A stretch of DNA of 64,000 nt, from contig OX597829.1 of assembly GCA_951406725.2 (NCBI GenBank), forward strand, positions 25,544,001 through 25,608,000. The letters are read 5' to 3'. The notes beneath the pieces were generated by a model, which was not told the DNA's origin, did not search any database, and was given only the letters and a program-made list of their open reading frames with translations. This document shows positions 1-64,000 of this stretch, piece after piece. A program made the position numbers and the translations under genes. Origin of the DNA: Octopus vulgaris. Taxonomy: Eukaryota. Position 1 is the stretch's first letter; each line of letters starts with the position of its first letter.

Positions 1-334
1 ACATATATATTTGAAAGAATTTTTTTTTTTCTATAAGAAAAAACTTGTTTTTTGAAAATCAGTTAAAAAATATCAATCATTTTAAATGTCAAAACTTTAT
101 TTCAACCAAAAATAACAGAGTACATTTAAAAGAAGTTGTATGAATTTTTAAAGATAAAGTTGCATTAATTTAATGTAATTAATCATACAATTTGTATTGT
201 CTACATGTATTTTGTTGATAAATATAGGATCTAAATAATAAACGTTGTTTGTATTAAAGAGTAATGAAATGTGCTGATTTAGTAATCTCTCGTAACAGCA
301 CATAAGTTGGTGTTTCTGATCTTTGTTCTTCTAG

Positions 335-505
335 TATTTCAACACCAAAACCTTGCCTAGATGTGGTATTGTGGCGGCCACCAGATGTTTTGGCTAATGT
401 AGTAAAACAATCTCCTGAAAATACTTTTCCTAGTAACAACATCACTCAAGACCAGCCAACTCAGGAGGAATTACCGAAAAGTGCCTTAAATTTTCCAGAT
501 ATTAG
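335..505 (+). CDS. CCDC117: CCDC117-like protein, penultimate coding exon (gene begins upstream of window)
   Basis: Acceptor ttgttcttctAG (333-334) and donor GTGAGT (506). The 171-nt open exon (phase 2/2) reads ISTPKPCLDVVLWRPPDVLANVVKQSPENTFPSNNITQDQPTQEELPKSALNFPDI. PCLDVVLWRPP resembles the conserved CCDC117 motif MELVLWKP. Confidence 0.7.
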
Positions 506-1293
506 GTGAGTAGATCAACTAATGCTTGTACTTAACTAATTTTAATTATTTATAGCTAAATTAATATTGTGAATTGAAATATTTCTGTTTTCTGAGTATG
601 TTGTCAGATAGATCTTTTCGTATAGCCTCTCCACATAACATATCCCTGCTGTATTGTCTACTCCCTTACATCACATTCCTCTTATACACAGTTTTTTCCT
701 TACCCATTATTTACACTAACATTACATGTCCTGCAAACCATGCTGGTCTCATTTCTGTTATCCAACCATTACATATTCCGTGATGATGTTTAGCTGCTAT
801 GTAATGTCACACTTCATACACAATCATCATACAATCTCCCAGTTTCTCAGGCAGAGTGTGAGGCAGAGATCCTTTGTCGTCAACTTAAGTAATAACTCAT
901 TAAGCCTATTACAGTCTATACTTTGGCTACTGTGTATTCAAACTACTTCCCTTAACTGCTAATTAGATCACGTAGGTAACAGATCCTGTCAACTACTTCT
1001 AAGGAGCCTTCTGAGTATTTCAAAAAGTTTATTTCATAAGTGTATCTACAACTAAGTACTCTAGCATATCTGCTTGTATGAAGTCCTGTTTTTGATGATA
1101 CTATATCTCTTGTACACTCCTGAGATTACACTGGTTATATAGATTAGTTCCTGCTTAGCATTTTTGCGCATGCGCGCACGCACACTCTCTTTCTCACTGA
1201 TTATAAGTTGCTTGTTATAAATTTGTTCATTGATACTGTTTAAAAAACACTTGCATTATGTTTATTTCAATTTGTTTATCTTTTCTATTACAG

Positions 1294-1378
1294 TTTACTA
1301 CCATTTACCTCTGTGCAAGACACATCAAACATTTATAAGTCTTACTTTTCAACTGAAGATGATGTTATGGATATCTGA
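1294..1378 (+). CDS. CCDC117: CCDC117-like protein, terminal coding exon
   Basis: Polypyrimidine tract plus cAG (1291-1293), in phase with the previous exon. Reads (S)LLPFTSVQDTSNIYKSYFSTEDDVMDI*; the acidic ..EDDVMDI* end resembles the CCDC117 C-terminus (..EEMEL*). T-rich 3'UTR-like sequence follows. Confidence 0.68.
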
Positions 1379-2311
1379 AACCTTGTGGATTTTAAATACA
1401 TTTCTTTTTTTTGTCTGCTTCAACAGATATTTTTTTTTTTTTTTTAAACTCTGACTTTTGTTATGGTTAAAAATCAGTTGTCACCATAAATCCTCTGAAA
1501 ATTTCTTGGGAAGAGGAAAATACCTCTGATGTTTCAAATGAGATGTAAATAATGTTGTATTTCACTTTTTTTTTTCATTTTCTTTTTTATGTGTTTATTT
1601 TTTTTTTTATTCAATTGAAACAAGAAATATCTTTAGTTTGTCTTAATCTTGTTGTTGGTGCTGTTAAATGTTGTACAGATTATTTTTTTCTTTTTCTCAG
1701 TATGACAAAAAAAGCGTAATTGTAGTTTAGAAAATCTCTTTCTAAAAGTGAGCTCCCTAGGGTTTGAAAACAAAATTACACACACACACACACACACTTA
1801 CTTTCATTCATACATTCTCACTAACACACATGTGCGCACACACAAATGGATTTTCTAAGACAGTTAATGCTATTATACATTTGGTAGAACATTGGACACA
1901 GAATGCCTTTTCATTATTTAATTACATCTCGAGTTCAGATCCTGCCAAGATTGATTATCTTTTTGGGGTAAACCAAAGTACATAAAACAAGTACTAGGGA
2001 GAGGGGTATGCTTGATATAATCAAGCACACCTTTCCCCAAAAAGGATTATTATATCTTAATTTTGTGGGGAGGGGCTTGTTCCTAACAACACATGCAGGT
2101 ATGACTGTTAAGAAGTTTGCTTCTCAACTATGTGGCTTTTGGTACAGTCCTGTTGCACTGTGTCTTTTACTATAACCCAAAGTCAACAAGTACCTTGTAA
2201 TGGAATTTAGTAGCTGGAAACTAATAGAAGACTGTATGTGTGTTTACAAAACTATGCTAAGCTATGGCTAAAGACAGTGATGTCACTGTTTGTGGTTGAG
2301 CTACTAAATTA

Positions 2312-2900
<589 letters not shown>

Positions 2901-3419
2901 ATGCATAAATGTGTGTATGATTAAAGAATGCGAGTAAGTGGCGAAAGACCTGGGTATATATAGACTGGTGGGGTGGGCGACTGGATACCAATGATACAAA
3001 AGGATGGGTGGGAGGATTGGGAAGCGAGAGTTATGCATAATGTATGAAGGAGGAAATGTGTGAAAGAGAAGAGATGTGGGGGGTGTAGATTGGTTTGTTT
3101 GGGTAGGGTGAGGGAAAAGTTTTCTTGTTACATGTGGATGGAACACCCATGTTGCGAGCTAACAGGTGGCAATAACGCACAGGTCGGGGACAAGCTGAGA
3201 GCAATGATTCAGTGGCACAGGGCCAACAGGACAGGATTGGGGTGTGGGAGGTAATCATAGAACATGAAGCGGAAATGTGAGGAAAAGATGAGAGGTAGAC
3301 ATAGTTTAGTTTGTTGTGGTAGAGTGTGGAAAGTTTTCTTAAGTGTGGTGGAACACCCAGTGCTTTTAGAACTGTTTCACTGATGTGGGCAGTTCTTCTC
3401 AAGAGCTTCATATTATCAG

Positions 3420-3925
3420 ACATCTAGGTCCATTGTCGTTTTCTCTGTGAGGCCCAACATTCTATGATTGGTCCTTACCACTTCGTCCCAAGTCTTCCTA
3501 AGTCTCCCTTTTCCGTGGGTACCATCTACTTTCACTGATCGGCATTTCTTTACGTATCTGTCCTTATTTATATGCATCACATGTCCAAACCAACATATTC
3601 TTTCTTGCATGCTACGCTTGATTCCTCATATGTCCAACTCTTCTATTAATACAATTTCACTTTGTTGTATATGTGCACTGATGTTGCATATCCAACAGAT
3701 CATACTACTTTTGTTTCTCTTCTCGTTACCGTTCATACACAAGCATCATATAGTCTACCTTTCACTCTGAGAGAGAGTCCTTTTGTTGCCAACAGAGGTA
3801 ATAGTTCTCTGAACTTCCTCCACCATTGCTAATTTGATCATCTATGGAACAGAGACTATCTACAACTTTAAGGCCCTTTGATTCCAGGCTTTGTTTCCAT
3901 ACCTGGAATTTCTTCTCTAATTGTG
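3420..3925 (-). mobile_element. RTE-clade LINE 3' fragment, degenerate
   Basis: Minus-strand peptides WFGHVMH..GRLRKTWDEVV and KFQVWKQSLESKGLKV are typical of the RTE RT thumb and C-terminus. Confidence 0.75.
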
Positions 3926-4044
3926 CTAAAGGCATATATATATGTGTGTGTATGTGTGCACGCACACACACACATGTACATGTGTTTATATGTGTGCATG
4001 TATACATGTGTATATATCTACACACACATACATGTGTGTGTGTG

Positions 4045-4328
4045 TATCATTGTTTAACGTCCATTTTCCATGCTGGCATGGGTTGGACGGACTGAATGAG
4101 AACTGGCAGGCCAGTAGGCTGCACTAGGCTCCAATCTGATCTGGTGAGGTTTCTACAGCTGGATGCCCTTCCTAACACCAACCACTCCGAGAGTGTAGTG
4201 GGTGATTTTTATGTGCTGCCAGCATGGGAACCAGTCAGGCAGCACATACAGTCTTTCTACATGCCACCGGCATGGGGCACTGGCATTGACTGCATTCAGA
4301 AGGTCCCTTTTATGTACCACTGGCACAT
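4045..4328 (-). mobile_element. RTE-tail repeat (family C), degenerate
   Basis: Contains tttaacgtccattttccatgc..gggttggacgg and ctggatgcccttcctaa, shared with copies at 15143, 17480, 31180 and 63655. Confidence 0.7.
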
Positions 4329-4350
4329 GTTTGTGTGTGTGTGTGAGAGA

Positions 4351-4720
4351 GGTGCAGGCATGATTGTGTGGTAAGGAGCCAGTTTCCCAACCATATGGTT
4401 CTGGGTTCAGTCAAAGCCTTGTGAATAGATTTGGTAGGTGGAAACTAAAAGAAACTGATTGTGTGTGTATATATACACATATAATGCTGAATAGCAAAGG
4501 AATAAACTCTATATAATGCTTTTGTGTGTCTGTCTTTGTTCCCCCAACATCGCTTGACAACCAGTGTTGGTGTTTATGTCCCATAGCTTAGCAGTTTAGG
4601 AAAAGAGATAGAATAAGTACTCGGGTTAGAAACAATAAGTCCTGGGGTCAGTTTGTTCAACAAAAGGTGGTGTTCCAGCATGGCTGCAGTCAAATGACCG
4701 AAACAATTATACGAATAAAA
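4351..4720 (+). mobile_element. tRNA-derived SINE (family A), diverged
   Basis: Head ggtgcaggcatgattgtgtggtaag..ggttcagtc and tail ccagcatggctgcagtcaaatgaccgaaac match the reverse complement of the copies at 27108 and 41329. Confidence 0.7.
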
Positions 4721-7700
4721 TGTATGGGTATATATGTTTGTGTGCGTGTGTATCTGAATAAGTTATGTTTGTATATGACTGAATTATATATATATGTTTA
4801 TTGAGGTACCTGACATATTTAGTAATGTTCTAAAAGTTTCAAATTAAACCCTTTATTTAATCTGTGAACTTAAGATTTCTGTTATCCATATGACGAATGT
4901 GCTGTTTACATGCATGAAAGTTTAAAAAAAATTTTTTCTAGGGTATTGGCTTGGCAGAATCATGAGTATGTTGGCCCAAATGCTTAGTGGCATTTCTTCC
5001 AGCAACTACTAAGATAAAGACTACGGTCCAAATACACCACTGTATTACGATAAGGATAATACATACATTTCATGCATTTGTGTGTGTGTGCGCGTACATG
5101 CATATGAGAAATGTTGGGCCTAAAACCTAATTGTTAGGGTGATGCACTCGGAGTCGCAAGATAATGGTTTTGATTCCTAGACTGAGTGGTGTGTTTTATT
5201 CTTTGGCAAAACACATTTCCTATTGCTTTGTCATCACTTGTGCACAAGTATTGTCAAATGTCAGTTTGATGGAGGGAGGGAACTGATATGCAGTGCAAAC
5301 ATTTGACTATAACTATAAACAAATTAACTGTGGATGTTGCTCAGCAAGAAGTTGAAGAATTTCCTTCTGTTGAGAGTCTGTAGTATGTATGTGTGCTTAT
5401 ATTTATGTATGTACTTTGTACACTCAGACAGTTGTGTGTGTGTGTGTATTTATGTATTATGTATATTCACACCGGTGTGTGTGTGTGTGCGAGCATACAT
5501 ATATTTGGATGTTTGAAATAAGAGAGAAAAATATTCAATACATGATATAGAGTTTATTCCTTTGCTATTCAGTTTCTTGTTTTGTACAAACCGTTAGATA
5601 TGTATAAAGACTCGGAAGTGATACTTATCGTCTTTGAATAAGTGTATGTAAAAAGTGTGATGTTATAATTATTCTTCAATGGCCGTGCAAAATAGCAATG
5701 CTTGTGCAAAATTTTAGATCCAATAAAGCTTGCACCACATACCCCCCTCTCCATGAGACAAGCTGAGGCAAGATGTCTAGGGCCAATATGGGTTGCAAGA
5801 TCAGGAATGTGATGCGCCATGATTTCGAGTGCAAACAGAAAGCTTTCCCAAAATGTCCAGTACCATTCTCTGTGTCTTGTTTTATATTAGTGACCTTCTG
5901 GAGACATGCTTATAGCTGAGGGGTGTCTCATTCCCAGTAGTCTTGCCGTACACTGGACATCAACCTGGAATGTCTGTACTCTTGCTAGATAGTCATTGAA
6001 CCTCCACTGAGTTCATCCTCCGTCCTTTTGACAGGTCTTACTTTTATCCCTGCTGGGTTTCTAGCAACCCTCCTCACCAGGTTAGCTTGATGCAGTGGTT
6101 TAGTCATTGATCACCTGATCATGCGACAGGTTGTACAGGATTCCATGTTGCCAGTAGCATTCATGAAGATCTCACTGGAGCCCAAATGCAGTGTTCTTAA
6201 TGGTCTTCCTTGGTCATGAGTTGACAGCCATCATGTGTATATCTATATATATATTACATACATACATGTATATATATATATACACACATACATAACTTAT
6301 TTGGAAAAGGATGTGCGGCGTTCGATTATATAATAATATAAATAATATATAAATATATGCATATATAGGTACGTTTTTTTGATGTCCTGTACCCATATGT
6401 GCATGTATATATACATACACACAAGTTATGTGATGAGACAATCTATTTCTGTTCAAATCTGATGGAACACATTAAGAATAAATATATAGGTCATTGTTTT
6501 GATTTTTGCTGCTCACCACGTGCATATGATGATTTCCATGCATGTGTGTTGTTTAATACTGTGTGCAGAGTAATGCATAATTTATGAATTGGAAAGTTTT
6601 TCCTACAACCTTTGCATTGTCTCCCTTGAAGGTATGTGACTCGTTGTCATTTGCTCTTATTATGAGCAATTGACAAGATTGTGGTATTTCCTGTGTTGTA
6701 GTAGTGAGTTTAGAAGACACTACTGTGACATGGGTCTAGAAGAAAAAGTAGTTGTTTTCATATTTGGTTGTCTAAACTAAAACCTTGTGTTTAAGGCTGT
6801 GAAATATAGAAAATTATCAAATATTTAGTTGTCTTATGAAATTCATATGACCTCTCTGCCTCAATAAGAATAAGTTCCAATGGTTGATGTAATAATATTC
6901 AAGGTGGTAATGCCCCTCCATGGCTGCAATCCAATTACGATGAATATTTTTTTTCATATTCCTTTGTTTTTATAGGATTTGATACAATGATGATGGCAGT
7001 GATAACAAGTTTTACTGGGTATTAATTAGGTAGATATGTGACCATTTGCAAAGAGTGTGCAAATGGGATTGCAGATAATTGAATCTTTAGAAAGGGTGGA
7101 TAGGGTTAAGTAAATTATAGGTCTTGTGAGGTAAGATACAAAAGGGGTTATGAAGGGAGTCGGGTTGGTTAGGTATGTGTGTGTGTTTGTGGGAATATTA
7201 AATAGAATTAATTTTCATTTTAAATTCAATTCCAAATTTACATTAAAGTGTTCTACATTTCTAGTTTATATGGTTTGTTTGTTCTTGGTGATTTTTAAAA
7301 AAAATTTATCTCAGTAGACCAACTATGCCCCTACCTCAATTTACAATCTCTTCCCAGTTTTTATCTGGTTTTTTTTTTTTTTTTTTTTTTAGTGATATGT
7401 GAAGTCAATTCTGGAATCAATTGAACTCATTGAGATGAATAAAAAAAATATAGAGGCATTTAGTAAATCCCTTTCTGATTCTACTGACTTATTGTCCTTT
7501 ATTAGTATTATTATTTAATAATGATGATAATAATAATAATTTTCATATGATAATGATTGTAACTAATAATTATGATACATCATTCCTATTCATTTATTCT
7601 AATATAATGCATGTAACCAGACCAACGTTGTGTGTGTGTGTGTCTGTTTTAGAATCAACTGCTGGTAATTTAGTATTTTTCTTAACATTATCAGCAGTGT

Positions 7701-9963
7701 GTCAAATTGTGATTGTGTCAGTAAACGGAAAATGTTATTTTGGGGTTTGAAGTTTAAAAGATTTTGTTGAAACGATATTTTTCCCCAGTAATTTTGAATT
7801 TAGGAAGGAAACAGTGAAATGGGAGATTCAATATTTTATTGTTTATTTTTTTTCCCCTTTTCTCTAGTTGTTCTCCAAAACGTCAGAGGGATAGAAAATT
7901 GAAAATGCAAAATAATTGTTAGAAAAAGTCATGAAAATATCTTTATTTTTTCTTGTCTATTGAGAATGAGATATTTTATACAGAATTTGAAAAACTAACA
8001 TCACTTTTTTTTTTTTTTTAAAGTTTTTTTCTTTATATTTTGTATCTCATAAGAATGGTTCTTCAGAATGGAAGCATTGATAGGGTTTGTCTCCCAGTTT
8101 TCAGTTTCCATTTTTTTAAAAAATACTTTTTAGATCACTCGCTTTCTTCAAAATTTTGGGTTCAGTTTTTGAAAAATCTTAATATTTTTTCATTTGTAAT
8201 TTATGAAATGAAATTGACTAAAAAGGAACTTCATGCTACCAACCAACCTGTTAAAATTAAGAAAACAAAAAATAAAAGTGGTCTCCTTCTTATCAAAGTA
8301 TATATTTCAGTTGCCAATTGTTGTTGATTCTAAGATTTCATATAGTCAGTTGTCACAGAATATTGTTCACTTTAGTGAGATATTATTTCTTAGTTTATCT
8401 GAATATTTAGATAAGGAACAGCACACAAGTACATACATATCTCACTGTATTGGCCACACTATCAGATGTTATATACTGCTGGTCACAATGCATTCCCTTG
8501 CATTGTTTTAGCATTCAAAGGATGCCACCTTGATGGCTAGGCAGGAATTAAAACCACAATCTTGCAATTGTAGGTGCAAAACCCCAGCCACTAGGCCATG
8601 CACCGACACACACACAATGTGAGAATTTATATTTTCTTATTTCTACTGGTGGATCTAAAGCATGTTCATAAGAAGAAAAAAAAATGAAGGAAAAATTTAA
8701 ATAAAGATTAAATTCAAGAAAGATTTTCAATTTATTTTTCATATTTTAATTGAATTTTTTTTTATTCATTTGGAAAATTGGGAATGAATTTCAATTTTTT
8801 TTTTTTTTCAAATTCAGCAGGTGACATAATCTAGTTTGTATATGTGTGTGTTTAAAGATTTAGTCTCACCTTGGACATTGTTTTGGTTTAAACCAAGTTT
8901 GTTGTTATTGTATATAACTCCAGGTCATTTCTGATCCAGTAGACACATAAGGTAATCAGATGAATAGATTCATTGTTCCAGATATTTCTAACATCTTAGT
9001 AAAGAACCTTTAATGTAAAACTCCTAATTGCAGTAATGTGGGCTAGTGTTAACCAGTTGCTATTTCACTGTCTCTTGTATCTTCCTGTTTATCTATTGCT
9101 ATTGTTGTTCTTTAGCCCCTGGTCAACACTGATGGAGTAAACCTATTATTAACTGTATGACCTTGTAGATTCTGGATGTAGTTGAGGTGTGGTTGGTCAG
9201 TTGTGAACAAAGCAGATTGATCAGGACTTTAATAATTTCAGTTTCACTACCACGTTCATCACCTGTTGTGAATCTCTCATATTCTCACCAAATTAAACCT
9301 AAAACTTTATAAGTAATTTATATGTATGTAAAATATACCATTAAAAATGGTTGTACTCAAAGTAGATAAAGCTATAAATAATAGCACACAAATATTGGGT
9401 TAAAAAAAAAAAGCATTGAATAGAAAGTCGAAAGCTGCTTACATGCTATTATTTATAGCTTTATCAACTTTGAGCTTAACTATTATAAAGGAATTGTTTC
9501 ACATACCCTCAAAGTTTCTAAATTTTTATGATGTAAACATATATACATTGTCAATATTGTAAAATAATTAATCATGATGCTGATTTATAAGAGATATGTA
9601 TTGACAAAAGTGACTTCTCTTTTCAACAAAGCTTATTAGTCTCATCTACAACCAATGGTGATGCCCCAGCATGACTGCAGCTTTGAAGCTGAAACAATTT
9701 AGAGATTTAAACTTGTTTAATGTGACAGAAAAATAGATATTAAGCAATTGGTTTGATTGATATTTTTAGTTTCTGTTACATAAGCATTTTTTTTTTTTGC
9801 TAGAGATCTATTAAGCATATTCACTTGAACACACACACCACACACACACATACATACATACATACATACATATATAACTTATATATATATATATATAATA
9901 CACATACTTTAGTGTTACATAATTTATTTTTATTTTTGAGCCAGTAAAAAAAAAAACATTTAA

Positions 9964-10184
9964 CCCTTTAGCATTTAAACCGGCCATATCTGGCCAAAAG
10001 TATTCTGCCTGTTTTATGTTCAAACTAGCCAGATCTTGTCTCTCACACCAACCCTACAATACCATCTTAAAAATGAACAGCTACCGCATCAAAATCTCAT
10101 AACTACAAGATAATGCATGATTAGTTCAAAACAATGTGGATAAAGAAGCATTAATTTTGGCAGAATAATGTGAACACTAAAGGG
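9964..10184. mobile_element. piggyBac-like MITE (TTAA target)
   Basis: TTAA|CCCTTTAG ... CTAAAGGG|TTAA. Degenerate relatives lie near 46610-46790 and 48013-48220. Confidence 0.8.
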
Positions 10185-11919
10185 TTAAATATGTTTATGT
10201 AACTGCTGTTCATGGGGGTGTTTCATTACAATAATAAAATTTTGTTTAGCTACCATTGATACACTGTTTAATAATTTGTACTAACAATTAAAAAGGAACT
10301 TATCATCCTGTATTAATGAACTGAACAAACCATATGCATATAATTGATACCCTCTCATCTGTGTGTGTGTGCAGTTGAGTGCTTTGTGTATGGAGTACTC
10401 TTTCTCGTATTTGTAAAATGTGCGTGTGTATTTATGTTTTGAATTTCATTCAGATTTCTATCTTTTAATTTTATAATTTGAAACATTGTGGTTGTGAGTT
10501 TAAAAAAAAAAAAAAATTTTTGTATGTGAAAGACCCTGAAAATGTGAGTGAGTAAAATGGAAGAAAACAGTTTCTAAAAGTCGAGGAATTTTGTGTAAGA
10601 ATTAAAATTTTTCTAAGTGTACTTTTTTTTCTTCTTTCTTTGTCATCTATTTAGAATTTCAAATAGAAAACAATCGCTTTAAAAGAAATTGTGTCTGTGC
10701 TTTTGATTTAACAAATGGTTGGAAAAAGTACTGACTACAAACAGTGCCCTTTATTTATTTGTTTAAAGTTGGTTTACTTTTATCACTACTCTGAGTTTTC
10801 TGCTTTTGTAAGTTTGTTCTATTCATTTTCTGTTTTTGCTGGACAAAAACAAAAGTGAGAAACTTGGAGCAGGGAAGAAGTGAGTGTATTGTCATATACA
10901 TATTATACATAACTGTGTGTGTGAGCAAGAGAGAGTGTGTTAAAATTACAGACATTTTGTCAAGCTAATATTTCTTAAATCTGCAATACAAAAACAATAA
11001 AAAAAAGGTTTGTCACCATGACACTGCTGCTTTGAAACTTGGAGGGATGTTTATAGTAAAAACAGTTCTGTTCTAATGTTCCTCTGGTCTAGGTCAATGG
11101 TTTTGATGATGATGACGATCTAAAGAAATTTCTCCCTGTCTCAGTTTAGCTACAGCATTTATAACCTATTGGCATTTTTTTTTTTTTTACCCCAACCTTA
11201 AACTATCTTCATGTCACAAATCACATTTCTCACCTATGGTTGTTAGTGGACAAAAAAAAAGAGAAAAAAACAAACAAAAAACATGAAAAAAACATTAGTA
11301 TTGTTTTATATACTCATTATTATTATTATTATTACATCTCTTTCATATTTGAAGTCTAATCCTTGGTATTTAATTCATTTTGTTCTTAAATTCAAAATTT
11401 ATTTTGCTTTTATATTCCTGTTTTTCAGTTTACATTCTTTTTTTTTTTAATAATTCTTTGTTTTTATTTTTTATTTTGCTTTTGTAAATAAAACAAAGGG
11501 AAAAATGCAATAAATGTCACCAAAACTTGGGATGTTTAAAAAAAAAATATATAGAAAAAATTTTTTTGATCTGCTATATAAATTTTAATATTTTCGTTTT
11601 GTTGATTTGTGTTGAAGATTCTCTTTTTATAATTTTCTAATATGATTGTGTGTGTGTGGCTGTGCAGTTAAGAGGCTTGCTTCCCAACCATGTGGTCTTG
11701 GATTCAGTCTCACCATGTAGCATCCTGGGTAAAAAGTGAGGTTGTCCATTTCCAATCTTCTGTGAAAAACATATCTAGATATGGGGAAAATATTACCTTA
11801 CTTAGAAACATGTGAGGGCTGGCACCCAGAAAAGTATATGACCATAGAAAACTTGTCAACAAATTCTGTCTGATTCCTGCAAGCATGGGAAAGTGGCTGT
11901 TAAATAATGATGATATATA

Positions 11920-12122
11920 TGAGGGGTGCTGAAAAATTCTTGGCTTTAAGGTTATCACAAAAGGCCTGATTGTAGGCCTGACCTTCCAAGTTCCTTTACA
12001 GCACTTAGAAAAGCTGAAGGACCACTGCAATAAGTGCGTGAATTTGAGAGAAGGTATATGTTGAATAAAATCATAATTAACTAATCCTCCTGTATTTTCT
12101 TTTACTTTTCAGCACCTCCTAG
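11920..12122 (+). mobile_element. Internally deleted mariner-derived MITE
   Basis: TIR-like gaggggtgctgaaaa ... ttttcagcacctcc in a TA context. The internal aagtgcgtgaatttgagag..tatgttgaataa resembles the mariner C-terminal KCV..GxYVE*. Confidence 0.6.
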
Positions 12123-12139
12123 TATGTATGTACATATAA

Positions 12140-13580
12140 ACATGTTGGGCAACACTATGATGGCTTATATGGACTGTGTGGTGGTTATTATTGAAAGGTA
12201 TTAACAATCAAGGAGACCAAGACTTCTTAAGTTCTTAGATGCAGATGGCCTCAACAACACAGAAATTGGTCAGTCACATGTTCAGTGACCAGTTGAGTGG
12301 ACGTATAGGCCAAATAATTTTTATCATCAGTGTTTGATTGTAAATACCAAGTGTTTCCCAGGTGAAGAATGCACCACTAACCGACATAGATTAGTGATTT
12401 GTAACTTTAAAAATTAGCTTGCCCAATGTAGAAACAAACGACAATTTGGAAAAGGAAGACTTGGAATTTAAAAGAGCCCATGGTTACATTTTCAGAAATT
12501 CTAATTGTTGCTTATGAGAGATCAGAGGAGAAAGAATTATAATGGTTTCTGAGTTAGGGACAATGCTAGCAATTGTGAAAGGAGATGGGATTAGTTGAAA
12601 TCATCAACTCCTGTACTTGACTGGCACTTTATTTCATTGCGCCTTAGAGAACAAAAAATTATGTTGACCATGGTGGGATTTTAACTCAGCAAGGCAAAAA
12701 AAACAAAAAGACTGCAAAGCATTTTTACCAATGCCATAATGATCTTGACAATGTACTGCTGAGGACTGCAGGTCATGACTGTGGCTGGTGCAAAGGCCCA
12801 GCTATATGTAAGGTAACACGCTGGTGGAAACACTATTGTAAATAGTTATGAAAGCTAAACTGCTGGAAGGACCAGGACAATAGAGAGCAATACTAACTAG
12901 CTAGAGGAAAGGGTGGGTGTGAGATATATTTAGCTAAGGGAGAAGTAGAAACTTTGTATTCTGCAGAACAGACTACTAGAGAAAATAGGAAGAAATATAA
13001 TTGCAGTGGTAGATGTGCACTTGCCCTTACTCATGTAGAGGAAAAAGCTGCATGGAAATGGTATTCTGAGACATTGCTGAATGCATGAAAGCAAAAGGGG
13101 TTCTACAAAGGAAAGCTGCATGGAAATGGTATTCTGAATACTGAGAATGCATGAGAGCAAAAGGGGTTCTACAAAGGGGCCATGCATCCCAGTAAAGAAG
13201 ATGCAATCAAAGAATGAAGATATGGGAAGCAACCGGATCATGCAGGAAATATCTAACAGTGCTGATGCACTTAGTCATTGATATTGTTAATCTGGTAGTA
13301 ACAGGAATGTATCATGCCCAATGAGTGGTGTAGCAACTGTATCATAAAAAGTGATGGCACTACAGAGCAAGAACTGCAACGGTATCAAATTGAGCAAGTT
13401 ATAGCAGAACTGACTGAGAGAAGAATTGGCCTAGATGAGGTGCTGTTCAGGTTTATTTCAAGGTAGGGTAAAACTGAATCTCTCTTCTTAGGGAGGCAGG
13501 TGTGTTTATGCCAGTGGTAAGCATTTGTCAACCTAGAAAAGGTCTTTTGACAAGGAGTGACACTTTGTAATTTGGTAGTT
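12140..13580 (+). mobile_element. Highly decayed RTE LINE fragment
   Basis: Broken similarity to the RTE endonuclease end and RT start (KVFPGEEC..HRLVIC; F.NLEK.FD), related to 18000-19760. Many stops. Confidence 0.5.
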
Positions 13581-14342
13581 ACTGTTGCTGGTGGTCTTGA
13601 GGAGACAACTCTTGGTAGACATCAAGTGGCTCCAATGATGTTGCCAATTCTCAACAGATGGGGTGAAAACATGGCTCAAGTGATCCTGCTTCCCTGTGAA
13701 GAATGGAAATGAAAAATGTGATGAACTGAAATCCCTGTTTGGAATTCATGAACAATTTCTACTGCCTAAAATGGGAAAAAAATATGAGTATTGAATGACT
13801 TACATGGTTCCTGCAAGTCAGATACAAATGTGCAGTTAGTAAAGTGACAAGTGATATTATTGTGCAATTGTCTATCTGGTCTCTGCCTTCAGCCTTCTGT
13901 TTATTATATACTTCTAAGTTTTGAGACCAGCTGTCCTTGAGAATTCCTGTGTGCTTATCACTGTTATTCTTACAACTGAAACTATACTAGAATTAGAGCA
14001 TAAACTCTAGTCATAGGGCCTGGAATCAAGAGGCTTCGAAGTAAACAGTAAAGATTAAGAAGCTGGTAAGTAGGAAAGAAGACAGGACCCTGCTACCATT
14101 AGGGTGTTGTGAGTGTTTATTGAAAGAAAACACCTAAAGCTCCATGAGACTCCAGCAGGGGATGGTGTACTCTTTCGCCACAACTTTCTCTCTTTCCTCT
14201 GTTGGCTTGCTCGCTTAGCCAGGGTGGTGGCATCATTTGAAGGCTAAAAACAATGCGAAGTGCATCGTGACCAGCGATGTGTAACAACATCTGATGGCCT
14301 GGTTGGTCACATGATCTATCTATCTATCTATATATATATATA

Positions 14343-14795
14343 CTAGCTTAAAAGTTGCCCAATAGGGCAGATTTCTGACTTGTTTTAGAGAATTTGTTGC
14401 AATTGCTTCCTCTAGAGTCATATCCCAATGATGATCATATTTGTCGCAAAAAATTGCTGTAAACAATTGTAGTAATGAAAACATAGGAATCCCAAATTTC
14501 AGGATTGGAGGTCTGGATTCAGCCTGGAATGTTTTTAATCTTCTCATGGAGTTAGCCTTTTAGATTATAAAAATTGTTATTGTACAAAAAAAATTTGTTG
14601 CACAAAGTCAAGTAAAAAAATCGCTGCAGACAATCATAGTTATGAAAACTTGCGAATCCAAAATTTCTGGATTCAGCCAGGAATGGTTTTAATTTACTCA
14701 TGGAGTCAGCCTGATTTCAAAATGGTATGATATGTTGGGCTACGGCCTCTAGGAGTAAAGTTGAAATTGTGTGACACACTTTATTATATTATATC
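14343..14795 (-). mobile_element. Possible non-autonomous Helitron-like element
   Basis: On -, a hairpin tgccc-tatt-gggca lies just before CTAG|T (14343-14346). Has an internal duplicated segment (ggattcagcc..aatg..ctcatggagt..gcc). The 5' end is unclear. Confidence 0.45.
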
Positions 14796-14800
14796 ATATT

Positions 14801-15022
14801 AAGGTGGCGAGCTGGCAGAATTGTTAGCATGCCGGGCGGAATGCTTAGTGGTATTTTGTCTGCCATTAGGTCCTGAATTCAAATTCCGCCGAAGTTTACT
14901 TTGCCTTTCATCCTTTCGGGGTCGGTAAAATTAATACCAGTTATGTACTGGGGTTGATGTAATCGATTTAATTAATCCCTTCCCCCAAAATTTAAGGTCT
15001 TGTGCTTCCAGTAGAAAGGATT
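14801..15022 (+). mobile_element. tRNA-derived SINE (family B)
   Basis: Head aaggtggcgagctggcagaa..gaattcaaattcc (A/B-box-like) and core gcctttcatcctttcggggtcg. Confidence 0.8.
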
Positions 15023-15142
15023 TATTAAAAGCTGAAATAGTGAAACACACTGACATCTACATTTATTATATTAGATATGTTTTATTTTGGGGAAACTTTA
15101 TTTCAATTAAAGTGTATTTTATATATATGTGTGTGTGTATAT

Positions 15143-16660
15143 ATCATCATCATCATCATCATCATTTAACGTCCGCTTTCCATGCTAACATGGGTTGGAC
15201 GGTTCAACTGGGGTCTGGGGAGCCCGAAAGCTGCACCAGTCCAGTCAGATCTGGCAGTGTTTCTACAGCTGGATGCCCTTCCTAACGCCAACCACTCCGA
15301 GAGTGTAGTGGGTGATTTTATGTGCCACCGACACAGGTGCCAGACGAGGCTGGCAAACGGCCACGCTCGGATGGTGTTTTTTATGTGCCACCGACACAGG
15401 TGCCAGGCGAGGCTGGCAGACGGCCACGCTCGGATGGTGTTTTTATGTGCCACCGACACAGGTGCCAGATGAGGCTGGCAAACGGCCACGATCGGATGGT
15501 GTTTGTTACGTGCCCACAGCACGGAGGCCAGTCGATGCGGTACTGGCTACGGCCACGTTCAGATGGTTTTCTTGTGTGCCACGTGCCACCGGCACTGGTA
15601 CCACAAAGATACAAGTTCCATTGATGTTCATCTATTTTGATTTGTTTTGATTTTCACTTGCCTCAACAGGTCTTCACAAGTGTCACAAGAAGGAAGGTAT
15701 GCACAGGTGGACTGACTACGTCCCAGGTAGGGGCCACAGGTTATGGCCTGACTAGTCTTGCCGGGTCTTCGGATGGTGTTTTTATGTGCCACCGACACAG
15801 GTGCCAGATGAGGCTGGCGAACGGCCACGATCGGATGGTGTTTGTTACGTGCCCACAGCACGGAGGCCAGTCGGTGCGGTACTGGCTACGGCCACGTTCG
15901 GATGGTTTTCTTGTGTGCCACCGGCACTGGTACCACAAAGATACAATTCCATTAATGTTCATCTATTTTGATTTGTTTTGATTTGATTTGATTTGATTTG
16001 TTTTGATTTCATTTTGATTTTCACTTGCCTCAACAGGCCTTCACAAGTATCACAAGGAGGAAGGTATGCACAGGTGGACTGACTACGTCCCAGGTAGGGG
16101 CCATGGGATATGGCCTGACTAGTCTTGCCGGGTCTTCGGATGGTGTTTTTATGTGCCACCGACACAGGTGCTAGATGAGGCTGGCGAACGGCCACGCTCG
16201 GATGGTGTTTGTTATGTGCCCACAGCACGATGGCCAGTCGATGCGGTACTGACTACGGCCACGTTCGGATGGATTTCTTGTGTGCCACAGGCACTGGTAC
16301 CACAAAGATACAAATTCCATTGATGTTCATCTATTTTGATTTGATTTGATTTTCACTTGCCTCAACAGGTCTTCACAAGTGTCACAAGAAGGAAGGTATG
16401 CACAGGTGGACTGACTAGTCTTGCCGGGTCTTCAGAAGGTGTTTTTATGTGCCACCGACACAAGTGCCAGATGAGGCTGGCGAACGGCCATGATCGGATG
16501 GTGTTTGTTACGTGCCCACAGCACGGAGGCCGGTCGATGCGGAACTGGCTACGGCCACGTTCGGATGGTTTTCTTGTGTGCCACCGGCACTGGTACCACA
16601 AAGATACAGATTCCATTGATGTTCATCTATTTTGATTTGTTTTGATTTGATTTTCACTTA
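15143..16660 (-). repeat. RTE-tail repeat (family C) with internal tandem expansions
   Basis: (CAT)n end at 15143. About three 63-64 bp units (15318-15500) are followed by roughly four 290-370 bp higher-order units, each with an (ATTTG)n spacer. Confidence 0.85.
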
Positions 16661-17479
16661 TATATATATATATATTAAAGAAAGCATAAAATGATGGTAT
16701 TCAGTATGTTGGCCACAGGATATTTAAACAAAGTTGTACATCATCTCCCTCTTTCATCATTACTCCCACTGCTGCCATCAACATTACTACTTTAATAAAA
16801 CATCATCAACTCTTCCTAAATTTCTTTGTCTCTCTTTCCCTCTCTTTTTCTTTCTCTCTGTCTTTACCACCGCCTCACTGTCTCTATGCCTACTCTTACT
16901 CTCACTCCATCATAAGGAATAGTAGGATTGTCATTGAATATTGAGAGAGGGCATCTAAGTGTGACACAGAAATTAGTTTTCACATATATTATATCATATT
17001 ATATATATGGGTACTTTACCAACAGTATATTGGATAATTGATATCCCATAGTGGGTTACATCCATAACCCCATCTTACTTTGTACTATATATATATATAT
17101 ATATATACATTCAGATGTGTGTGTATCTTTGTTGTGACTTAACATGATAGTTGTAAATGACTTACTGTTGTACAAGTAGTGTCCTTTGTTTTCAATTTTC
17201 TGTGAAAACATACCTGATCATAGAGAAATATTACCATGCTGGGAAATGAGTGAGAGTTGGCGACAGCAAGGGCATTCAGCTGTAGGAAATCTGCCTCAAC
17301 AAATTTTGTCTGACCCATGCAAATATGCAAAAAAATAGAGATTGAAACAACATTGATATATTCATTTGTTTTTCCATGTTAGCACGAATTAGACAAATAC
17401 AAATTCTTGAAGCATTGTTTTATTTATTGCAGGATGCTCTTCCTGCCTCTAATCCTTACCTACTCTTTGTGTCAGGTTC

Positions 17480-17864
17480 CATGCCAGTGGCACGTTAAAA
17501 GCACCATTCAAACGTGATCGTTACCTGTGTTGCCTTAGTGGCACTTGTGCTGGAGGCACATGAAAAAACATTCGAGCGAGGTTGTTGCCAGTGCCACTGG
17601 ACTGGCTCCTGTGCAGGTGGTACATAAAAAGCACCATTTGAGCGTGGCAATTGCCAGTACCGCCTGACTGGCCCTCGTGCCGGTGGCACGTAAAGCACTC
17701 ACTACACTCTCGGAGTGGTTGGCATTAGGAAGGGCATCCAGCTGTGGAAACTCTGCCTGATCAGAATGGAGCCTGGTGCAGCCTTCTGGTTCGCCAGACC
17801 TCAGTCAAATCACCCAACCCATGCTAGCATAGAAAACGGGCATTAAACGATGATGATGATGATG
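17480..17864 (+). mobile_element. RTE-tail repeat (family C)
   Basis: ggagtggttggcattaggaagggcatccagctg ... ttaaacgatgatgatgatg tail. Confidence 0.75.
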
Positions 17865-17999
17865 CATCTTCAAAATTGGCAGGGAATGGCAACATCATGC
17901 ATTGCACAGAGATTTTTTAAAAAAGTACAGAATATAAGCAATCACATAGATACAAATGCATACATACATACACACACAAAGCAAAATTGACAGTTCTTA

Positions 18000-19765
18000 C
18001 AGGACACTTTGCTAGAGGCTACAGACAAGATTTGCAGCTGGTGCAAGGTTCCAGTCAAACATAGGAGGAACAATACAGTTAACAATCCTATAACAACAAA
18101 GAAGAAAGCTTGAAAAAACTAGAAGAGATGGATCAAAGGAAGAAAAACTGCTGTAAATCGCTAAACTTCAGGTATCCATAGCAAGGTGAGAGGCAGAAAA
18201 GAAGTTTCCACGTGTTTTGCAATATGTTGCTAGACAGTGTGTGAGAGAAAATTGAGATGTCAGGGAGAAGTGTGTACAGAATGATAATGGCACACTTGCT
18301 CTTACTGATGCTAATAAGAAAGAGGCATGGAAGTGTGTGACTATGAGAAGCTGATGAATGGGAGAGAGAGAGAGAGTGGGAACATACCCAACAGAGGAAC
18401 TGGTCATCTATTTTTACAGCAGTTGGTAAAAAAAAGCTGGCTGGGAAAGTAGCTGGGTCATCAGGGATAGTTGCTGAAATAAAATATCTGGTAAAGTATG
18501 GTAGAAGATAGTCATTTGAATAGAAAATCAAGTAATACAAGAAAATGTCATACCAAAATGACTGATGTTGTAGTAGTATCATCAAAAATTGATTCAAGGG
18601 CAAAGGTGATGCATTAGAGAGAGAGAGAGAGAGAGAGAGAGGAAACTACCAAGGCACTAAAGTGTTGAACCAGGTTATTAATGTCACAAAGGGTTATTGT
18701 AAAACTGATTAGCATCAGGATTAGTCTAGATAAGATGTAGTTTGACTTTTCCTGATACCATATCTCTTGTGAGACAACAGCAAGAGAAATACTTCAGGGT
18801 CCAGTCCTCAATTGTCTCTTATTTATTATAGTCCTCCAAGCCATATCAGAGGAATTTAAAACTGGCTACCCTTAGGAACTCCTGTATGCTGATGACCTAG
18901 CCCTTATAGCAGAATCTGTAAAAGAACTGAAGCTGAAATTATAGACATGGAATCAAAACCCGGAATTGAAAGGTCTTAAAGTAAACTTAGTTAAATCAAA
19001 AGCTTTGATATATAGGAAGGAAGATAGGACCTTTGCAGCATCGGGGAAATGGCCATGTTCTGCCTTCAGAGAAAATGTTGGTAAAAATTCTGTATTCCCA
19101 GTGTAATCAAAAGACACATAAGAAGTATAGTAGGATCACAAGTAAGTTTTCAGAGATGGTAGATTTTATATTCAGCAGATACACTGGGACAGTAAGCACT
19201 GAGAGGGAAACAGATTCTCTTAAATGCCTGAAAGTGATTGACCTAGGTGACCAAGCTAGCAGTAGGAATGGATGCTCTGGAAGTGGTAGCCAGAATAAGA
19301 ACAAGCTGGAGTAAGTTCAGGGAGTTATTAAATCTACTGGCAAGAAAGACCCTATCCCTCAAGATCAAAGACAGTGTGTGAAGTTTACCATCTTTCTATT
19401 GTGTGCAAACTGCACTGTTGTGGGACAGCAAAACATGGACTTTTACAGTGGAAAGAGCTACAAAAGTTTTGAAGAAATGAGATGAGGATACTTCACTGGA
19501 TGTGATGTGTTAGTGTGCATGAAGGATAAAGTATAAATGAACCAAGAAATAAACTAGGTATAAGACAGATCAAACGTAGTGTGCAAGAGATGAGACAACA
19601 CTGGTGTTGGTATGTGATGCAAATGGAAGGTGACAGCCGCATAAACAAGTAGCAAGTGCTCAAAGTGAATAGTACCTGTGGGAGGAAGACAACTTGGTAT
19701 GAGAACTGATGAAAAAGGAGATGACTGCAGACTATACCAACTGGTGGTATACTGCATAAGACCTG
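18000..19765 (+). mobile_element. RTE-clade LINE reverse transcriptase pseudogene
   Basis: At 18876 onward, gaactcctgtatgctgatgaccta.. reads ELLYADDLALIAES..LKGLKVNL (RT catalytic YADD). QQEKY lies upstream. Multiple stops and frameshifts. Confidence 0.85.
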
Positions 19766-21473
19766 ACATTTCATGCAAGCTTAATGCATACTGCCTTCCT
19801 TTGTATATCTCCCTCTATTGCTCATTCTATACTCATACAGCCTCCTACCATCTAATCTGTACTCTCCCCATTTCTCCATTATCTCTTCTACTCACCATGC
19901 TGTGACATCCATAACTGAGAGGAATTTACTCAATTTGTACATACTGAATGCATCCCTTCTCCATATCTCCACTACCTATATCCTACTACCCTTCCTTTCT
20001 CAGGAATTATGATGCTTGCATAAGGGAGATTGCATCCTGGTAACCTTTACTTGCTCTTCCTGTTTCTTCTATTATTATGCTCTTTTGGATACGTTACCTT
20101 GAGGACATGTCCTAACTACTCATCACTATCTCATCTACATCTCCTCCACCACAATGTACCCAATGAAATATAACATGGAGTAACACTGCATCTTTTCCTG
20201 CTCAACCCCTTTCTCCTTCCTTGTTGCTGTTACCATTCTAATACTCTAACACTATCCTCCTGATACCAGCTTTCCCTTCCTCTCCTTTAGGAGACATACA
20301 AAAGTTTGGAAGAAATGAGATGATGCATCACTGGATGTGCTATGTTAGTGTGCATGAATGATAAATTATAAACGAACTATGAGATAAAATAGGTGTAAGA
20401 GGTATCAGATGTAGTGTGCAAGAGATGAGACAGTCTTAATATAGGCATGTAACACGAATTGAAGGTGACATCTGCATAAGCAAGTACTAAATGCTTTTCA
20501 TCTTACCTTCTCTGATTTCTGTTCTATCCATCCACATAATGTAGAGTAACATAGCATCTCCTCCTACTCATATTTCCATCTCACTACCCTTATGACACAC
20601 TGTTTCACTAATCTTCTGACGTTACTTTTCCTTTTTCATTCCTATTACACCCACTTCCATCTTATTTTATCCTTGATGTACCAATTTCTTCACCCATATA
20701 TAAGGTGTGGTAGCAATGCACCACTTTCTATTTCAGTTCTTCTCACCATCCTGCAACTCTAAATCTCCCTACCGCTACTTTTTACTTTTCCTCCTATGAT
20801 TCCATTCCCTCTGTTAGTCTTTCTTATCATCCTCTCTCAAAATTAAACCTGTGTAACTACCGACAACAACTGATGGATCATCCAAACCACTTGGTAGAAC
20901 AAATGGACTGACCTATCCAAATGCTTGGTCTACTTACTTTATCCACCCCATAATCATTATCAACTTAACCCCTTCTGCTTCATACTTATCCCTGATATTA
21001 CCCTTACTTTTCCTCTCTCCTTCCCCTCTTTACTTCTAGTCATAACTGTTTCCTCTGTTATTCTCTCCATTACCATCAATAACATCCACAATAAATCTGT
21101 TCCTTTCCATCATGGTAGGCTCTCTTCCACTTTACAAGCTGCAAAGTTACACCCAACAGTGCTGGTACCACAAAAGAAGCACTTGCTACAATTTGTATTT
21201 GAGAGGGCTCTTTTGTCTCACTGATGTCGAGTGAATGGTTAGCAATGCTGGTGCCATGAGAACACGCACTCAGTATAATCTGTAAAGTGGTTGGTATTGT
21301 GGAGAGCATTTAGCTTTAGCATCTATGCCAAAAATGGGACATTGGAGCAAGATGTGGTCTTCCAACCTGTTGGATCCTATCTAACCACCCTACCTATGCT
21401 GGAATGGGGCAAACAGAAATAAAAGGATACATACATACATACCGATCTACTTACCTATCTCTGTCTGTTTGTC

Positions 21474-21518
<45 letters not shown>

Positions 21519-21545
21519 TGACGCATATAACTCGCTCTGAGATTT

Positions 21546-21587
<42 letters not shown>

Positions 21588-21600
21588 TTATATGTTGATG

Positions 21601-21631
<31 letters not shown>

Positions 21632-22107
21632 CACACACACACATGCACGTGTATATGTATATATATGAAAATTTAAAGGAAACAGAAACCGAAGATAACA
21701 TTGATGAACAACAATTTATTTGCACCAATTATTATTTATTAATAATTTATTACTAATTATTATTGTTATTATTAATAGAAATATTAAAATTACTAAGTCT
21801 CTCTAAAAGAGAACAACGGCAGCGTTCCCGGAAAATAATAGTTATCGCCATACTAATATGGCATTCTTATAAAAATAAGAATAAAGCTGTCCGCTTATTA
21901 GCTCCATGAGGCCATCGCCTTAAGTTAGCTATTTGATACACAAACTGTATCCATATAACCTTCGAACAAGAGACTTAGTAATTTTAGAGAGACTTAGTAA
22001 TTTTAATATTTCTATTATTGAAAACAAGTGGATGTATTCCACCAAAGCTAGGTAAATAAAACCTTCGAACAGAGATTGTCAGAAGCGACACCTACTGGTC
22101 TGGCTAC

Positions 22108-22149
22108 GCTGCATTGAAAAGGGGCAATACCCCGAAACGCGTCTGTAGC
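22108..22149 (+). ncRNA. Minimal type I hammerhead ribozyme, U3-A8 variant (unit 1)
   Basis: Stem I gctgca/tgtagc; core TTGAAAA; stem II gggg-caata-cccc; GAA; palindromic stem III ACGCGT; predicted GUC cleavage after 22143. Confidence 0.8.
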
Positions 22150-22470
22150 TGCCGGTCAAGTAGTGTGGAGCGACTGACCTCCCTTGTTCGAAGGTTATAT
22201 GGATACAGTTTGTGTATCAAATAGCTAACTTAAGGCGATGGCCTCATGGAGCTAATAAGCGGACAGCTTTATTCTTATTTTTATAAGAATGCCATATTAG
22301 TATGGCGATAACTATTATTTTCCGGGAACGCTGCCGTTGTTCTCTTTTAGAGAGACTTAGTAATTTTAATATTTCTATTATTGAAAACAAGTGGATGTAT
22401 TCCACCGAAGCTAGGTAAATAAAACCTTCGAACAGAGATTGTCAGAAGCGACACCTACTGGTCTGGCTAC

Positions 22471-22513
22471 GCTGCATTGAAAAGGGGCAATACCCCCGAA
22501 ACGCGTCTGTAGC
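22471..22513 (+). ncRNA. Minimal hammerhead ribozyme (unit 2)
   Basis: Same fold as unit 1, with one extra C in stem/loop II. Confidence 0.77.
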
Positions 22514-22834
22514 TGCCGGTCAAGTAGTGTGGAGCAACTGACCTCCCTTGTTCGAAGGTTATATGGATACAGTTTGTGTATCATAAAGCTAACTTAAGGC
22601 GATGGCCTCATGGAGCTAATAAGCGGACAGCTTTATTCTTATTTTTATAAGAATGCCATATTAGTATGGCGATAACTATTATTTTCCGGGAACGCTGCCG
22701 TTGTTCTCTTTTAGAGAGACTTAGTAATTTTAATATTTCTATTATTGAAAACAAGTGGATGTATTCCACCAAAGCTAGGTAAATAAAACCTTCGAACAGA
22801 GATTGTCAGAAGCGACACCTACTGGTCTGGCTAC

Positions 22835-22876
22835 GCTGCATTGAAAAGGGGCAATACCCCGAAACGCGTCTGTAGC
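22835..22876 (+). ncRNA. Minimal hammerhead ribozyme (unit 3)
   Basis: Identical to the unit 1 motif. Confidence 0.8.
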
Positions 22877-23196
22877 TGCCGGTCAAGTAGTGTGGGCGAC
22901 TGACCTCCCTTGTTCGAAGGTTATATGGATACAGTTTGTGTATCAAATAGCTAACTTAAGGTGATGGCCTCATGGAGCTAATAAGCGGACAGCTTTATTC
23001 TTATTTTTATAAGAATGCCATATTAGTATGGCGATAACTATTATTTTCCGGGAACGCTGCCGTTGTTCTCTTTTAGAGAGACTTAGTAATTTTAATATTT
23101 CTATTATTGAAAACAAGTGGATGTATTCCACCGAAGCTAGGTAAATAAAACCTTCGAACAGAGATTGTCAGAAGCGACACCTACTGGTCTGGCTAC

Positions 23197-23238
23197 GCTG
23201 CATTGAAAAGGGGCAATACACCGAAACGCGTCTGTAGC
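23197..23238 (+). ncRNA. Minimal hammerhead ribozyme (unit 4, stem II mismatch)
   Basis: Same fold; stem II is gggg/cacc. Confidence 0.7.
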
Positions 23239-23499
23239 TGCCAGTCAAGTAGTGTGGAGCGACTGACCTACCTTGTTTGAAGGTTATATGGATACAGTTT
23301 GTGTATCAAATAGCTAACTTAAGGCGATGGCCTCATGGAGCTAATAAGCGGACAGCTTTATTCTTATTTTTATAAGAATGCCATATTAGTATGGCGATAA
23401 CTATCATTATTGTTATTATTTGCACCAATTATTATTTATTAATTATTATTATTATTATTATTATTATTTATTATTATTATCAATTGTTTATCAATGCTA

Positions 23500-24295
23500 T
23501 TGTTTATCAAGATAGCCACCTTGTACATCTTACATGTAATAATTTATGAGGATTTGTTTGAGTAAATGCCTGAAATTCTTCATATTCCTGCAGTCTCTAT
23601 GGGCTATTTGAAAGGAATGAATATATGCTTCTAGCAAGTTCTTATAAATATGAAAGTAACTCTGAACATGCCTTTGATGCACAGATGTGTATAGAGTGAC
23701 AGACATAAACCTGAATAAAGAGAGAGGAAACTTTGTTCTTCAGTAATGCCTGCATACCTCCCTTCTGCCCCATCATTACACTAGCATTGTCACTGGCAAA
23801 TCCTATCAAATTTTCAAAAGGAAGATCATGTAAGGTGAAGAATCTTTCAATAGAGGAAAAAATTCCATTAGCAGAGCAATCATTCGCTTCCAAAAGAAAT
23901 AACTATCAATAAGTTTTTGAGCGCTACAATCATAAAATCTAGCTGACAGAACAAACTGTTTTTTTTTTTGTACTTACATCAGTAGTTTCATCAACAATTA
24001 ATAAAAACTTGCACTCTTTTAACTGTTTAATGAGGTTTTCAAAGAAATAAGGGCCTAAAACATTTTTATATATTTGAGTAGCTTTGGTTCTTGCACATTT
24101 AATATCTTTAACTATTTTGAATCAGGATGTGCATTCTGAATTAGTCCAGGTAAATTAGTCTCACTGGTAAGTTATGTTCTGCAATGAAGGAACAAAGCTT
24201 AAACTCTGCAGAGGTTATGTTTATAATATGAACAGAAGTTGTAGGCTGCAAAATGCCGGTCAGTTTTCCACTTTTATTTTCTGAATTAACATTTT
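23500..24295 (-). pseudogene. hAT-family transposase remnant (ZNF862-like)
   Basis: Minus-strand peptides CSFIAEHNLP, KCARTKATQ, LIVDETTDVS, LIGFASDNASVMMG and VCHSIHICAS (CxxH-like region), with frameshifts. Confidence 0.85.
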
Positions 24296-24299
24296 TAGT

Positions 24300-24636
24300 A
24301 TTGCAGCATGGAAGGTGTTTATAAGCCATTTAAGAAACACACAAAATCCGTTAGATTCACTTCAACATTTAAATTTAATTTGTCAAAATATTTTCGTTGA
24401 TTTGAGACCGCGACCTGTTCACTGACAAAATTCCGTGCAGCATGGAATTTTGTCAGTGAACAGGTTGTGGTCTCAAATCAACGAAAATATTTTGACAAAT
24501 TCAATTTAAATGTTGAAGTGAATCTAACGGATTTTGTGTGTTTCTTAAATGGCTTATAAACACCTTCCATGCTGCAATTGTTTTTGTTCCAGCACAAGAT
24601 CTCAGATCAAGTCACTTGCTATGCAAGTACATCTCA
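24300..24636. repeat. Long palindromic repeat (pLTR-like inverted pair) with hammerhead-like folds
   Basis: 24300-24434 and 24444-24578 are near-perfect reverse complements. The same family occurs at 33047-33362. Confidence 0.85.
24449..24499 (+). ncRNA. Putative minimal hammerhead, G3-C8 variant
   Basis: Stem I tttgtca/tgacaaa; core GTGAACA plus one extra G; stem II gttg/caac; GAA; palindrome AATATT; U17. Confidence 0.5.
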
Positions 24637-25319
24637 ATTTTTAATATGTTTATCCATTTTTCCATGCCTCTCCAGACGAGTTACACTGTCTAGAATTTCA
24701 TGACAAAATTTACAGTATGCTCTTTTGATATTTGTTTTACTTGGTTCTAACCATGATGAAAACTGAGAATCCAATAAAAGTTTGTTTGATAATTTATGAT
24801 TCTATTGTTTAATTCTTTCCTTTGGTGGAGTTAAACCAAAGTCAATTTCATCACTGCTTTTATCTTTTGCATTCTTGCTCATCATGAGGGTTATAAATCA
24901 CTCATAACTAATAAAAGTTTGATGAGATAATAAGGAAGCACTTGTCACTTATGTATAAAACATGCTACTGACTGGCATTAGAGGTGGCAACCCGGTGATA
25001 TTGGATGGTACATATGATACACGTATTGAACACGTTCTATACCAACTAGCTACCAATTAGCTATATATAAACTGCCTTGTTATAAAATGTGCCAAAATAT
25101 ATTTTGATATAAAATAGTTAATCTAATAATAATATAATGTATTTATTGTTACAGTGTTTACTCAGATATGCTGTAAACTTATTTTTTTTACATAAAGTTT
25201 GAAAATTTGAAAATATACCAAATTATTGCAGTGCAATACCAAAAGTATTACTGCACTCAAAAAGTACCAAATACCAGTGCTCCAATACCAACCATTCAGA
25301 GTAGTGGACACAACAGGCT

Positions 25320-25720
25320 CCAAAAGGGTGGCCAAAGGTTAGCTGTTATCTACTACATCCGGATTCAGGTATATATAACAGAGAGAGAGAGAATTTCACT
25401 AAGCGTACACTACAAAAGTACCAGGTTTAGAAAGCCTGCTTCAGCCATTTGTCTCTATCTTTGCTTACAGTTCCCAATGCACCAGGAACCACAGGCATAA
25501 CCTTTACAGTTCTCATACTCCCAAATTCTTCCTGTTTCAAATTTTAAGGGATTGTATTTTTTTTTTTTGGTTTTTTGTCCTCTTTCTTTACCATCCCGGA
25601 ATCAAATGAGCATAATGGATCAGTTAGTAAGCAACTTCGCTTTTCTTTATCTATAACTGTTATGTCTGGTCTATTATTTTCTAAAGTCTTGTCCATTTGA
25701 ATAGTCCCACAAAATCTTAC
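25320..25720 (-). mobile_element. 3' fragment of an REL-endonuclease non-LTR retrotransposon (R2/R4/NeSL-like)
   Basis: IQMDKTLENNRPDITVIDKEKRSCLL: the RPD motif of the restriction-like endonuclease, followed by a degenerate GALG segment. Confidence 0.65.
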
Positions 25721-25721
25721 A

Positions 25722-25957
25722 CTCCTCCTTCTCTTCTTCTTCTTCTTCATCTTCATCTTCATCTTCTTCATCTTCATCTTCTTCTTCCTTCTTCTTCTTC
25801 TTCTTCTTCTTCTTCTTCTTCTTCTTCTTCTTCTTCTTCTTCCTCTTCCTTCTTCTTCTTCTTCTTCTTCTTCTTCTTCTTCTTCTTCTTCTTCTTCTCC
25901 TCCTCCCCTCCTCCTCCTACACCACCACCGCCGCCGCCGCCACCACCACCACCACCT
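25722..25957. repeat. (CTT)n/(CAT)/(CCT)/(CCA/CCG) trinucleotide tract
   Basis: Direct inspection. Confidence 0.95.
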
Positions 25958-26736
25958 CATATGTGTCCGAAGCTTGCACTGGGTACAATGTATGGAGTTT
26001 CTACCAACACCCTTCTGGTCTTAAGACATGGTCTTACTGCTGGATGCCTTTTCCTGATGCTAATGCTTACCTGTTTTTCAAATAAGGCATCCATTATTGC
26101 TCATAGCATCAAAGGTGCAAAGCAGATGATTTGCTGAGAGGTAAGAAGCACAGGAATATCACTGCTTGTAGGTTGTAACTTTCAAGTGAGCACAAATGTA
26201 AACAGCAATACAAACATACATATATGTACACACACACGCACACACACATGTGTACACACACTACACATATACATACACACACATGCACACAAACAGTCAC
26301 TTCTCCCCAATACACACACCACCAATGGAACAGGGTTTCAAAGAATCAAACAAAACTCACATTAAGCTCTCTGCCTGGTGTGTGGCTATCAGGAAAGACT
26401 ACAGTTAAGGCTTGGATGTAACCTCCGCATTCTTCTGAAAATTCAGGAATCATAATGATGTAAAGTATATATATATATATATATAAATTGACCAAATAAG
26501 TGAAGTGAGAGAATAGCTGTTTATTCCATTATTTGACAGCTGTTTCATAATCCATGCCAATTACAATAACCAACGCTACATCATCCATCACACATATATA
26601 AAATATGAATATAAATATATGTATATATCTGACAGTCATTTTCCATCAAGCAAATTCCCTCACTATATATGTGTAATACAATATAGAAGTAGAAAATGAA
26701 AGAAAGTGAAAGAAAAGGGAAATAAAGAAAGCTTCT

Positions 26737-26997
26737 TATTTCTTTATTGTCCACAAGGGGCTAAACATAGAGGGGACAAACAAGGAGAGACAAAGGGATT
26801 AAGTCGATTACATCAACCCCAGTGCGTAACTGGTACTTAATTTATCGACCCCCAAAAGGATGAAAGGCAAAGTCAAACTCAGCGGAATTTGAACTCAGAA
26901 TGTAATGGCAGATGAAATACCGCTAAGCATTTCGCCCGGCATGCTAACGGTTCTACCAGCGGCGAGCTGGCAGAACCATTAGCATGCTGGCAGAAAC
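26737..26997 (-). mobile_element. tRNA-derived SINE (family B) with inverted 5' head
   Basis: Reverse complement of the 27677 copy. TSD gaaagcttct at 26727-26736 and 26998-27007. Confidence 0.85.
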
Positions 26998-27107
26998 GAA
27001 AGCTTCTAATAATGCAGAAAGTCTTACAAAAAATTTATTATTTCAAGCACAAAGGCTTATCTTCAGAAGGAGGCAGTCCAGGAAATGTGCATTTACATCA
27101 ATCTCAT

Positions 27108-27517
27108 TACTCTTTACTCTTTTACTTGTTTCAGTCATTTGACTGCGGCCATGCTGGAGCACCGCCTTTTAGTCGAGCAAATCGACCCCGGGACTTATTC
27201 TTTGTAAGCCCAGTACTTATTCTAACGGTCTCTTTTGCCGAACCGCTAAGTAACGGGGACGTAAACACACCAGCATCGGTTGTCAAGCAATGCTAGGGGG
27301 ACAAACACAGACACACAAATACACACATACATATACATATATATATACATATATACGACAGGCTTCTTTCAGTTTCCGTCTACGAAATCCACTCACAAGG
27401 CTTTGGTCGGCCCGAGGCTATAGTAGAAGACACTTGCCCAAGGTGCCATACAGAGGGACTGAACCCGGAACCATGTGGTTGGTAAACAAGCTACTTACCA
27501 CACAGCCACTCCTGTGC
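27108..27517 (-). mobile_element. tRNA-derived SINE (family A)
   Basis: On -, head with A box TGGCTGTGTGG and B box GGTTCAGTCCC; (AAGAGTA)-like tail. Confidence 0.9.
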
Positions 27518-27676
27518 TATTCTATTTTATTCTATTTTATTTTATTTTATAAAACTTTCTGTGCTGTTTGAAGCTTTTTTTATTTTCCTTATGCACAAAC
27601 ACACACGCATATGAGTATGCATGTGTGCACATACAGTCACATGTGATGGTAAGCAACTAATTAATATAAAACAAAG

Positions 27677-27910
27677 GTGGCGAGCTGGCAGAAACGTTAG
27701 CACGCCGGGCGAAATGCGTTGCCGTATTTCGTCTGCTGTATTTCGTATTTCGAGTTCAAATTCCGCCAAGATTGACTTTGCCTTTCATCCTTTTGGGGTC
27801 GATAAATTAAGTACCAGTTACGCACTGGGGTCGATGTAATCGACTTAATCACTTTGTCTGTCCTTGTTTGTCTCCTCTGTGTTTAGCCCCTTGTGGGTAG
27901 TAAAGAAAGA
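27677..27910 (+). mobile_element. tRNA-derived SINE (family B), full length
   Basis: TSD aatataaaacaaag (27663-27676 and 27911-27924); gagttcaaattcc B box; core gcctttcatccttttggggtcgataaa. Confidence 0.9.
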
Positions 27911-28801
27911 AATATAAAACAAAGTGGAAGAATGATTGATAGAGTATTATTCTAACTGTTACTACAACTCTCACTTGTGTTTTGGTGGCTCTCAGGTGCT
28001 TTACATGAAATATCCAAATTGGTAATTAATGGTTTGAAATTTTGACTCAAGGCCAAAAATTTTGGGGAAAGGAATAAATCGATTAGATTGATGCCAGTGC
28101 ACAACTGGTATTTACTTTATTGACTCCAGAAGTATGAATGCCAAAGTCAACCTTGGAAGAATTCAAACTCAGAATGTAAAGATGTACGAAATGCTGCCAA
28201 GCATTTTGCCCAGTGGTAATTGTTAAAAATGATAAATCTAATGAGAGATTGTTTATAACTGGTATTTTGAAAACATTGTTTGTATTATATGTATGCATGC
28301 ATGTATGTGTGTGTATGTATGCATACACACACACACAGACACACACACACATGATCTTTCTTTCTTTTCTTGACTGCCGGCCGCCAACACCTCTTATGTC
28401 CATCCTATGTCCATCTCCTTTAGGCTTTCACTTCATACATGCCCACTCAATTGGATTTGTTTTCAGTCGAAAGACACATGTTATTTTCTTGTTTGTTTTT
28501 GTAATTGTGTACCATGTTCTCCGTTTTTTGCTTTTTTGCTTTTGTTGTCGTACATATTCGTGAGCTTTCTTACAAAGGGGTCTAATGCTCTTAGCTTAGA
28601 CTTTTTTGGGGGCATCCAGATCAAAACATTTCAAGTGTAACTGCCCAAAATGGTTGTGACTTCTGGTACTTGACTGACAAAAGAGCCAAGAATGACCAGT
28701 CTTTTTTTAGCCTATCCTTCTAATTGTTGTTTCTCTTGTTTGCCTTTGTACCGTCTATCTGTCTGAATGTTTTATTGTCCTTTATTGCATTTTTGTCCCA
28801 T

Positions 28802-28802
<1 letters not shown>

Positions 28803-28877
<75 letters not shown>

Positions 28878-28907
28878 GTATGTGTGTGTATGTGTGTGTG
28901 TGTATGA

Positions 28908-28947
<40 letters not shown>
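28803..28947. repeat. (TA)n/(TG)n microsatellite
   Basis: Direct inspection. Confidence 0.9.
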
Positions 28948-28951
<4 letters not shown>

Positions 28952-29670
28952 TCATTAAGTATGAAATTTGTAGTAAGGTATATGGTAAACTTTTGCACTT
29001 TATAAAATATTTTTACATTGTTTTTTTGCTATTTTTGTTTAGAGATAGATAAATTGGAAATTCGTACAGTTTTGAAATATGAGTTCTTTCTTGGAAATGC
29101 AGCATAACAGCTCGGAATATTAATGGAGTATTTCATTCTAATGTTATTACACAACAGACAGTATCAAATTGGTTTGAAAAATTTCGTTCTGGTAACTTTG
29201 ACCTCACAAATGAGCAACGCGGTTGACTAGAAACAAAAGTAGATAATAACGAACTGAAAGCCACTGTCGAGTCAGATCCATCTCAAAGTGCCCGTGAATT
29301 ATTGTTGTTGTTTGGTGTTAGCAAGCAAACAATATTGACTCGCCTAGTTCAAATCGGTAAAGTAAAAAAGTTGGATAAGTGGGTTCCACATGAACTCAAT
29401 GAAAATCAGAAACAACAATGTTTGGAAGCCTGCATTATGCCACTTTCTTGTCACAAAAAGGAATCATTTTTGAATCGAATTGTAACATGTAATGAGAAAT
29501 GGATCCAGTACAACAACCGTAAATGTTCAGCACAATGGTTGAACAAAGACGAGCTACCAAACCACAGTCCAAAAAGCAAAATTCATCAAAAGAAGCTGAT
29601 GGTGTGTGTTTAGTGGTCTGGCACAGGTGTGATCCATTATGATTTCATTAAACCTAGCTCATCAATCACG
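28947..29670 (+). pseudogene. Mariner transposase, 5' half (cecropia/Hsmar1-like), truncated
   Basis: KKLDKWVPHELNENQK..RIVTCNEKWIQYNN..KKLMVCV*W..GVIHY. Interrupted at about 29671 by another repeat. Confidence 0.9.
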
Positions 29671-29833
29671 ACTGGCAGGATGAAGCAGCTGACCTCCCTT
29701 GTTCGAAGGTTTTTAATGGACGCAGGTTCATATGTCAAATAGCTAGCTTGAGGCGGTGGCCTCATGGAGCTAACCAGCGACAGCTTTAGTCTTATATTTA
29801 TAAGACTGCCATATTAGTATGGCGATAACTATT
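29671..29833 (+). repeat. Diverged partial copy of the 363-bp unit
   Basis: ctgacctcccttgttcgaagg ... gccatattagtatggcgataactatta is shared with the array; the ribozyme part is absent. Confidence 0.85.
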
Positions 29834-29990
29834 AATATATATATATATAAGACTGAGGGCTTCGAATGTCCTGTCTGTGTTTGTTGTATCGTCTTCTAAG
29901 TTTTTATGCGTTCTTGTCTCAGTTTGTATTTTTCTACATATCATAATATATATATATATATATATATCATACACACAATATGAACATCGC

Positions 29991-30072
<82 letters not shown>

Positions 30073-30413
30073 TGTGTGTGTGTACATGGATATATAAAAA
30101 TATAAATATTATTGCAGATGCATACGCTTATACATATATACATGCAGCTTTCTGTCCATTTATACAAACTACGCAAGTATAACATACATCAATCTGAACA
30201 AGTCTATCTTGTCAATGCATTGTAATCTCTCTACAAATCTTTATTTTCACATGGATCTCCATTCATATAATTTACTCTTTTTAGTTTTGATATTTTAACC
30301 TTCTTTGTTTTTTTTTTATCTCTCAGTCTATATTGTTAATGTCCCAGAGGACACCGAGAACATTGATTGCAATTATAAGATATTCTTCCATCGAACACAA
30401 TGATATACTGACT

Positions 30414-30467
<54 letters not shown>

Positions 30468-30799
30468 TGGAGATGCAAGCACTCATGTTTATGCATGTGT
30501 ACACATACACACCCATATACTCACACTTCTGGATATGAATTTCATAGAGAATACAGATAGATACCAATTCATGGCACGCAAACACTGATGCTACACATAT
30601 ACCACACAGTAATTCAATGGAAATGATTCTACAATTTCACATACATACATAAGCATCACTCTACTCATCTAGGCTCTTTGATTATTTGACATGATTTTTA
30701 TTGTATATACTGGCAGAAATATTGCCCTCCTGGTGGTTTTCTGCTGGGACAATGTAATGCATGCTTGTAGGAAACTGCTATGAAGTATCTTTCTATATA

Positions 30800-31140
30800 A
30801 ATCTGAGTCTGAGATCCCCTTCGGTCATAACACTGACCGTAGGGTTGCACCTAGAAAGTTACCCTCCCAGACACAAGTTCAGGCAAGGTTGTTTTTATGG
30901 AAGACCACCAATCGCCCATGCATACCAGCCTTCCCTCTCCATGCCACCAGTGTTATCCAAGGGAAATCAACGGCCGATACAGCTTTGGTACCTGTGATGT
31001 TGCAACTTATTTCTACAGCTGAGTGAACTGGAACAACGTGAAATAAAGTGTCTTGCTCAAGAACACAACATGCAGCCCGGTCTGGGATTTGAGCTCACAA
31101 CCTCATGATCGTAAGCTCGATGCTCTAACCACTGAGCCAT
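30800..31140 (-). mobile_element. tRNA-derived SINE (third family)
   Basis: On -, head atggctcagtggttagagcatcg..gagctcaaatccc is tRNA-like. Confidence 0.65.
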
Positions 31141-31174
31141 ACATACATACATATATACATATATACATATACAT

Positions 31175-31728
31175 GAAGAGCACCTATCGAGTGTTGGGCC
31201 TTATGTTGGCAATGATGAATGACTGAGACCTTTGACAATATGCTATGCTTGAGAAGAAGGCTCATCAATCTAAGTAAAATTGCAGTTGTGGCAGATACCG
31301 GTGTCACACAAATGGCACCTGTGCTGGTGGTAGATAAAAGCACCTTTCGAGTGTTGGGCTCCACAGAGGCAAGGACTGAGACCATTTGGCATTATGCCAG
31401 GCTTTGAGCATTAGGCCTTGTGAAGGCAATGGCCGAGTCCATTTGACATTATGCCATGCTTGAGAAGAAGACCCATCAAACCAAGTAAAACCACAGTTGT
31501 GAGAGATACCAGTGTCATGCAAATTGCACCTGTGACAGTGGCAAGTAAAAGTACCCATTACACTCTTAGAGTGGTTGGTTTTAGGAAGGGCATCCAGCTG
31601 TAGATATCATGCCAAATCAGACTCTGGTGCAGCCTCCCACCTAGCTAGTCATGGTCAAACCATCCAACCTATGCCAGCATGGACAATGGACGTTAAATGG
31701 TGGTGGTGATGATGATGATGATGATGAT
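31175..31728 (+). mobile_element. RTE-tail repeat (family C) with internal duplication
   Basis: Duplicated tgcttgagaagaag..cagttgtg..gatacc unit; ends in ggaagggcatccagctg..(GAT)n. Confidence 0.7.
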
Positions 31729-31765
31729 ATAAATAATACACATATAATATATATATATATATATA

Positions 31766-33035
31766 TTGGGTTGGCAACTAAGTTCCCGCCGCTTTTTAAA
31801 ATTTTGGAATTTATTGCGTTTTTTAAATTTTGGAATCTATCTTTTTCAAGAATTCTATTTTTGAATCATTTTGGAATCTATTTTTTTTTTCTAGTTAATT
31901 TTAGTTTATTTTCAGATCATTAAAATGGAATGTCAAGTTAAGAAAAATGAGCATTTTCAACACCTCCTTTTTGCTTTTAATCAAGGTTCTAAGGCCACAA
32001 AAGCTGCTTGCAACATTTATGCTATGTATGGAGAGGGTGCCATAGATGAAAGACCTGCTCGTGATTGGTATGCCAAGTTCACAAATGGAAATTTTGACCT
32101 CAAAGACACCTCGTTCTGGCTGTCCAGTTGAGTTCGATGAAGAGCGATTAAACCAACTTTTGCATGAAAATTCTTGTCAAATGACAAGGGAACTGGCAGA
32201 GAAAATGGAATGCTCCCACACTGCTATAGAGAAGCATCTTCACTCAATGGGAAATGTTCAGAAGTATGGAGCATGGGTTCTGCATACTTTAAGTGACAAC
32301 AACAAAAATCAACAAGCCACAATCTCCTCTGGTTTGGTTGCTCATCACCGCTCAACTCATGGGCACAAGCAACAATTTATTTTGCAAATCGTTACTGGCA
32401 ATGAAAAATGGTGCCTGTACATCAATATGAAGCAATGTAAGGAATGGCTTAGCCCCGGTAAACAAGCGACACTGTGTGTAAAACAAGATCTTCGTCTGAG
32501 TAAAATAATCTGCATATGGTGGGACTGGGAAGGGATTATCCATTACGAATTGCTTGAACGGAACCAAACGGACAGCGTGGAACTATATGTTCAACAGATG
32601 GAAGATTCAACATGGCTATTCAAAAGAAAAGACCTAATCATCAGCATGGAGTTCTGCTGCACGACAACGCCCACCCTCATATCACCAATATGACCAAGGA
32701 AACCAGTCAAACGCATGGCTGGGAAATGCTGCCACACCCGCTGTAACCTCCATATTTGGCACCAATGGATTTCCACCTCTTTCGATTTCTTTCAAATGCT
32801 ATGTGTGGAGTTTTGTTCAATACTGATGCAGAATTGAGAGCTTGGTTGGATCAATTTTTGAAGTTGAAATTGGGTGATTTCTGCCAACAAAGTATTGAAA
32901 ATCTTGTTGAATGTTGGGAAGAAGTTGTAAACAACAAGGGTGAATACATTATTGATTAATTAGTTGTTATTTTTTATTAAACTTTTTAAAAAATTTAAAT
33001 AAAAAAAAACGACGAGAACTTAGTTGCCAACCTAA
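31766..33035 (+). mobile_element. Full-length mariner (DD34D) element, inactive
   Basis: 1270 bp. TIRs ttgggttggcaactaagttccc and gagaacttagttgccaacctaa, with TA on both sides. Confidence 0.93.
31925..32959 (+). pseudogene. Mariner transposase pseudogene
   Basis: Frameshifted ORFs with WVLHTL, VTGNEKW (catalytic D to N), HDNAHPH and LAPMDFHLF, ending GEYIID*. Confidence 0.92.
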
Positions 33036-33046
33036 TATATATTACG

Positions 33047-33362
33047 GAGATGTACTTGTATAGAAAGTGATCTGATCTGAGATTGTGCGCTAGAACGAAA
33101 ACAATTGCAGCATGGAAGGTGTTTATAAGCCATTTAAGAAACACACAAAATCCGTTAGATTCACTTCAATATTCAAATTTAATTTGTCAAAATATTTTCG
33201 TCACTTTGAGACCACAACCTAGCACGGAATTTTGTCAGTGAACAGGTCGTGGTCTCAAAGCGAAGAAAATGTTTTGACAAATTAAATTTAAATGTTGAGG
33301 TGAATCTAACGGATTTTGTGTGCTTCTTAAATGGCTTATAAACACCTTCCACGCTGCAGTTG
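33047..33362. repeat. Second copy of the palindromic pLTR-like repeat
   Basis: Same sequence as 24300-24636 in opposite overall orientation, with a different inversion junction (about 33220). Hammerhead-like motif at 33231-33281. Confidence 0.85.
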
Positions 33363-33373
33363 TTATATATATA

Positions 33374-33412
<39 letters not shown>

Positions 33413-33699
33413 ATGGTGATGATATATATATATATATATAAATGCAAGTAATTAGAAAATGGAGAAAAACACAGATTAACCAACACACCGCTTGGACCAC
33501 ATTTATAGCTTATTTTTTTTAATACAAAGCATGACATAACAAAATAGGTGATGTAACCTATCTGATGGCTGTTACTGATCAGTTGCCAAAATGCAGGAAT
33601 AAAGTTCTTCATCTTCATAGGGCATTCCAATTTAGGCAATGGATCTTCATCAGAGTAAAAAACAAGAGCATATAATATAAACAAAAGGTAGTTTATATC

Positions 33700-34980
33700 T
33701 TTAGACTCAGGTTATATATCCTAACATTTCTTATCTCAAATTGTTATCCCTGTCTTCTAAAAGGGAAACAGATTTCTTGCAGTTAACTACCACTTAATTT
33801 TATTCACCTCCTGTATCATCAAAATATTTGAAAGGGTAGTGTGATTAAGAATAACTAACTTCCTGGAGAGTAATAATGTTCTAAATTTCAAGCAGAATAG
33901 CTTTCATTGTGGTAGAGCCTCCCTAACAGCAGCTTTTACATAATTTTTGATGATATTCAAAAAGTTTTGGGAGAGGCTCAAACACTGATGTTATGTTGAC
34001 TTCAGTAAAGCATTTGACTGAGTCAACCACAATATTCTGTTAAAATTTTCCACTATTGAAATACATGGTAAGCTACTGTACTGGGTCATATATTTATTGG
34101 TGAATTGAACCCAACAAGTTGTGAATAATGGAATCCACTCACACCCAATAAAAGTCACCAGAGGTGTTTTTCAAAGGACTGTATTGGGCCCACATCTCTT
34201 CATAGTCAATATAAATGGTATCTCAAATGTAATCAAGTATAGTGAGAAAAAAAAATCATAGATGACTCCAAGCTCTAAAATCTATCAAAGGAGAAGACCA
34301 AACAAAGCTCCAGTCTGATCTGCATGTTGTAAGTTAATGAATAAACAGAAACATGCTGTGAATTGAGGGAAAATTTGAATTCCTGCATTTGGGAAACAAG
34401 AATGCCCTGAAACAACCATACCCTCTTCTTTGTGAAAACCACTCATGGCATCCAGTAATATCAGAGACCTTGGAGAATTTGTTGATAACAATCTCAGCTG
34501 GAATACTTACATCAGCAATAAAGTTGATATGACTCACAAAATCCTCAGAGTTTTCCTGGATACTCAGAACTTTCAGTCCAGGGAGTCAGATGTCACTATT
34601 CCCTTTCTTCTCCTCCTTTGTATAGCCATACCTAGAATACTACTGCCCCTGTGGTCTCCCCATATCAAACAGAACATTACAATAACTGGGACATCTGGGA
34701 GAGTAATTACATAAAATTATAAAAGCATGACTTGTCTTGATTATTGGGACTGCCTTAAAACAGTGAAATTCTGTTTCCTACATTGTTGTGAGTACTAAAT
34801 CATTTGCACAATGTGGAGAACATACTACCAGATTTGCCCAAACGACTTCATCATTAAGTTCATAATTCATCTAGGGCTGGAACTCCATCTTATATGCTCC
34901 TTACACAACTCAAGTCCACAAACACATAACTATATTGCAATGCAATTACTTTTCCTCTGCAGGTTTTGCTCTATTTAATA
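33700..34980 (+). mobile_element. CR1/L2-like LINE RT pseudogene fragment
   Basis: VDFSKAFD*VNH, GVFQRTVLGPHLF, DDSKL and RDLGEFVDNNLSW; degenerate. Continues briefly after the Helitron. Confidence 0.8.
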
Positions 34981-35377
34981 CTAGCAGTATCGCCCGGCGT
35001 TGCTCGGGTTTGTAAGGGAAATAACTATATAAGCATTTTTAGAGATGTAAAATATAATAGCCATCTCAATATGGTTAACCACAAAGGTGGGGGTGTTACT
35101 GTAGCTTTTTATGTTCTGAGATTTAATAATACATTTTTAGAGAGTTACTTCCCTTATATATGCCAAAAATGCATTAAAAATGGGAAAAATTGATGGTAAA
35201 TTTTAAAAAAAATCGTAGACTCATCGTAGACGCGCGCTAATACCCAGAAGGGCTCGATATGAATCACAACTATAAGATACCCGGTTTTGGTTAAACTGCA
35301 CCGCAAAATGTGGGAGTAGTTAGGAATCTAAATCGTAGGAGACAGACAGCACACAACCTCACTTTTATATATAAAGA
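34981..35377 (-). mobile_element. Non-autonomous Helitron
   Basis: On -: A|TCtttatatataaaag ... hairpin cccg-agcaacgc-cggg, then 8 nt, then CTAG|T. Inserted at an AT target with no TSD. Confidence 0.85.
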
Positions 35378-36094
35378 TTATCTGAAAATAAATCAAAGAA
35401 GAAAAAGATCCAATAAACTTCAAACTGGACACATCTCTTCAAGGGGTACCAGAAAAATCATCAATACCTGGATACATCTCAGTCAACAACATCCTTATTT
35501 GAACAGACTATGATATCACAAAACTTGACTTTTCCTTTCCTGTCCCTGTATTATACTTAAGTCATGCATTGCCTGGCATAAAGCTATGTCCTTCAATATT
35601 ATTTACCCCTCAGTTTAAGCGTTGAGGAGAGTTGTTTATTTAATCCTTGATATATATAAATATATATCAAGGATTAAATAAAAGAACCCAATAAGTGGAA
35701 AATTTAACAAAAGCATAACAAACAGAATGGAAAATTTGCAGCTAATTCCTCATCAGTCACTGTCCAAGAGATCATAGTGGTTACACACTTTCAACATTGT
35801 TACCACTCCATCTTGGCAGTGCCAAAGCAGAAAGCTTCTGGGAATAGCTAACAAACATAAGACAAGGACAAAAACAAACAAGACAAACTAAAATAATATA
35901 ACAATTGTATGTATACAAAAAGAAAAATAATAATAATTATGCATGCACAATGGGAAAAGGCCTTTCAGCCATCAAATGGATGGATGTGTATGTATATGTG
36001 TATATATATGCATTATACACGCGTGCACGCACACACACACACATTTATATGTGTAGGTATGTATTTTATATATATATGTATATATATATGTATG

Positions 36095-36149
<55 letters not shown>

Positions 36150-36159
36150 GTATATATAT

Positions 36160-36640
36160 GTAATTGTAGAAGGAGCTTGTGGTAGAGGTAGACCCAGGAA
36201 GACAGGACAAAGTGGTGAGAAAGGATCTACAGACTTTGGGATTCTCAGAGGCGATGACAGGCGATTAAGACTCTTGGGAGTTTGCTGTGCTTGAAAAGAC
36301 ATGCCAAGCTAAGCAAAAGCATGGTTGCCCTTGCATATAGGCTCGTCTCCCGCAACCCTCTCCAACTGAACATCCCTAATCTTGTGGGCTTGTAGGTGCT
36401 AGTGCCATGTAAAAAGCACTCATACAAGTATCATGTAAATGCACCTGTGCTGGTGCTGTGTCAAAGCACCCACTACACTTTGTAAAGTGGCTGGCATTAG
36501 GAAGGGCATCCAGGTGTAGAAACCATGCCAAAGCAGAGAAATGGAGCCTGGTGTAGCTCTCCAGCTTGCCAGCTCTTGTCAAACCATCCAACTGATGCCA
36601 GCATGGAAAATAGACATTAAATGATGATGGCGATGATAAT
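36160..36640 (+). mobile_element. RTE 3' end with family C tail
   Basis: [13 protein letters not shown] followed by the ggaagggcatccag..gatgatg tail; links family C to RTE 3' ends. Confidence 0.7.
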
Positions 36641-37334
36641 GTATGTATGTATGTATGTATGTATGTATGTATGTATGTATGTATGTATGTATGTATGTAT
36701 GCATGCATGCATGCATGCATGCATGTATGTATGTATGCATGCATGTATGTATGTATGTATGTGTAAGGATCAAAGTTCTTTTCCAAGCCATGGGCTCATG
36801 AGGCCAGTTTCCATGTTTCTGTGACATATATATTCCCTCCCTGGACAGGATGCTGATCTCTTGCAGGATTATTCACTTTTGCCAGCTGAATGGGTTGGAG
36901 AAATATGAAATAAAGTGCTCTTGTTAAAAACATAAAGCGTCACTTTGTCCAGGAATCAAAAGTTAACCATTAAGTTACAGGGATGTAAACAACCCAACAC
37001 TGGCTGTCAAGTGGTGGTCACATACATGCACACAAACCCATGCACACACACACACTCACACTCACACACAGGCACATACACACATATGATGACCATCATT
37101 TAGTTTTCCATCAACTAAATTCACTCACAAGGATTTGGCTAGCCCAGGGCTATATTAAAAGACATTTGACCCAGGTGATATGAAGTGGGACTGAACTTCA
37201 CCCATGTGGTTGGGAAGCAAAATTCTTATCACACAGTTTTGCCTGTACCTCTATAGTTACAGACACATCCCATGTGAAAATAAAAGTATTTTAAAAACTC
37301 AAAAATATCAACTAGATTATGACTGTGAGATAAC

Positions 37335-38035
37335 AGCTTATCTAAAGTAGCAACACTCAGCTTCCATCATGGCCTCATGATGACTCCAGAACCCGACAGA
37401 TGTGTTCCTCACTGTGTCCCTTGCAAGATCTTCAAGTACTTCCTTGACCACAGGCGCCAGCTTGACCCTGGCATTGCAGGTAGAGTGGTTGGTGTCTTTC
37501 TCAACTGTGTCTCACACATAGTAATTCTTGGAACAACAATTGGAGGAATTACAAGGTCAGAACCTGGAGCTGGTAAAGTCATCGAAATTTTCTAACAACC
37601 TCCTCTGACACTTGCTGAAGGTTTGGCAAAGAATTAAATTCTGTTGCCACAAATATGGCCTTCTTGCAGCAACCCTCACTATCCAGAGACTGACCACAAT
37701 CTCCAGCAGCTTCACATTGCTGTCTGAATTGTGCCCAAGGCTCTGTTCAAAGATATGGGGACAAATTCTGATATGTGGACACAGTCATTATACTTGCTGT
37801 GTCCCTTCATGCTGGCCTTGGCTAGGTAGTCTCTGTCCCTGCTGTTCACTACAGCCTTTACAGTGTTCATAGAGCATTGAGCACCAGTTATGATGTTGGC
37901 ATTTTGAAACTCAGTGCAAATCACCATGATACCAGTGACTTTTTTACCAATATGTGAGCCTACTTTTTCTTGGCAACAGCTTTAATCTTTAAGCTCTACA
38001 ATGCCATTGATTGTTCACCGATATATCAAACTGTT
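37335..38035 (-). pseudogene. Internally deleted Tc1/mariner-superfamily (maT/DD37D-like) transposase remnant
   Basis: N-terminal AQCSMNTVKAV. C-terminal part reads LWIVRVAARRPYLWQQ..ENFDDFTS..NYYV..VEKDTN..EAMMEAECCYF, colinear with maT-type transposases; the catalytic residues are decayed. Confidence 0.65.
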
Positions 38036-39069
38036 CCTGAAAGAAAGGAGACATAAATAATTGTGAAATTTAACCTCAACACCCTGCACATATGTATGTG
38101 TGTGTGTGTGTGCATTTATATTAGACATATGCGTACATATTATGCATATTTACTTTTATTCCACATTGAATGAGAAAAGAATTAAAGTGATTTATTTTCA
38201 TGTTTTTTGTTCTATCATCATTATTTCTCTTTTTTTTAAAAAAAATTAATTCTTCTCACATAACAGACCCAAAGGTGTTCATTAAAACATCATTAGGCTT
38301 TTTATAACAACAACAACAAAAAAAAAAGAACACAAGCAAAATAACAATGAATGATTAGCTTCATTCTCCCCCTCCCTTCCTCACCACCACCACCACCACC
38401 ACTCACACACCACAGCAATTCTCACAAAAAGAAAAGAACCGCCCCCTCCAACCAGCATTTGTTTTAGCAGTTACCTCAACTTTTTACCTTCACTATCTTC
38501 CATGTCAGTCAATAACAGCCATGGGGTTGTATTAATATCATTTATAGACATTGTTGCTATTGTTGTTGTTGTTATTATTATTACTAATATTATTATTATT
38601 TGAACTGTGTTTGACCCTAGTTTACTCTAATGTTTCCTCTTAAGAAGATAATGTCTCAATGAAAGCATTTATCTTTTTTATTTATCCATTTATTTATTTA
38701 CTATATATATATATATATATATAAATGTGAGTATGTATATTTTTAAGTATATGTTTGTTATGTGTGTGTACACTTTGTCCTCTATTATATACACATACAG
38801 TTAGGAACATATTTATATAACAAGATTTAAGCTGATATATTAAAAACTAAGAACTGTGTGTATCTTCTATTAATAAGTACCTTGATGTATGTATATGTAA
38901 AATAAAATGTGTGGGTGCGTGAGCATACATACATATATATATGTTCACACATGTAAATTAGAGTTTGTATCTACCTTGCATGTATGTATCTATTGTATGC
39001 TCATACGTATATACATACATGCACACACACATGTATGTACATAATTATAAGCAATAACATCTACTTTTT

Positions 39070-39410
39070 TTTCTTTTATCTGTTTGTCATTTGACTGCGG
39101 CCATGCTGGAGCACCAGTTTTAGTCAAACAAATCAACCATAGGACTTATTCTTTGTAAGCCTAGTAATTATTCTATCAGTCTCTTAGGCCGAACTGCTAA
39201 GTTACAGGTACGTAAACACACCAACATCAGTTGTCAAGCAATGGTGGGGGTACAAACACAAATACATAATATCAAACGCACAGTTTCCGTCTACCAAATC
39301 CACTCACAAGACTTTGGTTGGCCCGAGGCAACTTGTCCAAGGTGCTACACAGTGGGACTGAACCTGGAACCATGTGGTTGGTAAGGAAGCTACTTACCAC
39401 ACAGCCACTC
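39070..39410 (-). mobile_element. tRNA-derived SINE (family A), partly deleted
   Basis: Same sequence as the 27108 copy. Confidence 0.8.
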
Positions 39411-40139
39411 ATCACTCCCCACCTTTTTTTTCTCTTTTTTTATACTTACATGTTTCACTCATCCCACTGTCAATCACACTTTCTTCTTTTCACTGTATAA
39501 TGATTCCAATGAAAAAATAAAAGGCAAATATTTTCTTTTGTCCTAACCTCTCATATCTTTGAGACTGCACCCTCCCTTCCATTTACTATACCATGTCACC
39601 CTGTGTCATGAGTGATGGTAGAGGATCTATCTATAGTCTATCCTCTCCCTACACCTATCCTTATCCCACTTCTTTATCCCTGTCCTGGGGCCTATGTGTA
39701 AGGGATTGCATCAGATACACTCTATCATCCATTACCCACTCCCCATTTCTATTATTATCCATCCTGCTGTCTCTTCATTTACCACCTTCTCTCTCAGTTG
39801 TACTTTTGCTCACTTTTACTCAGCCAGCTTGTTTCGGGTATTTGCTCTCTTGTCTCTTCTGTTAACCCCAGTCACATCATAGGGTAGTGAGATGTATAAT
39901 TTTGTAAGTTACAGTAACATCCCATTTGTGCTGCTGGAGTTATGAACAAAGAAGATGAGGAGTCCATCCAGAGGACCCTTAGATCTATTTTGTTTCCTTC
40001 TAACCACAAATCTTAAACTGGAAATTTTCAAAAAAAGTTCTTTTGATATAGTTTTACACGATTATGAATATCATAGTTATTATTTTGAAACATTTATAAT
40101 TAAACTTTGACTGCTTCTATCTTGTTAATTTATTTTTTA

Positions 40140-40548
40140 CCTTTTACCTGCTTCAGTCATTTGATTGTTGCCATGCTGGAGCACTTCCTTGAAGGGTTTT
40201 TAGTCAAACAAATTGACTCCAGAGCATATTTTTTAAAGCTTAGTACTTACCAGTCTCTTTTGCCAAACCACTAAGTTATCAGGACATAAACACACCAACA
40301 TTGGTTTTCATGTAGTAATGGGGGACAAATAATCACAAAGACACACACACATAGATATATACACATCTATCTCTCTCTCTCTCTCTATATATATATGATG
40401 GACTTCTTTCAGTTTCTGTCAACCAAATTATCTCACAGGTTTTGTTTGGCCCAAGGCTATAACAGAAGTTATAGAAGGTGCCATGCAGTAGAACTGGACC
40501 TGGAACCATGTGGTTGAGAAGCAAGCTTTTTACCACACAGCCATACCT
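40140..40548 (-). mobile_element. tRNA-derived SINE (family A-related), older
   Basis: Diverged match to the 27108 copy. Confidence 0.7.
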
Positions 40549-41328
40549 AGTTTTAAAAAAACGAATAAGATATTTACTATTAGCTTGCCAAACTACATCT
40601 GTGTGGAAAATTTGAAAGCAAACCATTGAAAATTGAAAAGTTTTAAGTGGTTAGAAGAAAAGGAAAAAAATCTGGACCCTTTATTCTTGTCAATGACACA
40701 ACAATATTACTTTTACTAGAATATCATACAAATGCCCCTAGTACATTTCTGTAAAATGGTTGTTGCTAGGAATGACATCCAGCCATAGGAGACTACCTGA
40801 ATTAATCTCATCTGTATCATGCTGATACAGGAAAAATGGACATAAAAGCGGTGATAAGGATGCGCATACACTTACATATGTATGTACGTATATACATACA
40901 TACATACATACATAGATACATATATGTTGAAATATGAATTAGAAGCAGTGCTTGTGTTGTAAACAATATTAGCCACACATACTCAATGTATATGTTTTGC
41001 TTGTTCATCTGTAGGCTCTGATTTAGAGTGGTGGAGATGACTCTCTCAAAGTTCCAGGTGTCAAAAAACACCTGAAAGCCATAGACAAGTGAGATAACTT
41101 GCCAAATATCTATCTACAGAGGTTGGATGAAATAATGGAAACACCTTAAAATTTCAAACAAATTTATTTTATTATCGAGTAGGACCACCTTTGGCAGTAA
41201 TTACAGCTTCAATTCTATGAGGTATGGACTCGTACAAAGTTTGAATTGCTTCCAAAAGAATTTTTGTCCATTCTTCAGCTAAAACAGTCTCTAGTTCTTG
41301 TAGTGATGATGGTGGAAGATATTGATTT

Positions 41329-41700
41329 ACTCTTTTACTCTCTTTTACTTGTTTCAGTCATTTGACTGCGGCCATGCTGGAGCACCGCCTTTAGTCGAGC
41401 AAATCGACCCCGGGACTTATTCTTTTAAGCCCAGTACTTATTCTATCGGTCTCTTTTTGCCGAACCGCTAAGTGATGGGGACGTAAACACAATAGCATCG
41501 GTTGTCAAGCAATGCTAGGGGGACAAACACATATATACGACAGGCTTCTTTCAGTTTCCGTCTACCAAATCCACTCACAAGGCATTGGTCGGCCCGGGGC
41601 TATAGCAGAAGACACTTGCCCAAGATGCCATGCAGTGGGACTGAACCCGGAACCATGTGGTTGGTTAGCAAGCTACTTACCACACAGCCACTCCTGCGCC
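41329..41700 (-). mobile_element. tRNA-derived SINE (family A) inserted in the Tc1
   Basis: Near full-length match to the 27108 copy; it splits the transposase C-terminus. Confidence 0.9.
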
Positions 41701-41800
41701 TATTCCTTACTTTTTTTTTAAATGTACCATGAATGTTCAATAATATTGAGATCTGGGGACTGTGGTGGCCAAATAAGATGTTCAACTTCACTAGAATGTT

Positions 41801-43215
41801 ATTTACATTTGATGGATATTTGTCCTTATCTTGTTTGTTGTTAACACCATGTTTCGGCTGATATACCCTCCAGCCTTCTTCAGGTTTCTTGGGGAAATTT
41901 TGAACCTGGGTTCCCATTCCTAAGGTATTTTTCGATGTTATTATTATTATTATCATTATTGTTCATGTCACTGCTTGGAATCGAACTTGGAATTCTGGGG
42001 TTAGTAGCCTGCACTCTTAACCACTATGCCATATACCTGTGAGCAATTATGGAGTGAATTTTATGGGGCTTATAAATCTAATATTTTTCTATCCTTCCTT
42101 AATACCGGTTCCCATATGCTGTTCATATCTGCACTCGGCCTGCTTAGGAGGTTGTTGTGTCCTAGCATATGTGCTGCTTCTTTTAGTTTTCGTATTTTTC
42201 AGTGGTGTTCTCTGTCTATTATTTTAACTTCATCCCACAGGGGGAAGCGGTCTCCATTTTTCCATACATGATCAGCTATACACGATTTATCAATATCTCC
42301 TTGTGTCACAGCTTTGCGATGTTTGTCAACCCTTATTTTGATGGGGCGGCATGTTTCACCTTTGTATAATCTACCACAGCTGCATGGGATGGAGTACACT
42401 CAATTTTTGGTCATATTCTCTTGTATTGGTGGTTTTACTCGAAGGAGATATTTGTGAAGTGTTGTATTACTCTTGAATACTGTCCTGATGTCATATGGGC
42501 CGCATATCTTTTGTATCTTTTCGGAGAGGCCTTTCACATAGGGTAGACAGTTTATTGGCCTCATCTTTTCTTTGGAGCGGATAGTATACTTTTGGGGTAG
42601 TTGTTGCTTAACAGATCATTATTGAACTTGATCATTTCTTTGTGGTGTGTATCACGATCCCTACTTATATTCTTGCACGATGTTTTAGGCACTGAGCAAT
42701 CCCTCTCTTTACACTGAATGGATGGGGGGAATTGAAGTTGAGGTATTGTCCAGTAAAGGTCGGCTTGCAGTATATAGATGTCCTGAATCCATACTTGGTG
42801 CAAGTTATTAATACAGCCAGGAATGCCAGCTGATTGTCTTTTTCCTTTTCCATTGTGAACTGTATGGATGGCTTTATTGAGTTCACATGATTTAACAGCA
42901 CTTGGACATCTTCCTGGTGGGGCCAGATTATAAAGGTGTCATCAACATATCGTAGCCATAATGTTGGTTCAATTCCAAGCAGTGACCTGAACAATAACAA
43001 TAATAATAATAATAATAGTAATAATGATAATAATAATAACATTGAAAAATACCTCAGGAATGAGAACTCAGGTTCGAAATTTCCCCAAGACACATAAAGA
43101 AGGCTGGAGGGTATATCAGCCAAAACGTTGTGTTAACAACAAACAAGATGAGGACAAATATCCGTCGAATGTAAATAATGTACATAATAAATCATCTCTT
43201 AAATATAGAACTGTA
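41801..43215 (-). mobile_element. 5'-truncated Penelope-like element with inverted pLTRs
   Basis: RT WLRYVDDTF..IQFTMEKE..KPTFTGQYLNFNSPHP and GIY-YIG VYSIPCSCGRLYKGET..IADH. Inverted terminal copies at 41801-41975 and 42980-43180. TSD ttcactagaatgtt (41787-41800, 43216-43229). Confidence 0.92.
41843..41890 (-). ncRNA. Degenerate minimal hammerhead in Penelope pLTR
   Basis: On -: CTGAAGA-a-ggctg-gagggtatat-cagcc-GAAAC. The cleavage region is mutated relative to the other pLTR copy. Confidence 0.55.
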
Positions 43216-44991
43216 TTCACTAGAATGTTTCTTGTGCCATTCAGTAACAACTTTAGCTGTGTGAATTGGTGCATTATCATTGTGTTTCTCTCTGGAAACA
43301 GTTCTACAACCATAGGATGAATTTGATCAGATTAAATGCTTAAATAGACTTGACTATTAATTCTGCCATGAAGGGAAACCATTGGGCCAGCAGATTTCCA
43401 AGATATAGCCCCACCCCCCAGATCATCACAGATCCTCCTCCATGTTTATCTGTTGGAAGAAGGTAGTCTGGGTCAAATGCTTCTTTTGGCTGTCTCCACA
43501 CGTATACTCAGCCGGTAGTCGAAAATAAGGCAAAGGATGACTCGTCTGAGAAAATAACATTCTTCTACTGCTCTAGGGACCGATTCTGTAGGTTTTTACT
43601 CTATTCTAAACGCTTTGCAACATTTGTTTTTGAAAGTGGTGGTTTTCTGATTGCAGCCCTCCCATGAAATCCAGCTTTGTGCAGCTCCTGGTAAACAGTT
43701 TTTGTGGAAACTGCATTCTTGGGCTGGTCATTAAGCTCTGCAATAATTTGTACTGTTGAGATGCTTTCTAACAATTCGTGTAAGAAGAGTCCGACGGTCC
43801 CTATCTGAAAGCTTTTGGTTTTATCTGGAGTTTCGTTTCGACGAGGAGGTTTTTCACACTTTCTCAAAGGCTGTCTGTCATTACTTTCGATACAGAACTT
43901 CTTGATACACCAAACATTTTGGTTGTTTTCATAACGCTAGATCCTGCAATACGAGCACCAACAATTTGACCTCTTTGAAAGTCCAATAGATCTGTCATTT
44001 TAATAAATTTTAATTATATTTTTCTGATGATATCTGAAAAGAAACAACAGTTTTAGGAAAACATATTAAGCAACACTAATAATAAATGAAAAAACAAAAA
44101 TAAACAAGCTTTTGATGGTTTTATAGATATTTCAAAATTATGATGTTATGTTTCCCTTATTTTGTCCAAATAAGGGTATTTGAGGAGACTTAATTATCAG
44201 TATATTACTTTGTTCAAGCCAATTAAAAGGTTTATTTCTTTCAGATTGCTCATGGCACATAAAATGCTAACTCAAGAAATGAACAGACATGCAATCATTG
44301 TTGCCATATGTGTGAAACAGTGATTTAGAAATCGCCTAATGGCTAAGTGTTGTAAAATCTTTCATACACAGTTTGAATGGAGCCAGAAACTGCTGGTGGA
44401 AATGTTTCAGCTATATCAAAGGCAAAATATAATAATTCTAAACATATAGACACATATACTGTAGTGATCGGTGATATGCAGTACCATATCTACTTCCTGC
44501 CCCTCTCCTTTATCATCTTCTCCCCACTGACCTTAAAAACCCCTTTCCCTCAATGACTCTCTAACAATCTCTCCACATATCATCTGTCCATACTTGACCC
44601 TGTTGGATAATCTTAAACATTCCTCTTACACAACCACTCATTCTATCACCTTTAGAACTCATTCCTTCTTTTTCTCAATAATTTGTAATTAATCCCCATC
44701 CTGTCCTCTTACCACCCCTCCATCTAAAATCCTCGCCCACTCTCTTTTCTGTTCTGCTTCAGTTACAGGAGCCACTTTCAGCCCTTACCCTTGCATGCTA
44801 TGAGGTCATCATCACCAGTACTGGCACCACAAAAACAGTTCCCAGTACATGCTGTAACGTAGTTGGCATTAAGAAAGGCATCCAGCTGTAGAAACCATTC
44901 CGACATAGACATGGAGCATGATGCAGTCCTTGAACCCATCAGAATTTGTCAAAACTGATCAGTCCATGCAAGCAAAGAGACTGATGTTCAA

Positions 44992-45187
44992 CCCTTTTGT
45001 TACCAACCCGGCTCTGTCTCTGAGTACAAATGCCTTGTGTTCAATCGTTCTGAATTAAAATCTTCCACCAAACCTTGTTCCTAACACTAGCTTAATGATA
45101 ACTAAGTTATTTTACTAACTTCTTGTTATATTCAAAGGAATTGAAAGAAACACAGAGCATCTCAAAATAAATATAGTAATGAAAGGG
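44992..45187. mobile_element. piggyBac-like MITE (family 2)
   Basis: cccttttgttac ... gtaatgaaaggg|TTAA; inverted relative of 62234-62451. Confidence 0.7.
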
Positions 45188-48100
45188 TTAAACAATGATG
45201 AGATTATTATATGTCATCATTATCATCATCATTTAACTTGCATTTTCCATTCTGGCATGGGTTGGAGAGTTTGGCAGTATTTGTTGAGCTGCAAGCCCAC
45301 ATCAAGTGCCAATGCATGATTTCTATAGCTGGATGTCCTTCCTAACACCAACCATTTACAGAGTGTACTGGGTACTTTTTATGTACTGCTGGAACTAGTG
45401 AGGTTGCTATGTAAATTTGCAAAAGAGAAAAAGAAAAGTAAAAAGGTAAAGAAAGAAAAATCTCTCATTACAATAATTGGGAGTATATGAGAGAGGAAGG
45501 TACAGGTAGGTGGCTTTATTTCAGGTGTTGAAAGGCTAAAGCAGTGTTTCTCAACCGTTTTTAATCTATGGACCCCTTTGGTGTGAGAGATATAGGAGCA
45601 GAATAGATCAGGAAGTAGTGGAATGATGTGCAAGGTATTGGAGTAGTGGAGAGGAGGAGATGCATCAGGAGCTATAGTACATAGGGCATGATGATAGATA
45701 TGAGAGGTCATTGAGAGTAATAACAGATAAGAAATGTGTTAAGAATAGAATATAGTAGAGGGGAGAGAGCAGTAGCTGATTGTACAGTAAAGAGGGGATT
45801 GATAGGAATATTGTGGGCAGCAATGATAATGAGGAATGGAAAGTGGTTCTCAGGAGGAATGGCAGTAACCACCAGATGAGAGTGGGGTGTAATATGTACT
45901 GATCCTGTTTACAGCCAGTCTTAAATTCTGTTATGGCCTGGGGAAAAATGATGAATAGGAGAGAACTGGTGAATACCCACCTGTACACTAAATTTATCAT
46001 GTTTAACTCTCAGCAACCCTTTCATCTACTCCGGGCTTCCTCAGAGATGACCACATCACTGGGACTCTGTGAAAAGCCTTCTCCAGGTCAAATGTCAAGT
46101 ATTATGGTTTACTCTAAGCTAAACACTCCTCCTGAAGTTGTCTAACAAAGAAAGCATCAGTAGTACTTCTATCTGGCAAAAACCCAAACTGCATCTCGTC
46201 TGATTCTGTTCCTAATTAATTGGGCTATCACTCTCTCTCTAACTTTCACAACCTGATCAAGTCATTTGATGCATCTGAAATTACTTCTCTCTATCACATC
46301 TCCCTTGGAGCAGCTGACTAAGTACCTGATCAGTAATTCCCCATGGATTGGAGATTTTTACCCCTACCCAGTCTTCACATAATTAATTTCCATATCTATC
46401 ATACTGTTGTCAACTTGGACAGCTGGTCTCTCTGTTGGGTTCTCATTGAGAAGAGTCCTTTGCTTCCATGCATTCTCCACATTTAATAACCTTTCATATG
46501 TCTTTCCTTTCAGCATCACTAAGTGCAAACATACCATTATCTATCCATAAATACTTTTCATTCACCCACACAAATATGTTTGTGCAAAATATAAACATTT
46601 AAATGCTGAAGACTTTTAGCATTTAAACCAACCATATCTGGCCCAGATATTCTATTATATGTTAGAAACTGGTCAATTGTCACATCATCAAAGTCTCAAA
46701 GCTACAAGATAATATATGATTAATTCAAAATCATATGAATAAACAAACATTGCATGTGACAGAATAATACAAATGCTAAAAGCTTAAGGTCAGCGATTAG
46801 TTTCTGTTTTCAGGTGTTAAGTGGATGAGAAATAAACTTCCACTAGGATAGGACACAAGCCAATCACATAACTTTACCAGATAATCTGGTGATGCCTAGG
46901 TGGACTGTGGCAATGTTGAATATAGTGTTGCGTATAGAAACAATGAGAGATAAGGCAAAACAATGACATGTCAATATGTCCAAGTCAATCAAAAGGTAAG
47001 ATCACCATAAAATCCGATACACATTTCTAACAAGACCCGAGAAGTGATCATGACATGAACAATAAATTTAACAAAGGCACTTTCTCCCGTTACTTAAAAG
47101 ATACAATAATCTAATGTTTTGAGGAGTACTTTTTAAATCATTCATGACTAATATCTCTTTTAATGACTATTAACTTTTCAATTAATGTTCAATAGAATCA
47201 ATTGAGGGGGTTTTAATAAAACATTCAGTTATGCTATCTAACACCAAAATGTTGAGGTGTGAGTATAACCATACCGAATCCTTTGTTGGATTGTTTATAT
47301 ATATAATGTTTATTGTGATTGACTAACTAAATTATTCATTATCTACAATATAGATTCTAAAACATTTAATTAACTGATATTACTTTCAGAACATGTGTGG
47401 TATGTATAAATGTATATAATCTACATATTTTGTTAATTTGTAAAAATGTACTAATATCGTCCCTGCTATGGTCTAAGATTGATCAGAAGACCTAATACCA
47501 CCATACTTAACCCCTGGTCAGTTTAAACCCTGATGTTGTTCCCAACTGCCATCTTTCTCCATAGTGCAAGCCTGATTTTTGAAATGAAGAGGAAAAAAAA
47601 AAAAATCTCTCTGGTCTTGTTTCTAGTTGACAGCTTAATGACAAAAATGCAAATTCCTCTGCATCTTTACTTAAAAAACTAGACCACACAGCTGTGGAGA
47701 TATAGAGGAGTTGGCTTTGTAACCATATGGTTTTGGGATTGTCTCATTATATGACACTTTCAGTAACTGTCTTGTATAAGACACTTGGTACTGAAAATGG
47801 AATTGTTGATGGAAATTTTCCACTCGCGTGAGTGTGTGCATAAATGTTTGTTTCTGTAATATATTGATACAGTATGTAAACAGCACAATTAAACACCTAA
47901 GTGTCACCCAACCCATGCCAGTATGGAAAAAGTACAAAAATCAATGACATATACATAAAGATGCATACTGAAAGAATGAGACAGTAATGTCTACAACAGT
48001 TTAAATTCATTCAAACCCTGTAGCATACTAACCAACCACATATGGCCTGTTCTATTCTCAAATCAACCAGATCTGGCCTCTCACACCTACCCTACAATGT

Positions 48101-51100
48101 CATTCTAAATATAAACAATCACATCAAAATATCAAAGATACAAGATAAGCCATGATTGATAATAAAAAAAAAGTGGATAAAACCGCCTTATGTTTGACAG
48201 AGGAATCTGAATAAAGGTTAATGAGTAACAACGTATATTAAGAAATAAATTTCTACATTGGTACACTTAGTCAATTTCATCATTGTATCACAAAGACAGA
48301 ATTTTCCATTCATTGACCGAACAATGTGTTCCTTCAAGTATGGAAGATGTAAAATAAATAAATAAAAACAAGAAAAGGATTTTTTGCCACATTTTATTCC
48401 TTTATATTCAACAAAATTTTGATAACAGTAGATATGAATCAATACATATAAAAAGGGGGGGAAAAAATGGAAAAGTTCCATGCATAAAAAACGTTTCCAT
48501 ACCCGTTGAAATCTGAGATTATATATACATTACATATATTATACATATATATATATAAATACACACACACATATATGTATACATATATATATATACATAC
48601 ACATACTTAGCAGAGCAGAAAAAAAAAAAAAAAAAAAAAAAAACCACAAAAAACCTCTCGCTACTTTTGCTGCCAGATTGAATGATGTATATAATTAAAA
48701 AGGGACAGGTGCGATATTTATAAAAGCAGTAATTTATTAAATAAGGTGTTTAATGAAAGCTACACCTCTTATTATGGACTGTATTTATGTAGCTAAAGTA
48801 GGCAGGTTTTTTTTTTCCTTTTTTTCTTTTGTTTCATTTTGTGAATAAACTAATGGATATATTTTTTGAAGGGGGGAAAAGCTATTAAAAATATTCCCAA
48901 ACTGGGAAATGTAATTTGCTGGTTTTTAAATCTTGCTACCTGAGTAGGCAAAAAAATAAATAGAAAACATGGAATGATTCAGCGAGAAATGAAGTACTGA
49001 AGAGGGAATGGGGAGGGGAAATTAGAATAGAATATACAGTCACATATACATATATGGAACTGGGTACCCTGCACAAGTCTTTTTTTGATAGAACTTATAG
49101 ACCATTGCCTGATTTTAGAATGCAATAACTTCATGACAAAAACAGCAACAAAGGGACAAGTTTCTAGACCATCAAGGAATGATTCCTGGCATTAGATGGC
49201 TCAGTCTAATTACACAAATGTGTCAAAGAAAAAAAATACAGAGCAGTTAGAAATATAAATATATAGATACACATACACTTTGTTTTATAGTTAAAAAGAA
49301 ATTCAATTTAACAAAGGGTGTAGACTGAAAGAAAATAGGTGGAATAAGGTAACTAGTTAGTTACATCACTATGAATGTGAAATACCTGAGTACATTAAAA
49401 AAAAATACATACTATTTCTCATTCAGTCAAATAATAATGAAAAAAGAAAGAAGAAATGTTGAGGACTTCTTTTTATTAAACTGTAAATCAATCTGAAATA
49501 TAAAACAATTTTGTTGCCAGTAAGGAAATCAATTTGATCAAAATATCAGGAACATTGGTAACAAATGTTAATCTGAGATTCCAACCAGTTATGTAACTCA
49601 TGCCAAAAAGTCTTATAAAATACTGTAATTTTTGACATTAATAGTATAGGTAACATGATCTAATGAGGTAACTAGCAATCATAATTCTTTCAACTCAAAC
49701 CTTAGTGATTTCTGCAATTTTAAGTTAAATTTCTTCCCTCACTAGGTAGATTGCTAAACTATTGCAGACAACTCTCCCCATAAAACTAGTTACCCATATT
49801 CAACGTTCAGGTGAACTGAGGCAATGAATATTGTGCTGTGTTTTTACCCAAGCAACAATGGAATCAATATTCAGAACATTTCCTCACTACAATTACACCA
49901 ATATATTTAAAAATTGCAATACTGCTTGAACCAGATTATCATCATCATCATCATACAAAAGTAAAGAGATAACACTAAAGCTTATTAAAAAAGAAAAAAA
50001 AAAAAGAAAAAAGCTCCATAGAAACAGATTTTTGTGAATTTACATTCAGAAACTCTTCTATTGAAGAAATATAAAAGAACTGTGTTGGTCGAAAAAATGT
50101 GTGATAGCACAACCTGCCAGTCTCAAATAAAAATCATGGACATAATTTCAGTATCTTCAAAGTTCTCTAATTGTCCTTGCTGTTTGTTAGTAACAAATAA
50201 CGTACAGGCTGATATTCACATGATCTTTCCAGGAATTTTGTTTCCCTGCCACCTGAGAAAAAGTTCAGTGATATTTAGCCGTACCATTTCTCCAAGCATT
50301 ATTTAAATATACTTCTAACAGTTTACAGCATTAAAAATATATAGATAAATTATTATTATATATATATATATGTATCAAAGTGCTTTAATGATATCAGTTT
50401 TAATATTGAACATTTTAACCCTTCTTTGACTAAGCACAAGGCCATTTTATTTTAGGCAGAGGTACAGCCAAGCCGACCTCTGTTTTACTGGAATTCAACC
50501 TCCAAATCAGAAGAAAACCAAAGTTGGTTTATTCCAAGATTTGAACTATAAAAGTAGAGATAAAGACTAAATACATAGAGGTACTTAGTCCCACTTCTCA
50601 AATACCTGTAATATAACAATTTTAGGAGTAAGTGCAGTGAAGAATAGGGGGCAAAAATGCAGGAGAGCAGTCCTAATTTATTGGTCACAATTATTAATAT
50701 TAGTGTTTTACACCGCAGTTTGTTCCAATCCCTGAGAACAGTCATTATACACACACATATATACAAACACACACACACAAACAAACATGGATATATACAT
50801 ATACTGGCAAGCAATAAACTTGTCTTAATCCCTGAGAGTAAGTGTTCTTTCCCTTGTAAAAAAAAAAAAAAAAAGAAAGAAAATATTAAGGGGTCAAACT
50901 GAGATGAAAATTTTGGTTTGTCTTGGGGAATAAAAAAAACAAACATCCTCCAAAGAAACTTTTAAATACCTGATGACAACCAAAACCAAACAATATATAC
51001 ATACACAACACACACACAAAAAAAGATAATTCATGAGCAAAAACATGAGCATGTGGATGGGACAGGGGAGTGGATACTGAAGAAAAAAAATTAATGAAAC

Positions 51101-54100
51101 CTGATAGTGAGGAGATGGCATGAACCATAGATGCTATAAATATTTGAAAAAAAAAAAAAAAAAAAGTGTGTGTGTATGTGGGTGTGGAAATAAATATGAG
51201 AATCACAAGTTTATAGAATATTTCTGCAAAAAATAAAATAAAATAAATGGTTTGAAAATTCTATTAAAGAGATCATGCAATAATCACAAAGGATTTAAGC
51301 AGTAAACAAAGAAATGATGTGGGGGGAGGGGGGAGTGATAAGAAAGTATTTAGTTTCCACATGGATTTTCAGTAGATATGTGCAAAGTGGCCAATAACAG
51401 AGGAATTTCAGTGGCTTTTAATCATTGGATAATTTTTTTTTGCTTATTTCATTTCAAATTAATGAATGTGTACTTGAGAGGAAAGATCATTTATAATGAT
51501 CAAAATGCTGATGGTTGGATTAGTGATAAGATGAACAAATAAATAAATGAATATTTTAATACAGCTATTTTTCTTGTTTCTTCTTCCTGGAATTTTGACC
51601 ATCATTTGGCTTTCCTTTCACTCTGTACATACACTGTGTTTATTTGCACCCACCCACCCATACACTACATATACTTATGTTTATGAATGTACACACATAC
51701 AACCCACAATATAAATATATATACGCCAACATAACAGGAATAGACACATACATATGTACAGTGAAAAAAGGAGTACACTAGAAAATATTCAAAATGATAA
51801 AGAAACTGGTTCATAAATATTGTTGTAAGAACACAATCACACACACACATAAAAGTGAACAACATGTTACATTCAACATATTCCACCTACATTTACCATT
51901 TAAAAACATGAATGCTGATAAAAAAAAAAACCCTAATATACTTAAGATATTCCTTAGCATAGCTAAAATGTAAATTTATAGACTGCTGTCTTGTGACAGC
52001 ACCCATCTCCTAAGTAAAATAAAGTGAAATCCATTGAGAAACAATGCACAAGGTAAGAACAGGATTGTAGTCGGGAGGGAATGTCAGATGATTCAAGCCT
52101 GGTCTAATCTCACATAAAAAAAAAAAAAAAACCTACTGTAGGTTATTGAAAGTGATCAATTTATTTGTATCAGATTGCCAGGCAGACTGATATAAAAGAG
52201 ACAATTGTTTAACAAAGATTAATAAATAAAACTGCCTAATTTCGCTTGAGAAGTATCAGAAAGGAATTTGCTTCACTTCATTTCTGTAGTAGAAACATGG
52301 AAATTTCCAGAAGTTAAAATATAAATATAATTTTAAAAATTACATATGAATGGAACAGAAACCAAAACTTATATACAATAAAAGCCACATATTAGAAATA
52401 GTTTGGGGGAAAAAAAAAAAAAAAAAAGTACTGAAATGTTCGCACTTCACCCAAATATTCAGTCATACAAATGTAATTTGGGTTGTACAAAAAAATTTAA
52501 GGATTAATTAACATTTTACTTCTTTTTTCTCTCAGTACAAGGACCCAAGTTAAAGCCCCCCCCCCCCCACCAAACCCTGCCAGATGCACTTTCACTAAAG
52601 TTTTAGAAACAAATCTACCCAGGAAATGTGCTTATGTTTAGTACCTGAGTATATTTTGATAACTTATTTTATACAATATGATTGAAATAAATTTGAGAAT
52701 GTGTTTAAAAAAAGTTGCATGTGTGTGTGTGTGTATATATATATATGCATGAATGTATATATACACATGCACGTGTGTATAAATATATATGTACATGTGC
52801 AGATATATATATATATATGTATTCATGTATGCATACATAAGTATTTTATTAATAAATTAAAAAGAAATAAAAAAAATGGTGCCATGTATATGCACACACA
52901 AAAGCAAGTATTTAATATACATGAATTGTCTCCCTGAGTGGTTTAGTTGAAGATTGTTCCACGCCTTTACATTGAGGAACTGATGCTTTCATTCCATGCA
53001 TATTAATTTTTATGGTTAGTAATAATAAAAAACTTAATCTCTTAATTACATACTAGCATTAAGTCATAAAACAACTTTGTCATGGTTTTCCATCTGTTTT
53101 AAATAAAACTTTTGAAGCAGATGTTCTAACAGGTAGGATAAACTGCAAGCTTTTTATATGTAGACACATTGTGAGAAACAACCAAATACGACCGTGTGGT
53201 TAAGAGAGACCTCACAATTACCAAGTATTGGATTTGATTGCACTGCATGGAACTTTGGTTGGGCAAGAGTCTTCTATCATAATTTCAGATCAACCAGAGC
53301 TGTGTTCGAAAAATTGGTTAGGCAGAAACCTCTTAGACTATATCTGCTTTTAGATTTAACCCATCACTACGTGATGCTTCGGTCCTTTTAATAAAGTCCA
53401 CTCTGTTACATACATTCACAGAAGGTCTGACCTAAGAACACTCCAAAATATTCATGTGTTACTTCCTTATTACCACAGTCACCCTCTCTCTTAAAATCTC
53501 CATTACCAGTCTTAGAGGCTCTTTAAACAAATCATGGGTACCACCTTCTAATCTGTATCTACCATAAAAACCAATTTATATGGTAAGTATTTGTGTGTGG
53601 AAAGGAGGGAACAAGAAATTTGTCCAAATATACTTTAATCCACATAAATTCTAAAAGCAATTGTGCAGAATTAAAGCATTAAAAAAAATGTGAAAAGAAA
53701 ACATTCTACAAACCCGTATTTTAATTTGGTAAAACAAAAATGAAATGAAAATGTGGAACTACAGTAAAAAATGCTTCATTACAACTACAAACTACTTTCA
53801 CTACAACTACCACCACCACTACTACTACTACTACAGTCAGTGGATTTGAAACATTAGGATTAACTTTAAAAAAAAAAAAAAAAGAAAAGAAAAATTAATC
53901 CTTCTGTGCCATACCCAAAATAAAAAAACTACAGTTGATGACAAGAACAAACACAAGCACGAAAACATGAAAGTGGTTTTATGTTAATACTATCAAAAAC
54001 AAAAACAGCTACAAATTGCATGCAGAAAGGTAATGATTGAATCATGGTTATGTCCACCTAAATCTTAATGTAAGATTTAAGCAATCATTTAAATAAAAAA

Positions 54101-54205
54101 AAGCATAAAATAAAACATTGATCTACCTGTTCAAATAATTTAGCAAACATTTCTCCCACCTTAAAACTTTTTAAATTTCTGATCATTGTGTATATTTGTG
54201 TGTAG

Positions 54206-54256
<51 letters not shown>

Positions 54257-57200
54257 CATGTACACACAGAAGGAAGAAAAAAATCATCAATAAGGCTTTC
54301 TCCCTCCTTATTGGAAATGTTAGTGTGCTCCATCTAGAAAGGGGTGAAGTAAACTCAAGATCTTATTAAATACTCTCCCTCTCCGAGTTAGAGAGAGTCG
54401 ACCCCTTTCACGTATCCATGACTTTGTATTTTGGATGAAAGGAAGTCCACCAGCTTCAAATACTATTAGTGGAGTGTCTATTTAACAGAAGCGTGCTATA
54501 AATAAAGCTGAATTAGTTTCAGGTGACATAACAGTTCTAACCCTAACCTGTAGTCCTAAACATCATCAACACTAGATTTGTTGATCTACCATAGTCATTA
54601 ATCAATGTTTCTAATGTCATGAAAGTGATTTCTATTTCTAAGTGAAATTGGTTGCACCGTTATGAAGGAGAAAAAAATTACCCACCATTCCCATTTGCTC
54701 TCTTCTATATTGCAACTAAAATTTTCACTATATATATTGGATGACATTTAAAATACCACATTTACTAAGGACAGCATTGTTTCACAAGTATACAGATTGG
54801 ATCACTGTCTGAAACATGTCACCTTTGGAGGCAACATTTGTGATAGTCATGTTTTTAGTTTGAAGTAGAGATTTTAAGTGGAATGCCACTCACTCACTTC
54901 CAAGGTGTTGTAGTTGAGAATGCAAATACAATTTTGGTAAAGAAGATATTTTGTGAAAAATCAAATCAGTGAATATGTATGATTGTCAACTCTAAATGAA
55001 GTTAACCTTTTAACAGCAGTTACATATATGTACACCTCTATTCTTTGAGCTATGTAAGGGGATATATAATCATAATGATGCTCTCTTTTAATCAGCTGAT
55101 CTGGATCACAAATGTACTTCTGGCATACAACCTGTTAAAGTTTCTGCTAGAGGACAGATGTGTACTCTACATAGTTTGTTTACTACTGTAATTAGACTGC
55201 ATTGGATGAACCTTACTCATGTACCAATGCTAGTGTTTTCAATTTAGAAGAATCAGCAAATATGCTGAAGCGGGCCAAATATCGAAGTCATATCTAGAAA
55301 AGCCCTCTATTCAATTGGGACAAATTAGCAGTTAAGAAACTGATTAGAGTTGGAAGGCAACTCTAATTTCACATATATGACCTTGTTAGACCCTAGAATT
55401 TATGTTTGCTGTCAGTTAAAAGTGGCAACATTCTACTCTAAAAACTGGTTATATTTTATATGATATATCATTTAGTGTAGTAAATGTTGAAAATTACAAT
55501 TTGCTTAAGAAAGATTCCCTGAAACTGGCACATTTTACATGTCAGAAAATACAGTATTATAAGCAGTTAATTTAAAGATAAGGCTACTTTCAATTCATGT
55601 CATTCATATAAATCAGAGATTTTGATAATTAACACTATCCAGTAATCATGAAGACTAGAAAAATGTGACCATAAGATAGTTTGTAACTTGTAATTATTCG
55701 AGTTCAAGGGACTAGGGGAAAAAAAAAAAGAAGATAAATTTGAAGTGAGCACAAAATGTGAAGTATAAATGGTCTGAGAGGAGCATTGGTTATGAGATGA
55801 ATTAGATGTATTGTTTAAGAGAGACTTATACTGGTAAGGGCCTGTGTATGAAGGATGAGAGCTGTATACATAAGTTCAGTGTTTGAAATGATTGGAATCT
55901 GTGGAAGAGAGGAATTTGATAAGACATGGGATAAAAAGTGAAGACTGCTCTTAAGAAGTTGACAAAGGACCGCGACGTGTAGAATACCCTCCCATTGGTG
56001 TAAATATTGCTACTTGTTCATAAAATGGGAGTGGTGATGGATGCTGGTATGTACAAGAAGCTCTCTCACCAATTATATTCCTATTAAACTATCTATTAGT
56101 GTCTCCATCTCCCTCTCCTCTATCCGCCCTGTCTCTGTAAGAGATGCTATTTTATCTCTCCATATGCAACCCCACTCTACCAATACCCTTTACCACTACC
56201 TCACCCATTACATTTCTGCTAAATACCTACCTCATCCTGTTTCCTATCCACTGTGCAATGCCACCTGTGTAATGAAGGACAGCATTCAGTAGCTGTAAAT
56301 CCAGCCTCTTGGTCTTGTCTAACCTTGGACAAATGGAGAGGCTATGTAGTGTAGAGAGGAAGTGATATATAATACATTCACTACATCCCATAATGTGGTT
56401 GGTGGTAGAAAGGGTGGATACCAATGGAAACTATAGGATTAAAAAAAAAACCCCTCAAGACTGACCTAGATAGGTCCTACAGCCTTTCTAGGAGGGCAAT
56501 ATCTGAACAAGACATGACTTGGCTTATGATAGCCTGTCCAACCCATGCCAACATGGAAAGCAGACAGAGTGATGAATGACGCACACACACACATACACAC
56601 ACAAATAAAACCCGTATGTTTATCGTGGAGGCTGGATTGAGAAAAAGGATAGCTTCTTTTACCTGCCATGTATTTATATATATATATAGAGAGGATAATT
56701 AAACATTTAACCAATGTAAAAAAAATTTCTGTATTTGTATAATATATCATATATATATGTCCAATCAGTTATTTTAATTCCTGTGAATAATTGTTTGAAA
56801 GTAAAACTAGCAATAGTCAATGCATTAAACATACATTAGTCCCTGATTAAACTTGCAGGAAAAAAAAAAAAAGAAAAAAAAACCCAGCTCAATTTATTGC
56901 CTGTGGGACCTCACTTCAACTATAATCCAGGAGGCAGCAAGGGAAGGGATGAAACAAAAAAGAGCTTTGGTTTGAAAGGTTAAAGAGAAATGCTTATATG
57001 GTACGATGGAGGAGAGAAAAGTGGTTGTCTGTGGAAACCAAAAGCCTAGATAAAATTACGATATATTCTCCCCTGCACCAGGATAGAGAAAAGAGAAAAA
57101 GAAAAAAAAGTGAAAATGTGTCTAGATGTCTAACAACATCAGTGCTGAAATGAAATGTACTTATATTGAGATATAAATGAATGACCATGAGAAATGCAAA

Positions 57201-57291
57201 AGGAAAAGAGGAGGGGGTGGGTGGAGTAATAAATTAGTTTTATAATGTTATGGGAAATGTATTGTGAATAAAATTAACAGACACAGGACGG

Positions 57292-57322
<31 letters not shown>

Positions 57323-58390
57323 GACTTATTTTTGAATGAGCCTTCATTTCATAGTTTTGGATTTTGGAGAAAATGAAATTGTCAAAAAAAAAAAATGACA
57401 ATTTTTAAATAATAATTTTTTTGGACACTGAAAACTGACAAACAAATAATACTTGTAAAATATTAAAGAAACACAATACTTGGAGAAAATCTAAACAAAA
57501 GATAAAAAAAAAAGAAAAGAAAACTAGAAACAGAAAATAACAAAAATCAAACTGGAAATCAATCCACATCACAACATGTGTGATTTGAAAAAAAAATTTT
57601 TTTTTTTTAACAAATTTACCGGTATTTTGGTACTTTATTTTTCAATTTTCATTTTTTGTAAAAAAAGAGTTTTTAAGTTTTAAAATCAAAAAGAAAAGCT
57701 TTTGATTTCAAAAGAGATCAGCATATATATAATAATCATATAACAAATGTTATATATATATTATATAATATACATTATATATACAATTATTATATATAAT
57801 ACATATATTATATTTATAATATATATAAAATACTATATATATTATATTTATGCTATAAGATATAATATATATAAATGTAGAATATATATATGCAATACAT
57901 ATATATGAAATATATAATATATATATATATATATACATAAATATACACACATACATAATAAAACCCAACAATAAAAGACAAAATGACAATATATACACTC
58001 ATAGAAAACACAAAAACCCTTTTCATACAAATGTAACAGAGTTAAAGAAACAAATTATTGTTTCTTTTCAATCTTGGGTTACAATTGGTTGTATTTTTAT
58101 GTAGTTCCTTATTAAACAAAAAACAAAACACCCACAGATTTACAGGAGGGGGGTTAAAAAAATGAAACAATCAACAACAACAACCCAGAATGAGCAAGTG
58201 AGTTAGTCTACATTTTCCCTGAGATCCAATCCTGCTCAGTTACAGTAGAAGGAAAGTAAGAAAGAAAAAAAAAAACCAAAATCTAAATTATAAACAAAAG
58301 AATGAAACAAAATATATACACCTATCTGTGTGTGTGTGTGTTAGTGTCAGGGAATATGAAATTAGCTGTGAAGTCTCAGCTTCAAAACAA

Positions 58391-58437
<47 letters not shown>

Positions 58438-59705
58438 CAGTCTTGGATTTTCTTTCATTTAATGGCAAGATATGGGTCATTTGCCATAATAAAAAAATTT
58501 ATGTTATGGAAAATGAACATTAGGCTACTATCATCATTATCATCAGAATAAAATGGTATGAAAACCATAAATAGAATGTATGATGCCAACACTCCTTAGG
58601 AAAAAAAAGGGAAAAAAAGGTCATTGCAGATGGTAACTGACTTGGGAAGAAGAAGAAATAACTGGATTGTTACAGCAGTGTATTACTGGTACACCATCCA
58701 CAAGATTGCAAGATGAAAATGGGACACCTTTTATCAGAAATAATTAGTCATCCTCAAATCAGTAACCTGCACCATCTGTTTTATATGCACAGACACACAG
58801 ACACACAGATCATTTGTATATAACATACATACACATACCCTGTCCCTGCCTCTTGCCATATTTCTATTTCACACATACATACAGAGAAAGAATCAAAGGA
58901 GACATGACTGTGCAAGTCACAGCTAAGGCAACCTGCCTTTGAGAACTTGCAGAAGGGTATTCATAACCTCCATTGCAGACAATCTCTACTGGTGCCAGTG
59001 GTACAAGACGTACCAAATTCACACTGTAAAGTGGTTGGCAACTGAAAACATGCAGAGCACAAACATGGCACACGTAACAGGTTTTGAGCCAATTTATTGT
59101 TTGTTAGACTGTAAGGAATGTTAACATATTATGAAACTAATTTAAACAAGATGATATGCATGTATACACCCCTACATGTGTTTGTATGAGATATAATCTC
59201 TTGAATCAGATTAATATTGAACAATGCATACTGCTGCTGCACAGTTTTAATACTAATAGCTTCAACATTTATAATGAGGGGAAATTAATTATGGAAAGAT
59301 GAAGTGTAGCCACCCTTCCTAAACCAAGTGATGGATGACAGTGGTGCCGAGACAGCTGATTATATAGAAAAGGATATGTAGCACATTTGCTATTGTACCT
59401 TTGTGGAAAGTACATCCTGGTAGATGATAACGATGATGACCATATATTTAGATAAAAAAAAAAAATGAAACGAAACAGAAAAGTGAAAAAATACTACAGT
59501 AAAAAGAGAAAAAAAAAAGTACAAATAATAATACAAAGTGTCTGTAAAAAGATAAATGCACCAAATGTGAACACTTGAAGAAAAAAGATCAGAAGGAATG
59601 AATGGAGTATTCTGGGTGTGTGTGTGTGTATGTGTGTGAGGGATGGGGATTTGGTGAAAAAAAAAATTTAGTTTTCAATGGACACACAAAAAATTTTCTC
59701 TTTGG

Positions 59706-59741
<36 letters not shown>

Positions 59742-59748
59742 AAGTCCC

Positions 59749-61050
59749 TTAACTGTTGAATAACAGACATTTCAGCTTGGCTGTTTCTGTTTTTAAAGAA
59801 GCAACTTCAACTTTGAGTTTTAGATTTTCTTGTTCCAGAAATGATGCTCGCAAAGCTATTTCCTCCTCCTTCATTCTTCTAGCATCTCGAGAACGTTTAG
59901 CAGCTTCGTTGTTTTTCCGTCTCCTTTCCCAGTAAGCTTCATCTTTTTGGTTGTCTGGCAGGGACCTGGGACGCCTTTTGGCAGGGGTAGTTGTTACCAT
60001 AGTACAGCTTGGTGATGTGGAGGATATGGAGGATGTAGAGGGCGGAGTTATTGAGGATGAAATACAGTTTGTTGCAGCAGTGGCACTGGCTGTTGCTGTA
60101 GAGTGTCGCCCAGCTGTCGATGGTATGGATGGCGCTAACATATTCGGGAGAGAAGCTATAATACTGTTACCACTGACACTTTCGGTAACACAACTGGGAA
60201 TGCCAGAGGCAAGGAATGTATAGCGATGTTTATCAACCCCACCTAACTTGTGCATGTGATCTTTGTACATTGATAACACTTCTTCATTTCCTACACTCTG
60301 TACATTTCCAAGAATAGGGGATGTACACCCAGGTGGATGTGGTGATATAAGCTCTGAATATCCAACTGTATTAGCAGCAATAGCAGACATTAGTGCAGTT
60401 TCATTCATGTGATGAGGTCGTAGTTGACCACCACCTCGCCAAACTCCACTTCGAGGCTGGCGTTGAGGAATGGCATGGTGCCTTTGTTTTAGCAGAGAAG
60501 AGGAGGAAAAAGAATGAGATCTTTCTCTGAGAAGAAAATCCGAGGACATGCCAGCATCAATCAGCTGACCATTCACAAGTGAAGTTGACATGGCATCTGA
60601 AGATTTGCTGTCACAAGGACCAGATAAAATATGTTCAGATGGCATATCAACAGGAGACACACAGCCATTAGTGCCACCACAGTCATTATATATATTGGAA
60701 GAATTTCTTCCCGAAACCATTGTATGTGGAGGCGAAGAGGATATGAATGGAGAGTGAATTTCATGTTTTGGTGAATTGCTTAAAGAATCTATGTCATCTT
60801 TTCGTTTTGGCATAGAAAAATCTAGAGGTATATCTTGCATATAGCTTTCCCGAGGAGAAGAATCACGTCTAGGATCTTCAAGAGTTGATTGTTTTAGTTG
60901 ATGAACATCACTGCCTTTTCTTCGACTTCGGTCTGGTTTGCTTTCCTGAGATGTTTCTAAAGTGTTATCACATACATCCATTGAGTCTTCTTCAGAACCA
61001 CTCTGGCTGTGGGTATTTTCATTTGAAAGTTGAAGATCATTTTGAGCCAT
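59749..61050 (-). CDS. PAR-related bZIP transcription factor (giant / ces-2 / TEF-HLF-like), 433 aa, single coding exon
   Basis: Intact ORF with C-terminal basic region [24 protein letters not shown] and zipper [26 protein letters not shown], as in giant-type proteins. PLDFS CtBP-like motif. In-frame TGA 10 codons upstream of the ATG. Confidence 0.93.
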
Positions 61051-61118
61051 TATGTAGCGAAACCAGTCGAATGTCTTTCAAATAAATGGCTACTTAAATA
61101 GTTGCCTTATAAAACAAT

Positions 61119-61145
61119 CTGGAAAAAAAAAAAGAAAAAAAGAAA
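61119..61145 (-). other. Splice acceptor of the 5'UTR intron of the bZIP gene
   Basis: On -: long T tract, then ccAG|attg. The exon starts at 61118, 68 nt before the ATG. Confidence 0.75.
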
Positions 61146-62233
61146 ACATTTAGAAATGTAGAATGAAATATATGATACTAAGAAATTAATTGGCAAGTCA
61201 ATATTAACATATTTAATACAACTTTAAATGACCTAACTAGAAGTAAGTATCTGTTGAGGAAATAATGTTAGTCAAGTATGGCAGATATCTCCAAACAGGT
61301 GAAGTTGGGATCTAATTAGAAAATTTCATAAACTACAGACACACACGACAGAGTTATCATGACAAGCTTCATATACATACAGAATAATTTAACACATCCA
61401 ACATCTTATCAGTTAGGACAGAAGAATAGTTTCAGAATGTTTGCTAGATACATATTTTAAATGTGAGATATCTTAGCCATAAAAAAATAAAAAGTATTAT
61501 GAACCAATGAAAATAAAATGCTGGTTTAAACATGTCACATCTCCAATGATTTACAGTATCATTTACTTGAGGTTTTAGGTTCAAATAATATCAACCCTTT
61601 TGATACCAACCCATCTAAGACCACCCCCAATTTTCATACAATATTCCTGTTTTAAAGTGACCTAAATTAAAGCCTTCCATCAAAATTCCATGTTTATTTA
61701 AGTTCCAAACACTTACTTGATAACAAAGCTGTTTCACTAAACTCTTAGTTATTTTCAAAATTAACTGAAACAAAAGCAGTGCATTTCATCTTCCCTCTCA
61801 AAATACTTATATAAAATGTTTTACAATCTACCCAACTCTAGACATTAGTTCTTTGTGACACATTGCAATAAAGTGTTCTGTGGTGATCTGTTGTGGTCAA
61901 GCATTGAATTACACCTGGAACAAAGTTCCAAACAACTGCAATGGTGAAACATACAGAAGAATAATATATATTTGTGTTGTTTATAATTCCACACACACAC
62001 ACACGTGTATGATGTAGAGTGTCATTTGAAGAAGATATGACTGTTGTTTGAAGTAGATCTGATACAATAAATACCTATCCATTGGAATCTATTCAATCCA
62101 CTACACTTCAGAGTATTGATTAGCCGTCTACAATGCAAAGTGAAAAATCTGAGCACAACCATTCATTACCAAATAACCTCTAATTTTGGTTTAACTAAAA
62201 TTGGTCCACATTAGCTTTTGCATGCAGCATTAA

Positions 62234-62451
62234 CCCTTTTGTTACAGTATTTATTTTGAGATGCTCTGTTTCTTTTAATTACTTTAAATATAACAAAGAA
62301 TTTAGCAAAATAACTTAGTTATCATTCAGCTAGCATTAGGAACATAAATTGTGACTAAGGTTTGGTGGAAGATTTGAATTCAAAACTTATGAAAACAAGA
62401 CATTTGTACACAGAGCCAGAGCTGGTTTCAGCTGGGTTGGTAATGAAAGGG
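62234..62451. mobile_element. piggyBac-like MITE (family 2)
   Basis: TTAA|CCCTTTTGTTAC ... GTAATGAAAGGG|TTAA. Confidence 0.8.
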
Positions 62452-63444
62452 TTAAGTGGATAGATCACATCATCTAGCACCATAGATGAAGATAAAACCT
62501 GCCATATTTGTTGCATTACACACATTGACTAGAGAGGCCCCACCCCTACACTAGGTTGTTTCTAGTTGTTACTCCATTTAGCATAATTCTACTGTGTATT
62601 TTATTATGTTACTAATACTAGGAAAATGAGCATGTATGTATATACATGTACCTCCTTGCATCATACACATCTCCACGGTTAAAAAACCAAATCTAAATGA
62701 CATTTGTTTAATGATGTAGCACCACTTACCAAAGTCATACCTATGATCCTCACCAGCACATACCTTTCAAGTATCTTGCTGTGTCAAAATAGCAAGCCTT
62801 AGTAATTGCATTAGTTTTTCCCTTTTTCGGTGGGCAGGGGACATTGTAGACTGTTAGCAACTGTGTTCTTCATTCAGATAGCAAAGCATGATTGGAGGGG
62901 GATTTTGGCCTTTATTTTAAGCAAGCTGTTCATTGGCTCAGAGAGGGTTAAGAGTAGGTAATGTACAAAGTATACACAGTAATGTACCAATGATAATTAT
63001 CATCATGCTTAATTAGTAAAGTTAATTACTGAAGTACAGTAGATATGATGATTCCCACCCACTGCTCATGCTCTAAATACTTCAAACACTTAATCTCTAT
63101 GATTGGTGCAATAATATAATAGTAGGCCATATTCAAAACTCTTGTAAGAAAAGAGAGAGATGATTGCACACAGAATGGAAGACAGAAGACAAACAGGCAA
63201 CTGTATCTATACATATATAAACAAGTAGTGTAAGTGGATTCAGAGAATTGTGTGGTTACTACTGATCACATGATTCTCAGAATCCACTTATGCTACTGAC
63301 CAAATCAATCTAATTTTGTTCATTTTTGGCTTTCCATACATTGTATATAAAGAAATTTCATGTGCATATTTAGGGTTGAATTGTTGGTGTAACCACGTTA
63401 CCTGTGATCTGATGAGCTAGCTTTCATGCTGAGTATTCATATTA

Positions 63445-63650
63445 CAGTAATCCCTCACCATAATGCAGTCATGGTTTATTATATAAGCTTACGTTGATTC
63501 CTTTATAGTGTTGTTTTGCATTTGTAATAAAATAAATATATGCAAACTATAAAAATAAAAAAAACATACAGTATTGTTTCTACTTCATGCATTTTCATCT
63601 ATTGCGAGGGTCTTTGGAATGTAACATCCACGATAGTTGAGGGCTTACTG
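63445..63650. mobile_element. pogo/Tigger-like MITE
   Basis: TA|CAGTAATCCCTC ... GAGGGCTTACTG|TA. Confidence 0.75.
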
Positions 63651-63654
63651 TAAT

Positions 63655-64000
63655 GCAATCATCGTCATTGTTTAACGTCCGTTTTCTGGGGTCTGGGAAG
63701 TCAGGAGGCTGCATCAAGCACCAGTCTGATCTGGCAGTGCTTCCACAGCTGGATGCCCTTCCTAATGCCAACCACTCCGTGAGTGTAGTGGGTGCTTTTT
63801 ATGTGCCACCGGCACAGGGGCCAGGGGAGGCTGGTAAACAGCCATGATTGGTTGATGCCTTTTACGTGTCACCGACATGGGCACCAGTCAGGCGGCACTG
63901 GCATCAGCCACGTTCGGATGGTGCTTTTTATACAATTTCCATTTGATTTTTATTTTGATGTTATGTTGACATACTTGACTCAATAGGTCTCCTCAAGCAC
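63655..64000 (-). mobile_element. RTE-tail repeat (family C)
   Basis: Matches 15165-15330 (ctggatgcccttcctaatgccaaccactcc). Confidence 0.75.

What the first reader, a model, noticed from the sequence alone, without database searches (positions are those of the whole stretch)
22108..43134. Three hammerhead core variants (U3-A8, G3-C8, C3-G8) in three repeat families within 21 kb
Seen: cores TTGAAAA, GTGAACA and CTGAAGA, each followed by stem II, GAA and a palindromic stem III (ACGCGT, AATATT, ACGT). Positions 3 and 8 stay complementary in all three, as the established tertiary pair demands. Inference: this genome may hold a large, under-counted set of variant ribozyme retroelements. Distinct palindromes could make dimerisation family-specific.
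Basis: inference. Interest (0 to 1): 0.7.

Follow-up and report, generated by a model that had tools for sequence, protein, structure and literature searches.

The report
Swapped-core hammerheads in Penelope retroelements
Three unrelated jumping-DNA families here each carry a predicted self-cutting hammerhead RNA whose two paired core letters differ (U-A, G-C, C-G); the G-C form sits in a protein-coding Penelope-like element whose sister keeps C-G, but cutting is untested, likely not needed for each jump, and the palindromes are shared between families.

Summary
The three cores are real and belong to three Penelope-linked families. F1 is a 364-nt protein-less retrozyme-type tandem (U3-A8; 1,253 exact cores genome-wide). 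F2 is the terminal repeat of an autonomous RT + GIY-YIG element (G3-C8; 4,152). F3 is the terminal repeat of another Penelope element with the ordinary C3-G8 core (4,000), and neither F3 copy in the window is intact. The 3-8 pair covaries between families: F1 versus a C3-G8 retrozyme, and F2 versus a 55%-identical sister element with C3-G8. In 1.2 Mb of random genome, 17 of 19 descriptor hits were complementary (reversed control 0 of 2). U3-A8, Penelope hammerheads and palindrome-driven dimers are published; natural G3-C8 was not found in my searches, with two key papers unreadable. This scan noted such variants before on other DNA of this genome. Activity is untested.

The parts
21982..23408 (+). 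F1: 3.9 head-to-tail copies of a 364-nt non-coding retrozyme-type unit, 98% alike
   Evidence: TRF, BLAST; unit folds with z = -7.35
21763..21973 (-). F1 inverted 5'-truncated copy with the 64-nt tail; no ribozyme core
   Evidence: inverted repeat I1
22100..22155 (+). F1 type I hammerhead, U3-A8 core at 22114-22120, loop 2 CAAUA, palindrome ACGCGU, predicted cut after 22143
22463..22519 (+). F1 hammerhead copy 2 (core 22477; one extra C)
22827..22882 (+). F1 hammerhead copy 3 (core 22841)
23189..23244 (+). F1 hammerhead copy 4 (core 23203; stem II mismatch)
24300..24438 (-). F2 terminal-repeat arm, G3-C8 core at 24422-24416
24440..24636 (+). F2 terminal-repeat arm plus about 57-nt tail; G3-C8 core at 24456-24462, extra G, palindrome AAUAUU, U17
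33047..33220 (-). F2 arm with tail, 5'-truncated inside the ribozyme (no core)
33222..33358 (+). F2 arm, G3-C8 core at 33238-33244, stems II and III damaged
41799..41963 (-). F3 3' pseudo-LTR; C3-G8 core CTGAAGA at 41883-41877; stem III decayed (ACAT/G)
42073..42985 (-). broken Penelope-type ORF fragment: RT C-terminus (YVDD) followed by a GIY-YIG-like region without a zinc-finger linker
   Evidence: translation; RVT_1 only E = 0.02, no Pfam hit for the endonuclease part; motif reading from established knowledge
43041..43180 (+). F3 inverted pseudo-LTR; core decayed to ATAAAGA at 43094-43100, palindrome ACGT intact
29681..29834 (+). older F1 fragment (86%), no core

Best explanation
These are three separate Penelope-linked retroelement families whose ends carry type I hammerhead motifs that likely cut weakly, probably as dimers or with help from the element's protein; the 3-8 core pair has been swapped between lineages while staying paired in each family's main form, but cutting is likely dispensable for an individual insertion. 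Shown: the motifs, family sizes, F2's link to a full-length RT + GIY-YIG element, covariation of stems and of the 3-8 pair, insertion shape (tandem plus inverted truncated arms, tail on one arm, AT-microsatellite targets). Inferred: F1 is a non-autonomous retrozyme copied by a Penelope enzyme; the Penelope protein cuts both DNA strands and reverse-transcribes mostly uncut RNA; helix III forms between two neighbouring copies through the palindrome; long-term selection on master elements keeps the core paired. Palindromes differ because any self-complementary word works, not as a family code.
For: F2 arms sit as direct repeats 4.3-4.9 kb apart around an RT + CX3C-X2C linker + GIY-YIG ORF (L268-L270; GIY-YIG E = 1.8e-5). 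Its sister element (55% amino-acid identity) has the same motif in its terminal repeat with C3-G8; 6 of 14 pairs are changed on both sides, including 3-8. F1, its subfamilies and the C3-G8 retrozyme F4: 97% of cells paired, 10 of 19 pairs changed on both sides, including 3-8. Free position 7 varies between subfamilies while 3 and 8 do not. CAAUA-loop class: 1,290 of 1,297 matches complementary. All three multi-copy families seen with a non-C at position 3 (F1, F2, L009 family) have the complement at 8; chance per family about 0.27. The F1 dimer is predicted more stable than two monomers (-53.3 vs -47.2 kcal/mol) and contains the intermolecular helix III. Uncut templates: 8 of 12 random F2 arms start 1-10 nt around an AG about 55 nt upstream of the cut site; about 18 of 53 listed matches are truncations at the cut site against 3,077 intact, and a control position gives 12 of the first 100 of 235. 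PMC11167929 (passages read) reports for an anole element that C3G/G8C partly rescues, that cutting needs the protein and that cutting is not needed for insertion in vitro.
Against: No cleavage was measured. Copy counts are pseudo-replicates of a few masters, and the alignments hold only about 2-4 independent lineages. Within F2 there is no compensation: 94 of 100 listed position-3 changes are single, 6 are double and 4 of those complementary, about what decay gives. G3·G8 copies (138) outnumber the C8-to-U transition (about 117) and the reciprocal G3-to-C change (15), so a mismatch core was copied many times. Very abundant families carry A6U or U4C, and the youngest sister element A9C, changes expected to weaken catalysis. 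F1 and F4 share detectable sequence only over 22 of 27 ribozyme bases, so their swap may be convergence. F2's palindrome duplex is very weak (-1.6 kcal/mol) and its window copies do not fold better than shuffles (z -0.3 to -1.0). No autonomous partner was found for F1.
Confidence: 0.72

Rival explanations
1. The folds are kept as RNA structures for the Penelope protein or for transcription and splicing, and catalysis is vestigial in F2 and the A6U/A9C families; the paired 3-8 letters are a leftover.
For: Mobile G3·G8 sub-lineage; A6U family is the most numerous seen (7,266); no excess of 5' ends at the cut site; insertion does not need cutting in vitro (PMC11167929, passages).
Against: A vestigial core would not be expected to change both 3 and 8 and end up paired in three families; GAA, UGA and helix III palindromy persist across 55%-identical sisters.
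Confidence: 0.18
2. One reading: each family's palindrome is a selected code that restricts trans-dimerisation and cleavage to its own RNA.
For: Homo-duplexes of the 6-8 nt palindromes are predicted stronger than most hetero-duplexes, e.g. F1:F1 -8.9 vs F1:F4 -1.8; many different palindromes occur.
Against: ACGT is shared by F3, the U4C family and the A6U family; ACCGGT by F4 (C3-G8) and the L009 family (U3-A8); ACGCGT by F1 and two C3-G8 motifs. F1:F3 (-3.3) is as stable as F3:F3 (-3.1). A dimer also needs helix I exchange, and tandem copies supply a partner in cis, so specificity needs no code (inference).
Confidence: 0.07
3. F2's G3-C8 motif is a chance reading of an AT-rich fold-back MITE, not a hammerhead.
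For: Window arms form near-perfect 139-nt palindromes; Rfam gives no hammerhead among the 150 best-listed window matches; weak folding.
Against: The arm is the terminal repeat of a full-length Penelope-like element and aligns pair by pair with the sister element's C3-G8 motif.
Confidence: 0.03

Closest known systems
Minimal type I hammerheads in pseudo-LTRs of metazoan Penelope-like elements (Cervera and De la Peña 2014, PMC4209133; parts 1-2 of 4 of the text read, supplement file 2 searched, file 1 not searchable)
   Same: F2 and F3: in pseudo-LTRs, extra nucleotide between 9 and 10.1, palindromic helix III, mostly solo truncated or opposite-strand pairs; that paper reports U3-A8 (about 1,300 hits in Schistosoma) and lists the core UUGAAAA
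   Different: G3-C8 cores were not found in its text or supplement file 2; no octopus entry in file 2
Metazoan non-LTR retrozymes (Cervera and de la Peña 2020, PMC7229834, passages; Li, Clavereau and Pollet 2026, 10.64898/2026.07.22.740005, parts 1-2 of 5 read)
   Same: F1: 364-nt, low-GC, non-coding, highly self-paired tandem unit with one type I hammerhead; proposed non-autonomous Penelope derivative
   Different: U3-A8 core; circular RNA and cleavage not shown; no cephalopod or mollusc terms in the 2026 preprint
C-terminal-endonuclease Penelope-like elements with a zinc-finger linker, Neptune/Nematis type (Craig et al. 2021, PMC8557442, passages)
   Same: F2 parent: RT, CX2-5CxxC linker, C-terminal GIY-YIG, partial tandems, inverted truncated copy, tail on one end, microsatellite targets
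   Different: clade not fixed by a tree; tail about 57 nt rather than 30-40; G3-C8 core
Anole Poseidon element PAc (PMC11167929, passages)
   Same: two RT start sites giving a tail, ATT targets, unprocessed RNA as main template; engineered C3G/G8C partly active
   Different: here G3-C8 is natural and the major form of a family; no biochemistry here
Natural U3-A8 hammerheads (Perreault et al. 2011, PMC3088659, section 8 read)
   Same: 3-8 covariation in nature
   Different: that section names only U3-A8, not G3-C8

Membership tests
Type I hammerhead ribozyme | Core N3-U-G-A-N-N8-A, GAA, A15.1-U16.1, H17 at a three-helix junction | tested here: met
   F1 3 of 4 window copies, F2 1 of 3, F3 0 of 2 (intact F3 copies elsewhere)
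Type I hammerhead ribozyme | Helices I-III supported by covariation | tested here: met
   10 of 19 and 6 of 14 pairs changed on both sides; slid controls far lower; few independent lineages
Type I hammerhead ribozyme | Watson-Crick 3-8 pair | tested here: met
   major form of each family paired; exception G3·G8 in 138 of about 4,450 matched F2 copies
Type I hammerhead ribozyme | Site-specific self-cleavage after position 17 | not testable with these tools
   needs in vitro assay or raw RNA ends
Endonuclease-bearing Penelope-like element (F2 parent) | Single ORF with RT and C-terminal GIY-YIG | tested here: met
   1,025-aa open frame in L324, YVDD motif, GIY-YIG E = 1.8e-5; Pfam gave no RT hit for it
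Endonuclease-bearing Penelope-like element (F2 parent) | Pseudo-LTRs with hammerhead, partial tandem or inverted truncated copy, tail | tested here: met
Neptune or Nematis clade | CX2-5CxxC linker before the endonuclease | tested here: met
   CQSNCAVC in the translation; criterion from PMC8557442
Neptune or Nematis clade | RT phylogeny with reference elements | not tested
   no reference set at hand
Penelope/Poseidon-type element (F3 parent) | RT followed directly by GIY-YIG, no linker finger | tested here: inconclusive
   seen in a broken 900-nt fragment; RVT_1 E = 0.02, no endonuclease hit; no full-length copy fetched
Non-LTR retrozyme (F1) | Non-coding 170-400 nt tandem unit, one type I hammerhead per unit, dispersed | tested here: met
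   no shared flanking ORF in 30 loci
Non-LTR retrozyme (F1) | Highly self-paired monomer | tested here: met
   -126.9 kcal/mol, z -7.35
Non-LTR retrozyme (F1) | Unit-length circular and linear RNA in vivo | not testable with these tools
   only assembled contigs were available; tandem DNA gives the same joints

The most novel reading that the evidence does not exclude
The F2 lineage records how a ribozyme's core pair flips in nature: from C3-G8 (kept by the sister element) through a catalytically dead but still mobile G3·G8 state (138 dispersed copies, including a full-length older element) to G3-C8 (over 4,000 copies). Penelope insertion tolerates a dead hammerhead, yet selection restores the pair, so the ribozyme has an occasional function that this natural allelic series makes testable.
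Probability: 0.2. Interest if true: 0.65.

Novelty: new variant of a known kind. Interest (0 to 1): 0.38.

Why it matters
The role of hammerheads in Penelope-like elements is still open. This genome offers matched natural alleles (C-G, U-A, G-C, G·G, plus U4C, A6U, A9C) in families of known copy number, so cleavage rate can be compared with transposition success. It also shows that C3-G8 descriptors miss thousands of copies. The general system and the U3-A8 variant are already published, which limits the surprise.

Tried and rejected
Rfam scan of the window: no hammerhead among the 150 listed of 172 matches. Generic pattern for non-C3/non-G8 cores with ACGT: 406 matches vs 567 control, too loose to be informative. 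A3-U8 family: an apparent one from that list (L289) reads TGCATATG after a TA microsatellite in other copies, so it was not confirmed; only scattered A3-U8 copies of F2 were seen. Of 7 non-complementary CAAUA-loop matches, 4 of the 6 inspected are truncation or deletion artefacts. The L078 hit is probably coding sequence (stems not kept among copies) and L117 a chance singleton. My pattern was one place off, so it tested position 3 only; my first structure string was misregistered and replaced. L311-L318 share flanks and count as one event, not as separate G3·G8 insertions. Expression: no RNA holder listed; contigs of guessed-RNA runs cover F1 and F2, show head-to-tail F1 joints and leave the unique flank nearly empty, but give no ends or strand, so no verdict. 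No autonomous partner for F1 in 30 loci. Lünse et al. 2016/17 and Przybilski and Hammann 2007 were not held; I recall the first as reporting many dimer-cleaving Penelope hammerheads and cannot say whether it lists natural G3-C8. Searches bearing on 'not in print'. Supplements of the bioRxiv preprint and file 1 of PMC4209133 were not seen.
Full report
Setting. The window lies at G000:C16:25544001-25608000 in a 2.8-Gb animal genome, AT-rich and full of microsatellites; by inference a cephalopod. All genome counts below are exact-pattern counts, so they are lower bounds for older families, and copies of one family are not independent.

Observation. The three cores exist, with corrections. F1 (TTGAAAA) is in four tandem units, three intact. 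F2 (GTGAACA) is in three arms of two fold-back pairs, one passing a strict descriptor, each with an extra G before stem II. C3-G8 is the textbook core. A strict scan of 120 evenly spaced 10-kb stretches gave 11 hits in 5 loci, all complementary; ten shuffles gave 12 hits, 4 complementary. A relaxed scan gave 19 hits, 17 complementary, against 2 hits, 0 complementary, in reversed sequence; 7 of the 19 are one tandem array. About 80 copies of 15 families span a core in the same 1.2 Mb, so three families in 21 kb is ordinary here.

F1. A 364-nt unit, 3.9 copies plus an inverted truncated piece. The first look found 931 candidates; the 40 scored are 100% identical over the ribozyme. In 30 loci the insertions are partial multimers, often with an inverted arm, ending at unit position about 337 or 64 nt further, with no shared ORF. 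This is the tandem, inversion and tail footprint described for Penelope-like elements (PMC8557442, passages). The unit folds far better than shuffles. The pattern class with loop CAAUA has 1,253 U3-A8, 37 C3-G8 (a second retrozyme, F4, 359 nt) and 7 other matches. Across F1, its subfamilies and F4, 10 of 19 pairs change on both sides, including 3-8, though F1 and F4 are alike only in the ribozyme.

F2. Short copies are about 200 nt. A rare upstream extension (42 candidates) led to full-length elements: direct repeats 4.3-4.9 kb apart around an RT, zinc-finger linker and GIY-YIG ORF. A protein search found a young sister family, 55% identical, whose terminal repeat holds the same motif with C3-G8; 6 of 14 pairs differ on both sides. 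This is the best evidence that G3-C8 is a true swapped core. With matched patterns F2 has 4,152 G3-C8, 138 G3·G8, 150 G3 with U or A at 8, 15 C3·C8 and 1 C3-G8 copies. The G8 class exceeds even the transition class (78 of the first 100 of the 150 are U), is dispersed, is shared by both arms in three listed pairs and occurs in an older long element, so it was inherited, not only decayed. F2 5' ends cluster at an AG that follows a CTAAC and pyrimidine tract in the full-length element (8 of 12 random arms; 3 more are alignment ends 13-15 nt further in), not at the cut site; truncations at the cut site are no commoner than at a control position, by hand count of the listings (the control's denominator was not measured).

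F3. Terminal repeats in inverted orientation around a broken RT and GIY-YIG-like fragment. 4,000 matches; of the first 100, 92 are C3-G8, 8 single changes, none compensated; position 7 is U 73, A 23, C 4.

Palindromes. They are shared across families and cores, and F1:F3 is predicted as stable as F3:F3. Family-specific dimerisation is therefore not supported as a selected code, although longer palindromes do favour self pairing.

Mechanism. Established (papers cited): short palindromic helix III implies dimers and low activity (PMC4209133); G8C kills and C3G partly rescues (PMC8495972, one passage; PMC11167929, passages); Penelope insertion uses uncut RNA in vitro and the ribozyme is protein-assisted (PMC11167929). 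Shown here: anatomy, counts, covariation, uncut templates, a mobile mismatch lineage. Inferred: weak or assisted cleavage that trims precursors or, for F1, releases monomers; selection on masters keeps the pair.

Novelty. U3-A8 is published, with this very core. Retrozymes as Penelope dependants are published. Natural G3-C8 as the major form of an autonomous element, its sister swap and the G3·G8 lineage were not found in my searches, but two key papers were unreadable. Earlier notes of this scan describe the same kinds of variants on other DNA of this genome. Verdict: real, mostly known; a useful variant series; interest 0.38.

Noticed in passing
L084:9392-9551 and many loci; genome-wide: Very abundant family with a hammerhead-like motif whose position 6 is U (CTGTNGA), position 7 free, C3-G8 kept in 95 of the first 100, palindrome ACGT; 7,266 exact matches.
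   Followed up: partly
L114:5149-5273 and about 12 of 120 random loci: Abundant family with U4C core (CCGACGA) and ACGT palindrome.
   Followed up: partly
L325 (G000:C22:44548500-44556500): Young sister Penelope-like family with 1,312-aa open frames in many copies; its hammerhead has C at position 9 and a near-palindrome AGAACT; an older copy (L147) has A9.
   Followed up: partly
L269:5040-5090; F2 short copies: Branch-point, pyrimidine-tract and AG motif directly upstream of the F2 ribozyme; most short copies start there, several with an extra G before AG. Start site with copied cap, or splice acceptor; unresolved.
   Followed up: partly
L009:1836-1960: Second U3-A8 family (ACCGGT palindrome), 11 exact dispersed matches, all U3-A8.
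   Followed up: yes
L083, L101, L118, L165, L168, L020, L023, L193: Further C3-G8 hammerhead motifs with long stem II or 8-12 nt helix III; in L083 versus L119 the palindrome AGAGCTCT is replaced by ACAGCTGT.
   Followed up: no
L244:1846-3018: Tandem of seven short F2 arms separated by TA tracts.
   Followed up: no
window 59749-61077 (-): 442-aa single-exon ORF with a C-terminal bZIP domain (bZIP_2, E = 6e-17).
   Followed up: no
window 29227-29613 and 32046-32693 (+): Mariner-type transposase fragments (Transposase_1).
   Followed up: no
window 15306-16607, 27167-27331, 39118-39282, 41389-41553: Other dispersed repeats: a 63-nt-subunit family and SINE-like copies.
   Followed up: no
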